A stretch of DNA of 64,000 nucleotides from Mantamonas sphyraenae STR306 (taxonomy: Eukaryota > Protista > CRuMs). Positions 1-64,000 of this stretch are shown piece after piece (the stretch's first letter is position 1; each line of letters starts with the position of its first letter). The notes under the pieces were generated by a model, which saw nothing but the letters and a program-made list of their open reading frames with translations, did no database searches and was not told the origin of the DNA. A program made the translations under genes and the position numbers. The DNA is taken from the NCBI GenBank assembly GCA_026936335.1, contig JAPMXV010000005.1, positions 336,636 to 400,635 on the forward strand, given 5' to 3'.

Positions 1-624
1 CTGGCCGTAGGCAAGAACAACGTGGCGTTCATGTGCCTGTTCCTGCGCTCGCGTCTGGACGAGTGCATCAAGCTGCTGTGTGACACAGAGCGCGTGCCCG
101 AGGCAGCGTTCCTTGCACGCACGTACAAACCGTCCAGCGTGAGCGCAATTGTGAGCACGTGGAAGGCGGCGCTTGTAGAAATCAACGAGCGGGCAAGCGA
201 GTCTTTGGCTGACCCGCAGGAGTACCCCAACCTGTTTCCGGATTGGGACTGGGCGCTGTTGGCCGATCGTCTGCTGAGCGAGGAGCGTGCGGAACCGGTC
301 AGCGCACTTCACTACCCGGACTACTACACAGACCTTGACCGACAGGTGATTGCAGAGCTGAAGGAGCAGGCGCTCAATGAGCAGTACACGCACGACGCTG
401 GGGAGATGGAGGACGGCGAGGCTGGAGACGAGGCTGGCGGCGACGCGGACGATGTCGAAGCAGTCACCGCACAGGATGGAGGCGTTGATACGTCTGTCAA
501 CGAGGGCGAAGAGGAAGGTGATGGCGGAGCCGAGGATGCAGGTGAGGAGGAGGCGGTGGACGAGGCCGACGCGCTGGCCGCCGAGCTGGAGCTGGATCTG
601 GAGGGGGAGGACGACGAGGCTTAG
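1..624 (+). CDS. COPB2: Coatomer beta' subunit (COPI), 3' portion; gene begins upstream of the window
   Basis: Frame open from base 1: KNNVAF...LDECIKLL...RVPEAAFLARTYKPS...ASESLADPQEYPNLFP matches the beta'-COP/Sec27 C-terminal solenoid, followed by an acidic tail. Confidence 0.93.
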   Translation: MAVGKNNVAFMCLFLRSRLDECIKLLCDTERVPEAAFLARTYKPSSVSAIVSTWKAALVEINERASESLADPQEYPNLFPDWDWALLADRLLSEERAEPVSALHYPDYYTDLDRQVIAELKEQALNEQYTHDAGEMEDGEAGDEAGGDADDVEAVTAQDGGVDTSVNEGEEEGDGGAEDAGEEEAVDEADALAAELELDLEGEDDEA

Positions 625-729
625 GCAATTTTTGGGACACGACGAATGAAGGTTGGTTTGGCAAAAACTAGGTGAGACTCTTGCGCTTCGTGCGAAGACG
701 GAGCAAAAGAAAGCGTGGCGTTCCCCTCG

Positions 730-3700
730 ATGAGCAGCACCAAGCATCCGCCCCCGGACGCGTTCAATCGAGCAGGAACGGTGCGCAACGCCCACGCAGT
801 GCTGAGCAAGGGCAGACGCACGGGGAAGTCGAGTGGGACAAGCAGTGGTGGCGGACAGCAGAGCCAGCAAAGGAGCAAGCGAAGGGTGCCGATTGCCACA
901 AACTACCACCGGCAAAACACGCTGCACAACGTGATTGCGCCTGAATTTCCCTTTCTTCAAGAGGAATTTGACCGATTGGATGCAGGCGACAAATTTCTTC
1001 AGGGTGGCGGCAGCAGGATGCGCGGGAATGGGTCCAGGAGCCGGGTGTCGTCGAGCAGCAGCTCGGTGCTCGGGGAGACGCTGGAAGAACTGCTGCACAG
1101 CAACGAGCGGCTGTACGGCAACACGCCAGGGGAACCCATTTACCAGATGGAGGGAATGTCGTCTGAGCAAATGATGGCTGTGCAGGCAGCACGAATGACG
1201 TCTGCGCGGAAGAACAAAGGCGAAGGCGAAACGGATACCACCAATGTACGGGTGGTGAACCTGGTGATGGACGAGGAGAAGAGACACACAAGCAAGAGGA
1301 GTGGCAGCAGCAAGGATGGGAAGCGCACAAGCAGAGCACAAAGTAGCGGGGATAGCATGCGGGCGCTGAGCGTGGTGTCAAGTCAGTCGTTGGGCAGGCG
1401 GCACCCAACGGACAACGACAACGACGAAGACGACGACAAAGAGGCTGCGGAGAAACGCACCGGCCACAAACGTCGCCCTCACACCTCCCATGGATCTCGG
1501 AACCCTCCACGTAGTACGTTTGCAGCAAAGCCAAGCTACATGGAGAAGAAACGAGGCGGGAGTGCAGCGCGGCAAAGGCAACGGCGCGCAGTCGCCGCTG
1601 CATCGGACTCGGACAAGAAACGGATCAATGGACGTGTTCCATCGGCCACAAGGCGCCTGGAGGGGTTGCAGGAGGAGGGAGACGGGCCTGGAATGCGGGA
1701 GGGGTCGCTGGAGCTGCGAAACGAGAGCGAGAGCGAGGACGAGGACGTGAGCGAGCTGGACATGCTGGACGACGACCACTCGTTGGCAATGGACTGGGCA
1801 GACGGCCAGATGAGCAGCACCACGCGTGAGAACAGACATGAAGAGATTCACAGGGATGCGGCGTCGTCAACACGGCAAGGAGGGCGAGTGGAAGTGATTG
1901 ACGAACGCACAGCAGACAGACACACGGGAGCGCGACATGGCGTGGTGCACCGCAAGGTGGGCCATCGCAATGCAGCGACCAAGCTGTCGCGCAAAGCAGA
2001 CAAACTGGATTTGGTGGCGTCCGGCGATGGGACGTCGAGTTTTGGCATCCATCCAGACCTGGCCGAAGCAGCGGCGCTGGGCAAGTCGTTCAAGACCACG
2101 CACGAGTTTGGACGCCGTCCGAAAAAGACAAGTGGCGATCTGAGCTTCCGCTCAGACGCGGGGGGCAGCATTGCACACCAGGAACAGCTGCGCAGGGAAA
2201 GACTGTCTGTGGTGAGCCGCGGCGGGAGCGGCGCACGATCCAATCGGACAGAGACAGAGCACGATGTGCTGCATAGCACAACGGCACCTTTGTCGCCAAG
2301 ACGCAAGTATGGAGAATTGGGAGAGCAGATTGCGGCGTCTCTGGGCATAGAGAGCACAAACATGGCGAACGTAAGCCCAAGGCGGCCTGGAGATGCTGAA
2401 CGTGGTGACGGGACGCGAAGTACACATGCACAACAGAGACAGGAAGTGAAGCATCGGCTGCGTGAAGATTGGCTGCTGAGTACGGTGGAGGAAGGAGACA
2501 TGGAGGAAGAGCTGGACGGATTTGTGTACGGGGTGCTTGGAGCATTTGGGTCTGCAGAGGGATCACGCGTGGAGGCGCCTGTGATTCCCGAGTCTCGCAT
2601 TCCGCAGCAATACCACAAGCTCAAGAGCCAACCAAGTGTGTTTTCCAGCCAGGTGCTGGGCGAGACGAGCCGAGTGGTGTTTGACGAGGAGACACGTCTG
2701 TTTCAGTCGGCAGCGTTCCCGTCGAGCAAGCCATCGGGCAGAATGGAAGTGCTGGAGCTGACGCGTACGCTTGGAAAGATGCTGCGCAAGGTAACGCCTG
2801 CAGAGTTTACAACGCAGGCGAGCGAGCAGGAGTCGACGGTGGCGCTGTACACCTTTGAGGAGCTGTTTGGCGAGGAGCTGCATGTGCTGGATGTAGTGTT
2901 GTCCGAAGTGGTGCGCCAGGTGTTTGTCAACTGTGTGGAGCGTGGCCTGCTTCTGGAGCACCTGCGGGCGCGTGTGATGAGCATCCAGGCGGTGGTGGCG
3001 AAGCGGTTCAACCGTATGCGGCACGATCTGGAGTACTATCAGCACTTTGAGAAGGAAAGAAAGAGGATGCAGCACGAGATCAAAATGTGGAAGGGTGGGT
3101 ACAAGGAACTGCGGCACGAATACGACCGCCTGATGCGTCGGTCGGACAGGCTGGAGGAGACGCTGCAACAACAGATGCGAGAGCGGTCGCAGGCCAACCG
3201 ACTGTACCAGCGCATTGTAGAGCTGCGTCGACAGGACCAGGTGGAGATGGCACGTGTGTTGGCGCAGGACTTTGATGTGGATTCGCTTCCGAAGGAGGAG
3301 ATCCTGGCCATTGCGGAGCAGCTCGAGTTTAGTGCCACCAACACACTGGATTTGGGTGTCAAGAACCAAGCAAATGCGGTGCAGTTCCTGATGTCGTTCA
3401 TGTCCAACATGGAGAGACACATCCACTCGCTGGAAGTGCAGCGCAAGCTGCGCAGTGCGAAAGAGCAGGTCGGCAACGCAGACCATAGTGGAGGCTTCAT
3501 TCCCTACAACGCTCGCGAGCTGGTGCAGCAAGTACTGAAGCTCACCCAGCGGCTGAAAGATCTGGTGGAGGCCGGCAAAGACGAGCGTGTGATGAGCAAG
3601 GGCGATCTGCAAAGTGAACTGGACCGACTGAACGAGATTGCACAGCGGGAGGCCAATGGAGAGTTGAAAGCAGAGCTGGCTGCACTGGAGAAACGAGCTC

Positions 3701-5865
3701 GGGAGGAGGCGGAGGAGGCGGCGCGAGCGCGGCTGGAAGCGGAGGAGGCAGCGCGGAAAGTGGAAACCGCGGACTTTGGGATGCAAGTGGACATGATGGC
3801 AGAGATTAAGGAGGCGCTGTCGCAGTCGACGGGCAAGAAGAAGAAGAAGAAACTGAGTGGGAACAAGCGGTTGCTTCGGTCATTCAAGACGAACGACGTC
3901 CACATGCAACAGATGCTGCGCAACCACACGGGGGGAGGCATTGAAGTGCGCTCGCGGATGTGGCTGCATCGTTTCATGCGCATGTCGTACACCACGAAGC
4001 GGGCAGCGGATCTTGCCGGCGAAGGGCGCAACAGCACTGAACGCAAGAGCAGCAGCACCGCTGTCGGCTTTGGTGGTGCTGGCCATGGCCTGGTGGGAGG
4101 CACGGGACACCGTTCTCCGTCTCCGTCCCCGTCGCTGTCGCCGTCTCCGTCCCCGTCTCCTGGGCTTCAACGATCAGGTGGAAGCAGCAGCAGCCTAAAC
4201 CTGGCCACTCCAGGCACTTCTGCAGGTGGCGTTGAGTACTCGATTAGCAATGGCAGTAGCAGCAGTGGTGGCGGCGGCGGCGGAAGCGATGGTGGAGAAG
4301 GCACAAGCGGACGCCGAGGTGGACCAGGCAACCCAATGGGCCATGCCACGCTGGCCGAGCATTTCGTGCAGTTCCTGAAGGAGAAGTATGGGTTCCAGAA
4401 GCTGGTGGAGATGAACTGTGCGTTTGTGGTGGCAAGCATCCAGTCGCATCGCGAGAGCGACCCTGCGGTGGAGTTGTACGCGCGGTTCCTTGAGGGCAGA
4501 TTCACGGTGGAGATGATGGATGCGTTTTTCCGTGCATCGGAATTGCTGGATTCGCTGGATGTGGGCAACACATTTCCAGGGTTCGAGGGGGACGACATGT
4601 GCAATCGCTATGTGTGCCTGTACAGGTGCATGGCGGTGAACCAAGAGATCTTTGGGGAGCGCCCTTTTGAAGCAGAAGCGGAGTACATTGCTCGCCTGCA
4701 AGAAAAGGCTGTGCCTGTGGAGGAGAAGGACTACGCGAACGAGCACCACCTGATGTCGCGCAACTTCCAGTTGAAGATCCGCTGGATCGACTTTATGATG
4801 GAGATGTGCGTGGAGTACGAGAATCTGGAGCGCGCGCTGCAGATGTACATCGACCAGCTGTTCCGAGAGTACGACGAGAACGGCGACGGGGTCCTTGAGT
4901 GGGATGAGTTCCAGGAGATCATCACCAACGTGAACGAGAACGTGACACACGCGCAAGTGCGCGAGCTGTGGGAGCGTGCGGTCCAGCTAAACCAACCAGC
5001 GATGAGCAAGTACATCAACCGAGCGGCTTTGCAGGGCTTGGAAGACGAGACACGGTTGTTTCGACGCAGCTTCAAAGTACTGAACGAATTCAAGGCACGG
5101 CAGGAGGAGGCGCGGTCGGAAGAGTTCCAAGAACGCCAGGCCGAGCTGGTGGGCATTGTGATGGAGCATTGGGAAAGCGTGCGAGGTGACTATGCGGCGT
5201 TTGCTGAGCGGTTGCATGAAGAAGGGTTGGACGACCTTCACGTGCGTGCTCTGAACGCACAAATGAGCTTTGAAGGTCTGGTGAAGCAGGAGAACATGCA
5301 TGGATACGAAGTGTATGCGGCATATGTGCGCTTGGTGACGATGTACGGCCACCTTGCTTTTACACGGCTGCAGGAAGAAAAGGCACGTGCTAGCGAGGTG
5401 AATCCGTCGCTACTGCAGCGTGACCTGGACCTGCTGCATGGGATGGCCAACATCAGCAGATGGTACAGCGACGCAGTGATCACGGTGCAGAAGGAGGGTC
5501 TGCAGGTTGTGGAGGCAGCGAAGAAGCGAGAGGGGAAACGAGGAGGCAACGACGAAGACGACGAGAATGATGTGAAGGAGACGTTTGACGAGGAGAGAGT
5601 GCAGGAATTGCAACGACTGGAAGGCTTGTTGCAGCGTGTGCTGGATCCAAAGCGTGGATTTACGCAGGCGGGCCATCTGCGCGAAGTGTTTTCGTTTGAT
5701 TGGAGCATGGTGCAGACGGATGACAGCGAGGAGGAGGAAGAATCCTCTTCGTCGAGACGGAGTTCGGCAAGTGTTTCTCGCAAAGGGTCTGTTTCGACGA
5801 CGCCACGCAAGGGAAAGCGGGCGCGGCGCAAGAGCAGTGTGAGCGGGAAACCGCCGCGAGGATGA
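730..5865 (+). CDS. Axonemal dynein light chain domain protein (AXDND1-like) with coiled coil and C-terminal EF-hand region
   Basis: FPSSKPSGRMEVLEL and EVVRQVFVNCVERGLLL resemble AXDND1/p28-type motifs; long coiled coil; canonical EF-hand DENGDGVLEWDEF. First ATG at 730 (ORF open from 715). Confidence 0.7.
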   Translation: MSSTKHPPPDAFNRAGTVRNAHAVLSKGRRTGKSSGTSSGGGQQSQQRSKRRVPIATNYHRQNTLHNVIAPEFPFLQEEFDRLDAGDKFLQGGGSRMRGNGSRSRVSSSSSSVLGETLEELLHSNERLYGNTPGEPIYQMEGMSSEQMMAVQAARMTSARKNKGEGETDTTNVRVVNLVMDEEKRHTSKRSGSSKDGKRTSRAQSSGDSMRALSVVSSQSLGRRHPTDNDNDEDDDKEAAEKRTGHKRRPHTSHGSRNPPRSTFAAKPSYMEKKRGGSAARQRQRRAVAAASDSDKKRINGRVPSATRRLEGLQEEGDGPGMREGSLELRNESESEDEDVSELDMLDDDHSLAMDWADGQMSSTTRENRHEEIHRDAASSTRQGGRVEVIDERTADRHTGARHGVVHRKVGHRNAATKLSRKADKLDLVASGDGTSSFGIHPDLAEAAALGKSFKTTHEFGRRPKKTSGDLSFRSDAGGSIAHQEQLRRERLSVVSRGGSGARSNRTETEHDVLHSTTAPLSPRRKYGELGEQIAASLGIESTNMANVSPRRPGDAERGDGTRSTHAQQRQEVKHRLREDWLLSTVEEGDMEEELDGFVYGVLGAFGSAEGSRVEAPVIPESRIPQQYHKLKSQPSVFSSQVLGETSRVVFDEETRLFQSAAFPSSKPSGRMEVLELTRTLGKMLRKVTPAEFTTQASEQESTVALYTFEELFGEELHVLDVVLSEVVRQVFVNCVERGLLLEHLRARVMSIQAVVAKRFNRMRHDLEYYQHFEKERKRMQHEIKMWKGGYKELRHEYDRLMRRSDRLEETLQQQMRERSQANRLYQRIVELRRQDQVEMARVLAQDFDVDSLPKEEILAIAEQLEFSATNTLDLGVKNQANAVQFLMSFMSNMERHIHSLEVQRKLRSAKEQVGNADHSGGFIPYNARELVQQVLKLTQRLKDLVEAGKDERVMSKGDLQSELDRLNEIAQREANGELKAELAALEKRAREEAEEAARARLEAEEAARKVETADFGMQVDMMAEIKEALSQSTGKKKKKKLSGNKRLLRSFKTNDVHMQQMLRNHTGGGIEVRSRMWLHRFMRMSYTTKRAADLAGEGRNSTERKSSSTAVGFGGAGHGLVGGTGHRSPSPSPSLSPSPSPSPGLQRSGGSSSSLNLATPGTSAGGVEYSISNGSSSSGGGGGGSDGGEGTSGRRGGPGNPMGHATLAEHFVQFLKEKYGFQKLVEMNCAFVVASIQSHRESDPAVELYARFLEGRFTVEMMDAFFRASELLDSLDVGNTFPGFEGDDMCNRYVCLYRCMAVNQEIFGERPFEAEAEYIARLQEKAVPVEEKDYANEHHLMSRNFQLKIRWIDFMMEMCVEYENLERALQMYIDQLFREYDENGDGVLEWDEFQEIITNVNENVTHAQVRELWERAVQLNQPAMSKYINRAALQGLEDETRLFRRSFKVLNEFKARQEEARSEEFQERQAELVGIVMEHWESVRGDYAAFAERLHEEGLDDLHVRALNAQMSFEGLVKQENMHGYEVYAAYVRLVTMYGHLAFTRLQEEKARASEVNPSLLQRDLDLLHGMANISRWYSDAVITVQKEGLQVVEAAKKREGKRGGNDEDDENDVKETFDEERVQELQRLEGLLQRVLDPKRGFTQAGHLREVFSFDWSMVQTDDSEEEEESSSSRRSSASVSRKGSVSTTPRKGKRARRKSSVSGKPPRG

Positions 5866-5922
5866 GTGTGGTGGAAGGACAGACGAAGAAAGTGTTGACT
5901 GAATGCACCTGTGAATTCTCAT

Positions 5923-7931
5923 TCATTGTTTGTCCAAAGCTCCCTCGAGGGCGCGAAACAGGCGCCAGAAGCGCATGCCGTTGCCTCTGCCACGGCGAAG
6001 GTCGAGGACGACATCGTAGTCGAGGGTGCGCACCAGGGCGGCGTCAAAAAGGACAGTGTCGTTGGCGTCTTTGATGACGATGGTGGCGGTGTCCTGATTC
6101 AGGGTTGCTTCCTCGCCGTCGAGGAGGTGTTTGGACAGGGTGAGGAGGACGCGTTGTTGGAGCTCAGCGACGCCCTCAGGGCATGGTAGCGCGATGCGGG
6201 TGGCGCGTTTGGTGACGCCAATGGGAGGAAGGTCTGCCACACCCGGGGGTAGCTCATCGACGTCGACATGAGTTTCGGCGCTGTCAAATATGGCACGGTA
6301 GATGGTTGGGGAGTCGATTCGGTCGACGACGAGGGAGGTGCGTGGCCGGAAGAAGCGAGTGTTGGGCGCCCCACGGAAAGTGACCTGGTCGTCGGTGGAG
6401 GAGAGATTGGCAAGGCTGCCTGCGCTGAGGGAGGTCATACTGACGTAGGCGTTGTCGATGACGTTGGCGAGGGTGGGCCTTGCGTCGTCCATGAGCTCAT
6501 CGTCCATGCTGTAGTCGTGGGCTAGGTCGTCCTGGTCCATCGAGTCTGAAAAGGAGGCCTGATCTTGAATACTGTTACTGTTTCTACTGGAGGAAGACGA
6601 GGAGGAGGTGGTGGAGGTGGAGGAGGTGGCGGAGGCGGACAACGAGACAGAGGTGCTGGTGGTCGTGTCGCTGTCGGTGGTGAGACTGATGGTTTCTGCA
6701 GAGATGATGGTGTGTGTGGACTGCTGTCGAGAGTTGTCACGACGGGCAGAGTGTGCAAGGGTATCCTGGCTGGCAATGGACGGGGTAGAAGTGAGGTCGG
6801 TGGAGATGTGCACCGACTGGGCCGCCGCAGTCCCTGTGTACGACTGTGTGGACGAGGATGCGGACGAGGAGGCGGATGCCAGCCACGGGTGGTTGATGAC
6901 TCCTTCAATGTCTATCCTGCGGCTGGGCAGGGGCTGGAGCATGGCCGTGAGGAGGTCGAGGGCGTCGTCGGAAAGCTCGTCCCGACGGGCGTCTGGCCAC
7001 GGGTACTCGCCGTGGCGGAGGATGTGCTCGTACTCACGAGAGGAGGCGTAGTCCTTACGATCGAGGTCAAACGGATAGCAGCCAAAGAGGCAACAGAAGA
7101 GGATGACGCCAGCAGCCCAGATGTCGGTGGGCGGCCCCTCGTAAGGCACCTTGTTCTGGGCACAGTTGAAGATTTCCGGGGCCGCGTAGAAGCGAGAGCA
7201 GGAGCTTGCAGAAATGGTTTGGCCAGGCTTGACCTGCTGGGCAAGGCCAAAGTCACACAGCTTGACGACGTCCTGAGCGTCAAGGAGGACGTTCTCCAGC
7301 TTCAGGTCGCGGTGCACCACGCCTCGCGAGTGGCAGTATGCCACGGCGTCCACAATCTGGCCAAAGAAGTGGCGTGCTGTGTCCTCGTCGAGTCCGTGCT
7401 CTCCCACTGCTCGCACACGAGAGGGTCAGATTTCGGCGGATTGGGGGATTTGGACGACGATCACCAGAAAAAGGGCGCGGCGGGCTACAACACAGGGCCA
7501 CACAGACCGCGGGATGGCCAGGGCGTACAGATTGGGAAGTAGGGGGTGAGAGGGAGCAACGTACCGACGCGGTTGTACATTTCGCCTCCGGTGGCGAGCT
7601 CGAGCATGAGGTAGACGTTTGTGTCGTCTTCGGCGCAGTCGAGGAGGGCGAGGATGTTGGGGTGGTCCAGCTCCTTCTGGATCTGGATCTCCTTGTTGAT
7701 GTCGAGCTTCTTCTTGATGATGGCTTGCTTGTCGATGACCTTCATGGCCACGTGACGGTGCGGGTGGTCCCTGCTGAGGTTCTGGGCGGTGGCCATGACG
7801 ACCAGGCCGTAGAAGCCTTCGCCCAGGAAGTCCCTGATGGGGAACTCTCCGTCTGCAGTGCGCATGGTCTTTTCGGAGCGCGCCGACTCGTGCACGAGGT
7901 AGGTGCAGTTCTGGGACTGGATGGTCGGCAT
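5923..7931 (-). CDS. CAMK-group Ser/Thr protein kinase, 2 exons (7931-7565, 7406-5923), ~616 aa
   Basis: GEGFYGLV, VAMK, HRDLKLEN, DFG, YAAPE, DIWAAG. Intron 7564-7407 (GTACGT...CTGAC...CAG) joins the two ORFs in frame. Confidence 0.92.
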
Positions 7932-8006
7932 GGGCAGGGCAAGTTGGTGGCGGCGGGGCAGGCGCCCCAGAGGCCAATCAATCTGACATCATCAAACAAA
8001 AGGCCA

Positions 8007-10095
8007 ATGCATCGAAACCCGTTTGAGTCACTGTCGCCGCGGAGCCATGGCAGCTCGTACAGTGGTGGTAGCAGCAGTGGACGGTGGAACCCATTTGCCT
8101 CGGGAGACGAGCAGGAGAACTCGGCTCCGAACAAACGACGCGGCAGGCGGGAGGTGGATGATGTGGGACGTCGATTGGCGGTGGTGAAGGAAGCTCCCAT
8201 GCAGCAACGACGCGGGGTGCTGAACCGCAGCGGGGCTTCGGATCTGGAAAGCTCGTTTGTTGCGGCGCTTTCGGAATCGCGCCAAGCCGCGACCCTGTCT
8301 CAGGAGAGCGGGGCCGGGAACGGGCACGTGAACCAGCTTCTGAGCAGCACACATGCATCTGTATCCCCAGAGCAGACACAGGGCAGTAGGTCACTTTCAC
8401 TGTCGCTGGGAGAAGTGAACGGTGACGAGGCGGCGGGAAACGTGCCAACGGTTCGCGCGGGGAACGGATTCCGCAAGTTCACCACGGAGACGACGGCAGA
8501 TGAGATGCTGGCACGATACCAGCATGACGAATCGCAGCTGGATTTGTTGATGGCCGACGCAGGGGACATGACAAAGCTCATGCAGCCGCGGGCAAGCAGC
8601 AACAAAGTGCAGAGCCGACACTATGGTGAGTTGTGTGTGGGCGCGAGGCAAAAGGCAGAGTCGGGGAGGGAGATGGGCCTGTTCTGACACGTGCGGACAC
8701 TGCATGTTTGTGTACGCTGTAGCGTCCATCAACACGGTGGATGCCATCTTTAGCGACCTGCAGCAGACAAAGGACGAGCTGCTGCGGGAAGAGAACCGAC
8801 TTGGGCGGGAGCGACGCAAGAAGCGGAACGAACTGCGAGACGTTGAAATGGAGCTGGCACGGCTGGAAGACAAACGAAGGCAGCTGCAGCACAATATCGA
8901 AACGCTTGGGGCACGGGAGGAGGTGATGCGTGGACAGATCGAACACGTCGAAACACAAATCGAACAGATCAGCGTGCAGAGCAAGGCATACGAAAAGCAG
9001 GTGAGAACGATCAAGGCACACGTGGATGAGGTGCGTCAGGAAGTAGGTGCCAAGGGTGGGGCACTGGAAATGAGCCACAGCAGCAGCGGATCGTCGTCGT
9101 CGTCGTCGTCGTCGTCGGTGGCGTCCGGGTCTGCGGCTGCACGGGCCATGAATGACAGCATGAGTGCTGCGCGGACGTTCAACAACAGCTCGCAGACCTG
9201 GGAGGGCCACGAGGGGGTAGTGATCTGCGGAAAGCTGCTGGGCAAGCAAGCAGTGTCTGGAAGCACAGACGGGACGGTGCGACTGTGGGATGTGAGCAGC
9301 GGGGAGGAGCTGGCAGTGTTGGAACTGGACTTTGAGTTGCGTTGCCTGGATGTGGACCACAACACGTTGGTGTGTGGAGGCGGAAACGGAGACAAGGGCA
9401 TCGTGGAGGTGTACGAGGTGCGTGGAGAGGGAGAGCAGGAACGGGTGGCTCGTTCACAGCGGCTGGAGGGACACAGTGGGGCAGTGAGCTGTGTGCAAGT
9501 GAACCAAGGGATGGTGGTAAGCGGATCAATCGACAAGACGGTGCGGGTTTGGGAGCTGGAGTCTGGCAAGTGCAAGCAGACGCTGGGTGCGCACAAGGGT
9601 GTGGTGACGTCTCTGTGGTTCGAAGACCATGCACTGGCTACGGCTTGCTCGGACGGATGGGTGCGACTGTGGGATCTGAACGACGAAGAGGCGCAAGAGC
9701 CGACGCGCAAGTTTTACCACCAGCAAAGCATCTCGTCACTGAAAATCTACAGGGATGACCACACGATGCTCATGGTGACTGCTGCGAATCTGGATGACCA
9801 ACAACGTGGAGGAAGCATCAAGATTTGGGACATGGTACCGTCGAAGGTCAAGTGCGTGCATCACATCACACGCATCGGCATTGTGCGAGACATGCGCGTG
9901 GGGGCACACGAGCTTGCGTTCACAGCCGGCGATGCCATTCACTTTATCTCGTTGTCCTCCTTCCGTCCGGTGGCCCACTACTGGGCACACGACGGCGCGG
10001 TGCACTTTATCGACGTGGACGAGGCAACGCACCGGATGGTCAGCGGCGGAGTGGATGGTTCTGTGCGTTTCTGGCGGCTGAGACACCGCACCTGA
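8007..10095 (+). CDS. Protein with disordered N-terminus, coiled coil and WD40 propeller, 2 exons (8007-8625, 8723-10095)
   Basis: Repeated GH...SGSxDxTVRLWD motifs; heptad-rich segment. Intron 8626-8722 (GTGAGT...CTGAC...TAG) restores the frame. Confidence 0.85.
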
Positions 10096-10166
10096 TTGTG
10101 GGCCAGTTGAGGATGGCATGGAAACAGGAATGAAACAGCGCTGCCGCATCCACCAAAAGGAGGACG

Positions 10167-11141
10167 ATGGTGAGTCGGGCGGACGCACTCAGGCCGGCGT
10201 ACGAGGCGTTGAAACAACTTGCAAACGTGGAGGATAGAACGTTGTTGCTCTCGATTGCATTTCTGTTGCTCGTCTTGTCCATCATGGCGTTGACGGTGGT
10301 GCTTTTGGACCGGTGCCACAAACACGACAACGAGCGGGCGCAGGAGACGAACGGAGAACAGCCGCAGAGAGAAGTTCAGGGCAAGGGAAAGGTTAAACAA
10401 GGTGAGATGGACGGCGCAGGGCCAAGTGCGGGACCGTATATGCTGGCCAACCCATTGTATGTGAAGAACCACGTCAAATTGTTTTTGATCCGCCACGCCC
10501 AGAGCGAAGTGAACGTCGACCTCACGGTGCACAAGCGCATCTCGGACGTGCAGGTGCACCTGAGCAGCAAGGGTCACCAGCAAGCAAAGGACATGGCGGA
10601 AGCACTGCCTGCCATCCTGGAGGCGCAAGTGGCAGGCAAGATTGGCATTGTGGCCTCGCCGTACACACGGACACGCCAGACGTGCGAATACGTTTCCAAG
10701 ACGCTCCGACGGGAGCAGCATCAGAGTTCGTTTGAGGTGGTGGTACAGCTGGAGAATCTACTGCTGATTGAACAGCGGTGGGGCCTGTTTGAGGGCGTTT
10801 CATGGGAGGAGCGGGCTGAGCTCTTCCCGGCACAGTATGCGCACTTCACAAAGCACGAAAACTATCGCAACACATTCTACGCAAAGCCTCCACAGGGAGA
10901 CTCACGGTTTGACATGGCTGTTCGAGTGCGGCTGGCCATCCGAGAGCTCCTGGATGTGGCGCAGTTTCACGGCCTTGACTCGCTGGTGGTGGTGTGCCAC
11001 AGCAACACGCTGCGCTCCATTGTGCTCAATTGGTGTGACTATTCGCCCGAGTGGCTGAATACGTGCGTACACCCGCGCAACTGCTGTGTGTGGATGTTGG
11101 ACGGGTTGCGCGACAGAGGGCTGGTGTTTGAGGGATTCTGA
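10167..11141 (+). CDS. Histidine phosphatase (phosphoglycerate mutase superfamily, Det1-like) with N-terminal TM segment
   Basis: LIRHAQSEVN, SPYTRTRQT, EQRWG, GDS and VVCH motifs; hydrophobic segment at about aa 25-47. Confidence 0.85.
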   Translation: MVSRADALRPAYEALKQLANVEDRTLLLSIAFLLLVLSIMALTVVLLDRCHKHDNERAQETNGEQPQREVQGKGKVKQGEMDGAGPSAGPYMLANPLYVKNHVKLFLIRHAQSEVNVDLTVHKRISDVQVHLSSKGHQQAKDMAEALPAILEAQVAGKIGIVASPYTRTRQTCEYVSKTLRREQHQSSFEVVVQLENLLLIEQRWGLFEGVSWEERAELFPAQYAHFTKHENYRNTFYAKPPQGDSRFDMAVRVRLAIRELLDVAQFHGLDSLVVVCHSNTLRSIVLNWCDYSPEWLNTCVHPRNCCVWMLDGLRDRGLVFEGF

Positions 11142-11222
11142 CAGGTTGGGATGGCAAATGAACTCGCCATGATGATAGCAGATGTGAAAAGGTGATAAGG
11201 ATGGGTTCCGCCATTGGAGTTT

Positions 11223-12884
11223 TTAGTCGTGGCCACGGACGAGCGATATGGCGGTTGTATCGAACTTCATGTCAATGTCGGTGACATCAAGCTGGAGAAT
11301 GTCGGCGTTGTGAACATGGAGGAGCTCGGCGACGCTGGGATACGTGCGGCCAAGGTCACCGTGGACAAACTCTTTGATGTAGGTGCCAGCCTGGGTGCAG
11401 AGGTCGAGAATGAAAAAGTGCGAGTTGATGTACTCGCACTTTGCGCTGTAGATGGTCTTTTGGCGAGCGCCAGGGGAGCGACGGTGAAAGACACGCACTG
11501 GAGTGAGCTGGCTGACGGTGAGCTCGTCAATGGCGTCGAGGACGGCAAGGTCCGCTTGGCCAATGGGTTCGGACACCCAGACAACGCTGCGATAGTACTT
11601 GCGCTTTTCCTGCTCGCCCTGTTTGAGCACATCCTGGACGGCCTTGGAAACAAGGTCGAGCTCGTTGACTTGAATCTTGTCTGTGCTGTCGTTGATGCGC
11701 TGCTGCAGGGCTAGGATGTCTTGTTGAGTGGCGTGGACGCGCTTGGCATCCGCAATCTCCAGGACAAAGGGACGTCCGCCACCAAGCATGCGCACATCGG
11801 CATCCTCACGGCCTGCCGACTGGAAGGAGGCGGACGGTGCGCCGAAAAAGTCGAGGACGTGCAACTCGATGAGCTGGGCCACGGAGTCGGGCGCAAGGAG
11901 CCTGCCGTCGACAAACCACTCCGTCTGGGAGACGCCTCGGTCGTACTTGTTGTACAGACCGGCTATGTACAGTGGACGGCGAGAGAGGTTGAGAGCCCAG
12001 CGGGCGGGTTTTGAGGGCGCCGCCGCGGGGTAAGAGAGGTTGTCTGCATACTCCTGGACGGAGCACTGAGAAAGGATAAAGCGCACGTTGGAGGCGGAGG
12101 TGCTGCTTTTGGTGTGGTGTCTATCGCGACGCTGCTTCTTCTTTTTAGGTTCACGTGCAAGAACCTTGAGCTCTGCGCAGTCGTTCTGGTTGTCCGGGTG
12201 GGTGACCGTGAACTCGAGCACAAAGTCTGCCCCTGATTCGTGGGAGGCATGGATGTCGTGTTGACCAAAGAACGCCTCGAGCTGCTGGAGAAGCAGGTGC
12301 TTGGCGACATCCTTGATGTCCGTTGCGACTCGGCTCTGCACAACGGTGGGTTCGTCTGCATCGTCGTGCACATCTGCGTCGCTGTCTGACCTTTCATGTT
12401 TTTGTTCACTTTGCGAGGGAGAGTACGCGTAGAACAGCTTCCAGATGGCGTGCTTGGTGGCCTCGGTTTGCAGCAGATCCACAAAGGCGGCGTACTCGCG
12501 GACGAGAAGAGAGGCTGGCAGGGCGAGGGAGACATCGTAGGTTTCAAAGTCAAAGCCGCTGTCTGGCACGGTGCTGATGTGGTCGGCGACGTCTGGCTGC
12601 ATAGTCGCGAGGTGTGGCAGGATGTCGAGACACAGCGGACAAACGCCGGAGGAGTTGTTTGTGGATGAGTGGAGGGACGAAGAGGAGGAAGAAGAGGAGG
12701 AGGAGGAAGAGGAGGAGGAATTGATGCCATCGTCGTCGTTGGGGGTGTCCTGGTCGTGCTTGAGGTTGTGCGCTGCGTCGGAGTAGGTGTGCATGTCTCT
12801 GACACCCGAGTAGCGCAGAGCACACAAGGAGCAGCCGCCAATGCGGAGAATGTGCTTTTCAAGCACGTCGCTTTGGGATTGCAT
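11223..12884 (-). CDS. PUS10: tRNA pseudouridine synthase Pus10
   Basis: GLYNKYDRGVSQTEW, SAGREDADVRMLGGGRPF (catalytic Asp), QAGTYIKEFVHGDLGRT; N-terminal CxxC pairs. Start at 12884 is inferred. Confidence 0.95.
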   Translation of the reverse strand: MQSQSDVLEKHILRIGGCSLCALRYSGVRDMHTYSDAAHNLKHDQDTPNDDDGINSSSSSSSSSSSSSSSLHSSTNNSSGVCPLCLDILPHLATMQPDVADHISTVPDSGFDFETYDVSLALPASLLVREYAAFVDLLQTEATKHAIWKLFYAYSPSQSEQKHERSDSDADVHDDADEPTVVQSRVATDIKDVAKHLLLQQLEAFFGQHDIHASHESGADFVLEFTVTHPDNQNDCAELKVLAREPKKKKQRRDRHHTKSSTSASNVRFILSQCSVQEYADNLSYPAAAPSKPARWALNLSRRPLYIAGLYNKYDRGVSQTEWFVDGRLLAPDSVAQLIELHVLDFFGAPSASFQSAGREDADVRMLGGGRPFVLEIADAKRVHATQQDILALQQRINDSTDKIQVNELDLVSKAVQDVLKQGEQEKRKYYRSVVWVSEPIGQADLAVLDAIDELTVSQLTPVRVFHRRSPGARQKTIYSAKCEYINSHFFILDLCTQAGTYIKEFVHGDLGRTYPSVAELLHVHNADILQLDVTDIDMKFDTTAISLVRGHD

Positions 12885-13004
12885 GTGCAGATGGGGCTGC
12901 GCAAACAACAGAGACCGACAGGGAGGAGGGGAAGGGTTGGCGCAGAGGCCGGGCCCCGTGCTGGCCCTCTGCGGCTGGGCAACCAACAATAGAGACGGAT
13001 CAGG

Positions 13005-13859
13005 ATGTTTAAACGGGTATTGCACATCTTGCCCGTACAGCGACATGGTGCTGTTGTTTGTAGAGGCTCATCGCGAGTGCTGGAATCAGTGCAAAGAGTC
13101 CGGAGCGGAGTTGGAGGCGGCGAGGCGAGCGTTCGAGCAGCTGCAGGAGAGAGGGCGAGAGGCTTGAGAATGGACTTGCGTGCACACACCGCAGTGTGGT
13201 CTCGGCCACGTAGAGAGGGCATGGGTCTGGGATTATTTGCGGTGGAGCACAGGCAGTCGGCGGCTGTAGTTGGCAGGGCATTCTCGACGTGCCGGACCCA
13301 GTTTGCACGCGCCAAGGGGGGCAAGGGAGCAAACAAAGCAAGCCCCAAAAATGAACAGCGGCTGGTGGGAAAGGAGATTCGAGCCAAGCAGGTACGGCTG
13401 GTGGACGAGGAGGGAAGGCAACTCGGAGTGATGCCGTTGCCAGAGGCGCTGAAGGAAGGGGAAACGCGCAATCTGGACGTGGTGATGATGGTGGCCGAGG
13501 CCAAGCCGCCAGTGTGCCGGCTGATGGATTACGATCGCTTCAGGTATGCGGAGAAGCAAAAGGCGAAAAACGCCAAGACGAGCAATGCGCCGGTGTTGAA
13601 GGAGGTGCGTTTGTCTGCACGTACAGAAGAGCACGATATGATGACGAAGCTGCGTCGCATCCTGTCCTTCCTTGAAAAGAGCTACAGCGTAAAAATCTCG
13701 CTTCAGTTCCGCAGGCGGGATCCGTTCCATCCGCAGAGCGCACGAGAGATGCTGGAGTTTCTGATTGAGGAACTCCAACAGAACTTGGAGGTGGAGATTA
13801 CACAGCCAGTGCGTGTGGAGCACCGCAGTGCGAGTGTGACAGTGAGCAGGGCAAAATGA
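13005..13859 (+). CDS. infC: Bacterial-type translation initiation factor IF3, probably mitochondrial
   Basis: EIRAKQVRLVDEEGRQLGVM, PPVCRLMDY, KEVRLS...EHD match IF3 N and C domains; long Arg-rich N-terminal extension consistent with a presequence. Confidence 0.88.
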   Translation: MFKRVLHILPVQRHGAVVCRGSSRVLESVQRVRSGVGGGEASVRAAAGERARGLRMDLRAHTAVWSRPRREGMGLGLFAVEHRQSAAVVGRAFSTCRTQFARAKGGKGANKASPKNEQRLVGKEIRAKQVRLVDEEGRQLGVMPLPEALKEGETRNLDVVMMVAEAKPPVCRLMDYDRFRYAEKQKAKNAKTSNAPVLKEVRLSARTEEHDMMTKLRRILSFLEKSYSVKISLQFRRRDPFHPQSAREMLEFLIEELQQNLEVEITQPVRVEHRSASVTVSRAK

Positions 13860-13869
13860 ACTGGGTTCT

Positions 13870-16800
13870 TCATTGGAGAACACATTCGGCGCCCTCATCC
13901 GCGCTCTGACCAGAGGAGGCGGAGGTAGAAGAGGATTCGAGAGGTCTCTGGGCGTCCAGATTGAGGTACTGAAGCTGTTCACCCATTGTGTCGCGCAGCT
14001 CGTGCTGCTCTGTGTCATCCATGCAGTTTTCGGCGAGGTCGAGCGTGACGAGCTTGGTGAGAGTGCGCAGCTCGTCGTGGTCCAGAACTCGAAGCTGGTT
14101 CTTGCTGAGCAATAGGTGTTCGAGCTGGCACTCTTCTTCGGGCGGAAAGTACCCCGAGAAGAACGTAAACTTGTTTGCACTGAGATCGAGACGAGTCAGG
14201 GATGTGAGGCCGCGGATCTCTGGAGGAAGGGTGGAGATTTCGTTGTGGTGGAGGCTTAGGAGCTTGAGACGACCCATGCCTGCAAGGGCGTCACCAGAAA
14301 TCTCGGCAATGTGGTTGTGAGACATGGTGAGAGACTTGAGGCGGAGGCGGCCGAGGACCGGGGGAACGAGTGCAAAGCGGTTGTGACTGAGGTTGAGTTC
14401 GGTGAGGCGGGCCCAGCTGTTCTTGAGCAGGAGGGAGGGCAGGCTGTGGAGGCTGTTCTTGCGCACATCCAGTACAGTGAGGCGGGTGAGCGTAGTGAGA
14501 GCGTCCGGGAGAGACTCGAGCATGTTGTTGCCCACATTGAGGGTCTTGAGGGAGCGCCACACCTGAACGTTGTCCTCCAAGTGTGTGAGTTCGTTGTCAC
14601 TGAGGTCAAGAGCCTGCATGGCCTGCGAGGTCCACTCGTTGTCCTGGTAGAGCGGATCTGGCAAGTCCATGGCGTGGCGACCGCTGAGATCGACGGAGCT
14701 TGCTGTGCTGGCCATGGCCTGAGCCACCTCCTGGGCAAGGACCACACGGACCTGGTACATGCGTCGCATGTAGTCGACGAGGTATTGTGCCTCCTGGCAG
14801 AGGGAGAGCTCGTCAGCCGGCGGGAAGGAGATCGGATTGAGGTCGAAACGGCAAACAGCAAGGTCCTCGAGGGCGTGCAGAGACAGAGGAAGCTCCTGGA
14901 GGCGATTGTCTTGCAATAGAAGGTGCGTGAGTCGTACGCAGCCTTGGAGCTCGTCTCCGATGCTTGTGATCTTGTTTGCAGTGAGATCGAGCTGCTGCAG
15001 GTTGGACATGCGGCCCAGCTCAAACGGAAGGGACTGGAGCTGGTTTCCAGCGAGCCCGAGGTACTTGAGGCGAGCGAGCTCTGTGACCGAGACGGGAAAG
15101 GAGGAAAATTGGTTGCCAAGGAGTTCGAGGCGCTTGAGATTCGGTGGAAGACCGACGGGCAGCTGTGAGAGGATGTTGTTGCTGAGATCAAGGGTGCTGA
15201 GACGCTTGAGGGCATACATGCTGTCGGGAATGGAGGAAATCATGTTGAAATCGGCCTGGAGAGTCTTGAGGGAGGTGGCGTCGCCGATGGCTTCTGGCAG
15301 GCGCATGAGCTTGTTGTGGGAGGCGTAGAATGTCTTGAGACGAGCAAGGGACCCTACACCTGTGCCAAGGGAGCGGATGTCGTTGAAGCTGACGTCGATG
15401 TGAGTGAGGGCTGCGAGCTCGCCGTAGTGCGGATGAAGGTCGAGGAGAATGTTGTTGCTGAGATCGAGGGAGGTAAGAGTGTCCTTGAAATCAAGGAGAA
15501 TGTCGGGCATTGCGCCGAGGTGTGTGTAGGAGTAGTCGAGGGAGCGCAGGTGTTCCTGGCGCTCGCGAGCCTTGAGGAGGTACTTGCGCATGTCGTCGGC
15601 TTTTTGGATGAGGCCCGGCTGAACTTCGTCCTTAAGGGACTTGAACGTCTGTGACTGCACCGAAGATGGAGGCGGGGAGGGTTGTGAGGCGTCGGAGGAG
15701 GTGGTGGAAGAGGTCGTGGATGCGGCGGAGAACGAGGAGGAAGATGTCTGCGTCGGAGATGGCGGAGAGATACCGAATGCGGAGATGTCTGTGGTATCTG
15801 CTTGCTGTTCTTCGTCTTGTGTGTCTTCCTGATCCTGCTCTTGAAGCTGAGCAAGTAGCATCTGCTGAGTTTGCTGGCGGGTGCGCCTACGCACGCGCTG
15901 ATCTTCAGAAGGGCGGTCCATCTGCGTGAGAGTGGTCTTTTTCACGGCTTGGAGCTGCTGCTGGCGCTTGCGCTGCTTGAGTTTGCCCTCTCTGGAGTTT
16001 ACGCCGAGTTGCTGCTTCTTCTTCCAGGAGCGGGTTGTCTTTTCCTCGTCAGGGGCAATCTCCCAGCCGACCTTGCAATCGATTGGGAGACGATCGAGGC
16101 AATCCTTGTGTGAGACGGCCTCGCAGACTTTGCACTGCTGGATGACTACGGTGACGTCACGTCCGCAGACTTCGCACTGAGCAGAGCCGATGATGGTGCG
16201 CTGGACCATGGTGTGGGGCTTTCCGCTGACGGACTTGTCAGGCTTGAGCTCGAGAGCGGTGAGGGCCTTTTGGGCCTCTGTACACATGGAGTACCAGCGA
16301 GACATGGACTGCGAGTCATCGGCGACCATGTAGAAGGGAGTGTGGCGCGGATGGGAAATGACGAGGGCGTAGTTGCGGTCAACTTCGTCGAGGGAGGCAA
16401 TGTCGACATGGCAGCCAAGGAGGTAGACGCGAGAGAGCGGGTTCATGTCCTCTTCGTTGTCAAAGACGGTGAGAGAGGCGTCGCCGGTGAGTACAAGGTG
16501 GCTGGACTCCCATTTGCCGTTGACCTGGGCCAGAATGTGACCCTTGCGCAGGACTTGCGACGTCTTCCAGCCTGTGTTGGCAAAGATGCGTGCCTGTTTG
16601 GTCTTGTTGATCTCTCTATCCTCCTGCAGGCGCGCTTCGTTGAGGGTGAGCATGTCGCGCTGGTGTTGGATGGAGCGCAGGAGGCAGACGTGCCATTGGT
16701 CGATGACGGAAGGGTCGTCTGCGTGTAGGGTGATGCCGTGGCCAGAGGAAACCTCAAGGCGGAGAGATGACATGGAATTGTGATTGTTGGAGGAGGAAGA

Positions 16801-17924
16801 GGAAGAAGAAGAGGAGGGTTTGGGGCGTGCAATGTGTGTGACAGAAACGGTTGCGGTTGCAGTGAGGGCAAGCTCGTCGATGGGTTTGTCGAGCGAAGTG
16901 GGAGCGTAAGTGAGGGTATCGCGCTTGAGGGAGACAAACATGGGAGTGGGTTCGGTGATGGAGGGTGGGTCAGACACGAGGAGGGTGTCCGTTCGCGAGC
17001 GGCGCTCTGGGTCGTCAGCGATGCCCAGGCGTTCCTCCTCCTTCTTGGCGACAGATTCAAGGTATTCGACAATCGCTGGGATGGATCGTTTCTGGATCTG
17101 CAGTTGGGATATGAGGGGAAGATGTGTGTGAGTGCGAGAGAGAGAGAGAGCGCGGGGAAAGAGCAGACACCAAATGGTCCTGCAGCTCAGCCCCAACAAG
17201 AGACAAATGGAACGGGGTGGTAATCGCAGCAGCAGCAGCAATGGATGACACGTACGTCAGAGGGGACTGCAGGCTTGTTGCCCTTGAAGGAAAATTCGAC
17301 CTGAGAGCGCATTGAGACAAAATCGGCAGGGAGGAAGCGGATGCTGTTGTAGGAGGCGTCGAGGACAGCGAGATCAGGGAGGGAAGAGAGATCGTAGGGA
17401 AGCTCATGGAGCTTGTTCTTCTGAACGTAGAGCTGCTGGAGGGAGACCATGTTTGCGAGCGAGTCCGGCAAGGAGGCAAGTCGGTTTCGGTCGAGGGAAA
17501 GGAATTGGAGATTTGTGAGGGCGCCAAGGTTGTCCGGGAGAGAGGATAGGTTGTTGTAGGAGAGGGAAAGGTGTGTGAGGGAAACGCAGTCACCGAGGTC
17601 GGGCGGGAGGATTGCAAAGTTGTTTCGCTGGAGGTCGAGGTAGACGAGGTTGGACAGAGAAACAATGGTGGGCGGGAGGGTTTCGAGCTGGTTGGAGGCA
17701 AGGCGGAGCTCGGTGAGGTTTGCGAGCTTGTCGATGGCCGGAGAGACGGTTTGGATGGCATTTGCGTTGAGATCAAGTTTGGTGAGGCCTTTCAGAGCCA
17801 TGATGCTCCAGTGGATTTCCTTCATGACAAATTGGTCGTGGAGGACGAGCTCGTTGGTTTCGCGGGCCGCAGAGATGGCTTTGCGGAGCTCGAGAAGGTA
17901 GTTCTTCTGGTAGACGAGATCCAT
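13870..17924 (-). CDS. LRR-PH-PH-C1-LRR protein, 2 exons (17924-17256, 17097-13870), ~1298 aa
   Basis: Many LxxLxLxxNxLxxLP repeats; PH-like segments (SVIDQWHVCL, SMSRWYSM); C1-like H...CEVC...CKVC...H..C...C. Intron 17255-17098 (GTACGT...CAG) is in frame. Confidence 0.85.
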
Positions 17925-18063
17925 GGCGTCGAACGGGCAGATGTACAGAAGAAGAAAGAGGAACAAGGAGAATCGTTGGCAAAGAGAGGGCAAGGAAGTG
18001 ACAGGCGGGAGAGATGGCTGGCAGACGGCGGCGCCGGCGCAGACAGCCGATCCAAACAAACAC

Positions 18064-20252
18064 ATGGCCACCACGTCGTACAGGCAGGCAGTGCTGAGTG
18101 TGTTTCTGGTTGTATGCTGCGTGGTGGTGGTGGGCAACGTGGTGTACCATACCGTAAGGCGAGGCCGCAGAAAGATCGTGCGGGAGGAGGTGATTGGAGG
18201 AGGATGGGGAAGTGGGGCTGGGAATGGAAGCACGCCGACAGCACCAAGCACGGGGCCTAGCGAAGGTCAGGAGGAGGATGGAGACGAGAGGAAGAGTGAA
18301 GAGGAGGGGAAGGATGGCGACCAGCAAGATTCAAACGACGGTGATGGGAATGTGGGACACGAGGAGGAGAAAGGTGGCGTGCGGGCAGCGACAGGGGTGC
18401 GGACGTGTTCGGCAGCGGAAACGAGGGCATACGACAGCGCAACAAGGACTCACTTCAACGGGATCCAGCTTCCGGATGAGTGGCCACCAAGGGGGTACAG
18501 CAGCGAGAAGGATCTGCAGTCTGCCTCGCGTGTGCACCCTGAGCCGCCGTACCTGAGTTCGTTGCCAGCCGTGATTGGGATCACGGTGGGACGGCAGCTG
18601 TTTGTGGACGGTTTCTTGGTCGCAGGGGCAACGGGAGTCACACACTCCTATCACGCAGCGGAGTACGTGTCCCAGGATGGATCTGTGGTCCACGCAGACA
18701 AGGCGTGGGAGCGCGGGGAGCTGATGGGCCAAAAGTTCTTTTTTGCCGAGCCAGCCTGGGACAATGTGGTGTGGATGCCCGAGGAGAAGCGTGTACGTGA
18801 CGAGACAATCACATGACATCAGAGAGAGAGGTGAGTGGGCTAGAGATGGCGACGACTGACACGTGTGTGACCGTACAGTACCGGGCGTACTACAAGTGCG
18901 GGGTGGAGCCAGCACGGACGTGTTTGGCGTACACAGAGGACATCACAAAGGCATGGGTCAAAGCCGAATTGCCGGACGATACGCACGGTAGCAGCAACAT
19001 CGTGCGGGTGCCGTACGGGAACCAGAGAGCAAGCTCGCTGATCCGATTCCACGATGCGCCGTCCGAGGACATGACGTGGATGCTGTTTGAGTGGAGAGAG
19101 GGCAACATGCAGCAAGGAGACGAGATGTTGACAGTATGGAAGAGCAAGACAGGAGTGCGAGACTGGGTCAAGATTGCGGACAAGGGCCAAATTGCAGGCG
19201 ACGGGAACGTGGTATTTTACAATCCGTGGCGAAAGACATGGACATACTCGCTGCGAGAGAACATGTGCAACAAGCTGCGCATTCGCAGGTACTTTGAGAC
19301 AGAGTCGTGGGACGAGGCGTACGCACGGTACTTTGCTGCTTTCAACGCATGCAATCCATGGAAGGAGGGCCAGCCGGTGTACTGGTTGGGCGGCGACTCG
19401 AAGGACCCGCCGAACAGGACTGGCGATAGACCTCTGGCAGGCGTGTACTATGTGTTTGGCGTCGGGTACGAATCGATCCTGTTTATGCCGCTGGGCATTT
19501 ACACGGGCCATCCTCCAGAGTGGAGCCACCATGTAGGTTTGGTGCGATGGGAGAAGAATCCGGGTGAGCGGACGAGGAGAACTGACTCACATGTGATGCA
19601 GGACAAAGGAGTGCACGTAAGCGCTGGGTTCTCTCGCGACGGATTCCATATCTACCGTCCAGATGACAGGACACCGCTGGTGGGTGACTTGCCGGACTTT
19701 CTGTATCTTTTGCTTCACAATTCGGTGATGCACATCCAAGACGAGACGCTGTACTTTGTCGTGGCCGGGAGACACCGATCCAAGCCCGTGAACGGGGTGG
19801 AGGAGGCGCGCTCGAGAGTGCTGGTGGCGAAGCTGCGCCGGGACGGGTTTGCGAGCTGGAAGAACGAGGGGGAGGGGGGCGGGCTTGTGGAATCGCGCTG
19901 GGTGCGCTTCTGTGGAGGCTACTTCTTTTTCAACGGACGAGGCTTCCGCGACGAGAGTGAGTTTCGGGTGGATCTGATTGTTCGGGATGACGCGGATTTG
20001 GCAAAGGAACACAGGGTGAGCAGCGTGACGTTGAAGGGTCAAGTGGACTCGACAAAGCACAGGCTGGAGTGGCCAGACGATGCAGTGGGACGCACACAGC
20101 TGGCAGCGTATGCTGGCGAACCGGTGCGCTTCGACTTTCACCTGAAGCATTTTGAACTCTTTTCATTCTGGGTCAGTGACGACGAGGGAGGACGGTCGTA
20201 TGGATGGGTAGCTGGAGGGGGGCCTGCGTATGATGGGCCACGGGATGTGTGA
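18064..20252 (+). CDS. Signal-anchored putative beta-propeller glycoside hydrolase of bacterial type; introns 18793-18878 and probably 19533-19601
   Basis: N-terminal hydrophobic anchor; GRQLFVD, FSRDGFH, LRRDGFAS and LFSFWVS...GWVAGGGP recall a bacterial GH32/43-like propeller family. Both introns have GT..CTGAC..CAG. Confidence 0.6.
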
Positions 20253-20261
20253 TTTGTGAAA

Positions 20262-22409
20262 ATGAATGCGCGGCGTTTGGCAAGAAAAATGGACCCCGTT
20301 TCTTCCCGGCGAGATGACCATGGCCATGACCATGACCAAGGAAGCAGCTCGTCTGCGACGAGCGAGCAGCAGCAGCTGTTGCTAGAGGTGCAGTTGGACC
20401 GTGCAACGGAGGAGGAGATGAGGCGTATGTCGTCGCGCGGGTCGCTGGCAGGGGAATCGGTGGTGAGCGATTTGGACGGGGACAACTGGATGCGGAAACT
20501 TGGACGGCGTTGGAAGCTGATTGTCAGGGTGCTGGTGGCTCTGACGGGCGTGACGGTGCTCTCTATGAACGGGGTGGAGAGCTGGGGCATGTGGGACCAG
20601 ACAAACGCGTCGGAGTGGACCATCATCGTGGTTGTGGCGCTGCTTTCGTGGCCGCTGTGGCGTGCGGTTGTTCTGCGCTTGTTCAGCGTGGCCAAGCGAG
20701 GAGTCATCGAGGGAGAGCTAAACCGAGTGGGCTTCTTGTCTCTATACATCGACCAAAAGACGGCGAATCTGTTGTCAACCATCAGTATCTTTGCCACGTG
20801 GGGCCTTTGCTACCGAGGTGCGTATCTTTGGTTCGTGCAGCCGCTGCTAATTGTGGCCGTGACGGCCCAGGGGTTTTCGTTGTTGATCACCAGCGCGGTG
20901 CGACTGTTTGAGGCATCGTTCCAAGTCGAGCAGTTCATGGAATCCATGCAGCAGGCCATGTTTGTGGAGAACGTGCTTGCGACCATGGTGCGCGGACGCA
21001 ACGTTGGCAACAGCATGCACGCGACGGCGTCGTTCATCGACATGATGTCGACGCTAAAGACGTACAAACTACGTGCCGGCAGCAACGGACTGGACGTGTC
21101 GTCGTCGCACGAGGCAAACGAGCTCGGGGCAAAGATTTTCAACCAGCACTGCAGGCGGCGCCACAACACACGTCGCATTGCGGGAACCCGGCATGCGGCA
21201 TCATCGTCGTCCTCAACCCCCGCCAAGAGCAATGCGCCTTCGACTGCGGCGCCAGCTGTCTTGGTGGAGGCTGGAGAGGGAACGCGAGACGGAGGGTCTT
21301 CGGATTCACAGTCGCGCGAGTCGGATGAGATGAGACGCACCCTGCCACGGGCTGTGTTTGATCGTCTGTTTGAAGAGGACGAGGTGAGCGACCCTGTGAC
21401 AAAGGCAGTGGATGCAGGTCCAGGAGAAGCAGCGAACAACCAAGCGGTGACCTCGGTGGCGGATCGAGCGTTTGCGCTGTTTGACCTGCACAAGGACGGC
21501 GTGGTGACAAAGCAGGTGTGTTGTGACGCAGTAGTGGCCATGTACCGGCAGCGGCGCAACCTGGCGTTGACGCTTGCGAATCACGACGGCATCTTTCTTG
21601 GGCTGGAGCGTGTGCTGCACGGGTTCTCGTTGCTGCCCATGGTGTTTATTAGCGCGCTTGTGTTTGGACAGGACGCGACGGCGACTACGGTGGCATTTTC
21701 GTCTCTCCTGCTCAGTGGCACGTTTGTGTTTGGCAACATGTTGAGCACGCTGTTTGAGGACCTGGTGTTCATCCTGCTGACGCGTCCGTTTGTGGTGGGC
21801 GACCGTGTGCACCTGGAGCTGCTGCCACACGCGATTGTGCACCGTATCTCACTGCAGACGACGGAGCTGCGAGCATGGGATGGGCGGCAGTTGCGGTTCA
21901 CAAACCGCGCCCTTCGCAATATGATGCTTGTGAACGGAAACGACGGAGGCAAGATTGTATTTTTGACCACAATGCAGGTGGCGGCACAGACGACGTCGAT
22001 GCAGTTCCACCAGATCGAACCGCGGCTGCAGGAATGGACCAACGCAAACCCGAGGGATTTCGAGCCAGGAACACGAGCCAAGGTAGTGATCTCACTGATG
22101 TCAGGCACACGGGCAGAAATCTTGGTTATTGTGACGGGCACAATGACGTGGCAGGAACCAGGGCGACGTAGCGACATTCAGACGCGTGTGCAGCTGAAGC
22201 TCCTGCAGATCTTCCGCGACCTGGGTATCCGGCTGTGGACGGAACAGCGTGTGGTGGCAATGTCAGAGGGGCCAGAAAGGCCCCAGGTGATAGGTCGCAT
22301 CCAGTTTGACGCAGTGCAAGAGGCGCAGCACAGTGTGTCGCAGGACGGGCGTGTGGTTACGTTGGGAGCTGCACACGAGAGTTTGATTGCATGGGAACCG
22401 GTAATGTAG
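20262..22409 (+). CDS. MscS-like mechanosensitive channel with EF-hand (Msy1/MSL type)
   Basis: Several TM helices, EF-hand-like FALFDLHKDGVVT, and FILLTRPFVVGDRV matching the MscS signature PFxVGDRV. Confidence 0.88.
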   Translation: MNARRLARKMDPVSSRRDDHGHDHDQGSSSSATSEQQQLLLEVQLDRATEEEMRRMSSRGSLAGESVVSDLDGDNWMRKLGRRWKLIVRVLVALTGVTVLSMNGVESWGMWDQTNASEWTIIVVVALLSWPLWRAVVLRLFSVAKRGVIEGELNRVGFLSLYIDQKTANLLSTISIFATWGLCYRGAYLWFVQPLLIVAVTAQGFSLLITSAVRLFEASFQVEQFMESMQQAMFVENVLATMVRGRNVGNSMHATASFIDMMSTLKTYKLRAGSNGLDVSSSHEANELGAKIFNQHCRRRHNTRRIAGTRHAASSSSSTPAKSNAPSTAAPAVLVEAGEGTRDGGSSDSQSRESDEMRRTLPRAVFDRLFEEDEVSDPVTKAVDAGPGEAANNQAVTSVADRAFALFDLHKDGVVTKQVCCDAVVAMYRQRRNLALTLANHDGIFLGLERVLHGFSLLPMVFISALVFGQDATATTVAFSSLLLSGTFVFGNMLSTLFEDLVFILLTRPFVVGDRVHLELLPHAIVHRISLQTTELRAWDGRQLRFTNRALRNMMLVNGNDGGKIVFLTTMQVAAQTTSMQFHQIEPRLQEWTNANPRDFEPGTRAKVVISLMSGTRAEILVIVTGTMTWQEPGRRSDIQTRVQLKLLQIFRDLGIRLWTEQRVVAMSEGPERPQVIGRIQFDAVQEAQHSVSQDGRVVTLGAAHESLIAWEPVM

Positions 22410-22421
22410 CTTCGTTTGTGG

Positions 22422-23817
22422 TCACTCTTCCCAGAAAAAGGTGTGCACGGTGCGTTCTGTGTACGGAGTGCCGGGAGACAGGATGATGGAGGGGAACGAT
22501 GGCACGTTGACGGCGTTGATGTAGGACTGGCACTCGAGGCACATGCCCGACAGAGGGCCGTAGACGGCGCCCTGGGCACCGTTGGTTTCCTTGAGCATGC
22601 CGGCTGTGTAGAGGTGGACAGTAGGATGGGTGGTAAGGACATCCATGCGGCGCATGGTGATAGGATCGCGCACGGAGGCGGCAAAGACGAGCTCCTTGTC
22701 CGCAGCATCATCCTGTTGCTCCTCCGAGGCGAGGGCATCCTGGATGGACTTGGAGTGGTCGAGGCCGACAGAGGCAAGGAGGTCTTGCATGGCCTTGGAG
22801 GTGGGTTTGCGTGCAGTCTGTGTTTGAGTTTGGCGCTCGAGCACATAGGAGGAGTCGAACCCTGTAGGGTGGGCGTCCAGGTGGTAGCCAATTTCGGTGA
22901 TGGTGTGAAAATCGTAGGCGCTTTTGTGTACAGGGACAAGCTCGCCCGTGGGCAGCAGGGAATCGTCGAGCTCGAGGCGCTCGGCACTGTTGATGTACAG
23001 TTGGTGCCTGTCGACGGTGGCGGACGAAGCAGCTCCGTTGAGGTTCCAATAAGCGTGCTGGTGGGTGGTGGATGAGCAAAGGAATGAAGACAAGGGTCAG
23101 CAGGGTCAGCCGGTGTCAGGAAGGCGGGTGGGGTGGAACACATACGTTTGTAAGGCTGACGGGAGTGTTGCCGTCGCTGGTTGCGGTAAACTCGATGGTG
23201 AGGTCGCTGTGTGTGGTGAGCGTGTAGCGCACCTGGGTTTCCAACGTGGCTGGAAAGCCCTCCTCACCGTCTGGGCTTGTGTAGGTAAATGTGATGGAGG
23301 CCGAGTCTGCAGCGTCGCTCGAATCGTCGATGACACCCGTCCATACTTTGTCGTTGAAGCCACTGGTGCCTCCGTGAAGGGTGTGCTCACCGTTGTTTGC
23401 GTTGAGGGAATAGGTAGTTCCGTCGAGGTCAAAGGAAGCGCCGGAAATGCGGGAGGCGACACGGCCAACAGTGGCGCCAAAGTAGGCGTTGTGGGCCTGA
23501 AACTCCTCAAGAGTGTCAAAAGAAAGAATGACGTTGTAGAGAGGACCCTCGCAGACGAGCTCGCCGTTCTGGTTGAGATATGGGACGCAGACGGCGGAAA
23601 GGGCGGCACCGTATTCGATGACGCTGACGGTGAGACCGAGGCTGGTGGACAGAGTGAACTCTTTGACCTCACGCCCGTCATGCATGGTGCCAAAGGTACG
23701 TGAGGAGACGGAGACAGAGGCAGAGGTGGAGGAGGAACCGGAGGAGGTTGATTCCTGCGGGTGGGCAGCCTTGCTCTTGGCCACAGCCAGTTTGAGGGCT
23801 TCCAATTGGTTGGACAT
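22422..23817 (-). CDS. GALM: Aldose 1-epimerase (galactose mutarotase), 2 exons (23817-23146, 23057-22422)
   Basis: YFGATVGRVASRI, HTLHGG, GEEGFP, and SLTN|HAYWNL joined across intron 23145-23058 (GTATGT...CAG); CLECQ. Confidence 0.95.
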
Positions 23818-23914
23818 GCTGGAGTTGTTTTGGATGGGTTGGTTGGCGGGACGAGGGGAGGAGGATGAGGGATTTGTTGATGGCGCGCAGGCGGAAGCAA
23901 CCTCGAGAGGCAAC

Positions 23915-26074
23915 ATGAGCGCAGGCGCAAAGACGAGCCATGGTCGTCGGTCGCGCCAGGAAGCGTTCCATGATCAGCAAGATGAGGAGAATGGGGTGGA
24001 GGAGACACGAGAGAACCGACGCAGAGCTGTGCGACGTACAGGCAGACGTGACGGAAGCAAACGCACACAGACTCCGGCAGAGAGGCATGAGGCGCGACAG
24101 AGTCTGATGTACGCAGGATCATCGTCGTCAGAGAGGGCTGCACGTGGTGACGAGGAAGAGGATACATGGGACGGAAGTGGGATGGACGCAGCATCAGCAT
24201 CGTCGTCGTCGTCGTCGTCGTCGTCATCGTCGTCGTCGGCAGCTGCAGGTGGAGCGACGGGCACAGCGGGCAAGGAGACGCGGCGAGTGCGGTTTTCAAC
24301 ACCGTCTGCGTCGTCTCGATCGATCACATTCGGGAAGCGTCATCTGTTCCGGAATCGGGCGAGCCGGGAGGCCGGAGAGAGCAGGGACAGCAAACGGAAG
24401 ATGGATGTGGTGAGGCGCATGGAGAACGAGGCACTGGAGGAGGCAGGGGAGGTGGCACGAGAGGAGGACGAGGACGAGGACGAGGAAGAGGAAGAGGCGT
24501 TGTTGCTGCTGGAGGCCGGAGAGGACAACGAGTCGGAGGGAGGGCGGTACAACCACTTTGGGGACCGTATGGCGCGACTGGGCCAGCGTCGCAAGAGAGT
24601 GCGGCTAAACACGCCGAGGAGTTTGGATGGGGCGCTGGAGAACACGTCGTCTGCGTCGTCTGCGTCGTCGACGGAATCGGACTCGGACTCTGCGCCCACG
24701 GCGGCCGGGAGACAGAAGAGGAGGCTGCATTCGCTGGAGGAGGACATGGAGCTGAACTTGAACTTGGAAGAGGATGAAGAACGGCAGGACAGGAAGCGGA
24801 GGCGAGGCGTGAATGTGGTGGTACAGGGACTGTCGAAAATCTCGCTGAATGGCTCGAGCAGCTCGAGCAGCAGTGGCGAGGGCGTGAGTGCGTCGCCGGT
24901 GTCGCACAAGGGGGTGCAAACAGATGTGTTGAAGTGGAACAACCAGTATGCAGAGATTGACGAAGAGCTGCTGCTGGAGGAGAGCAAACGGGGCGAGTTT
25001 GGGCGCAGCCAGCGAGCAATCCAGCACATGGACGATGTGGAGCGGAACGACTACATGCTGTGGGCGGCAGCTCGTCTGGAGGTGTTGAACAACACGGAAC
25101 GGTCGATGGCCCAGCGTCAGAAGCAGATCACCGAGGAAAAGGCGGTGCTGAGCAAGATCCTACAGAAGCTCACCGCGCGAGCGAGTCTGTATCGTCGGGC
25201 CATCGATCTGAGCAACCTGTACGGGTTGACAAGCGAGTATCGGTTGCTGTTGTGGCTGATGCCGAGTGATGCGCGTGGCCAACTGCTTGCAGATCTGCAA
25301 CAGGTGGGTGAACAGGGCGCCGATGTGCTTCTGCTTCACTTTTCGATGGTACGCACACTGATTGACGACGCATTCTTGGAGGGGATGGAGGCGACCGTGC
25401 GTGGATACTACCACGAGTGGATGGAGCTGGACGAGTGGGATGACGAGGGATCGGAGGCGTGCAGCACGTTGTTGGAGATTGACCGGCTGCTGACGGTTGA
25501 CTGTGGGTGCTCGAGGGCGGGCGGGCGGTGTACGTGCTTTGACGGCGTGACGGCGGAAGACATTGCTCAGTGGCAGGTGCTGCTGAATCTTTTTGAGCTG
25601 GAGAGCGGGAAATATTCTGAGTTGATTATTGGGTCGGGGGCACAGGAGATGCAGGATATGCTAGACTCGTTCCGGGAGGTGCCGTCGAGCCACGGGCCGA
25701 CGCTGGATGCGTTTGGGGCAGTGTCGATCACAGACGTGGTGGGGCGTGCGCAGCGGCTGCAACATCTGCACCGACGCTTCAACTCGCTGCTTCCGTCGCA
25801 GCACATGTGGGACTGGGAGATCAAGCGACAGATTGTAGAGAGCATGGAGCGAGTGCTGGTGGCTGTGCAGATCCGCAGACTGTACAGCGGCGCGGATGTG
25901 CAGGCATTCCTCGCGCGGCACGGGCTGTTCGACAGCCACGGAAGCGGCGGGGCGGAAGAGGAAGAAACCGAGGTGAGGAGGGTGCCAGCCAAAAGCAAGG
26001 TGAGAGACGACGAGATGGTCAAGTCGACGCTCAAGTTGTTGACGATCCGGTTGTGGCGAAGCCAGCGAGGGTGA
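23915..26074 (+). CDS. Hypothetical protein: low-complexity N-half with NLS-like motifs, helical C-half
   Basis: Long ORF with codon style like neighbouring + strand genes; RRKRVRL, RKRRR. No family recognised; start uncertain and a 5' intron is possible. Confidence 0.65.
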   Translation: MSAGAKTSHGRRSRQEAFHDQQDEENGVEETRENRRRAVRRTGRRDGSKRTQTPAERHEARQSLMYAGSSSSERAARGDEEEDTWDGSGMDAASASSSSSSSSSSSSSAAAGGATGTAGKETRRVRFSTPSASSRSITFGKRHLFRNRASREAGESRDSKRKMDVVRRMENEALEEAGEVAREEDEDEDEEEEEALLLLEAGEDNESEGGRYNHFGDRMARLGQRRKRVRLNTPRSLDGALENTSSASSASSTESDSDSAPTAAGRQKRRLHSLEEDMELNLNLEEDEERQDRKRRRGVNVVVQGLSKISLNGSSSSSSSGEGVSASPVSHKGVQTDVLKWNNQYAEIDEELLLEESKRGEFGRSQRAIQHMDDVERNDYMLWAAARLEVLNNTERSMAQRQKQITEEKAVLSKILQKLTARASLYRRAIDLSNLYGLTSEYRLLLWLMPSDARGQLLADLQQVGEQGADVLLLHFSMVRTLIDDAFLEGMEATVRGYYHEWMELDEWDDEGSEACSTLLEIDRLLTVDCGCSRAGGRCTCFDGVTAEDIAQWQVLLNLFELESGKYSELIIGSGAQEMQDMLDSFREVPSSHGPTLDAFGAVSITDVVGRAQRLQHLHRRFNSLLPSQHMWDWEIKRQIVESMERVLVAVQIRRLYSGADVQAFLARHGLFDSHGSGGAEEEETEVRRVPAKSKVRDDEMVKSTLKLLTIRLWRSQRG
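24200..24237 (+). repeat. (TCG)n coding microsatellite (poly-Ser); a similar tract lies at ~9091-9117
   Basis: Directly visible trinucleotide run. Confidence 0.9.
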
Positions 26075-26138
26075 CGGGGTGGCGGCGGAGGGGAAGACGC
26101 GGGGAGGGAGAGGGCGCCCGGAAATCAACCAGATCTGG

Positions 26139-26564
26139 TCAAAGGCCGTCCTCTTCGTCCATCAGGTCTTGTTCGGTCTTGCGCACGAGGGCGAGTTGGA
26201 AACGCAGTTGGGACTCTTCGTACTGTGGGATGGGGCGGAGCAGAGAGAGGTGTGTGAGAGGGAGGGCGGGTGGCGGGGAAAACGTCGGGTGCGCATTGGC
26301 CCGCACCACGAATGGCAGGAAACTGACCAGGAGTTCGTTAATCTTGTCCTGGAGGAGATCACGCATTTGCTCCAAGGTCTGTTGCTCGACCTGCATCTTT
26401 TGCAGGACGTACTGGGGTGGCAGGGCGGTTGCGTCGCGGACGTCGGCGAGGGTGTTTTCCTCCTGGAGCTGGGCCTGAATGGTGGCGTTTGCGGCCTTGA
26501 CGAGCTGCGTAGTGCTTTCGTCGATGTGGACCGAGGCGATCGAGGGCTTGTTTCGTCGGCTCAT
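26139..26564 (-). CDS. Small coiled-coil protein, possibly SNAPC5/SNAP19-like, 2 exons (26564-26328, 26222-26139), 106 aa
   Basis: Removing intron 26327-26223 (GTCAGT...CAG) gives LQKMQVEQQTLEQMRDLLQDKINELLYEESQLRFQL. Confidence 0.55.
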   Translation of the reverse strand: MSRRNKPSIASVHIDESTTQLVKAANATIQAQLQEENTLADVRDATALPPQYVLQKMQVEQQTLEQMRDLLQDKINELLVSFLPFVVRANAHPTFSPPPALPLTHLSLLRPIPQYEESQLRFQLALVRKTEQDLMDEEDGL

Positions 26565-26622
26565 GGGTGCGTGATGGGTCGGGGGGCGCAAGCCGCGCCA
26601 AGTGCGTTCCGTGTTGGTGCAG

Positions 26623-27861
26623 ATGAACCGGGATGTGACACATCACAGGAAGGACCTGCTGTTGAAAGCAATGAGGCAGAACGACGTGGAGGAAGCACGC
26701 AAAGTGCTGCAAGGGTCGATTGAGCTGCAGGAGGCCTTCTACGCGCAGTACGCAAGGCAGAAAGAGGTGCGAGTGCTGACAGAGGCACTGCTGGAGACCG
26801 AGAATCTGTGGAGATTGAGGGTTTTGGAGCTGGATAACTGTGCAATGGACGACGAGCAAGCAAAGCAGTTGGCAACTGCAATTGCGTGCACGTTGCGTCT
26901 GGCGTCTCTGCAGGTGCGCAAGTGTCCACTGGGAGACGCAGGTGTCAAGTGGATCTCTGAAGGGGTGTTTTCGTGTCAGAGAATCGTATGCTTGGTGCTA
27001 GAGGACGTGTCGATGACTGAGGCGGGAGCAGTGGAGCTGGTGCGATTGCTTCGCTTCAACGAGTCGCTTCAGCTGCTGAGCCTGGAGCACAACGACCTTT
27101 CGGGTGTACAGCTTGGCAAAGAGATTGCAACGTTGCTGCGCAAACATCCGGGGCTGGCATTGCTCTCGCTTCGCATGTGCAACTTGCGGCCGATTCAGGT
27201 GGAGCACATCGCTGGCAGCCTGGCCAAGAACAGCACATTGCAGCAGCTGATCCTTCAGCAGGAAAGCAAACGTTATATCAACATGCCAAGAGATGTGCTA
27301 AAGACAAACACGACGATGTTCTCATTTGGCGGGTCCATGCACACAAACGGACAAAAGCAGCTGGCAGAGAACAAGGAGGCATGTCTTGGGCTGTTGGAGG
27401 CGGTGCGTAAGGGCGACTGTGAAAGCGTGCACGACGACTATCTGATGAACGGTGTCTGCGTGGACACGTTGGCTGGCATGGAGGCGACTCCGTTGATGAT
27501 TGCCATCGCAAACGAGGATGTTGCGATGTGCAAGTTGCTTCAAGAGTGGCATGCGAGACCAAGTATGATGATTTGTGGCAAAACGGCATGCAGCATGCTG
27601 GTGGAGCGAGGATGGAGCAAGAGATGGCACTTTCTGTGGGCTGAGGAGTTGGACCAGGCGCTGAAGATGCTCCTGCTGATGAACGGGGAAGAACGCGACG
27701 TGATGTTCGAGTCGGGAGGGATGGAATCGTATGAGGCGACTGCAGACTGGTGGACATTGCCGGATGAAGTGGTGGCGCGCATCCAGAGGCACTTGATCGG
27801 GTGGACGGCAGAGCTGGGCACGTGGCGCGCAAGGGGACACCGCTCACCGCTTGAAGAATGA
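26623..27861 (+). CDS. RNI-like LRR + ankyrin + conserved C-terminal tail protein, paralogue 1
   Basis: ~28-aa LRRs, ankyrin TPLMIA, tail LLMNGEERDVMFESGGMESYEATADWWTLPDEV. Confidence 0.8.
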   Translation: MNRDVTHHRKDLLLKAMRQNDVEEARKVLQGSIELQEAFYAQYARQKEVRVLTEALLETENLWRLRVLELDNCAMDDEQAKQLATAIACTLRLASLQVRKCPLGDAGVKWISEGVFSCQRIVCLVLEDVSMTEAGAVELVRLLRFNESLQLLSLEHNDLSGVQLGKEIATLLRKHPGLALLSLRMCNLRPIQVEHIAGSLAKNSTLQQLILQQESKRYINMPRDVLKTNTTMFSFGGSMHTNGQKQLAENKEACLGLLEAVRKGDCESVHDDYLMNGVCVDTLAGMEATPLMIAIANEDVAMCKLLQEWHARPSMMICGKTACSMLVERGWSKRWHFLWAEELDQALKMLLLMNGEERDVMFESGGMESYEATADWWTLPDEVVARIQRHLIGWTAELGTWRARGHRSPLEE

Positions 27862-29516
27862 ATTTCGTGTCGGATGCCAACACGCCACATATGCGTGCAA
27901 TTGCACGTGCACTGCAGCGGGGCAACATGGAGGAGTGCGCAGAACTGCTTGCCGGTGTCGAACAGGTGCGGCTCTCTGCGCTCATGCTGAACAGTTTGGG
28001 GGTCCAACTGCTGAGTGAACTGCTTCCAGATAGTGTTCATACGGTGTGGATGGACCACACAAACCTGCAGCCCGATGACGTGGCGGTGCTGGCGGCAGGA
28101 GTAGCGCGAGTGCACGTGCACGTGCTCAGAGTCGTCAACAACCGCATCCAAGATCGGGGTGCGCTGGCATTGGCACTGTGGCTTCGCAAAATGCCATACT
28201 TGCGCGAGTTGTCGCTCTCGGGGTGTGGACTGGGCGAGGCAGGGGTGGCCGCGGTTGTGAATTCCCTGCAAGACGCCAACTCCGTGAAGGTGCTTGATCT
28301 AACGAGGAACGCAGTGGAGGAAGAGGGTGCGAAAGCCTTGGCCACGTGGCTGGGTGATGCAGAGTGTGGGTTGTGCAGGTTGGCGCTGGAAAGTTGCGGA
28401 TTGCCGCGCGAGGGTGTGAAGGCCTTGGCTGAGGGCTTGGCGCGATGCAAGAGCTTGCAGCATTTGGATATTTCGGGGAACTTGTTGGGTGAGGTGGGCA
28501 CGGTTGTGCTGGCAGAAGGACTGGAAGGAAACGCAACCTTGCGTACGCTGAAGGCAAACAAGATCAGCGCAGGAAACGACGGTGCGGTGGCCCTTGCGGA
28601 AATGCTGAGGAGGAACGAAAGCCTCGTCCGTGTGGAACTGCAGAGCAATCGGATGCGCAATGCGGGGGAGGCGTTCCGGGAAGCGCTTGCAGAAAACGCG
28701 ACGGTTGCCGAACTTCGTTTGGGACACAACGTGGAAAGCCAGGAGGCGACTCAGGATCTGCTGTATGCACTGTGCACGAGCAGGTCGCTGCAAAGCTTGG
28801 AGCTGTGGTCGATGCAGCGCTTCGGACGGTTGGAGTTGCAGTCGCTGCGTTTGCCCGCGTCTGTGCAGCGAGTCCACCTGATGGGTGGCATGGTGGAAGA
28901 CAAAGAGTTGGAACGGCTTTTGGATGGGAACCGGCGAGTGTGGAGCTGTCCCGGGGTTCCTCGTGAAAACGTGGACCAAGCCAAGGCACTTCTTGCGGCA
29001 GCGACAGTTGGGGACGTGGAGCAGGTGCAGGCGCTTCTTGAGTGGGGCGTGCATGTCGATGCGTGGCCTGACTTTGAGAACACTCCGCTGATGTGTGCGG
29101 TGGAGCAGGGTCACGAAGAGGTTGGGAAGCTGCTGAAGGACTGGGGAGCAAGAGGCGATGTTTTTCCGTTGGAAAGAATGGTCTGTGCCGAGGACATAGC
29201 GCACAGACGTGCTTGGTCGCAGGTGTGGCATTGGCTGTGGGGGGGGAAGCTGGACGAGGCGATGGAAACGGCGTTGGTGATGAACGGTGAGGAGAGGGAG
29301 GTGATGTTTGAGGCGGGCGGGATGGAGGCGTACGAAGCGAGTGCAGAGTGGGTGACACTGCCGGATGAGGTGATGGAGAGGGTGGTTGGATGGATGGCGC
29401 GCGGGGGGGGCGCAACGAATGAGCACGCGAGGAATCAAGAGCAAGCGGGTGACGGTGTTTGCTGTGAAGGGCGAGGACACAGAGGATGGGGAACAAGGGA
29501 CGGCTGTGCAATGTAA
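27858..29516 (+). CDS. RNI-like LRR + ankyrin + conserved tail protein, paralogue 2; true stop may be near 29420
   Basis: LRRs (GAKALA...LxLxxN), ankyrin NTPLMCAVEQGH, tail VMNGEEREVMFEAGGMEAYEASAEWVTLPDEV. Confidence 0.82.
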   Translation: MNFVSDANTPHMRAIARALQRGNMEECAELLAGVEQVRLSALMLNSLGVQLLSELLPDSVHTVWMDHTNLQPDDVAVLAAGVARVHVHVLRVVNNRIQDRGALALALWLRKMPYLRELSLSGCGLGEAGVAAVVNSLQDANSVKVLDLTRNAVEEEGAKALATWLGDAECGLCRLALESCGLPREGVKALAEGLARCKSLQHLDISGNLLGEVGTVVLAEGLEGNATLRTLKANKISAGNDGAVALAEMLRRNESLVRVELQSNRMRNAGEAFREALAENATVAELRLGHNVESQEATQDLLYALCTSRSLQSLELWSMQRFGRLELQSLRLPASVQRVHLMGGMVEDKELERLLDGNRRVWSCPGVPRENVDQAKALLAAATVGDVEQVQALLEWGVHVDAWPDFENTPLMCAVEQGHEEVGKLLKDWGARGDVFPLERMVCAEDIAHRRAWSQVWHWLWGGKLDEAMETALVMNGEEREVMFEAGGMEAYEASAEWVTLPDEVMERVVGWMARGGGATNEHARNQEQAGDGVCCEGRGHRGWGTRDGCAM

Positions 29517-30966
29517 TGCGAATGGGATTCGAGATTTCGTGCGCAAGGCAGCGGCCGCTCTGCGAATTTCCTTGAAAGCTGCGACGCTTGTGGACGCCGC
29601 CACTGGGGAGCAGCTGACGGGAAAGAGCACCCTTGTGGAAGGAATGCGCATTTGTGTGGTGGAACCACGAAAGAAGCCTCGTAAGGGGGTGGAGGCTGTG
29701 GAAAGCACAGTGGCGGAGTCGCAAGGGTCACAAGTGTCGGCGCTTGTGGCGATTGAGTTGTCGCAGAAGCGGAGGACGAGGAGGAGCGATGTGGAGGTGT
29801 GTCTGGTGGCAGAAGCGTCGCCTGTGGAGGAAGAGGCGATGAAGCAGTTGGAAAATGTGGCTGAAGGGCTGGACAACGTAGTGGCGGCGGCGGGGATGCC
29901 CGATCTGCACGTCGGCCCGACGTATCCGATTGGGGCAAGCATTGCGACGGATGGGGTGCTCTTTCCCGTTCTCATTGGAACAGACATTGGGTGCGGGATG
30001 CGGCTTGTGGAAACACCGCTGAAGGCAGGGAAGGGAGCAAAGAAAAGCTGGATTTCGCGCTTGGAGGAGGACATGGAGACGCCTGTGGAGGAGGAGGAGC
30101 TGAACAGCTGGTTGCAAGAGCAAGGTCTGGGCCAGGCAGCGGAAGAGGTTCCGTTTGCGTCAAGCATGGGGACGATCGGAAGGGGCAACCACTTTGCGGA
30201 ATTGGTGGAGGTGGATGAGGTGGTTGACGAAGAGGCTTTTGAGGCCATGGGGCTGGACAAGCAGCGTATGCAGCTGCTGGTGCACAGTGGCAGCCGTGGT
30301 TTTGGAAAGTCCATTTTGAACGCGCATCTAGAGGCGAACGGCAACACAGGCATGCGCGAAGGGAGCACGGAGGGGCTCAAGTACCTGGAGCAACATGACC
30401 TAGCTTGCCAATGGGCAGTAGCCAACCGGGGGTTGATTGTGCGTCGCTTTCTGCGGTGCTGTGGGGTTGCAGACGAGTACCTGGACGGGACAAAGGTGGT
30501 GCTGGACATCTGGCACAACTTTATGGAGAAAGTGCATTTTGCCGGAGTGGACAAAGACCTATGGGTGCATCGCAAGGGTGCAGCGCCATCCACAGAGCCA
30601 GTGGCTGTTGTTCCGGGCTCGCGTGGAGACTTCAGCTGGCTGGTGCGGTGCTGCACTGAAAGTTCTGAAGCGCTGGAGCGGGCCTCATTCAGCATTGCAC
30701 ATGGGAGTGGGCGACAGATGAGCCGCTCCAAGGCGTTTTCCATGGCCAAGGACCGGTTCAGCGTGTCGCAACTGCGGACAACGGAACTGGACAGCACGGT
30801 GATCTGCAATGACAAAACACTGCTCTACGAAGAGTTTCCAGGGGCTTACAAGGCCTCGACGCCAGTTGTGGAGGACCTGGTTGCAAATGGATTGGTGACG
30901 GTCGTGGCCAAGCTGCGTCCTGTGTTGACGTTCAAAGTCGGCGGAGGCGGGAAGCGGGATGGATGA
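29419..30966 (+). CDS. rtcB: RtcB-family RNA ligase of the RtcB2 (release factor H-coupled) type, with extra N-terminal domain
   Basis: MPDLH, DIGCGM, GTIGRGNHFAE, HSGSRG, HN, HRKGA, PGSRG, AHGSGR, EE..GAYK, LRPVLTFK: the expected metal ligands and nucleophilic His are present. Confidence 0.92.
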   Translation: MSTRGIKSKRVTVFAVKGEDTEDGEQGTAVQCNANGIRDFVRKAAAALRISLKAATLVDAATGEQLTGKSTLVEGMRICVVEPRKKPRKGVEAVESTVAESQGSQVSALVAIELSQKRRTRRSDVEVCLVAEASPVEEEAMKQLENVAEGLDNVVAAAGMPDLHVGPTYPIGASIATDGVLFPVLIGTDIGCGMRLVETPLKAGKGAKKSWISRLEEDMETPVEEEELNSWLQEQGLGQAAEEVPFASSMGTIGRGNHFAELVEVDEVVDEEAFEAMGLDKQRMQLLVHSGSRGFGKSILNAHLEANGNTGMREGSTEGLKYLEQHDLACQWAVANRGLIVRRFLRCCGVADEYLDGTKVVLDIWHNFMEKVHFAGVDKDLWVHRKGAAPSTEPVAVVPGSRGDFSWLVRCCTESSEALERASFSIAHGSGRQMSRSKAFSMAKDRFSVSQLRTTELDSTVICNDKTLLYEEFPGAYKASTPVVEDLVANGLVTVVAKLRPVLTFKVGGGGKRDG

Positions 30967-30973
30967 GCGATGA

Positions 30974-32711
30974 ATGAAGAAGGCAATGCAGCTGGTTGAC
31001 CGGTCCGTTGATGAGGTTCGAAGCTTGGGAAATGCATCCAGGGTCTGCCGCGTGACTCAGCAAGTGCGTCGTTTGGCACACGACAAACAAAGAGAGTGGC
31101 AAGGCCGTCGACACATGACATCAACAACGACGAGAGTGACAAAAGTGCGTGGCGTGTGTGTGTGTCATGACCCGCCAGTACGGAGCATCAACTGACACCG
31201 GGAATTCGTCGCAGCTGGATCTCAGTCGAGATCTGGACAGGGACCAGCGAGAGAATGTCTGCAAGGCACTGGAACAGGGGGTGGGTGATCATGGGAAATG
31301 GCTGCAGACCCTTGTGCTCGATAGATGCAAGATGGGCGTGCAAGGAGCGGAGTTGCTGGGCGACCTGGTGCCAGCCCTTCCGGCGCTGAAATCGCTTTCA
31401 GCGACGTACAACATGCTTGGAGACGAGGGTGCCGCGTCTGTTGGTACAGCCTTTGGGAAACACCAATGTCTGCGCTCGTTGCTCCTCGGACACAACGACA
31501 TCCGGGCCCGCGGAGCAGAAGCGCTGGCTCAGGCATTTGCCGACAATGACTTTCTGGAGGAAGTGGACCTGGCCTGCAATTCGATCGGTGATGATGGAGC
31601 AGAGGCAATGGCCTGGATGCTGCGTTCTAACCGCACGCTGCGCACGTTGTTGTTGCAGTCAAACAGCATCACAGAGAAGGGTGCCGCAGACTTTGGGCAA
31701 GCGTTGGCTGCAAACAGAACATTGCGAACCCTCAACCTGTACAACAACAAGATGCGAGACATCGGCGCAGCGGCTTTGGCTGCTGGACTGGAGGGAAACA
31801 CTTCGTTGAGGTACCTGGACGCTGGATTCTGCGAAATCGGCGACGACGGGGTCGAGGCACTTGCGCGCGCTCTCAAAACCAACAGCACACTGGAGGCGCT
31901 GAAACTGAACGGCAACGAAATCAATTCCAATGGCGGGGATGCGCTTGGCATGGCACTGGCTGTGAACAAAGGGTTGTGGTCGCTTTCTCTGTGGGAAAAC
32001 GTGTTGGGTCCATCTGGAAGCAGGGCACTGTGCAGGGGGTTGGCAAGCAACACCACACTGCGTTTCCTCGATATTGCCAGCGTTGATATGGGCTCAACTG
32101 GGTTCAGTGCGCTGTCCAAAGCTTTGGAGGAGAATCACACGCTTCAGGGGATCGAAATGGGCGGCGACAACGGGGATGTGGATGTGCTGCACTTGTTGCA
32201 AGCACTGGAAAACGGCAACAGGGCGCTCTGCAAATGTGGTGGGGTGTACCTGGCAGGACATGACGTGATGCTTCAGCGCAACGCCGCGGCTGCAGCTGCC
32301 TTGACTCAAGCTTGTGCTGAAGGAGACTCGACCAACATGGTCAAGTGGCTAGACCGAGGCGTACCAGTGGATGCAGTTGTGGAAACCAACATGGCACCTC
32401 GCGGGCGTACGGGTCTGGAGATGGCTTTGGTGGCTGAGCAGGACGAGGCGATTGCACTTTTGCGCGAGCGTGGCGCGCGCGTGCGGCTGCAAACGATGGA
32501 ACTGGCCATGGCAAAACCCTGGCGCACCGAATGGCACTGGATGTGGGCCCCGGAGGTGGATGGGGCGATGGAGGCTGCATTGATGATGAACTGGGAGGAA
32601 AGAGAGGCGATGTTTGAGGCGGGCGGGATGGAGGCGTACGAAGCGAGTGCGCTGTGGTGGACGCTGCCAGATGAGGTGATGGAGAGGGTGCTTGGATGGA
32701 TTGTTTGTTGA
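30974..32711 (+). CDS. RNI/NLRC3-like LRR + ankyrin + conserved tail protein, paralogue 3, 2 exons (30974-31144, 31215-32711)
   Basis: Regular 28-aa NxTLxxLxLxxNxIGDxGAxALA repeats; intron 31145-31214 (GTGCGT...CTGAC...CAG) in frame; same tail. Confidence 0.85.
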
Positions 32712-32715
32712 TGCC

Positions 32716-35700
32716 TCACAGCAGGGCGAGCTCACCAAGAGTCAACACCTCCTTCCTCCACTCGACAAACTCGTTCACAAACAAAACACGCACTGTCTCG
32801 TCAAACGCATCCGGGTGGGCTTCGTCCACACGGCCGAGGCGGTGTGATTGCTCGACCAGCACTCCATACTCGATCATGTCCAAGTACTCGTCTTCGTCTT
32901 CGTCAAAGAAGCGGCCCACCACCTCGTTCATCTCGTCCATGCGCTTGTCTGTGGTCCACTGTGCAAACCCGTCGCGGTACGCTCGTGCGGCACGCAGAAA
33001 GTCGAGCTCACTCTTTTCGTGGCCGATGGCATGGCGCAGCACGTACTTGACAAACTTGGTACGGAGGATGTTGTCCGACATGGTTGCGGTCACGGACTCG
33101 ACGCGATCTTCCACAGAGGGTCCGTCGCGCAGGTCGTTCATGCCCTTCTGGAACTCGGTCAGCGGGTGTTGGAAGTGTTCGAGCACAACGCCGTCAAAGA
33201 GCTTGTCGTTCAGCTCGTGGTTTCCCAGACGCCTGAGGATATCCACCAGCAAGCCGTACTCCACCTCCACGCATTCCTCCGCATCTTCATCCAAGTACTC
33301 CTCGACCACCGAGTTTGCCGCGTCGGCAACCTCCTCCTCGGCATTGGGGCGGTCGTGGACGATGTTGTGGTACCGGCGCACACCTAGCCACAGACCCTGG
33401 AGCGTGTCGGACAGTACGTCCTGGCCCGCTCCGCCGTTGCCGTAGAATGTATCTGCAAAGCGGAAGTAGCGCGAGCGCAGCGCTGGCTCGTCCAGGACGT
33501 GCTCAAGCGATTCCAGCGCATGGGCAATGTTCTTGGGACCCTTGTCACTGGCAGCCACCAGTTGTTGGACGATTTCCGCATGCGTGCTGCGTCGCACACG
33601 GTCGTCCATAGTGACGACAGAGGTCATGCCGCGCGCCTTGGCTGCCTTCTTTACCCTCTCGCTCTCTTCAAACATGCCGAGAACCTTTGCGCGCTCGGCC
33701 ATCTGCTCGTTGTGGATACGGCGCTCCTCCAGCTGCTTGGCCAGGTTCGCCTCCATTTCCTTTACGATCTTCTTGCTTCGCGCAATCTTGATAAACTCGC
33801 GCACAATCACCACACCCAAAAACGCAAGGGTGACCGAATTGAGCACAAGCAACACGATGCTGATGAGCCAGTGGTCGTCTTCGGTTGTCTCTGAGCTGTA
33901 GAACATAAGGCCGGTCATCAGAGTCACGGTCGTCGCACCCAGGCTCATGGTTTCCAAACGTGTGGCCTCGGCCTCTGCAAACGGCCTTGCGTACAAGTGC
34001 ATGACGAGGGCGGCCATGCACATCCACAGACCTGCGTACAGCTGCGTGAGCGGTTCGTCACTCCAGCGCACAATGATGGCCACCACCATCAGCTTGCGCG
34101 TCATGATGACGATCTCCCAGAAGTAGCGGTTCTTGGAGTAGCCGTCGTACAGGAAGCGGTAGCGCGCCATCACAGTCGGCTGGCGCAGGCGCTTGCGGTT
34201 CTTTACGAGGATGCCCAACCCGACGAGAAGGACGCCGAGACAGTATACGAGGACAAAAAGGTAGCCCCAGGTGTTGAGGTAGTACAGATACTGATCGCTT
34301 GCGCAGTTGATGCGCATGTCTGCCTCCAGGTAGCGCGACCCGTCTTCCAGCGTGATGCAATTGAACATTTGGAACACGGCCTTGGACACCATCGGATGGG
34401 CGATGAACAGCACCACCATGAGGGTCAGCGCATACATGTTGCGCAGATGGTAACGCCACGCCTTGTTGTAGGGCAGCTTCTCTCGTGTTTGCAATGCTTC
34501 TTTGCCCCTCTCCATGCGCTCCTTCATGCGGTCCAGCAAACGGTCACGGTCGTCTTCGCTTGTGACGCGCAGCGTCTCGCGCTCGATTTCAAGGTTCGGG
34601 CGCGCCACCTTGATTCCAAAGTGCTTGGAAATGCGTGTGGCCCACAGATACACGGCGCCGTAGACGACCAGGGGCGCAAAGATGGTGAAGACGGGAAACA
34701 TCATGTAGCCGTTGAGCTGGTCAAAGTAGGTCCAGCCGGTGGCACAGTCGATGGGATGCAGACGGAGGCTAAAGAGGGCCACACCGCCGCTGCTAAACAG
34801 CCCTTGTGTTTCGGCGGCCCAATTCAGGCGGAACTCGCCAATGAAGGCCAGCACTTGCATGTAGTTGAGGGCAATCTTCATCATGATGGACGCCTGCGAC
34901 TTTTCGCCGGTCGAGGTGCGGATGAGGAAAAGGAGCATGGCTGTAGCAGCGGTGAAGAAGAGCACCACCAGCGTCCAGTTGTCCGAGTCTTCGCCGCAGA
35001 TGAGACATGCCTCGCCGAGTTTGCCGTAGCCGTCTTCGCACACGGCACAGAGGGGGCCACGATATCCTGTGGCGCAGGTGCTATTGGGGCCACCCTTGCA
35101 CGCATCCGGGTACGGGCACGCAATGTACTGGTCGGTGCCGGCACGGATGCCAAAGAAACCCCTTTGGGCTTGAATGCCGCCAGCTTGCGTGCACACAGCT
35201 CCGAGGGTGCACTTGAGGCAAGTGCGTTGGCCGTTTACGCTACGTTCGTAGAAGCCGTCGACGCATGTGCACTGGGCTTGCGAAACGGCAGCTTCCTGGC
35301 CCTCGGTGTCCATGAAGGGCGGGCACGCGTTGCATTCCACCTGGCCTCTGAGCTGCTGGTAGGACGACTCTGGGCAAGGTGTGCACGGCGACGTCTCGCT
35401 GACTGAAAAGTAGCCTGGGCGACAGCGGCACTGGTACCCGGATTCATCGGGCTCTGTGTTTGCGCGAACATCTTCCGCGCAGGTGATCACACGCACTGCG
35501 CCGGGCATGCTGAGGGTGCCGATGTTGGGCGTGGACGACACCGTGTAGGAGTAGGTGAAGCCCCAGCGGCCCTGGAACTGCAGCGCGGTGAAACGCACGA
35601 CACCGTTCTGGTCGCTGGTCTGTGCGTCGCCCTGCAGCTGGCGCACGGAAGGACTGACTGCGATGGCCAGGGCCACTCCTGTTCGATTGGCCTGGTTGCC

Positions 35701-38700
35701 AGCCCGGTCGAGCAGTCGGAATGTGGGCGGACTTGGCATGGGCCCCGTGTTTCGATACGACGTCGTGCCGTTGTTCACGAGCACAAAGGATGCGGCCGGG
35801 CCAGCAAGGACGTGCACCTGCACGTCGACGGCACCAAAGCCGCGGGGGCTAAACGTAACGATGTAGGGACCCTCCACAGCGTTCACCAGGAGGTCGTCAA
35901 AGGTGACGAGACCTCCGACCAGGTCACGTGCGAGGGTGCCCCCGATCATCACAGTAGCGTCGTTGCCGAGCTTCTGGTTGTTGCTGTTGGAGGTGGACAC
36001 ACGGTGCACGGAGCCCGACACGGTCACGCGGGTCACGGCGACGCCGGGCACGACGCCACGGCCAGCATCGACAATTTGCAGGTTGACGGGAGGGCTGAGA
36101 AGGACGCCCAGGTTTGCAGAGCCCGTGTAGGAGACCGTGCGTGTTGCGTTGCCATCGAGGACCACTTGCTCGGGAAAGCCCGTGGTCACGTTGAGAGCGA
36201 CATCTGTGCTTTGGATGCCCTGCGAGGAGAAGCGCAATACATGGACGCCACGGACGGGGCGGGTGAGCTGCAGGTCAGCAAACTGGACGACGCCCACGCT
36301 GCTGAACACGGTGCGCGTGCCCTGCCAGGACAGAGGTACAAACGCGTCGTTTTCACGGTCAAAGGACCCTGGGCTGGACGCGAGGGTGACTTCCACTCGG
36401 CGTTGGGCCTGGTCTGCGACGCCCAAGAGATTGCCGCCAATATCCACCATGGCCAGGTTGACGGCGCCGACAAAGACGACGCGGCTGGCAGGCAGCTGCT
36501 TGTTTGCACTCTGGGACGTTTCTGTCCATGCATGCGGCTGGCCGACACCGACGCGTACCTGCGCCTGCACAGTTGCCAGCGAGCCGCTGGCAAAGGTGAA
36601 CAGGTAGGTGCCGACGCGTGGCCTGGTGAGCGTCATGCCAGACACAACCACGGAGCCATTGCGTAGGTGCAAACTGGCGGGGAGGTTTGCCGACAGAGTG
36701 CCGTTGAGCTTGGTGCCATTGACCGAGCGCACGTTGGCGGCGTCGGAGGTGCCGACAAACACCCCGGCTGCATCCAGGAGGCGCAACTCGAAATCCACGA
36801 CGGTGAGCGGGTCGGCACTCGGGTAGAGACGCTGGTCGAGTCCTGCGGCAAGAGCGATGCGCACAGGCGCACCGATGCGCACATGGACCTGGGTCGAGTC
36901 TTTTGTCACGGACAGGCCCGCCAGTCCGACAAACTCGAGGACAAACGGAGAGGCCTCACTGCTGGGTGCCTGAAGTTGCAGGGAGCTAAAAGTGGCCTCG
37001 CTTCCCTCGATGGCGACGACCTTTGTGCCGGAGAGGGGCACGGCGGGCTGTGCGGTGACTTGCAGCTGCTTGCCTGCTCCCAGACGGGTTGGCTTGCCGC
37101 CCGCGTCGAGAACGCGCACGGTGATGGCGTCGAGGTCCACCGTGACTGCAGTTGGGTGAGGAGTGGTCGTGTAGGGCACGACGGCCAACTGAGTGGGCTG
37201 CCCTTCGGTGATGTTGACCTGGATGCTCGTGTTGCTCAGGCCGGCGGTGACAAAGACGACGGTGTGCAGACCCTGCACAGGGCGGACAGCCTGCAAACCG
37301 CTGAAATGCAGCCTGCCGTTGCGCATCTGTTGCACAACGGGGCCGGCCAAGGCGAGGGAGGGGCTGACTGCAAGGACGTCACGGACTTGGCCATCGGCGG
37401 CATTGACCGGGGCACCGCCAGCCTCGTACGCGGCAATAGTGATGTTGGCAAAGGTCGTGTGGATGGATGAGGGGATGACTTGGGAGTCACCGACCTCGAC
37501 GCGCTGCTCAATGGCTTGGCCAAGGGTGACCTGGAATGCAACGGTTGCGTTGAGCAGGCCCGGACTGGAGAGATGGAGGGCGTACGAGCCCACGGGCGGG
37601 CGCGAGATGTTCACGTTGGCAATGGTGGCCACGCCGTTCTGCATGACAAAGGTGGCCTGGCCGAGGACACGCGCACTGGGGGAATAAAGGTGCACGGCGC
37701 GGGTGGATGGCGAATCCGTGTTTCCGACGGCCACAGACGCACTGTCCACAGCACGCACCACGAACGAGGGCAGTTGGAGGTTGACCACCGACTGGAAGGA
37801 CACTTGTGCAGGCTGGACCACTTGCAGGGACACGGCGGGCCCGATGCTGACACGGACCTCCAACTGGGCAGGCTCCAAGCCCGTCGAGACAAACGAAATG
37901 ACGTAGGTGTTGGCGACGGGGCTGGTGAGCGTGATGCCACCGAAAGTGGCGTTCCCGTTGAGCATGGTGGCCTGTGCACCCTGAGCAATGGTTGCAATGG
38001 GCTCGCCTTCCGTGCCGTTGCCAACACTAGCAAACACGGCACGGGCGCCGTCGACGGTGACCGGGTTACCGCCGATGTCCAAGGAGCGCAGCTGGATGGC
38101 AGGGAGCACTGTTGCAGCCACAGTGCGCAGGGAAGGTGGCTGTGTGCCGGGAGCAAGGATGAGCGAGGCCGGAGGACCTGTGATCACACGCACAACGGCA
38201 GTGGGGCTGTTTGCAAGTCCCGGCGAAGAAAAGGTCAACAGATACACGCCGACGCGCGGAGAGGCCAGGCCGAGGTTGGTAAAAGTGACCAAACCGGCGC
38301 CGTCGACGTTGACGGTGGTGCTTCCGACCACACTCTGGCTTGTGTCGTTGATGGACACAGTCACGTTGCGCCCTGCGTTTCCGAGACTTGTGACACCCCC
38401 GCCTGCATCGAGGGTGCTGAGAGAGATGGCACCAAACAAGGAGGATGCCAGGGATTGGACCTGCGTGTTGGCAACGCTGACACTGCTGAGCTTGTAGGCG
38501 TTTCCGGCACCGATGGTTGCAGTGAGCGTGACGTTGGTGAGACCACTCGATGAAAAGGTGAGGGTGTATGTGCCACGAGGAGCAAAGCTAAAGGAAAGGC
38601 CGCGAAGCAGGGCGTGGCCGTTGGACATGACGACGCTCGTGTTGCCGCTCAGGACTCCGTTGTTGTCCACCGAGACGGCCACGTTGCGCTGGGATGCATC

Positions 38701-41700
38701 GGTGGCGCCAACAAAGGTGTTTCCGGCGTCAAAGGCACGCAGCTCGACGTCTGGCACGACGAGCGTAGCTTGTGTTTGGGCGCTCACGGCGGCGGGCGAG
38801 ATGACACGCAGGGTGACGGCTGGTCCTGTCTCGATGCGCACCAGCACGTCGACGGAAAGCAGGCCCGAGCTCGTGAAACGCAGCGTGTAGTTGCCCACCG
38901 AGGGGGCAACCAGACTCATGTTGGAAAAGGTGGCCTGCGAGGCGTTGACGAGGGAGACGGCAAGGGAGCCTTCAAGGACGCCGTTCTCGGGACCACTGAC
39001 CTGCGAGACGGTAACGTCGCGTGTGTCTGCGTACTGGTCGGGCACGACGTTGTTGGCCGTGTCGAGCACGCTGAGGACCAGGCCGGCGTGGACGCTTACG
39101 CGCGCTGTGGACGGGAGTGGACCGAGGACGCTCTGGGCGCTTGCCAGAGCGTGGGGAGGACCAGGCGTAATGATCACAGCCGACGTGGTGGAAACTAGGC
39201 CTGCACACACGTACGTCAGCGTGTAGGTCTGGTTTGGTGGTTTGGCCATTTGCAGGCCTGGAAAGTCGACGAGGCCGGCAAAGGTACGGCGCGTAGCGAT
39301 GCCCTGCAAGGGGACGGAGGTGCTCACGTTGACGATCAAATCTGTGGCTGCGGGCACTCGTGAGCCTCCAATATCCAGGACTTCGATGCGTTGGTTCGGT
39401 AGGTTGACGCTCGGCCGTGTTGGTAGAGTCACCGAGGCATCCGAAACGAGGCGCAGAGAGTAAGGAGCACCAATGTCGATGCGTACGGCGACAGTAGCGT
39501 TGGGAAGACCCTCGACACCCAGAACCATGGTGTACTCGTTGGCTTTGGGCCGGAAGAGGCTCACGTTGTGAAAGACGACCGAAGCAGTGTCCATGACGAT
39601 GGACGTGGTGCCCTGGACCACGGCAGTGGTGTTGGACAGCACAGTGTACAGGCGTGCCACCTTTGAGGCCGCACGGTCGTTGTTGACGACGGTGTTACCT
39701 GCGTCGAGCAAGGAGAGGGTGACGTTTGCGATTTTGACGAGGTTTGCACTTCCGTAGGGACCCAAGGAGAGGGGTGCAACCTTGAGGCTTACCGGGTTGC
39801 CGCTTTGAACGGCCAACACCATCTCAACACTGGTCAAATTGGTTGAACTGAGAGTCAGCGTGTAGTTTTGCACGAGGGGAGCCTTGAGCTGGATGCCGCT
39901 GAAGATCAACTGGCCGTTGATCATGTGTGCCACGGCTGTGGATGACACCAAACCACTTCCGGACGGCGACACGGACGCGGTGACGGTGCGGTTCTGTGTG
40001 TCGGAAGCGCCCACAAAGACGCCACCGGCGTCGAGGGCCTGCACGGTGATGTTGGGCACGACGACGTCGGTGAAAGTCTCGACAACGACGGCGGCGTCGG
40101 AGACGACACGGAGCTGCGTGGGTGCACCCACCGTGACCGTAATGAGACTATCGACACTGGTAAGGCCCGCGGAGGACGCGCGAATGACATACAGACCAAC
40201 GGCAGGCTTCAAGAGGCGGATGTTGGCAAAAGAGACGGTGCCTGCGCTCATGGAGCCTCCCAGAGAGCCAGTTAGCGCGAGGGAGGTGGTGTTGAGGGTA
40301 GCGATGCTCACTGCGCGCGTGGTGTCTGTGGCGCCGACAAAGTTGGCACCGATGTCGTAGGCGTCGACGACAATAGAGTCGAGGAGCACCTGTGCGGCGG
40401 ACGGGTGTGTTTGGGATTGGCCCGTGCGTAGACGCAGCTCGACGGCAGCGCCGATGGTGACCTGCAGCTGGGCAGTGACGTTGAGGACGTTGTACGAACG
40501 AAATGCGACGAGGTAGGTACCCTGAGCAGGTTTGGCGACGCGCATGCCTGCAATGCTGCACTGGCCGTCGACAGCAGTGCATCCTGCTGCACCTGCACCA
40601 ATGATTGGCAGCGAAGCGTTCAAGCTCACGGGAGTGATGGCAACGGGCCAGCCAAAGGTTTCCTTGGTGAGCGTGCCGGAAATGTCCAGCACCTGGACCG
40701 CGACTGTGTTGATGAGCACAGTGGAGGCGGACGGGTACGTGCCACTGATGGTCGTGACCAACGCAAGGGAGTGGGGCGGACCGGAGGTGACGGTGACGGC
40801 GAGCTGGACTGAAGTGGTTCCGCCGTTGAGGGGCTGGACCATGGCAAAGGTGAGATTGTAGAGGCCGGGCACGGGCTTGACGAGAGACAAACCTGTAATT
40901 GCAAGGGAACCCTGGCTCATGTTGAAATGGGAGGGCCCCGAGAGCACAGCACCGGGATTTGGATTTCCGCTTGGTTGTCCACTCAGTGCGACGCTGACGT
41001 TGCGGTTGCCATCTGTGGCACCAACCAACACGTCGCTGACGTCATAGAGACGCAGTTGGACGGCGGAGATGGATGTTTGTGCGGCGGATGCGGCTGTTTG
41101 TGCGGCGGCACTGGTACGTTTCAGGGAGTGTGCCGGTCCAATGATCATGGAGAAATTGGTGTGGACCTCGACCAGTCCGTTGTCACTGGAGAAGGCGAGG
41201 CGGTAGTGGTTGACGGGCAGGGCATTGAGGGTGAGATCGGTGAAGTTTGCCACCCCTGCGACAAGGGCGACGGTGCGCGTGCCGCTGAGGTAGGTGGTGG
41301 ACACGTCGGCCATGGTGTCGGTACGCAAGAGACGCACGGTGACAGACTGGGTGGCAGTGTCCTGGCTGAGGAGAGGTTCGCGCTGGTGGTTGAGGGTGCG
41401 GAGGGTGACGGGCGGGACCGGTACAGAGGCCAGGGTTTGCTGTGCGGGCCATGTGGACAAGTCGCGAGTCAGGTCGAGGTACTCGGGGGTGTCCGTGTAC
41501 ACACCGTGGACCTCAAACTCAAAGAGCCACGCGCCGTCGGTGGTGGTGCCAAACTTGCCCATGACGCCTTCTGTGTTGTTGAAACGCATGCGAAAGTGCG
41601 TGGCGCGCAACTCGGCAGAGAGAAAATCGATGCAAATGGAGGCGTCCTCCTGGTCAGAGGGCACAAAGAAGCACGGCTTCTGGGTGCCGAGACTAATGGC

Positions 41701-44700
41701 GTCGGACTTTGTGATGCGCGTGAGTAGAGGAACCCATGTGCCGTTGCCGCTGACGTCGTAGTCGATGTAGTAGTAGGCGGGCTGGTTGGCACAGGGGCGG
41801 AACCAGCTGGTGACAAACTCGTTGACAAAGGCCTGCCTGGGCAGGGCGACAATGACACTGGCGAGGTCGGTCATGTTGCTCGTGAATTGCTGGGCAAACT
41901 TGATGCCGCAAAACTTGCCTTGGTTGGCAACGGTTTTCTCGCAGCAGCGGTCGTTGTCATTGATGCCATAAAGACCGGTGCGAAAGTCGACACCGTCAGA
42001 GCCAGCCGAAGCGTTGATGGATGCGGCTGCGGCGAGGTTGGGGAAGTAGAGCTGGCCCTTTGCTTCTCGCTCGAGCTTGCCGACGGGCAGCTCTGTGGCG
42101 AGGCGGCACAACGGGGAAAAGGGCTCGATGTACTTGAAGAAACCCGCGGCGGCGACGGCAGGGACAAAGTTTTGGCGATTGTTGGCGACAGAGACGACGA
42201 GGTCGCCGACGATGTTCTCTGGAGAGGTGCAGAGGATCTCTGTGGTGGAGACAAACTCGGGGGCGACGGAGTTGATGACGTCGCCAAACTTGCAGGCGAG
42301 GAGGGGGTTGTTGATGAAGCCTGTGCCACGTACGGTGACTGGCGTGCGTCCATACACAGGTCCGTTGTTGGGCTCGAAGGAGGATACCACGAGCTGGGGA
42401 TGGACGAGGAACGGCACGTTTGCGGCACTGGTGTTGACGTAGGCGTTGTTTGTGACGACGAGATCCTTGGAGCCGGTGGAAACGGCGGCGGTCGTGCATA
42501 CGATCTGCGTACCGCTGATGTAGGAGACGGAAGCGCAGTCGACGCCGCCTACGCGAGCCAGCATCTTGGGAGTGTCGACAAAGTTTGTGCCTGTGATGGT
42601 GATGCGTGTGTTGCCTGTCTGTGGGCCGAGGGGCGGGAGGAGGAAGGAGTAGTTGGCCGGCCCAAAGGCTTGGATGACGGACCATTGGCTGGCGCCGACG
42701 ATCTGGCCACCGGTGGTTACGGTGACGTTGACGGTACCTGCGCGAGGGGCGGTGTACTCAAAAGGGTACAGGCCACTGGACGGGGTTTTTGCGACGACGT
42801 TCAGTTCGGAGCCCTCAAAAAAGACGCGGAGGTCAAAGCTGTCGACGGCACCGATGCTGCGTAGGTTACCAAAGGCATCGCGACTCTGGACGTTGACCTC
42901 AGCGGCACTGAGAGCACCCCAGGCTTTTGTGTCGACGGTTGTGGATGGGATGTGGAGGGAAGCCGGGAGACACTGCATGGCAAACGGACTGCCAGAAATG
43001 TGGATGTTTGCACCGGTGGTGTTTGCCTGGTGGACGTGGAGGACGTAGTTGCCACTGACGGTGGCGTTGTAGTCGACTGCATATGCGCCTGGAATGGAGC
43101 CGTGTGGGGCGACGGTTGCGTTGACACGGACGGCCGGGTTTGCCGAGAGGACGGCGTAGGCAGCAAACGAGTCTGTGGTGAGGGAACGGTTGTTGTGGAA
43201 CCTGTCCCTAGCCTGAAGAGTGAATGTGCCTTGGGCCCCAGCGACCACAGAGGAGAGAGCCTGTCCGTACGCGACGCTGTCGGAGACACTTGTGTTTGTG
43301 GGCAGGACCTGTGTAGTGAAGGGGGAGTTGCCAAAGGACATGCCGTTGACGAGCACCTGTACGTTGTAGTGACCGGCTCGGGTCACTGGGTAGGTTGTAC
43401 TGTAGAGGCCTGCGGCAACGTTTGCGACGGCACCGGTGATGGGCGGGATGGCTTGCGTGGCGTGGGTAAGGGTGACCTGGAGGGAGTCGCCGTTTTGGGA
43501 ACGGGTGTTCCCGTATGCGTCGCGGACCTGCATTTGCCAGGTGACAGAGGTGCCCGCAAGAGCAGCAGAGGCGGGCTGTGCGACGGAGCTTGTCTGGCCG
43601 TAGGCGATGTTGTTTGCGACGGAGACGGCGACCGGAGAGCCTTGGACTTGGAGGCCGTCGACGCGGACGGTGGCGGCCCAAAGACCTGCCAAGGTGTAGT
43701 TTGTGCGCACGGTGTAGGTTCCAGAAGCGCCTGGATCGGCTGTGATGGACTGGTCCGCGTGTGTGCCGCCACCTGTGCGCGTGCTAGTCACGGCGAGAGA
43801 ATCGCCGGCCTGTGTGCGTGCGTTGCCAAAGGCGTCGCGTGCCTGGACCTGGTAGACGACGTGCACGCCTGCGGTGGCAGTGGCAGGAGGGTTGACGAGT
43901 GTGCAGCGCGGGCCGTAGGTGGCGGCAGGGACGACGGTGAGGGTTGAGCCGCTGCCGAGGATGGGATCGCCGTTGAAAAAGGCAGAGATGGTGTAGGCTC
44001 CAGCGAGGGTGGCGTTGAAGAGGACGGCGTAGGCGCCGTTGCCCTGGTCGTTCTGCGTGAGACCTGCGGCTTGGACACCGGCGAGGGCGTTGTGGTTGAT
44101 GGAGAGGACAAAGGCGGAGCCGCCGGAGGTGAGGTCGTTGTTGTACTGGTCACGAGCCTGAATGGCGATGGAGCCCTGGGAGCCAGCCACGGTGTTGGTG
44201 ACACCAGAGAGCTGTGTTGTGGCAGCGGCAATGGTGGACGGCAGGACTGTGACTGTAAACGGGCTGGAGACGATGTGCAGGGAGGCGCCGTTTGTGACGA
44301 GGATGTTGTACTGGCCAGAGACGGTTGCCTGGTAGGAGACGGTGCGCTGTCCAGAGGCAACGGGGCCATTTGCGATAGCGATGGCATTTGCGGCACGGCC
44401 AGCGATTGTCTTGTGGGGCACGGCGACGGAGATGGGGTCGAAGGAGGTGCGGTTGTTGTTGTACACATCTTTGCACTGGACGGAGAAAGTGGAGGTTTGG
44501 CCGGCGACGGTTGGTTGGCCGCTGTAGAGGAGGCCACCGAGAGCGACAAAGTTTGTGAGCTGTGCCGGGCCGGGGGAAACGGCGACGGTGCGTGTGAGAC
44601 CGACCTGTGCGTCGAGGCCGATGGCGAGAGTGTAGGAGCCGGTGACGGTGACGGTGTACTGGACTTGGTACTGGCCAGATGCGGCCGAACCCGGGGTGAC

Positions 44701-47700
44701 TGCGGCTGCGATGGGAGCAAGGGCGCCGGACGAGTGGGTGAGGTTTGCAAAGAAGTTGTCGGTCTCGACGGTGCGCGGGTTGTCAAACTGGTCCTTGGCC
44801 TGGATGGTAAAGGAGGCGGGAGTGCCAGCGACGGCTGCGGAGTCACCTCCGCCGGAGCCGTCGAGAATGGTGGTTTGGGAGGCCTTTGCAGGTCCTGCGA
44901 CAATGACAGGGCTGATGGTCTGGCCAAAGGCGTTCCCGTTTACGCTGAGGGCCATACTGTAGGTCCTGGCCTGCTGGGCTGTGTAGGTGAGTGTGTAGCG
45001 GCCGTTTGTGTTTGGAGTGACAGCGACGGCGACTGTGGGAGTGCTGAGGGAAGAGACGACGGTCGCGGTCGAGGTTGCGAGGACGTTGAGAAATTGGTCG
45101 CGCAGGTCAACGATAAAGGTGGCTTGGACGCCTGCAGTGCCTCCTGTTGCGCCGGCGCCAGAGACGACGGTGTTTGCGGCGACGGGGTCTGCCTGTGGGG
45201 CGACGTTGACGGTGAAGGGACTGCCCGGGATGGCGGTGCCTTGGACGGTAACAGCCATGTTGTAGGGGCCGGCCTTTGTGGCGGTGTAGGTCATGCGGTA
45301 GAGACCACCGCCGGACGGATTGGAGGCGGCAGCGTTGATGTCTGCAAGGCCGGTTTTGGTGAGGGTTGCGACGACACTGGAGGAGGTTGTGGTGAGGCGA
45401 TTGTTGTGTGCGTCACGCACGGTGATGTCGATGTAGGCCGGGAAGCCAGCGACAGCGTCTGTGAGACCGGAGCCTGTGGAGAGGCTGTTTGCAGGGACGG
45501 CAGCGCCCGGGGTGACCGAGACGGTGCGCGGGAAGCCCAGGGCGGCCTGGCCACGGATGGTGAGGGAAAATTGGTAGGAGGCGGCGTAGGTGAGGGTGTA
45601 GGCAGCACGATACTCGCCAGCAGCCTCTGTGGTGATGGTGGCGTCGACGGGAGTGATGCCCGCGGTGGTGAGGGATCCAGAGACGGTTTCTGCGTTGTCG
45701 GTGTGCTTGTTTGCGAAGCGATCGCGAGCGGTAAGCACGACGTAGGAAGGGGCGCCTGCGACGACGGCGTCGAGCCCCGGACCGACGGCTGTGCAAAGGG
45801 GACCATGGGCAGGGGCCGGGAGGACGTTGATGGCGCGAGGAGTGCCGAGGGCGGGCTCGCTGAAGCGTGACTTGTCGATGAGTGAGAGTGAATAGGACTT
45901 GGCCTCTGTGGCATTTCCTCCAGAGACCTGGACGGAATGGATGGGAGGCAGGGTAGCCTGTGTGGCGACGAATGCGGTATGGAGGGCCGGGGTCACGGAA
46001 ACGGAGTAGCGGAGGCCGTTTGCACGCTTGGGCGGGTCGACGCCAGCGACAAATGCCCAGGTGGAACCTGTTTTCACGCGGAGGTGCTGCTGGAACGGGG
46101 AGAGGTCGTAGACCATGGCGCCGAGCTGGTTCTCCATGGTGTAGTATGCGTAGAGGCCTGCTTCGTCAGGGGCGACGCCGTAGCGCATGTACTGTTGGAT
46201 GTGAGATTGAGGCTTTGCGCCGTCGAGTAGAAAGACCTGTGTGAGGAGGCCGTCGATGCACTCGTTATTCTGGTAATTGCCCTCCTGGGCGTCCTGGTCG
46301 CAGCCGAGGACGATGGCACCGTTGGCGGTGCGGAGAGTGACGTCCTTGATCTTGCTGCCTCCGGAGGCGTAGAGGGCGTTTGAGACGACTGCGCCGTCCT
46401 TGTAAAAGACGACACGGCCGTCGGAGTTGTCGACGGTGACGGCGATGTGGTTCCAGACGCCGACGTCGATGGTGACGTCTGTGAGGTCGCCGGTCTTGCC
46501 TGCGGGGCCCCACTCGATGCCGCACTTTGTGAGGCCGACCTCAAAGTTGAGTTCGTCGACGTAGACGGAGGTGGAGTAGCCGAGGACGATGGCCTTTGCA
46601 CCGGAGGGGAAGTCGCTTGTGGCTTTGATCCATGCGCCGATGGTGAGTTTGGAGGTGGGTACTTGTGCGCCTCCACCGCGGCTTGCGGTTGTGAGGTCGC
46701 CGTCCTTGCCGTGCATGCGTAGGGAGGCGCCTGTGGTGAGGACGGCGCCTGTGGCAGTGAGGTGGCGTGCTTGGCCGGAGGCATCGCGGACAGGGCTTGT
46801 TGCACAGTCGTCAAAGTTCCAGAGGGCCCAGAGGGAGGGCTCGTCGCCCTGCAGGGGCGCAGCCATGAGTTGGCGTGCGGTGGAGGGGTCAAGACGTGCT
46901 TGCCAGAGGGCGATGTCGTCGAGCCAGCCGTCAAAGACGGCGTTGTTGTCGTAGGCTGGGGCCTGCTGGGAGGTTGAGGTGGACTGGCGTGCGATGTGGA
47001 GGGTGCCTGGAGAGGCGATGGCGTCTGTGGTTGCGAGGAGGCCTGCAGGAGTGAGGGCGACGCCGTCGAGGTAGAGGTAGACGTTTCCGTCTGAGCGGGC
47101 CCAGGTGTAGACGAGGTGGTGCCAGGATTTGAAGGCGTCGCCGAGGGAGAGCGTGTATGCGACGCATGCGTTGTCGCCGAGGCACATGAGGATGGCGTCT
47201 GAGCGGAACTTGCAGACGAGTGCGTGTGCTTGAGAGGAAGAGGAGTAGGAGAGAGCGGACATGTTTGCGGAGGGCCTCTCTCCAGGCTTGATCCAGAAGG
47301 AGACGGAGACGGCATCGGTTGGCATGGGAAAGGCTGTGGCGGAGAGGACGTTGTCTGTGGAGGAGAGGTCGTCCTTGTAAAAATGGCAGTTGAGGGGCGG
47401 GGTGGTGATGTTGTTGAGGAAACGATCGCGAGGCTGGAGGAGGTAGGATGGCCACTGGTCGCCGGCGGTGATGACGGAGGACGGGAGGGAGCCGTTGAAG
47501 AGGCCCGAGGAAGGGCCGTGGGAATGTGACGGGAGGACGGAAAATGTGTACGGGGAGTCGGCGACGTGTACGGCGGCGTTTGTGATGGAGAGAGAGTAAG
47601 CGCCGGCGACGGTTGCGTTGAAGGAGATGTGGTAGCGGCCCGGGGCGGGGTCTGTGACGGTGGGCGGGGAGAGAGAGAGGGAGGGGAGGGAGGCGTGTTG

Positions 47701-50700
47701 GAGGGAGACGACAAAGGGCACGTCGTGGGTGGTGCGGTTGTTTGCGGTGAGGTCACGTGTCTGGATCCACAGCTGAGCGCCACGGCCTGCGTGTGTAAGG
47801 CGCAGGGGATGATCAAAGTAGACGAGGGCCTTTGTGTTGTTGTTGGGGCCGGGGACGACGGTGAGGGTGAAGGTGTTGCCGGAGACAGTGTTGCCGTTGA
47901 GGGAGAGGGTGACGGTGTAGGTTGTGGCGGGCACGGCGGGTGTGTAGTTGCAGTCGTAGGTGCCCGGAGAGGCGTTGTTTGAGGTGGAGCCTGTGATGGA
48001 GCCTGTGAAGGAGCAGGCCGGGGTCAGGGAGTGTCCGTCGAGGATGTTGTTGTACTGGTCGCGTGCAACGATCTGGAAGGAAGCGGGCTGGCCGTTTGTG
48101 ACGGTGGTACTGCCTGTGTAGGTGCTTGCGGCTGCGTTGAGGGGAGCAGGATTAACCTGGAAGCTGTTTACGGGGCTGCCCGGGAGACTTTGGGCAGACT
48201 GGATGTGTGTGACGGCGAGGGTGAAGGAACCCTTTGTCTGGAGGGCCGAGGTTTGGATGGAGTAGTTGCCTGAGGCGAAGGGGGTGTTCTGGGCCTGGGT
48301 GCCGCCTGTGCCAGTCCAAGTTGCACGGAAAGCGTCTGCGCCGAGGTCGGTGATGAGGTTGTTGTACTGGTCGACGGCGGTGATCTGGATGGTAACGGAG
48401 TCGCCTGCACTGATGGTGGTAGCGCTTGTGGTGAAGGAGCAGCTTGGGACATGGATGGCAGCCGGGTTGACGGTGACGGCGCTGGTGGCGACGAGCTGGC
48501 CGGCGATGGAGATGGTTGCGTTGTAAGTTTCTGCCGAGGTGGGTGTGTAGGAGCCTTGGTAGACGCCGTTGCCCTGGGAGGTTGCGGTCATGAGGAGATC
48601 TGCGGGTGCGCCGTCGTTGGGAGAAAGGCGGACCTGAAAGACGTCGGAGGTGATTGTGGCGCGGGTGTTTCCGTAGGCATCCTTGGAGACGATGTCGAAG
48701 GAGCGTGTCTGGCCCGCAGTGATGGGTTGGTTGTAGGTTGAGGCTACGGTGCACTGTGCGGGGCTGACGGGGCCGACGGAGATGGTAAAGGCCTTGACGT
48801 TGTTCTGGATGGCGGAGTAGGAGGTGCCGTCAAAGAACTCGATGGTGACCTGGAAGGTGCCTGGGGTTGTGGTTGCGCGTGTGCAGCGGTAGGTGTTTGT
48901 GGCGCCGACCTGCTGTGCGTCTGTGGTGCCGGTGAGGCCGTTTGCCCAGGAGCAGCGGAACTTGCGGTTTGCGCAGGAGAGGGTGTGCGGGTTGCCATGA
49001 AGGAGGGCGGTGATGTCGACGGTATATGCGTCTGTGGTGATTGTGTTTGGGGCGGTTGCGGTGGAGGAGGTCATGTCCTCGCCAAAGGTGATTGAGGGCC
49101 CGGTCTGCTGAGACCAGCTTACGCCGCCGTCGATGGAGTAACAGAGCTTGTGGACACCGACGGCAGTGACGGAGGAGGCGAGAGTAGGGGAGGCTGAGGC
49201 GGAAAGAGAGGTGTGGCCTGTGCGAGATGTGGAGGCGCACTGACCGTCGGGGGCAAAGGCGACCATCTTTGTGGCGCCTGTGGATGCGCCGGTGAGGGTG
49301 AGCTGAGGGGTGTTGCAAGCGATGTATACGGGAGCAACGGCAGAGATGGCGTTTGTGGGAGCACGTGTGGCGACGAGGTAGGGCCTGTCTGTGGCGGAGG
49401 TTGTTATCTGGACCCAGCCTGCGGCGTTGCTTGTGTGGAGGCCGTCGGTAGTGTAGGAGGAAGAGCCCGAGTTGACGAGGGTGTACTGGCCGCTGGAAGG
49501 GACGGTGTCGCTCTGGAAGTCAAAGAGGTAGGCGAGGTCCGGGTGTGCGGGCTGCGTCCAGACATCCATAGCGGCAGCGATTTCCTGCTGGGAGCGTGCG
49601 CGTGTCCAGTAGCGGATCTGGTTGAGATAGGTCTTCTTGGGGCCATAGACGTCTGCAGAGGCGCCGTTGTAGCCGAAGCCCATACCGTGGATGGAGGTGG
49701 AAAGGGTGGCACAGCCGAGGGAGCCCGAGGCGACAGTCTGGACACCGTTGATATAGAGCTTTGCTGTGGTGCCGTCATAGGAGCCTGCAATATGGTATGC
49801 CATGTTCTTGGAGAGGAGCTCGGCAGAGACGATGCAGCTGCTGGAGGCGGTGCCGTACTGGAAAAAGACTTGGTGTTGGTTTGCGACGGTGATCTGCTTG
49901 ACGCCGATGGCAAAGGCGCGACTAGAGACAGCGTCTGTGCCGGTCCACAGGTACCAATCCTTGGCGGAGGTGTCGTCGTTCTCCATCATAAAGGTGAGTT
50001 CGATGGTGAAGGCGGCGCTGAGGAATGGCAGGGTGTTTGTGATTTTCTGGACCATGACGACGCCTGCGTTTGCGTTGTAGAATTGTTTCTTGGAGGAAGC
50101 AATGTCTGCGGGGATTGTTTCTGTGGGATTGGAACGGGGGAACGGGGTTAGGGGAGTGGTGGTGGTGGAAGGAGAAGGGGGGGTGACGGGAAGGGAAGGA
50201 TGGACGCACCGAGTCCGCCGCTGACCGGGTAGTCGGCGCTGGCGAGGTTTGCGCTGGTGAAGCCGGTGATGGCGCTTGCACCAGCAAAGCCGTAGTCGCT
50301 GGCAAGGTTGTTGCTTCCGTCGAGAGTGCCGTCTGAGTAAAAGACGTAAAACTTGTTTGTGGAGGCAGCGAGGTTTGTGTTGCGCGGGACGTAGCGGCGG
50401 CGGGCGGCGTACTGGTAGAGGTAGTTGGGAGGGTCGTACCACATCTGGTAAAAGTGGAACGCGGTGTTGCCTTCCCAGGCGTTTGCGCCTGCTCGGAACT
50501 GCGTGTTGATGGTAAACTCGCAGAGGCAGTGCTTGTAATAACCGTTCAAAGGATCACCAAAGATGGCGTTGGTGCACGCGACGTTGTTGCCGCTGGGGTT
50601 GGCTTGTGTTGAAAAGCCGGTTTCCTTGAGCTGGGCAAAGGTTGTTAAGTCGCCACTGCCAGGTTTGCCGTTTGCGTAGCGGCGGCCGTAATAGATGGTG

Positions 50701-52064
50701 CCTGTGCAGCCTTGGCACGTGCCTCCTTCGTTAGCACAGACGCGGCGCTCCCACTTGATGTTGTAGTCCGCGCCGGCGGGCGTGGAGGCATCGGCAGCGG
50801 CAAAGTTGTTTCCGGTGAGGGCGCCGTCGACGGAGACGCGGCAGACGTCCTTTTCGTCTCGGTATCCAACCTGAGAGGTACGCGGGGAGAAGGGGGAGGG
50901 AGGGTGGGGTGTGTGAGTGGGGGGTGGGTGAGTGGGTGAGTGGGAGGAGGGGAGGTGGGGAAGGGGGAGAGGGGAGGGGCGGCACGCACTGCAAAATGCC
51001 AGTTGTTGTCGGCAAATGTGCCGGTGGTGGTGGCGGAGCACAGGACGCCGCTGTTGTAGCCGTGGTAGATGAAGCGGATGGCACCACCGGATTGCATCTG
51101 GAGAGCGAAGCCGTTGTTGATTCCGGTTTCGTCCATAGCTTGCTGGAGGTTGATGCCCATCTGCTTGGCGGTTTGTGAAGTCTTGAACCAGGCCCCAGTG
51201 ACAAAGGGCTGGTCCAGAGGCCTGAGCGGGGGAGAAGGGGGGAAGGTCGGCGTGAGGGTCCGCCATAATTGAGGAATGGGCGAGAGTGGGAAGGGAACAA
51301 GGCGCGAGACGTACTGCAGGTCGGTGGATGTGGCGTGCAGGTTTTGGGTGCCCGTTGAGCCAGTGAAGGCTTTTTCACCGGTGGCTCGGACTGTAGGTAT
51401 CGCGGAAGCGGGAAAAAAGGAGGTGTCAGCGTTTTTGACGTGTGGAGAAAGTCGAAAATACGGAAAAATGGCAAGGTGCGGTTGTGCACGGGAATAAGGC
51501 ATGTTTGGGTGGTACGGAATTGCAGAAAGGCAAGTGGGCACGCGGTAGAGTCCGCGATGGGGTGTGACACAGACAGGCATGGACGGTAGGTGAAAAAAAG
51601 GGGGGTGGGTGTGCGTGGTTGTGCGAGCACGAAATTTCACGTAATGCAAGGCATGGTCGCGGGCGGTGAAGAGGGCAGAGGGACACAGGCAGAGGGTGTG
51701 GGAAGGGTGCGTGTGGTATGGGGAGGGTGCGGGTGCAGGTTGCGGGGTGGGGTGAGGTGTGGCAATCGCCCCGGTGGGCCGAAGGAGATTTTCGGAGGGC
51801 GGAGCCAATGTCGGCAGGGGCGGTGCTTGAAAGGTGGGAAGGCGGGAGAGAGTAGGGCGAGTGCAGACATGGAGTGAAGAGGGGTTGCGAGTTGGGGGTG
51901 GAGTGTGGAACGCGGGGCAAGCGGGGGTGCATTGGGGGAGTGGGCAGTGGGATTGGGGGGCGCGCGAAAAAGGCAAGTGCGCGGAGAAACTGACCGTGAA
52001 GGGCGAGGGTGGTGAGACAGAGCACCAGGGAAAAGGAGATGAGTGCCTGACGGGGTTTCATCAT
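32716..52064 (-). CDS. Giant (~6147 aa) surface receptor: signal peptide, LamG/pentraxin-like domains, filamin/Ig repeats, IPT/TIG, Cys-rich repeats, multipass TM domain, two RGS-like domains; 5 exons (52064-51995, 51390-51315, 51221-50990, 50870-50210, 50120-32716)
   Basis: The four GT..AG introns give a continuous frame (18,444 nt). MMKPRQALISFSLVLCL signal; many 'ARDxFxN...GxY...GSPF' filamin repeats; GPxxGxTxITITGTNF IPT; C-rich GYRGPLCAVC; hydrophobic helices with FLYDGY...YFWE; acidic helical tail. Confidence 0.88.
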
Positions 52065-52202
52065 GTTGTGGTGCAGTGTGTTTGTGTTGGTGGGGAATGT
52101 GTGGAGCTGCGGTGGGACGGGAGTCGCAAACGCACAGAAGGGAGTGGGTGCGTTGTCCGACAGTTTTGGAAGAGGAGGCATGGGAAACAAGGGGATGGGT
52201 GT

Positions 52203-55200
52203 TCATTCGAGGCGTTGGCGTTTGGAGGAGAGGAGGAGGAGGAGGAGGAGGAGGAAGGGTCTTTGCGCTTGGGGAGGGTGAAGGAGGGGATGGGGTGGGC
52301 GTTGACGAGAGCGAGAGTGGTGGGGCGTGTGTTGATGTGGGGTGTGATGCGGTCGATGAGGGTGTGGAGGAGGGTGTGCAGTGTGGCGTCGCTGGGTTTG
52401 GGTTTGTCGAGCCAGATGATCTTGAGGGAGAGGGTGGTGACACCGCGGTTGAGGGTGAGCTTGATGGCAGGTCGAACCTGCTTGTAGGTGAGGTGTGGCC
52501 TGAGGAGACGGACAAAGAAGGCCAGGTCGACAGGCGGCACGCCAACGTTGCCCAGCGCCAGGATGATGTGACGCACCAGGGACTGCAGGCTGCCGTTGTT
52601 GATCAGCTCACGCAGTGCATGGTTCTCGTTTGCGTGCTGATGGCGAGGGTGCTTGGCTGCGCGTGCCTTCATGTGTGCCAGCAGCGTCTGGAACTCCCGC
52701 GTCGTGCAGCTGCCACGCTCGTCGTTGGGATTGTGCTTTGCCCAGCCACTGCGCACAGACTCAGGATGCCACTTTCCCACCGTGTTGTTGGTATTCAGGT
52801 GGTGGTCGTAGTCGCATTGTGTCCAGTGTGGGTCGCTGTCGTTGTCAGCAGGGCGTCGTGCTTCCTGCAGGCACAGCTGGGTCTGCTCGTGCTCCTTCCA
52901 GGAGATGGGATGGGGCCTGTCGCCAAGGGTGTCCATCTCTGTCATGATAAGGTGGAGGAGGTCGTAGTTGGGCTCGCCGTGGTCGTGTGGCTCCTCCAGC
53001 CAGCACACCTTCAACCCAGCCTTTGTCACACCCATGGCCAGACCAGCGTTGGGGATGGCATTGATGCACGCCTGATGATCCACATTACGGCCGAGGAGGA
53101 TGAGGCAGAAGGACATGTCGCCCTGGGAGAGTGGAATGTTGCCCAGAGCGAGCTGAATCTGTCGGACGAGCGTTAACAGGGTGCCATGGCAGACCACAAC
53201 ACGCGCCTGCAGTGTCATCAGGTCGGGGATGTTGTCGATGGGATGCTCGTTGGCCAGGGTGTGCATGTGTCTCAGCAGTGCCGTGTGCTCCTTCTTGTTG
53301 CTGTGGCTGCGCTCGCTCTTGCGCCAGGACGTCCAGCCACTGCGCACAACGCCATCTGACAGTCCATCCTCCACGGCCATCTTCTCCTCCTTTGTGGGCT
53401 CGGGCAGAACGAGCTCGGTGATATCGAGGGCATTGACGTCGTCGGTGGTGGTGGGGCGGGTGGTGATGTGGGGTGTGATGCGGTCGATGAGGGTGTGGAG
53501 GAGGGTGTGCAGTGTGGCGTCGCTGGGTTTGGGGTTGTCAAGCCAGGCGATCTTGAGGGAGAGGGTGGTGACACCGCGAGTGAGGGTGTTGCTGATGGCA
53601 CCGTTCACATGCTCGTACGTGAGGTGTGGCCGGAGGAGGCGGATAAAGAAGGCCAGGTCGACAGGCGGCACGCCAACGTTGCCCAGTGCCAGGATGATGT
53701 GTCGCACCAGGGACAGATTGCTGCCGGTGTTGATCAACTCACGCAGTGCCTGGTGCTCGTGTGTGTGCTGATGGCGAGGGTGCTTGGCTGCGCGTGCCTT
53801 CATGTGTGCCAGAAGCGTCTGGAACTCCCGCACCGTGCAGCTGCCACGCTCGTCGGTCGCGTCACCCCGGGACTTGCTCCAGCCACTGCGCTCAGACTCA
53901 GGATGCCACTTTTCCACCTCGGTGGTGGTGAGGTGGTGGTCGTAGTCGCATTGTGTCCAATGTGGGTCGCTGTCGTTATCAGCAGGGTGTCGTGCTTCCT
54001 GCAGCCACAGCTGGGTCTGCTTGTGCTCCTTCCAGGTGATGGGATGGGGCCTGTTGCCGAAAGTGTCCATCTCTGTCATGAGCAGGTGGAGGAGGGCGTA
54101 GTTGGGGTCACCGTGGTCGTGTGGCTCCTCCAGCCAGCACACCTTCAACCCAGTCTTTGTCACACCCGTGGCCAGACCAGCGTCGTGGATGGCATGTCTG
54201 CACGCATTTTGATCCATACAACGGCCGAAAAGGGTGAGGCAGAAGGCCATGTCGCCCTGGGAGAGGGAAATGTTGCCCAGAGCGAGCAGGACCTGTCGCA
54301 CCAGCGTCAACAGGGTGCCATGGCAGACCACAACACGCGCCTGCAGGGTCATGAGGTCGGAGATGTTGTCGATGGGATGCTCGTTGGCCAGGGTGTGCAT
54401 GTGGTTCAGCAGTGCCGTGTGCTCCTTCTTGTTGCTGTGACTGCGCTCGACACTGATTCCCGCTGTCCACCCTTTGCGCACAACACCATCTGGAAACATG
54501 TTCGTCTTGTCCTCGCCTGCAGTTTTCTTCCGTGCGTCGGTGTCTCCGTTCTTTGCGCTCCTTGCCCGTGTGCTAGACGTTCCTGTCTCTGTGCCACTGC
54601 CAGGCGTGACCCTGAGCCTGCGCTGTCCACTGCCTTTCATCTTCTGTGGACCAGTACTGGTGAGGCCTCTGCGTCGTCGTGTGCGGACTTTTCTTGAGCG
54701 CCCCGAATGCCATGCGTCCGTGTCCTCCTGTTCCATGTCGTCTGTGTCGTCGTCGCTGTCGTCTGGCGGCATGTACTCCTCATCCATGGCATCACCAGTG
54801 TCCGAGAAGCTGAGTGCGCCCTGAGTTTCCAACTCGTCGTCCACGTGCTGCTGGCATGCGTTGTTTGCCTCGCCGTTTTCTTCGTACGCCTCCATCCATG
54901 AGCTGGCCACTCTGAGTTGCTGGAGATTGACCTTGGTTCACGGTGGCCAAAGTTCAGGAACATCAGGTCCTCCACGTTGCCGGTGTCTTGTGTGTGTGTG
55001 TCCTGGTCTGCGCCGTCGTCGTCGCTGTCTCCAGTCTGCCGTGTGGCCTGGTGGGAGGAGGACGACGATGTGGTGGTGGATGTGGTCCGTGTGATGCCGA
55101 CAAAGGCAGGGCTGATGCGTTTGGGGACGCGGTTGTGGTTTGTGGTGGGTTGAGCAGGCGGAGGGTGCAACGGAGGCTGAGCGAAGTGCATCTGGGCGGT

Positions 55201-55786
55201 TTGTCGCGGCTGAGGAGGCGGCGGAGGAGGGTAGGCGTAGTATGGGTGGCCCTGATGAGCATATGTGTGGTGCTGCTGGGGATGGGTGTTGACAGGGACC
55301 CAGATGATGGGTGGTTGTGGGTGCTGGTACGGGTTTTGTACGCCAGAGACGGGTAGCATGGTCGGAAACGGCTGGGCAGCCATGGGAGGGACAATGTACG
55401 CGTAGCTGTGGGGTGACGGGGAGGGGCAGGGCGGGGTGGGAACGGTGAGCGGAAGGCGGAATGGACGCCGTCAGAGCAGAAGTGGGGGTGAAGGGAGGCT
55501 GGAACGAGCAAAGAGGGAAACCGGAGGAGATTGGCAGACGGGGAAACTGGCAACGGGGAGGGCAGTGACAGGGAAGAGAGGATCGGAGAAGAGCGGAGAA
55601 GGCAGCAGCGGGGGTGATTGGGAAGTGGAGATGCAGAGGAGGAGTGCAGGGAAGCGACGGAGGCATTGGGGGGCAAGGAACAGGGAGGAGCGGGCAGTCA
55701 GAAAACGGAGTGGAAGGCAGAACGCACGCTGGGTAGGTGTTGGGTGTGGGTTGTTGCTTCGGAGTGCTTGAGTAGTCGTTGTCCAT
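52203..55786 (-). pseudogene. Subtelomeric modular-repeat gene, copy A (two frameshifts)
   Basis: Exon 1 55786-55728, intron 55727-55406. A 4-nt deletion near 54907 relative to copies B and C, and a slip in the GGA run near 52229, break the frame. Assembly error is not excluded. Confidence 0.7.
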
Positions 55787-55879
55787 GGTGGTGGTGGTGG
55801 TATTGGAGTGTATGTGGATTTTGTTGGACAGGTGGAGGGTGATGTGGGTGTTGGTGATACTTTGGTTGAAGGCGGATGG

Positions 55880-56050
55880 GTGGGGTGCACAGGTGGACGA
55901 GGATAAAGAGACGGGGTTGTTGATGAATGGTGAAGAGAGGGAGGCGATGTTGACTGTGGAGGGATGGAGGCGTATGTGGAGGAGAGAGGGTGGGAAGGGT
56001 GGGTGACACTGCCGGATGAGGTGATGGAGAGGGTGGTTGGGCGTATGGGG
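55880..56050 (+). pseudogene. Degenerate fragment of the LRR-ankyrin gene C-terminal tail
   Basis: Translates WGAQVDEDKETGLLMNGEEREAML, then after a frameshift WVTLPDEVMERVVG. Confidence 0.85.
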
Positions 56051-56090
56051 AGGTGAGGGTGAGTGGGAGGGAGTGGGAATGAAGGGTGGT

Positions 56091-59000
56091 TCATTCGAGG
56101 CGTTGCCGTTTCGAGGAGGAGGAGGAGGAGAAGGAGGAAGGGTCTTTGCGCTTGGGAAGGGTGAAGGAGGGGATGGGGTAGGCGTTGACGAGTGCGGAGG
56201 TGGTGGGGCGTGTGGTGATGTGGGGTGTGATGCGGTCGATGAGGGTGTGGAGGAGGGTGTGCAGCGTGGCGTCGCTGGGTTTGGGGTTGTCGAGCCAGGC
56301 GATCTTGAGGGAGAGGGCGGTGACACCGCGGGTAAGGTTGTGGCTGATGGCAGGTCGAATCTGCTTGTAGGTGAGGCGTGGCCTGAGGAGGCGGACAAAG
56401 AAGGCCAGGTCGACAGGCGGCACGCCAACGTTGCCCAGTGCCAGGATGATGTGTCGCAGCAGGGAGTGCAGGCTGCCGTTGTTGATGAGATCACGCAGTG
56501 CCTGGTGCTCGTGAGCGTGCTGATGGCGAGGGTGCTTGGCTGCACGTGTCTTCATGTGTGCCAGCAGCGTCTGGAACTCCCGCGCCGTGCAGCTGCCACG
56601 CTCGTCGCCGTGATTGGCACTGTTCCAGCCATCGCACAGACTCAGGATGCCACTTGTCCACCTTGGTGGTGGTGAGGTGGTGATCATAGTCGCAATGTGT
56701 CCAGTGTGGGTCGCTGTCGTTGTCAGCAGGGCGTCGTGCTTTCTGCAGCGACAGCTGGGTCTGCTCGTACTCCTTCCAGGTGGTGGGATGGGGCCTGTCG
56801 CCAAGGGTGTCCATCTCTGTCATGAACAGGTGGAGGAGGGCGTAGTTGGGGTCGCCGTGGTCGTGTGGCTCCTCCAGCCAGCACACCTTCAACCCAGCCT
56901 TTGTCACACCCATGGCCAGACCAGCGTGGATGATGGCATGGCTGCATGCATGTCGATCCATATCACAGCCGAGGAGGGTGAGGCAGAAGGCCATGTCACC
57001 CTGCGAGAGGGGAATGTTGCCCAGAGCGAGCTGAACCTGTCGGACCAGCGTGCTCAGGGTGCCATGGCAGACCACAACACGCGCCTGCAGGGTCATGAGG
57101 TCGGGGATGTTGTCGATAGGATGCTCGTTGGCCATGGTGTGCATGTGGTTCAGCAGTGCCGTGTGCTCCTTCTTGTTGCTGTGGCTGCGCTCGCTCTTGC
57201 GCCATGTTGTCCAGCCACTGCGCACAACGCCATCTGGCAGTCCATCCTCCTCCGCCATCTTCTCCTCCTCTGTGGGCTCGGGCAGAACAAGCTCTGGGAT
57301 GTCGAGGGTGTTGATTTCATCGGTGGTGGTGGGGCGAGTGGTGATGTGGGGTGTGATGCGGTCGATGAGGGTGTGGAGGAGGGTGTGCAGTGTGGCGTCG
57401 CTGGGTTGAGGTTTGTCGAGCCAGGCGATCTTGAGGGAGAGGGAGGTGACGCCGCGGGTGAGGGTGTTGCTGATGGCAGTTGAGACCTGGTGGTAGTTGA
57501 GGTGTGGACTGAGGAGGCGGACAAAGAAGGCCAGGTCGACAGGCGGCACGCCAACGTTGCCCAGCGCCAGGATGATGTGTCGCAGCAGGGAGTTCAGGCT
57601 GCCGTTGTTGATCAGCTCACGCAGTGCATGGTGCTCGTGTGTGTGCTGATGGCGAGGGTGCTTGGCTGCGCGTGCCTTCATGTGTGCCAGCAGCGTCTGG
57701 AACTCCCGAGGCGTGCAGCTGCCACGCTCGTCGCCGGTCTTGCTCCAGCCACTGCGCACAGACACCGTATGCCACTTGTCCACCTTGGTGGTGGTGAGGT
57801 GGTGGTCGTAGTCGCATTGTGTCCAGTGTGGGTCGCTGTCGTTGTCAGCAGGGCGTCGTGCTTTCTGCAGCCACAGATGGGTCTGCTTGTGCTCCTTCCA
57901 GGTCGTGGGATGGGGCCTGTCGCCAAGGGTGTCCATCTCTGTCATGAGCAGGTGGAGGAGGGCGTAGTTGGGGTCGCCGTGGTCGTGCGGCTCCTCCAGC
58001 CAGCACACCTTCAACCCAGCATTTGTCACACCCATGGCCAGACCAGCGTGGTCAATGGCAAGGCTGCACGCCTGTTGATCCGTGTCACGGCCGAGAAGGG
58101 AGAGGCAGAAGGCCATGTCGCCCTGGGAGAGGGGAATGTTGCCGAGGGCAAGCTGAGCCTGTCGGACCAGCGCCAACAGAGTGCCATGGCAGACCACAAC
58201 ACGCGCCTGCAGGGTCATCAGGACGGGGATGTCGTCGATGGGATGCTCGTTGGCCAGGTTGTGCATGTGCTTCAGCAGTGCCGTGTGCTCCTTCTTGTTG
58301 CTGTGGCTGCGCTCGCTCTTGCGCCAGTTTGACCAGCCATTGCTCACAACACCATCTGGCAACTTGTTCGTCTTGTCCACGCCTGCTTTCTTCCGTGCGC
58401 CGGTGTCTCCGCTGTTGGCCCTCCTTGCTCGTGTGCTTGACGTTCCTGTCTCTGTGCCTCTGCCAGCCGTGACCCTGCCCCTGCGCTGTCCGCTGCCTTT
58501 CGTCTGTTGTGAAACAGCATGTTGACTGCTGTGGACTCTGCGTTGTCGTGTGCGGCCTCTAATTGTGAGTCTCGGCTGCCATTCGCTTTTGTCCTCCTGC
58601 TCCATGTCGTCTGTGTCGTCGTCGCTCTCGTTGTGTGGCATGTACTCCTCATCCATGGCATCACCAGTGTCTGCGAGGCTGAGTGCGCCCTGAGTTTCCA
58701 TCTCGTTGTCCACGTGCTGCTGGGTTGGGTCGTTTGCCTCGCCGTTTTCTTCGTACGCCTCCATCCCTGAGCTGGTCATCCACTCTGAGTTGCTGGACAT
58801 TGACCGTGGTTCACGGTGGCCAAAGTTCAGGAACATCAGGTCCTCCACGTTGCCGGTGTCTTGTGTGTGTGTGTCCTGGTCTGCGCCGTCGTCGTCGCTG
58901 TCTCCAGTCTGCCGTGTGGCCTGGTGGGAGGAGGACGACGATGTGGTGGTGGATGTGGTCCGTGTGATGCCGACAAAGGCAGGGCTGACGCGTTTGGGGA

Positions 59001-59662
59001 CGCCGTTGTGGTTTGTGGTGGGTTGAGCAGGCGGAGGGTGCAACGGAGTCTGAGCGACGTGCATCTGGGCGGTTTGTCGCGGCTGAGGAGGCGGCGGAGG
59101 AGGGTAGGCGTAGTATGGGTGGCCGTGATGAGGATATACGTGCTGCTGCTGGGAATGGGTGTTGACAGGGACCCAGATGATGGGTGGTTGTGGGTGCTGG
59201 TACGGGTTTTGTACGCCAGAGAAGGGCAGCATGTTCGGAAACGGCTGGGCAGCCATGGGAGGGACCATGTACCCATAGCTGTGGGGGAGACGGGGAGGGG
59301 GATGGGCGGGGTGGGAACGGTGAGCGGAAGGGGGGATGGACGCCGTCAAGGCAGAAGCGGGGATGAAGGGAGGCCGGAACGCGCAAAGAGGGAAAACGGA
59401 GGAGATTGGCAGACGGGGAAACTGGCAACGGGGAGGGCAGTGACAGGGGAGAGGGGATCGGAGAAGAGCGGAGAAGGCAGCAGCGGTGGTGATGGGGAAG
59501 TGGAGATGCAGGGAAGGAGGGCAGGGAAGCGACGGAGGCATGGAGGAGGCGAGGAAGCGGGAGAAGCGCGCAGTCAGAAAACGGAGTGGAAGGCAGAACG
59601 CACGTTGGGTAGGTGTTGGGTGTGTGTTGTTGCTTCGGAGTGCTCGAGTAGTCTTTGTCCAT
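56091..59662 (-). pseudogene. Subtelomeric modular-repeat gene, copy B (one frameshift)
   Basis: Exon 1 59662-59604, intron 59603-59279. A 2-nt deletion near 56631 (ccagccatcgcac versus ccagccactgcgcac) splits the ORF. Confidence 0.7.
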
Positions 59663-59757
59663 GGTGGTGGTGGTGGAACTGGAGTGTATGTGGATTGTGT
59701 TGGACTGGTGGAGGGTGTTGTGGCTGTTGGTGATACTTTTGGTTGAAGGCGGATGGG

Positions 59758-59940
59758 TGGGCTCCACAGGTGGATGAGGCGATGGAGGTGGCGTTGGTGA
59801 TGAATGGGGAAGGGAGGGAGGGGATGTTTGGGTGAGATGGGATGGAGGCGTATGTGGTGGAGAGAGGGTGGGGAGGGTGGGTGACACTGCCAAATGAGGT
59901 GATGGAGAGGGTGATTGGGTGGGTGGGGAGGGGAGAGTGA
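59758..59940 (+). pseudogene. Degenerate fragment of the LRR-ankyrin gene C-terminal tail
   Basis: Translates WAPQVDEAMEVALVMNGEGREGMFG*DGMEAY...WVTLPNEVMERVIGW. Confidence 0.88.
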
Positions 59941-59971
59941 GTGGGGAGGGTGTGGGAATGAAAAAGGTGGT

Positions 59972-62900
59972 TCATTCGAGGCGTTGGCGTTTGGAGGAGG
60001 AGGAGGAGGAGGAGGAGGAGGAGAATGTGGAGGAGGAGGGGTCTTTGCGCTTGGGGAGGGTGAAGGAGGGGATGGGGTAGGCGTTGACGAGCGCGGTGGT
60101 GGTGGGGCGGGTGGTGATGTGGGGTGTGATGCGGTCGATGAGGGTGTGGAGGAGGGTGTGCAGTGTGGCGTCGCTGGGTTTGGGGGTGTCGAGCCAGGCG
60201 ATCTTGAGGGAGAGGGAGGTGACCCCGCGGGTGAGGGTGTGGTTGATGGCTCCTTGCACCTGCTTGTAGGTGAGCTGTGGTCTGAGGAGGCGGACAAAGA
60301 AGGCCAGGTCGACAGGCGGCACGCCAACGTTGCCCAACGCCAGGATGATGTGTCGCACCAGGGACATCTTGCTGCCGGTGTTGATCAGCTCACGCAGTGC
60401 CTGGTGCTCGTGTGCATGCTGATGGAGAGGATGCTTGGCTGCCCGTGCCTTCATGTGTGCCATCAGCGTCTGGAACTCCCGCGCCGTGCAGCTGCCACGC
60501 TCGTCGGCCTTGTTGCTCCAGCCACTGCGCACAGACTCAGGATGCCACTTTTCCACCTTGGCTCTGGTGAGGTGGTGGTCGTAGTCGCATTGTGTCCAGT
60601 GTGGGTCGCTGTCGTTGTCAGCAGGGCGTCGTGCTTCCTGCAGCCACAGCTGGGTCTGCTTCTGCTCCTTCCAGGTGGTTGGGTGGGGCCTGTCGCCGAG
60701 AGTGTCCATCTCTGTCATGAGCAGGTGGAGGAGGGCATAGTTGGGGTCGCCATGGTCGTGAGGCTCCTCCAGCCAGCACACCTTCAACTCAGCCTTGGTC
60801 ACACCCATGGCCAGACCAGCGTCTTTGATGCCACTGCCACACGCATTTTGATCCATGTCATGGCCGAGAAGGGTGAGGAAGAAGGCCATGTCGCCCTGGG
60901 AGAGGGGAATGTTGCCCAGAGCGAGCTGTATCTGTCGCACGAGCGTGGCCAGGGTGCCATGGCAAATTACAACACGCGCCTGCAGGGTCATGATGTCCGG
61001 GATGTCGTCGATGGGATGCTCATTGGCCAGGGTGTGCATGTGGTTCAGCAGTACCGTGTGCTCCTTCTTGTTGCTGTGCATGCGCTCGCTCTTGCGCCAC
61101 TGCGTCCAGACACTGCGCACAACGCCATCTGGCAGTCCATCCTCCACGGCCACCGTCTCCTCCTCTGTCGGCTCGGTCAGAACAAGCTCGGGGATGGGGT
61201 AGGCGTTGACGAGTGTATAGGTGGTGGGGCGGGTGGTGATGTGGGGTGTGATGCGGTCGATGAGGGTGTGGAGGAGGGTGTGCAGTGTGGCGTCGCTGGG
61301 TTTGGGGTTGTCGAGCCAGGCGATCTTGAGGGAGAGGGAGGTGACACCGCGGTTGAGTGTGTTCTTGATGGTACCTTGCACCTGCTTGTAGGTGAGGCGT
61401 GGCCTGAGAAGGCGGACAAAGAAGGCCAGGTCGACAGGCGGCACGCCAACGTTGCCCAGCGCCAGGATGATGTGTCGCAGCAGGGACAGCTGGCTACCGT
61501 TGTTGATCAGTTCACGCAGTGCCTGGATCTCGTGTGCGTGCTGATGGCGCGGGTACTTGGCTGCGCGTGCCTTCATGTGTGCCAGCAGCGTCTGGAACTC
61601 CCGCGCCGTGCAGCTGCTCCGCTCGTCGTTGTGCAGGTTTGTGCTCCAGCTATTGCGCACGGACTCAGGGTGCCACTTGTCCACCTTGGTGGTGGTGAGG
61701 TGGTGGTCGTAGTCGCATTGTGTCCAGTGCGGGTCGCTGTCGTTGTCGGCAGGGCGTCGTGCTTCCTGCAGCAACAGCTGGGTCTCCTCGTGCTCCTTCC
61801 AGGTGGTGGGATGGGGCTTGTTGCTGAGAGTGTCCCCCTCTGTCATGAGAAGGTGGAGGAGGGCGTAGTTGGGGTCACCGTGGTCGGGTGGCTCCTCCAG
61901 CCAGCACACCTTCAACCCAGCCTTTGTCACACCCATGGCCAGACCAGCGCTGGTAATGACTTTGCTGCACGAGTATTGATCCATGTCACGTCCGAGAAGG
62001 GTGAGGCAGAAGGCCATGTCTCCCTGGGAGAGGGGAATGTTGCCCAGAGTGAGCTGAATCTGTCGGACCAGCGTCAACAGGGTGCCATGGCAGACCACAA
62101 CACGCGCCTGCAGGGTCATCAGGTCGGGGATGTCGTCGATGGGATGCTCGTTGGCCAGGTTGTGCATGTGCTTCAGCAGTGCCGTGTGCTCCTTCTTGTT
62201 GCTGTGGCTGCGCTCGTCGCCACGCCAGTTCTGCGACCACCCTTTGCGCACAACACCACCTGGCAACTTGTTGTCCTTGTTCGCGCCTGATTTCTTCCGT
62301 GCGCCGGAGTCTCCGTTCTTGGCCCTTCCTGCCCGTGTGCTCGACGTTCCTGTCTCTGTGCCTCTGCCAGCCGTGACTCTGAGCCTGCGCTGTCCGCTGC
62401 CTTCCATCTTCTGTGGACCAGCACGACGGTTGATATGGCCTCTGCGTCGTCGTGTGCGGCCTCTACTTGTGCGTCTCGGTTGCCATTCGTCCGTGTCCTC
62501 CTGCTCCATGTCGTCTGTGTCGTTGTCGCTGTCGTCTTGCGGCATGTACTCCTCATCCATGGCATCACCAGTGTCTGCAATGAAGAGTGGGCCCTGAGTT
62601 TCCAACTCGTCGTCCACGTGCTGCTGGGTTGCGTCGTTTGCCTCGCCGTCTTCTTCGTACGCCTCCATCCCTGAGCTGGTCATCCAGTCTGAGTTGCTGG
62701 AGATTGACCGTGCTTCACGATGGCCGAAGTTCAGGAACATCAGGTCCTCCACGTCGCCGGTGTCATGTGTGTGTGTGTCCTGGTCTGCGTCGTCGGCGTC
62801 GCTGTCTCCAGTCTGTCGTGTGGCCTGGTTGGAGGAGGACGACGATGTGGTGGTGGGTGTGGTCCGTGTGATGCCAACAAAGGCAGGGCCGACGCGTTTG

Positions 62901-63564
62901 GGGACACTGTTGTGGTTTGTGGCGGGATGAGCAGGCGGAGGGTGCAACGGAGGCTGAGCAAAGTGCACCTGGGTGGTTTGTCGCGGCTGAGGAGGCGGCG
63001 GAGGAGAGTAGGCGTAGTATGGGTGGCCCTGATGAGCATATGCGGGGTGCTGCTGGGGGTGGGTGTTGACAGGGACCCAGATGATGGGTGGTTGTGGGTG
63101 CTGGTACGGGTTTTGTACGCCAGAGACGGGTAGCATGGTCGGAAACGGCTGGGCAGCCATGGGAGGGACCATGTACCCGTAGCTGTGGGGGAGACGGGGA
63201 TGGGCACAGTGGGGTGGTAACTGTGAGTGCAAGGCGGTATGGACGCCGTCAGGGCAGAAGCGGTGTGAAGGGAGGCCGAAACGAGCAGAGAGGGAAAACG
63301 GAGGAGATTGGCAGACGGGGAAACTGGCAACGGGGAGGGCAGTGACAGGGGAGAGGGGATCAGAGAAAAGCGGAGAAGGCAGCAACGGTGATGATGGGGA
63401 AGTGGAGATGCAGGGGAGGAGTGCAGGGAAGCGACGGAGGCATGGAGGAGGCAAGGAAGCGAGAGAAGCGGGCAGTCAGAAAACGGAGTGGAAGGCAGAA
63501 CGCACGCTGGGTAGGTGTTGGGTGTGTGTTGTTGCTTCGGAGTGCAGGAATAGTCCTTGGCCAT
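59972..63564 (-). CDS. Subtelomeric modular-repeat gene, copy C (intact, 1089 aa), 2 exons (63564-63506, 63182-59972)
   Basis: Phase-2 intron 63505-63183 (GTGCGT...CAG) at the same position in all three copies; Pro/Gln/His-rich then acidic/basic N-terminus; two ~377-aa modules. Confidence 0.85.
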
Positions 63565-63841
63565 GGTGGTGGTGGTGGTACTGGAGTGTATGCGGATTGT
63601 GTTGGACTGGTGGAGGGAGTTGTGGGTGTTGGTGACACTTTTGGTTGAAGGCGGATGGGAAGTGCTGACGGCGCGGCGTTGCAAGATGACGGCCACTCAC
63701 CAGCGACATTTGCACTCCCACCCAATGCCCACAGCCCCATGTCAGCACCCAACACAGCCACCCCGCCAGATAACATAAGCACAACTCACACGACCTAGAC
63801 CAGACTCATCATTCCAACAACAACACACAATGGCATAAACA

Positions 63842-64000
63842 TTAGGGTTAGGGTTAGGGTTAGGGTTAGGGTTAGGGTTAGGGTTAGGGTTAGGGTTAGG
63901 GTTAGGGTTAGGGTTAGGGTTAGGGTTAGGGTTAGGGTTAGGGTTAGGGTTAGGTTAGGGTTAGGGTTAGGGTTAGGGTTAGGGTTAGGGTTAGGGTTAG
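63842..64000 (+). repeat. Telomeric (TTAGGG)n array, right chromosome end
   Basis: About 26 repeats running to the window end, G-rich strand pointing outward; one TTAGG variant near 63950. Confidence 0.98.

Follow-up and report, generated by a model that had tools for sequence, protein, structure and literature searches.

Very few scaffolds, namely C2H2 fingers and TALE-like repeats, are known to provide modular DNA readers whose specificity can evolve. In the KRAB zinc-finger family tandem modules duplicate and one helix face is positively selected, and an arms race with mobile DNA has been proposed (PMC4592553). TALEs, RipTALs, Bats and MOrTLs consist of near-identical repeats that differ at fixed specificity positions (PMC5472282). 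The family described here, from the marine flagellate Mantamonas sphyraenae, resembles C2H2/KRAB zinc-finger proteins and PRDM9 in being large and duplicating, with a conserved frame and one selected helix face, but its module (~190 aa) is all-helical, with four putative readers per protein, a telomeric location and, in some members, a nuclease-like domain. Cys2His2 fingers and a KRAB domain were absent from the translations and Pfam scans, and a SET domain was also lacking. With TALE-like repeats it shares near-identical modules differing at fixed positions, whereas its repeat spans ~190/375 aa instead of 33–35 aa, lacks a two-residue code, has in each domain three variable patches whose alleles are nearly all unique, is eukaryotic and intron-containing, and shows no sequence match.

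At chromosome ends, yeast Y' elements and fungal TLH genes provide one family as the common distal subtelomere of most ends, with some copies truncated or frameshifted (PMC1635262). The present family is likewise common to most ends, with some copies frameshifted, but has no helicase, shows focal diversifying selection and comprises ~160 distinct copies; a Y'/TLH assignment was discarded because no RecQ-like helicase appeared in the Pfam scan. The HeT-A/TART telomeric retroelements form head-to-tail end arrays whose members have their 5' end on the telomeric side, and the M. sphyraenae units are arranged in the same way. A retrotransposon of this kind was nevertheless rejected, given the lack of a reverse transcriptase or gag match in Pfam and of poly(A) at the 3' junctions, the retained intron, and the presence in the genome of a telomerase gene (TERT) together with TTAGGG repeats.

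No relative of the module family, which the sequence-only reading had not recognised, was found in any database searched. Pfam gave no match for the array genes or for the C69 gene (a relative fused to a nuclease-like domain, see below), and neither the module nor that domain matched a PDB sequence. For the module, HMMER was run in full against 1.84 billion representative proteins and again gave no match. Searches of 5.8 billion proteins returned no relative of the module, the nuclease domain or a diverged half-module profile (range 0.55–1.75x query length), and metagenome and viral contigs held no relatives. No description of the family was found in the literature.

Layout of the array at the right end of contig C5

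The window, that is the whole stretch of 64,000 nucleotides analysed, is the right end of contig C5 and contains three head-to-tail genes of ~3.9 kb, transcribed inward from a TTAGGG telomere:

63842..64000, + strand: TTAGGG telomere array, chromosome end
63565..63841, - strand: conserved telomere-adjacent cap with a 24-mer motif, probable promoter region
63506..63564, - strand: gene 3 exon 1 (ATG at 63564)
63183..63505, - strand: gene 3 intron (GT..AG; splice joint 63182–63506 in RNA-like run)
59972..63182, - strand: gene 3 exon 2 (N-region, two A+B modules, C-terminal tail)
61241..62254, - strand: gene 3 module 1 (half A core 61898–62254, half B core 61313–61663)
61940–61981 and 61355–61390, - strand: variable helices of gene 3 module 1
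60119..61123, - strand: gene 3 module 2 (variable helices 60812–60853 and 60233–60268)
59757..59926, + strand: spacer between genes 3 and 2, decayed 3' tail piece of a convergent LRR/ankyrin-family gene
56091..59662, - strand: gene 2 (ATG 59662; modules 57346–58350 and 56220–57228)
55880..56048, + strand: spacer between genes 2 and 1, second LRR/ankyrin tail piece
52203..55786, - strand: gene 1 (ATG 55786; modules 53468–54484 and 52337–53350)

The subtelomeric placement proposed by the sequence-only reading is confirmed by the TTAGGG array, and the six modules it counted, with all the patches it quoted, were recovered in the minus-strand translations. Its picture of three genes with two modules each holds for the modules, but genes 1 and 2 are frameshifted and gene 3 is spliced. 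The distal gene 3 is the sole intact one and encodes 1,089 aa once spliced; its splice joint reaches a depth of 2401 in an RNA-like run, and in run X4 the intron depth is ~40–100x lower than that of the exons. Gene 2 carries a 2-nt deletion at ~56640, within loop patch 3; its 98.6%-identical counterpart, the terminal gene on the left of contig 26, lacks this deletion. Gene 1 shows a 4-nt deletion at ~54910 and, within the poly-Ser tail, a 1-nt indel. These frame breaks may be assembly errors.

The units share 89% identity over 3.7–7.6 kb (modules 88–91%), and homology stops ~10 bp past the stop codon of gene 1. The distal spacer is homologous to positions 29237–29397 and 32543–32699 of the window, and the junction in the proximal one is identical in position. 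An expanded LRR/ankyrin family adjoins the subtelomeric family. The N-region of gene 3 exon 2 is Pro/Gln-rich, acidic and basic, and its tail consists of poly-Ser followed by KRQRLE. Both the basic NLS-like stretches and the lack of a transmembrane segment noted earlier were verified (the KD19 maximum, 1.86, lies inside the module core), and the protein is probably nuclear.

Variable patches and predicted fold of the half-module

The description of each module as two related halves with a common motif stands, halves A and B aligning at 28–34% identity. In both halves, for which patches 2 and 4 had been placed at equivalent positions, the variable residues occupy i, i+3, i+4, i+7 and i+8 of one helix, with a periodicity of 90–95 degrees, on the side opposite its hydrophobic face (143 and 178 degrees away from the hydrophobic moment). 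In each half the first HTH-like helix has a further variable site at its N-cap. The variable face is composed mainly of S, N, Q, H, K, R, D and T, with Arg scarce (3–8%) and no W or F; L, I, P and V are also found. The A halves are net acidic.

The dN/dS analysis that the sequence-only reading had suggested was run as a split-half test on 52 modules, with NG86 counting, which ignores recombination. Held-out variable sites (5–12 per half) gave dN/dS values of 1.5–2.35 (mean ~1.9), against ~0.43 for the scaffold (dN 0.072 / dS 0.168), a contrast of the KRAB zinc-finger kind by a counting method in which recombination is not modelled. This nonsynonymous excess supports a scaffold under purifying selection with patches focally diversified by selection, as first suspected. 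Synonymous divergence is also elevated at the variable codons (dS ~0.5), so that part of the signal could stem from conversion or local mutation. A diversity-generating retroelement, in which adenine-only substitutions, a template repeat and a reverse transcriptase are expected, was rejected: A is the starting base of only 34% of the variants at the variable sites, and the unit contains no reverse transcriptase.

The half-module was modelled with a pLDDT of 71 overall and 71–84 across the core, the full module poorly (pLDDT 42). The top 50 structural neighbours of the half-module are mostly winged-helix/HTH domains, aligned over residues 55–120, which include the variable helix, and in the full-module model both halves fall among HTH domains with this helix in the recognition position. 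In the overlay with PaaX-like Rv0674, NsrR, CRP, BlaI/MecI, Fur, ArgR and Stn1-C, the variable helix would be the third of a three-helix core (rmsd 1.6–3.5 Å over 50–80 residues), with Z ≤ 5.7, a level that common helical arrangements also reach. Unlike those domains, the model has no wing, its place after helix 3 being modelled as helix (pLDDT 57–60), and it has extra flanking helices, no sequence similarity and a setting in tandem hypervariable arrays. One diverged half shows hydrophobic residues in alternation and a segment resembling a hairpin, which would leave room for a wing.

Of the winged-helix spacing put forward from the letters alone, the three-helix core is retained, at a low Z and with a helix instead of the wing. 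The fold search proposed with it returned mainly winged-helix/HTH neighbours, whereas Foldseek gave no match at E ≤ 0.001 and the Atlas structure search nothing clear for the half-module. The likeness to forkhead and linker histone found no sequence link in Pfam, PDB or protein-database searches, and the swappable TALE-like code no demonstration, the helix alleles being nearly all unique (51/52 and 50/52). A classical cro-type HTH would take as recognition helix the constant one that follows the GVT turn; it was set aside, its spacing being off by one position and the structural neighbours pairing with the three helices before that one. For the half-module, ESM Atlas features gave only LRR-like rows, scoring below 0.9; an LRR assignment was abandoned, since the models consist of helices and contain no parallel sheet.

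Chromosome ends and relatives with a nuclease-like domain

Across the whole genome the family counts ~160 genes and 326 modules, with 127 caps beside telomeres; these totals are motif counts, with ~30 chromosome-end fragments read directly. A single 27-mer motif gave 326 matches against 0 for the reversed control, which places the array pattern far above chance. The cap 24-mer occurs 127 times and, among the 100 matches listed, nearly all lie ~280–500 bp from contig ends. With 132 telomere-bearing ends in M. sphyraenae (PMC10492846), one family caps ~96% of them, an unusual chromosome biology. A family gene stands at almost every chromosome end; the family is transcribed and spliced, and reading frames are mostly open and full-length.

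Near-identical genes are found at different ends, the four-gamete test fails in 76–83% of site pairs whatever the distance, and r2 between sites is 0.02–0.03 past 10 bp. Polarity at the ends is fixed, and the inner boundary of the units frequently lies 10–60 bp past the stop codon, abutting unrelated neighbours; two of these (L008 and L010), read through, seem to finish at their own stop codons. Convergent family arrays inside the largest contig resemble former chromosome ends.

At three interstitial loci, one of them frameshifted, longer arrays of 3.5–4 modules are fused to a C-terminal domain that is a putative FEN1/XPG/Asteroid-like PIN nuclease. Its ESM features lie nearest Asteroid/XPG_I/FAM120A (score 0.90, 9/10 same family or clan), with vhs and MKT1 clusters also among the neighbours. 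The acidic core of FEN-like PIN domains comprises six residues, which follow S1, S2 and S4 and precede H4 (two) and H5; an H2TH/H3TH Asp comes in addition (PMC5499597). By motif reading, the C29 and C69 paralogs keep all seven in order, the one at S2 being Glu; these paralogs are 45% identical, with a dN/dS of ~0.26 between them and dS near saturation. Acidic motif order and spacing, a basic arch-like segment and the H2TH/H3TH-like Asp recall FEN1, XPG, EXO1, Asteroid, vhs and Pox G5, but the domain falls below every HMM threshold, has Glu for Asp after strand 2 and lies C-terminal to variable arrays. It matched neither Pfam nor PDB sequences, no relative was detected at E ≤ 1 in the rest of the genome, and its hhalign score to the genome's XPG family was weak (23.5 versus a shuffled maximum of 19.1, P 0.027). 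In Crinkler/RHS effectors a header domain precedes a P-loop NTPase and an REase-type toxin; this assignment was rejected, no NTPase being found in the window genes or the C69 gene.

A candidate repertoire of nucleic-acid readers

These features are best explained, with a probability of about 0.58, by a host-encoded, recombination-shuffled repertoire of nucleic-acid readers, similar in working to KRAB zinc-finger proteins and TALEs and belonging to neither. Each gene would yield a protein with four HTH-like domains (A-B-A-B), in which a constant helical frame would carry the variable third helix, a variable loop and the helix N-cap that confer specificity; the target would most likely be dsDNA. 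The genes lying first inside nearly every telomere, ectopic recombination and short gene conversion would transfer entire genes from one end to another and mix the patches anew, and selection would retain the frame and favour new patch residues. The few interstitial members would be reader-plus-cutter versions, their nuclease fusion giving independent support for a nucleic-acid target, and the nuclease-less majority may act via partners that they recruit or via their N-region, which is Pro/Gln-rich and acidic. Conflict with mobile or viral DNA would be the likeliest driver.

Diversifying intracellular receptors for viral, bacterial or selfish-element proteins, in the style of NLRs, LRRs or subtelomeric effectors, would also account for a subtelomeric family adjoining LRR/ankyrin genes, with acidic A halves and hydrophobic L, I, P and V on the variable face, the HTH likeness (at low Z) being then a common three-helix arrangement. 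We consider this unlikely: both halves fall independently among HTH domains with the variable helix at the recognition position, the sole fused effector found is nuclease-like, and the variable face is nearly devoid of the aromatic residues typical of protein-binding paratopes. Modular RNA readers that follow a PPR/PUF-like logic and use a PIN RNase resembling vhs or PRORP against viral or transposon transcripts are improbable. The all-helical repeat and the vhs and MKT1 neighbours would fit them, FEN-like PIN domains do include the RNase vhs, and the PIN RNases PRORP and ZC3H12A gain specificity from added RNA-binding domains (PMC5499597), but a ~190-aa repeat with an HTH-like core is not a 35-aa helical hairpin, and the NLS-like motifs point elsewhere.

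A selfish chromosome-end element, whose nuclease members cut module-chosen sites and whose breaks are healed by copying a cap-plus-gene cassette, would explain the cap at 127 ends against 132 reported (PMC10492846), the fixed polarity, the inner boundaries near stop codons, the convergent arrays resembling former ends and even the many small chromosomes. Such an element is quite unlikely, as ~160 nuclease-less copies with a purified scaffold and diversifying patches are needless for a passive cassette, the neighbours seem to end with their own stop codons, the nuclease copies are only three, and no transposase, reverse transcriptase or terminal repeats were seen in the unit. Very improbable is a subtelomeric repeat in decay, its patches being hotspots of mutation or conversion that carry no adaptive meaning; raised dS in the patches and frameshifted proximal copies agree with it, but frames are mostly open, spliced and expressed, and the helical-face periodicity, recurring in two diverged halves, together with purifying selection on the scaffold, already largely refutes it.

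More tentatively, the repertoire of readers may constitute a natural eukaryotic platform for re-targetable DNA recognition, in which the third helix and loop of tandem HTH-like domains set specificity, a telomere-housed library holds >300 module variants, and some members bear a FEN1-like nuclease as a counterpart of ZFNs and TALENs, in the service of genome defence. If true, this would be an independent reader scaffold in a deep-branching eukaryote, with >300 natural variants on a fixed frame; the variants would be a ready data set for a recognition code and possibly a new engineering scaffold, and the family would offer a view of genome defence in a free-living protist.

Terminal array and gene structure

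The window forms the right-hand end of contig C5 in an assembly of 25,061,354 bp and 78 contigs. The FALCON assembly described for Mantamonas sphyraenae has 25.06 Mb in 78 contigs, with TTAGGG at both ends in 59 and at one end in 14 (PMC10492846). Three units of ~3.9 kb, 89% identical, follow one another in head-to-tail order on the minus strand and read from the telomere inward, each carrying two modules of ~1.1 kb. All the strings quoted in the sequence-only reading for the patches (short variable stretches on a fixed scaffold) were found in translations of the window, and the proposed division of each module into two related halves holds, A and B being 28–34% identical, with the proposed motif and a further C-terminal helix in common. 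The elements at the distal end are:

63842–64000: TTAGGG array, closing the window at the chromosome end
Minus strand, ATG at 63564: exon 1 of gene 3 (the distal gene), 59 nt
Minus strand, joint 63182–63506 in an RNA-like run: intron of gene 3, 323 nt, GT..AG

In this public RNA-like run the intron is depleted about 40–100-fold and the splice joint reaches a depth of 2401, which shows transcription and splicing at the level of the family rather than of the gene 3 copy itself. Gene 3 encodes an open product of 1,089 aa, in which Pro/Gln-rich, acidic and basic segments precede the halves A-B-A-B, a poly-Ser stretch and a KRQRLE tail; as predicted, there is no TM-like stretch. Its exons were joined only for checks of frame, length and charge, and database queries were made with exon 2 or modules. 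Gene 2 (middle) lacks 2 nt at about 56640; in gene 1 (innermost) 4 nt are missing at about 54910, and its tail has an indel of 1 nt. Inspection of the window by eye also revealed a minus-strand gene at 32716–50442, with exons up to about 52000, for a protein of 5,900 aa or more that combines LamG-like, filamin/Ig-like and IPT-like repeats with a C-terminus of multi-pass membrane type, and RtcB-like RNA ligase motifs at 29386–30966 (plus strand), between LRR/ankyrin genes.

Variable sites and fold of the modules

In each of 20 splits, one randomly drawn half of the modules served to define the variable sites and the remaining half to measure dN/dS. The held-out variable sites gave dN 0.94 and dS 0.50 (ratio 1.5–2.35 over the splits) against dN 0.072 and dS 0.168 for the scaffold, values to be read with the counting method, the relatedness of the sequences and the raised dS of the patches in mind; the focal nonsynonymous excess on a fixed scaffold is thus borne out. 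These sites have an identical layout in A and B: one loop, the first core helix at its N-cap, and the third core helix at positions i, i+3, i+4, i+7 and i+8. The variable helix has a periodicity of 90–95 degrees, with its variable face 143–178 degrees off the hydrophobic face. Its alleles are almost all unique (51/52 and 50/52 in the two halves), and its residues are mostly S, N, Q, H, K, R, D and T, with some L, I, P and G; W and F are absent.

The full-module model was poor (pLDDT 42), and a half-module modeled from a mixed A/B alignment was all helical (pLDDT 71, pTM 0.65). Winged-helix or HTH domains make up most of its best 50 structural neighbours, among them Rv0674, NsrR, CRP, ORC, BlaI/MecI, Fur, MarR, PadR and Stn1. 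They align over residues 55–120, so that the variable helix would take the place of the recognition helix; a second structure comparison gave the same pattern. A Foldseek search with this model gave no match at E<=0.001, and the TM-scores from Atlas were about 0.4 or less. The winged-helix reading is further limited by a highest Z of 5.7 and by a low-confidence helix modeled where the wing would lie. The comparison with forkhead and histone H1 found no sequence support. An HTH-like fold may be taken as a fair lead, not as a family assignment.

Distribution and exchange of copies

A 27-mer from half B has 326 matches genome-wide (control 0), the exon-1/splice-donor motif has 161, and a motif of the cap, the conserved region next to the telomere, has 127 against 132 telomere-bearing ends (end count from PMC10492846). 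The family thus comprises about 160 genes and lies first inside about 96% of the chromosome ends, with identical polarity in all the terminal matches listed. None of the protein and contig collections searched yielded a relative, and a literature search of incomplete coverage returned no paper describing the family. Pieces of the intron, N-region and modules are present at low depth in an independent biofilm metagenome (about 85–98% identity), so the family exists outside the studied culture.

Over 2.7 kb, gene 2 matches the terminal gene at a different chromosome end with 98.6% identity, and two further ends have more than 4 kb in common at 99.85% identity. A decayed tail from a convergent LRR/ankyrin gene, the same one each time, is found at the internal unit junctions. 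At several ends the innermost unit still adjoins a gene of this kind; at others, unit homology ends 10–60 bp past the stop codon, with unrelated sequence beyond. Three LRR plus ankyrin-like genes in the window (26602–29516 and 31149–32711, plus strand) have a common ~60-aa Trp-rich C-terminal tail that contains an F-box-like LPDEV motif, and fragments of this tail are the spacers between telomeric units. Neither poly(A) nor RT was seen in the units examined, the intron is kept in genomic copies, and the genome has a telomerase gene. This gene (TERT; C3:8289–8639, minus strand) lies ~8 kb in from a chromosome end, immediately internal to two family units. At C76:1–200 a family gene is cut off within exon 1 and joined there directly to telomere repeats, a terminal truncation that has been healed, and at C66:19315–22728 (minus strand) a family gene ~20 kb from the contig start is oriented opposite to the terminal copies.

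Among 52 modules, 76–83% of informative site pairs failed the four-gamete test at every distance, a figure that includes a contribution from recurrent mutation; r2 drops to 0.02–0.03 beyond 10 bp, and loop alleles recur among otherwise unrelated modules without matching helix alleles. Ectopic recombination with short conversion would be the simplest reading of this linkage pattern.

Relatives fused to a nuclease-like domain, and proposed function

In an interstitial cluster on contig 29 the modules continue in frame into a ~450-aa domain, of which there are three copies: two on contig 29, of which one has a frameshift close to the end, and a third on contig 69, 44–45% identical to these. The domain shows, in order, an Asp after the first hydrophobic strand, a Glu after the second, a basic arch-like segment, EAD, DSD and a final helix-turn Asp, the acidic pattern described for FEN-like PIN nucleases (PMC5499597), an assignment for which HMM support is weak or absent; its ESM features are nearest to Asteroid, XPG_I, FAM120A, Pox G5 and vhs (0.88–0.90). 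It is conserved between contigs 29 and 69 (dN 0.61, dS about 2.3, near saturation), and the two contig 29 copies gave dN 0.067 and dS 0.10. The modules of contig 29 are 88.8% identical to telomeric ones, which are 89.3% identical among themselves, and so belong to the same pool. The contig 69 frame (2,165 aa) has eight diverged halves ahead of the domain, and this divergence points to array-plus-nuclease as the probable older architecture. A long tandem repeat region (C69:270800–272499) lies directly upstream of that gene. The contig 29 cluster (C29:73768–104422), inside the largest contig, consists of two convergent arrays around ~9 kb in which the genes look ordinary (oxidase-like, transporter-like); it lacks TTAGGG and looks as if it had once been a mini-chromosome or had arisen by fusion of ends. 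A cysteine-protease-like fragment (GEHY..W..YND motif) is in frame ahead of its left array, and one frame of 3,224 aa reads reader-nuclease-reader.

The reading we favour, at a probability of about 0.58, is that the host has a repertoire of nucleic-acid readers that would act in the nucleus and be diversified at telomeres. Recombination there would diversify the putative reader genes, and selection would favour new specificities; a few members would be putative reader-cutters, and mobile or viral DNA would be the probable targets. That the variable modules are protein-binding receptors is unlikely, and a selfish end-capping element driven by its nuclease members is less likely still. RNA readers, with the PIN domain acting as an RNase, are more doubtful again, and a neutral repeat is very improbable. 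The nucleic-acid reader repertoire is proposed to work like KRAB-ZFP/PRDM9 (PMC4592553), whose defining features it lacks, and like TALE arrays, from whose defining features it also departs (PMC5472282); its chromosomal placement is like that of the Y'/TLH genes (PMC1635262), but it does not have their defining features. The orphan family is real and under diversifying selection, and is probably a new scaffold, with putative binding, on which modular recognition of a known type is built.
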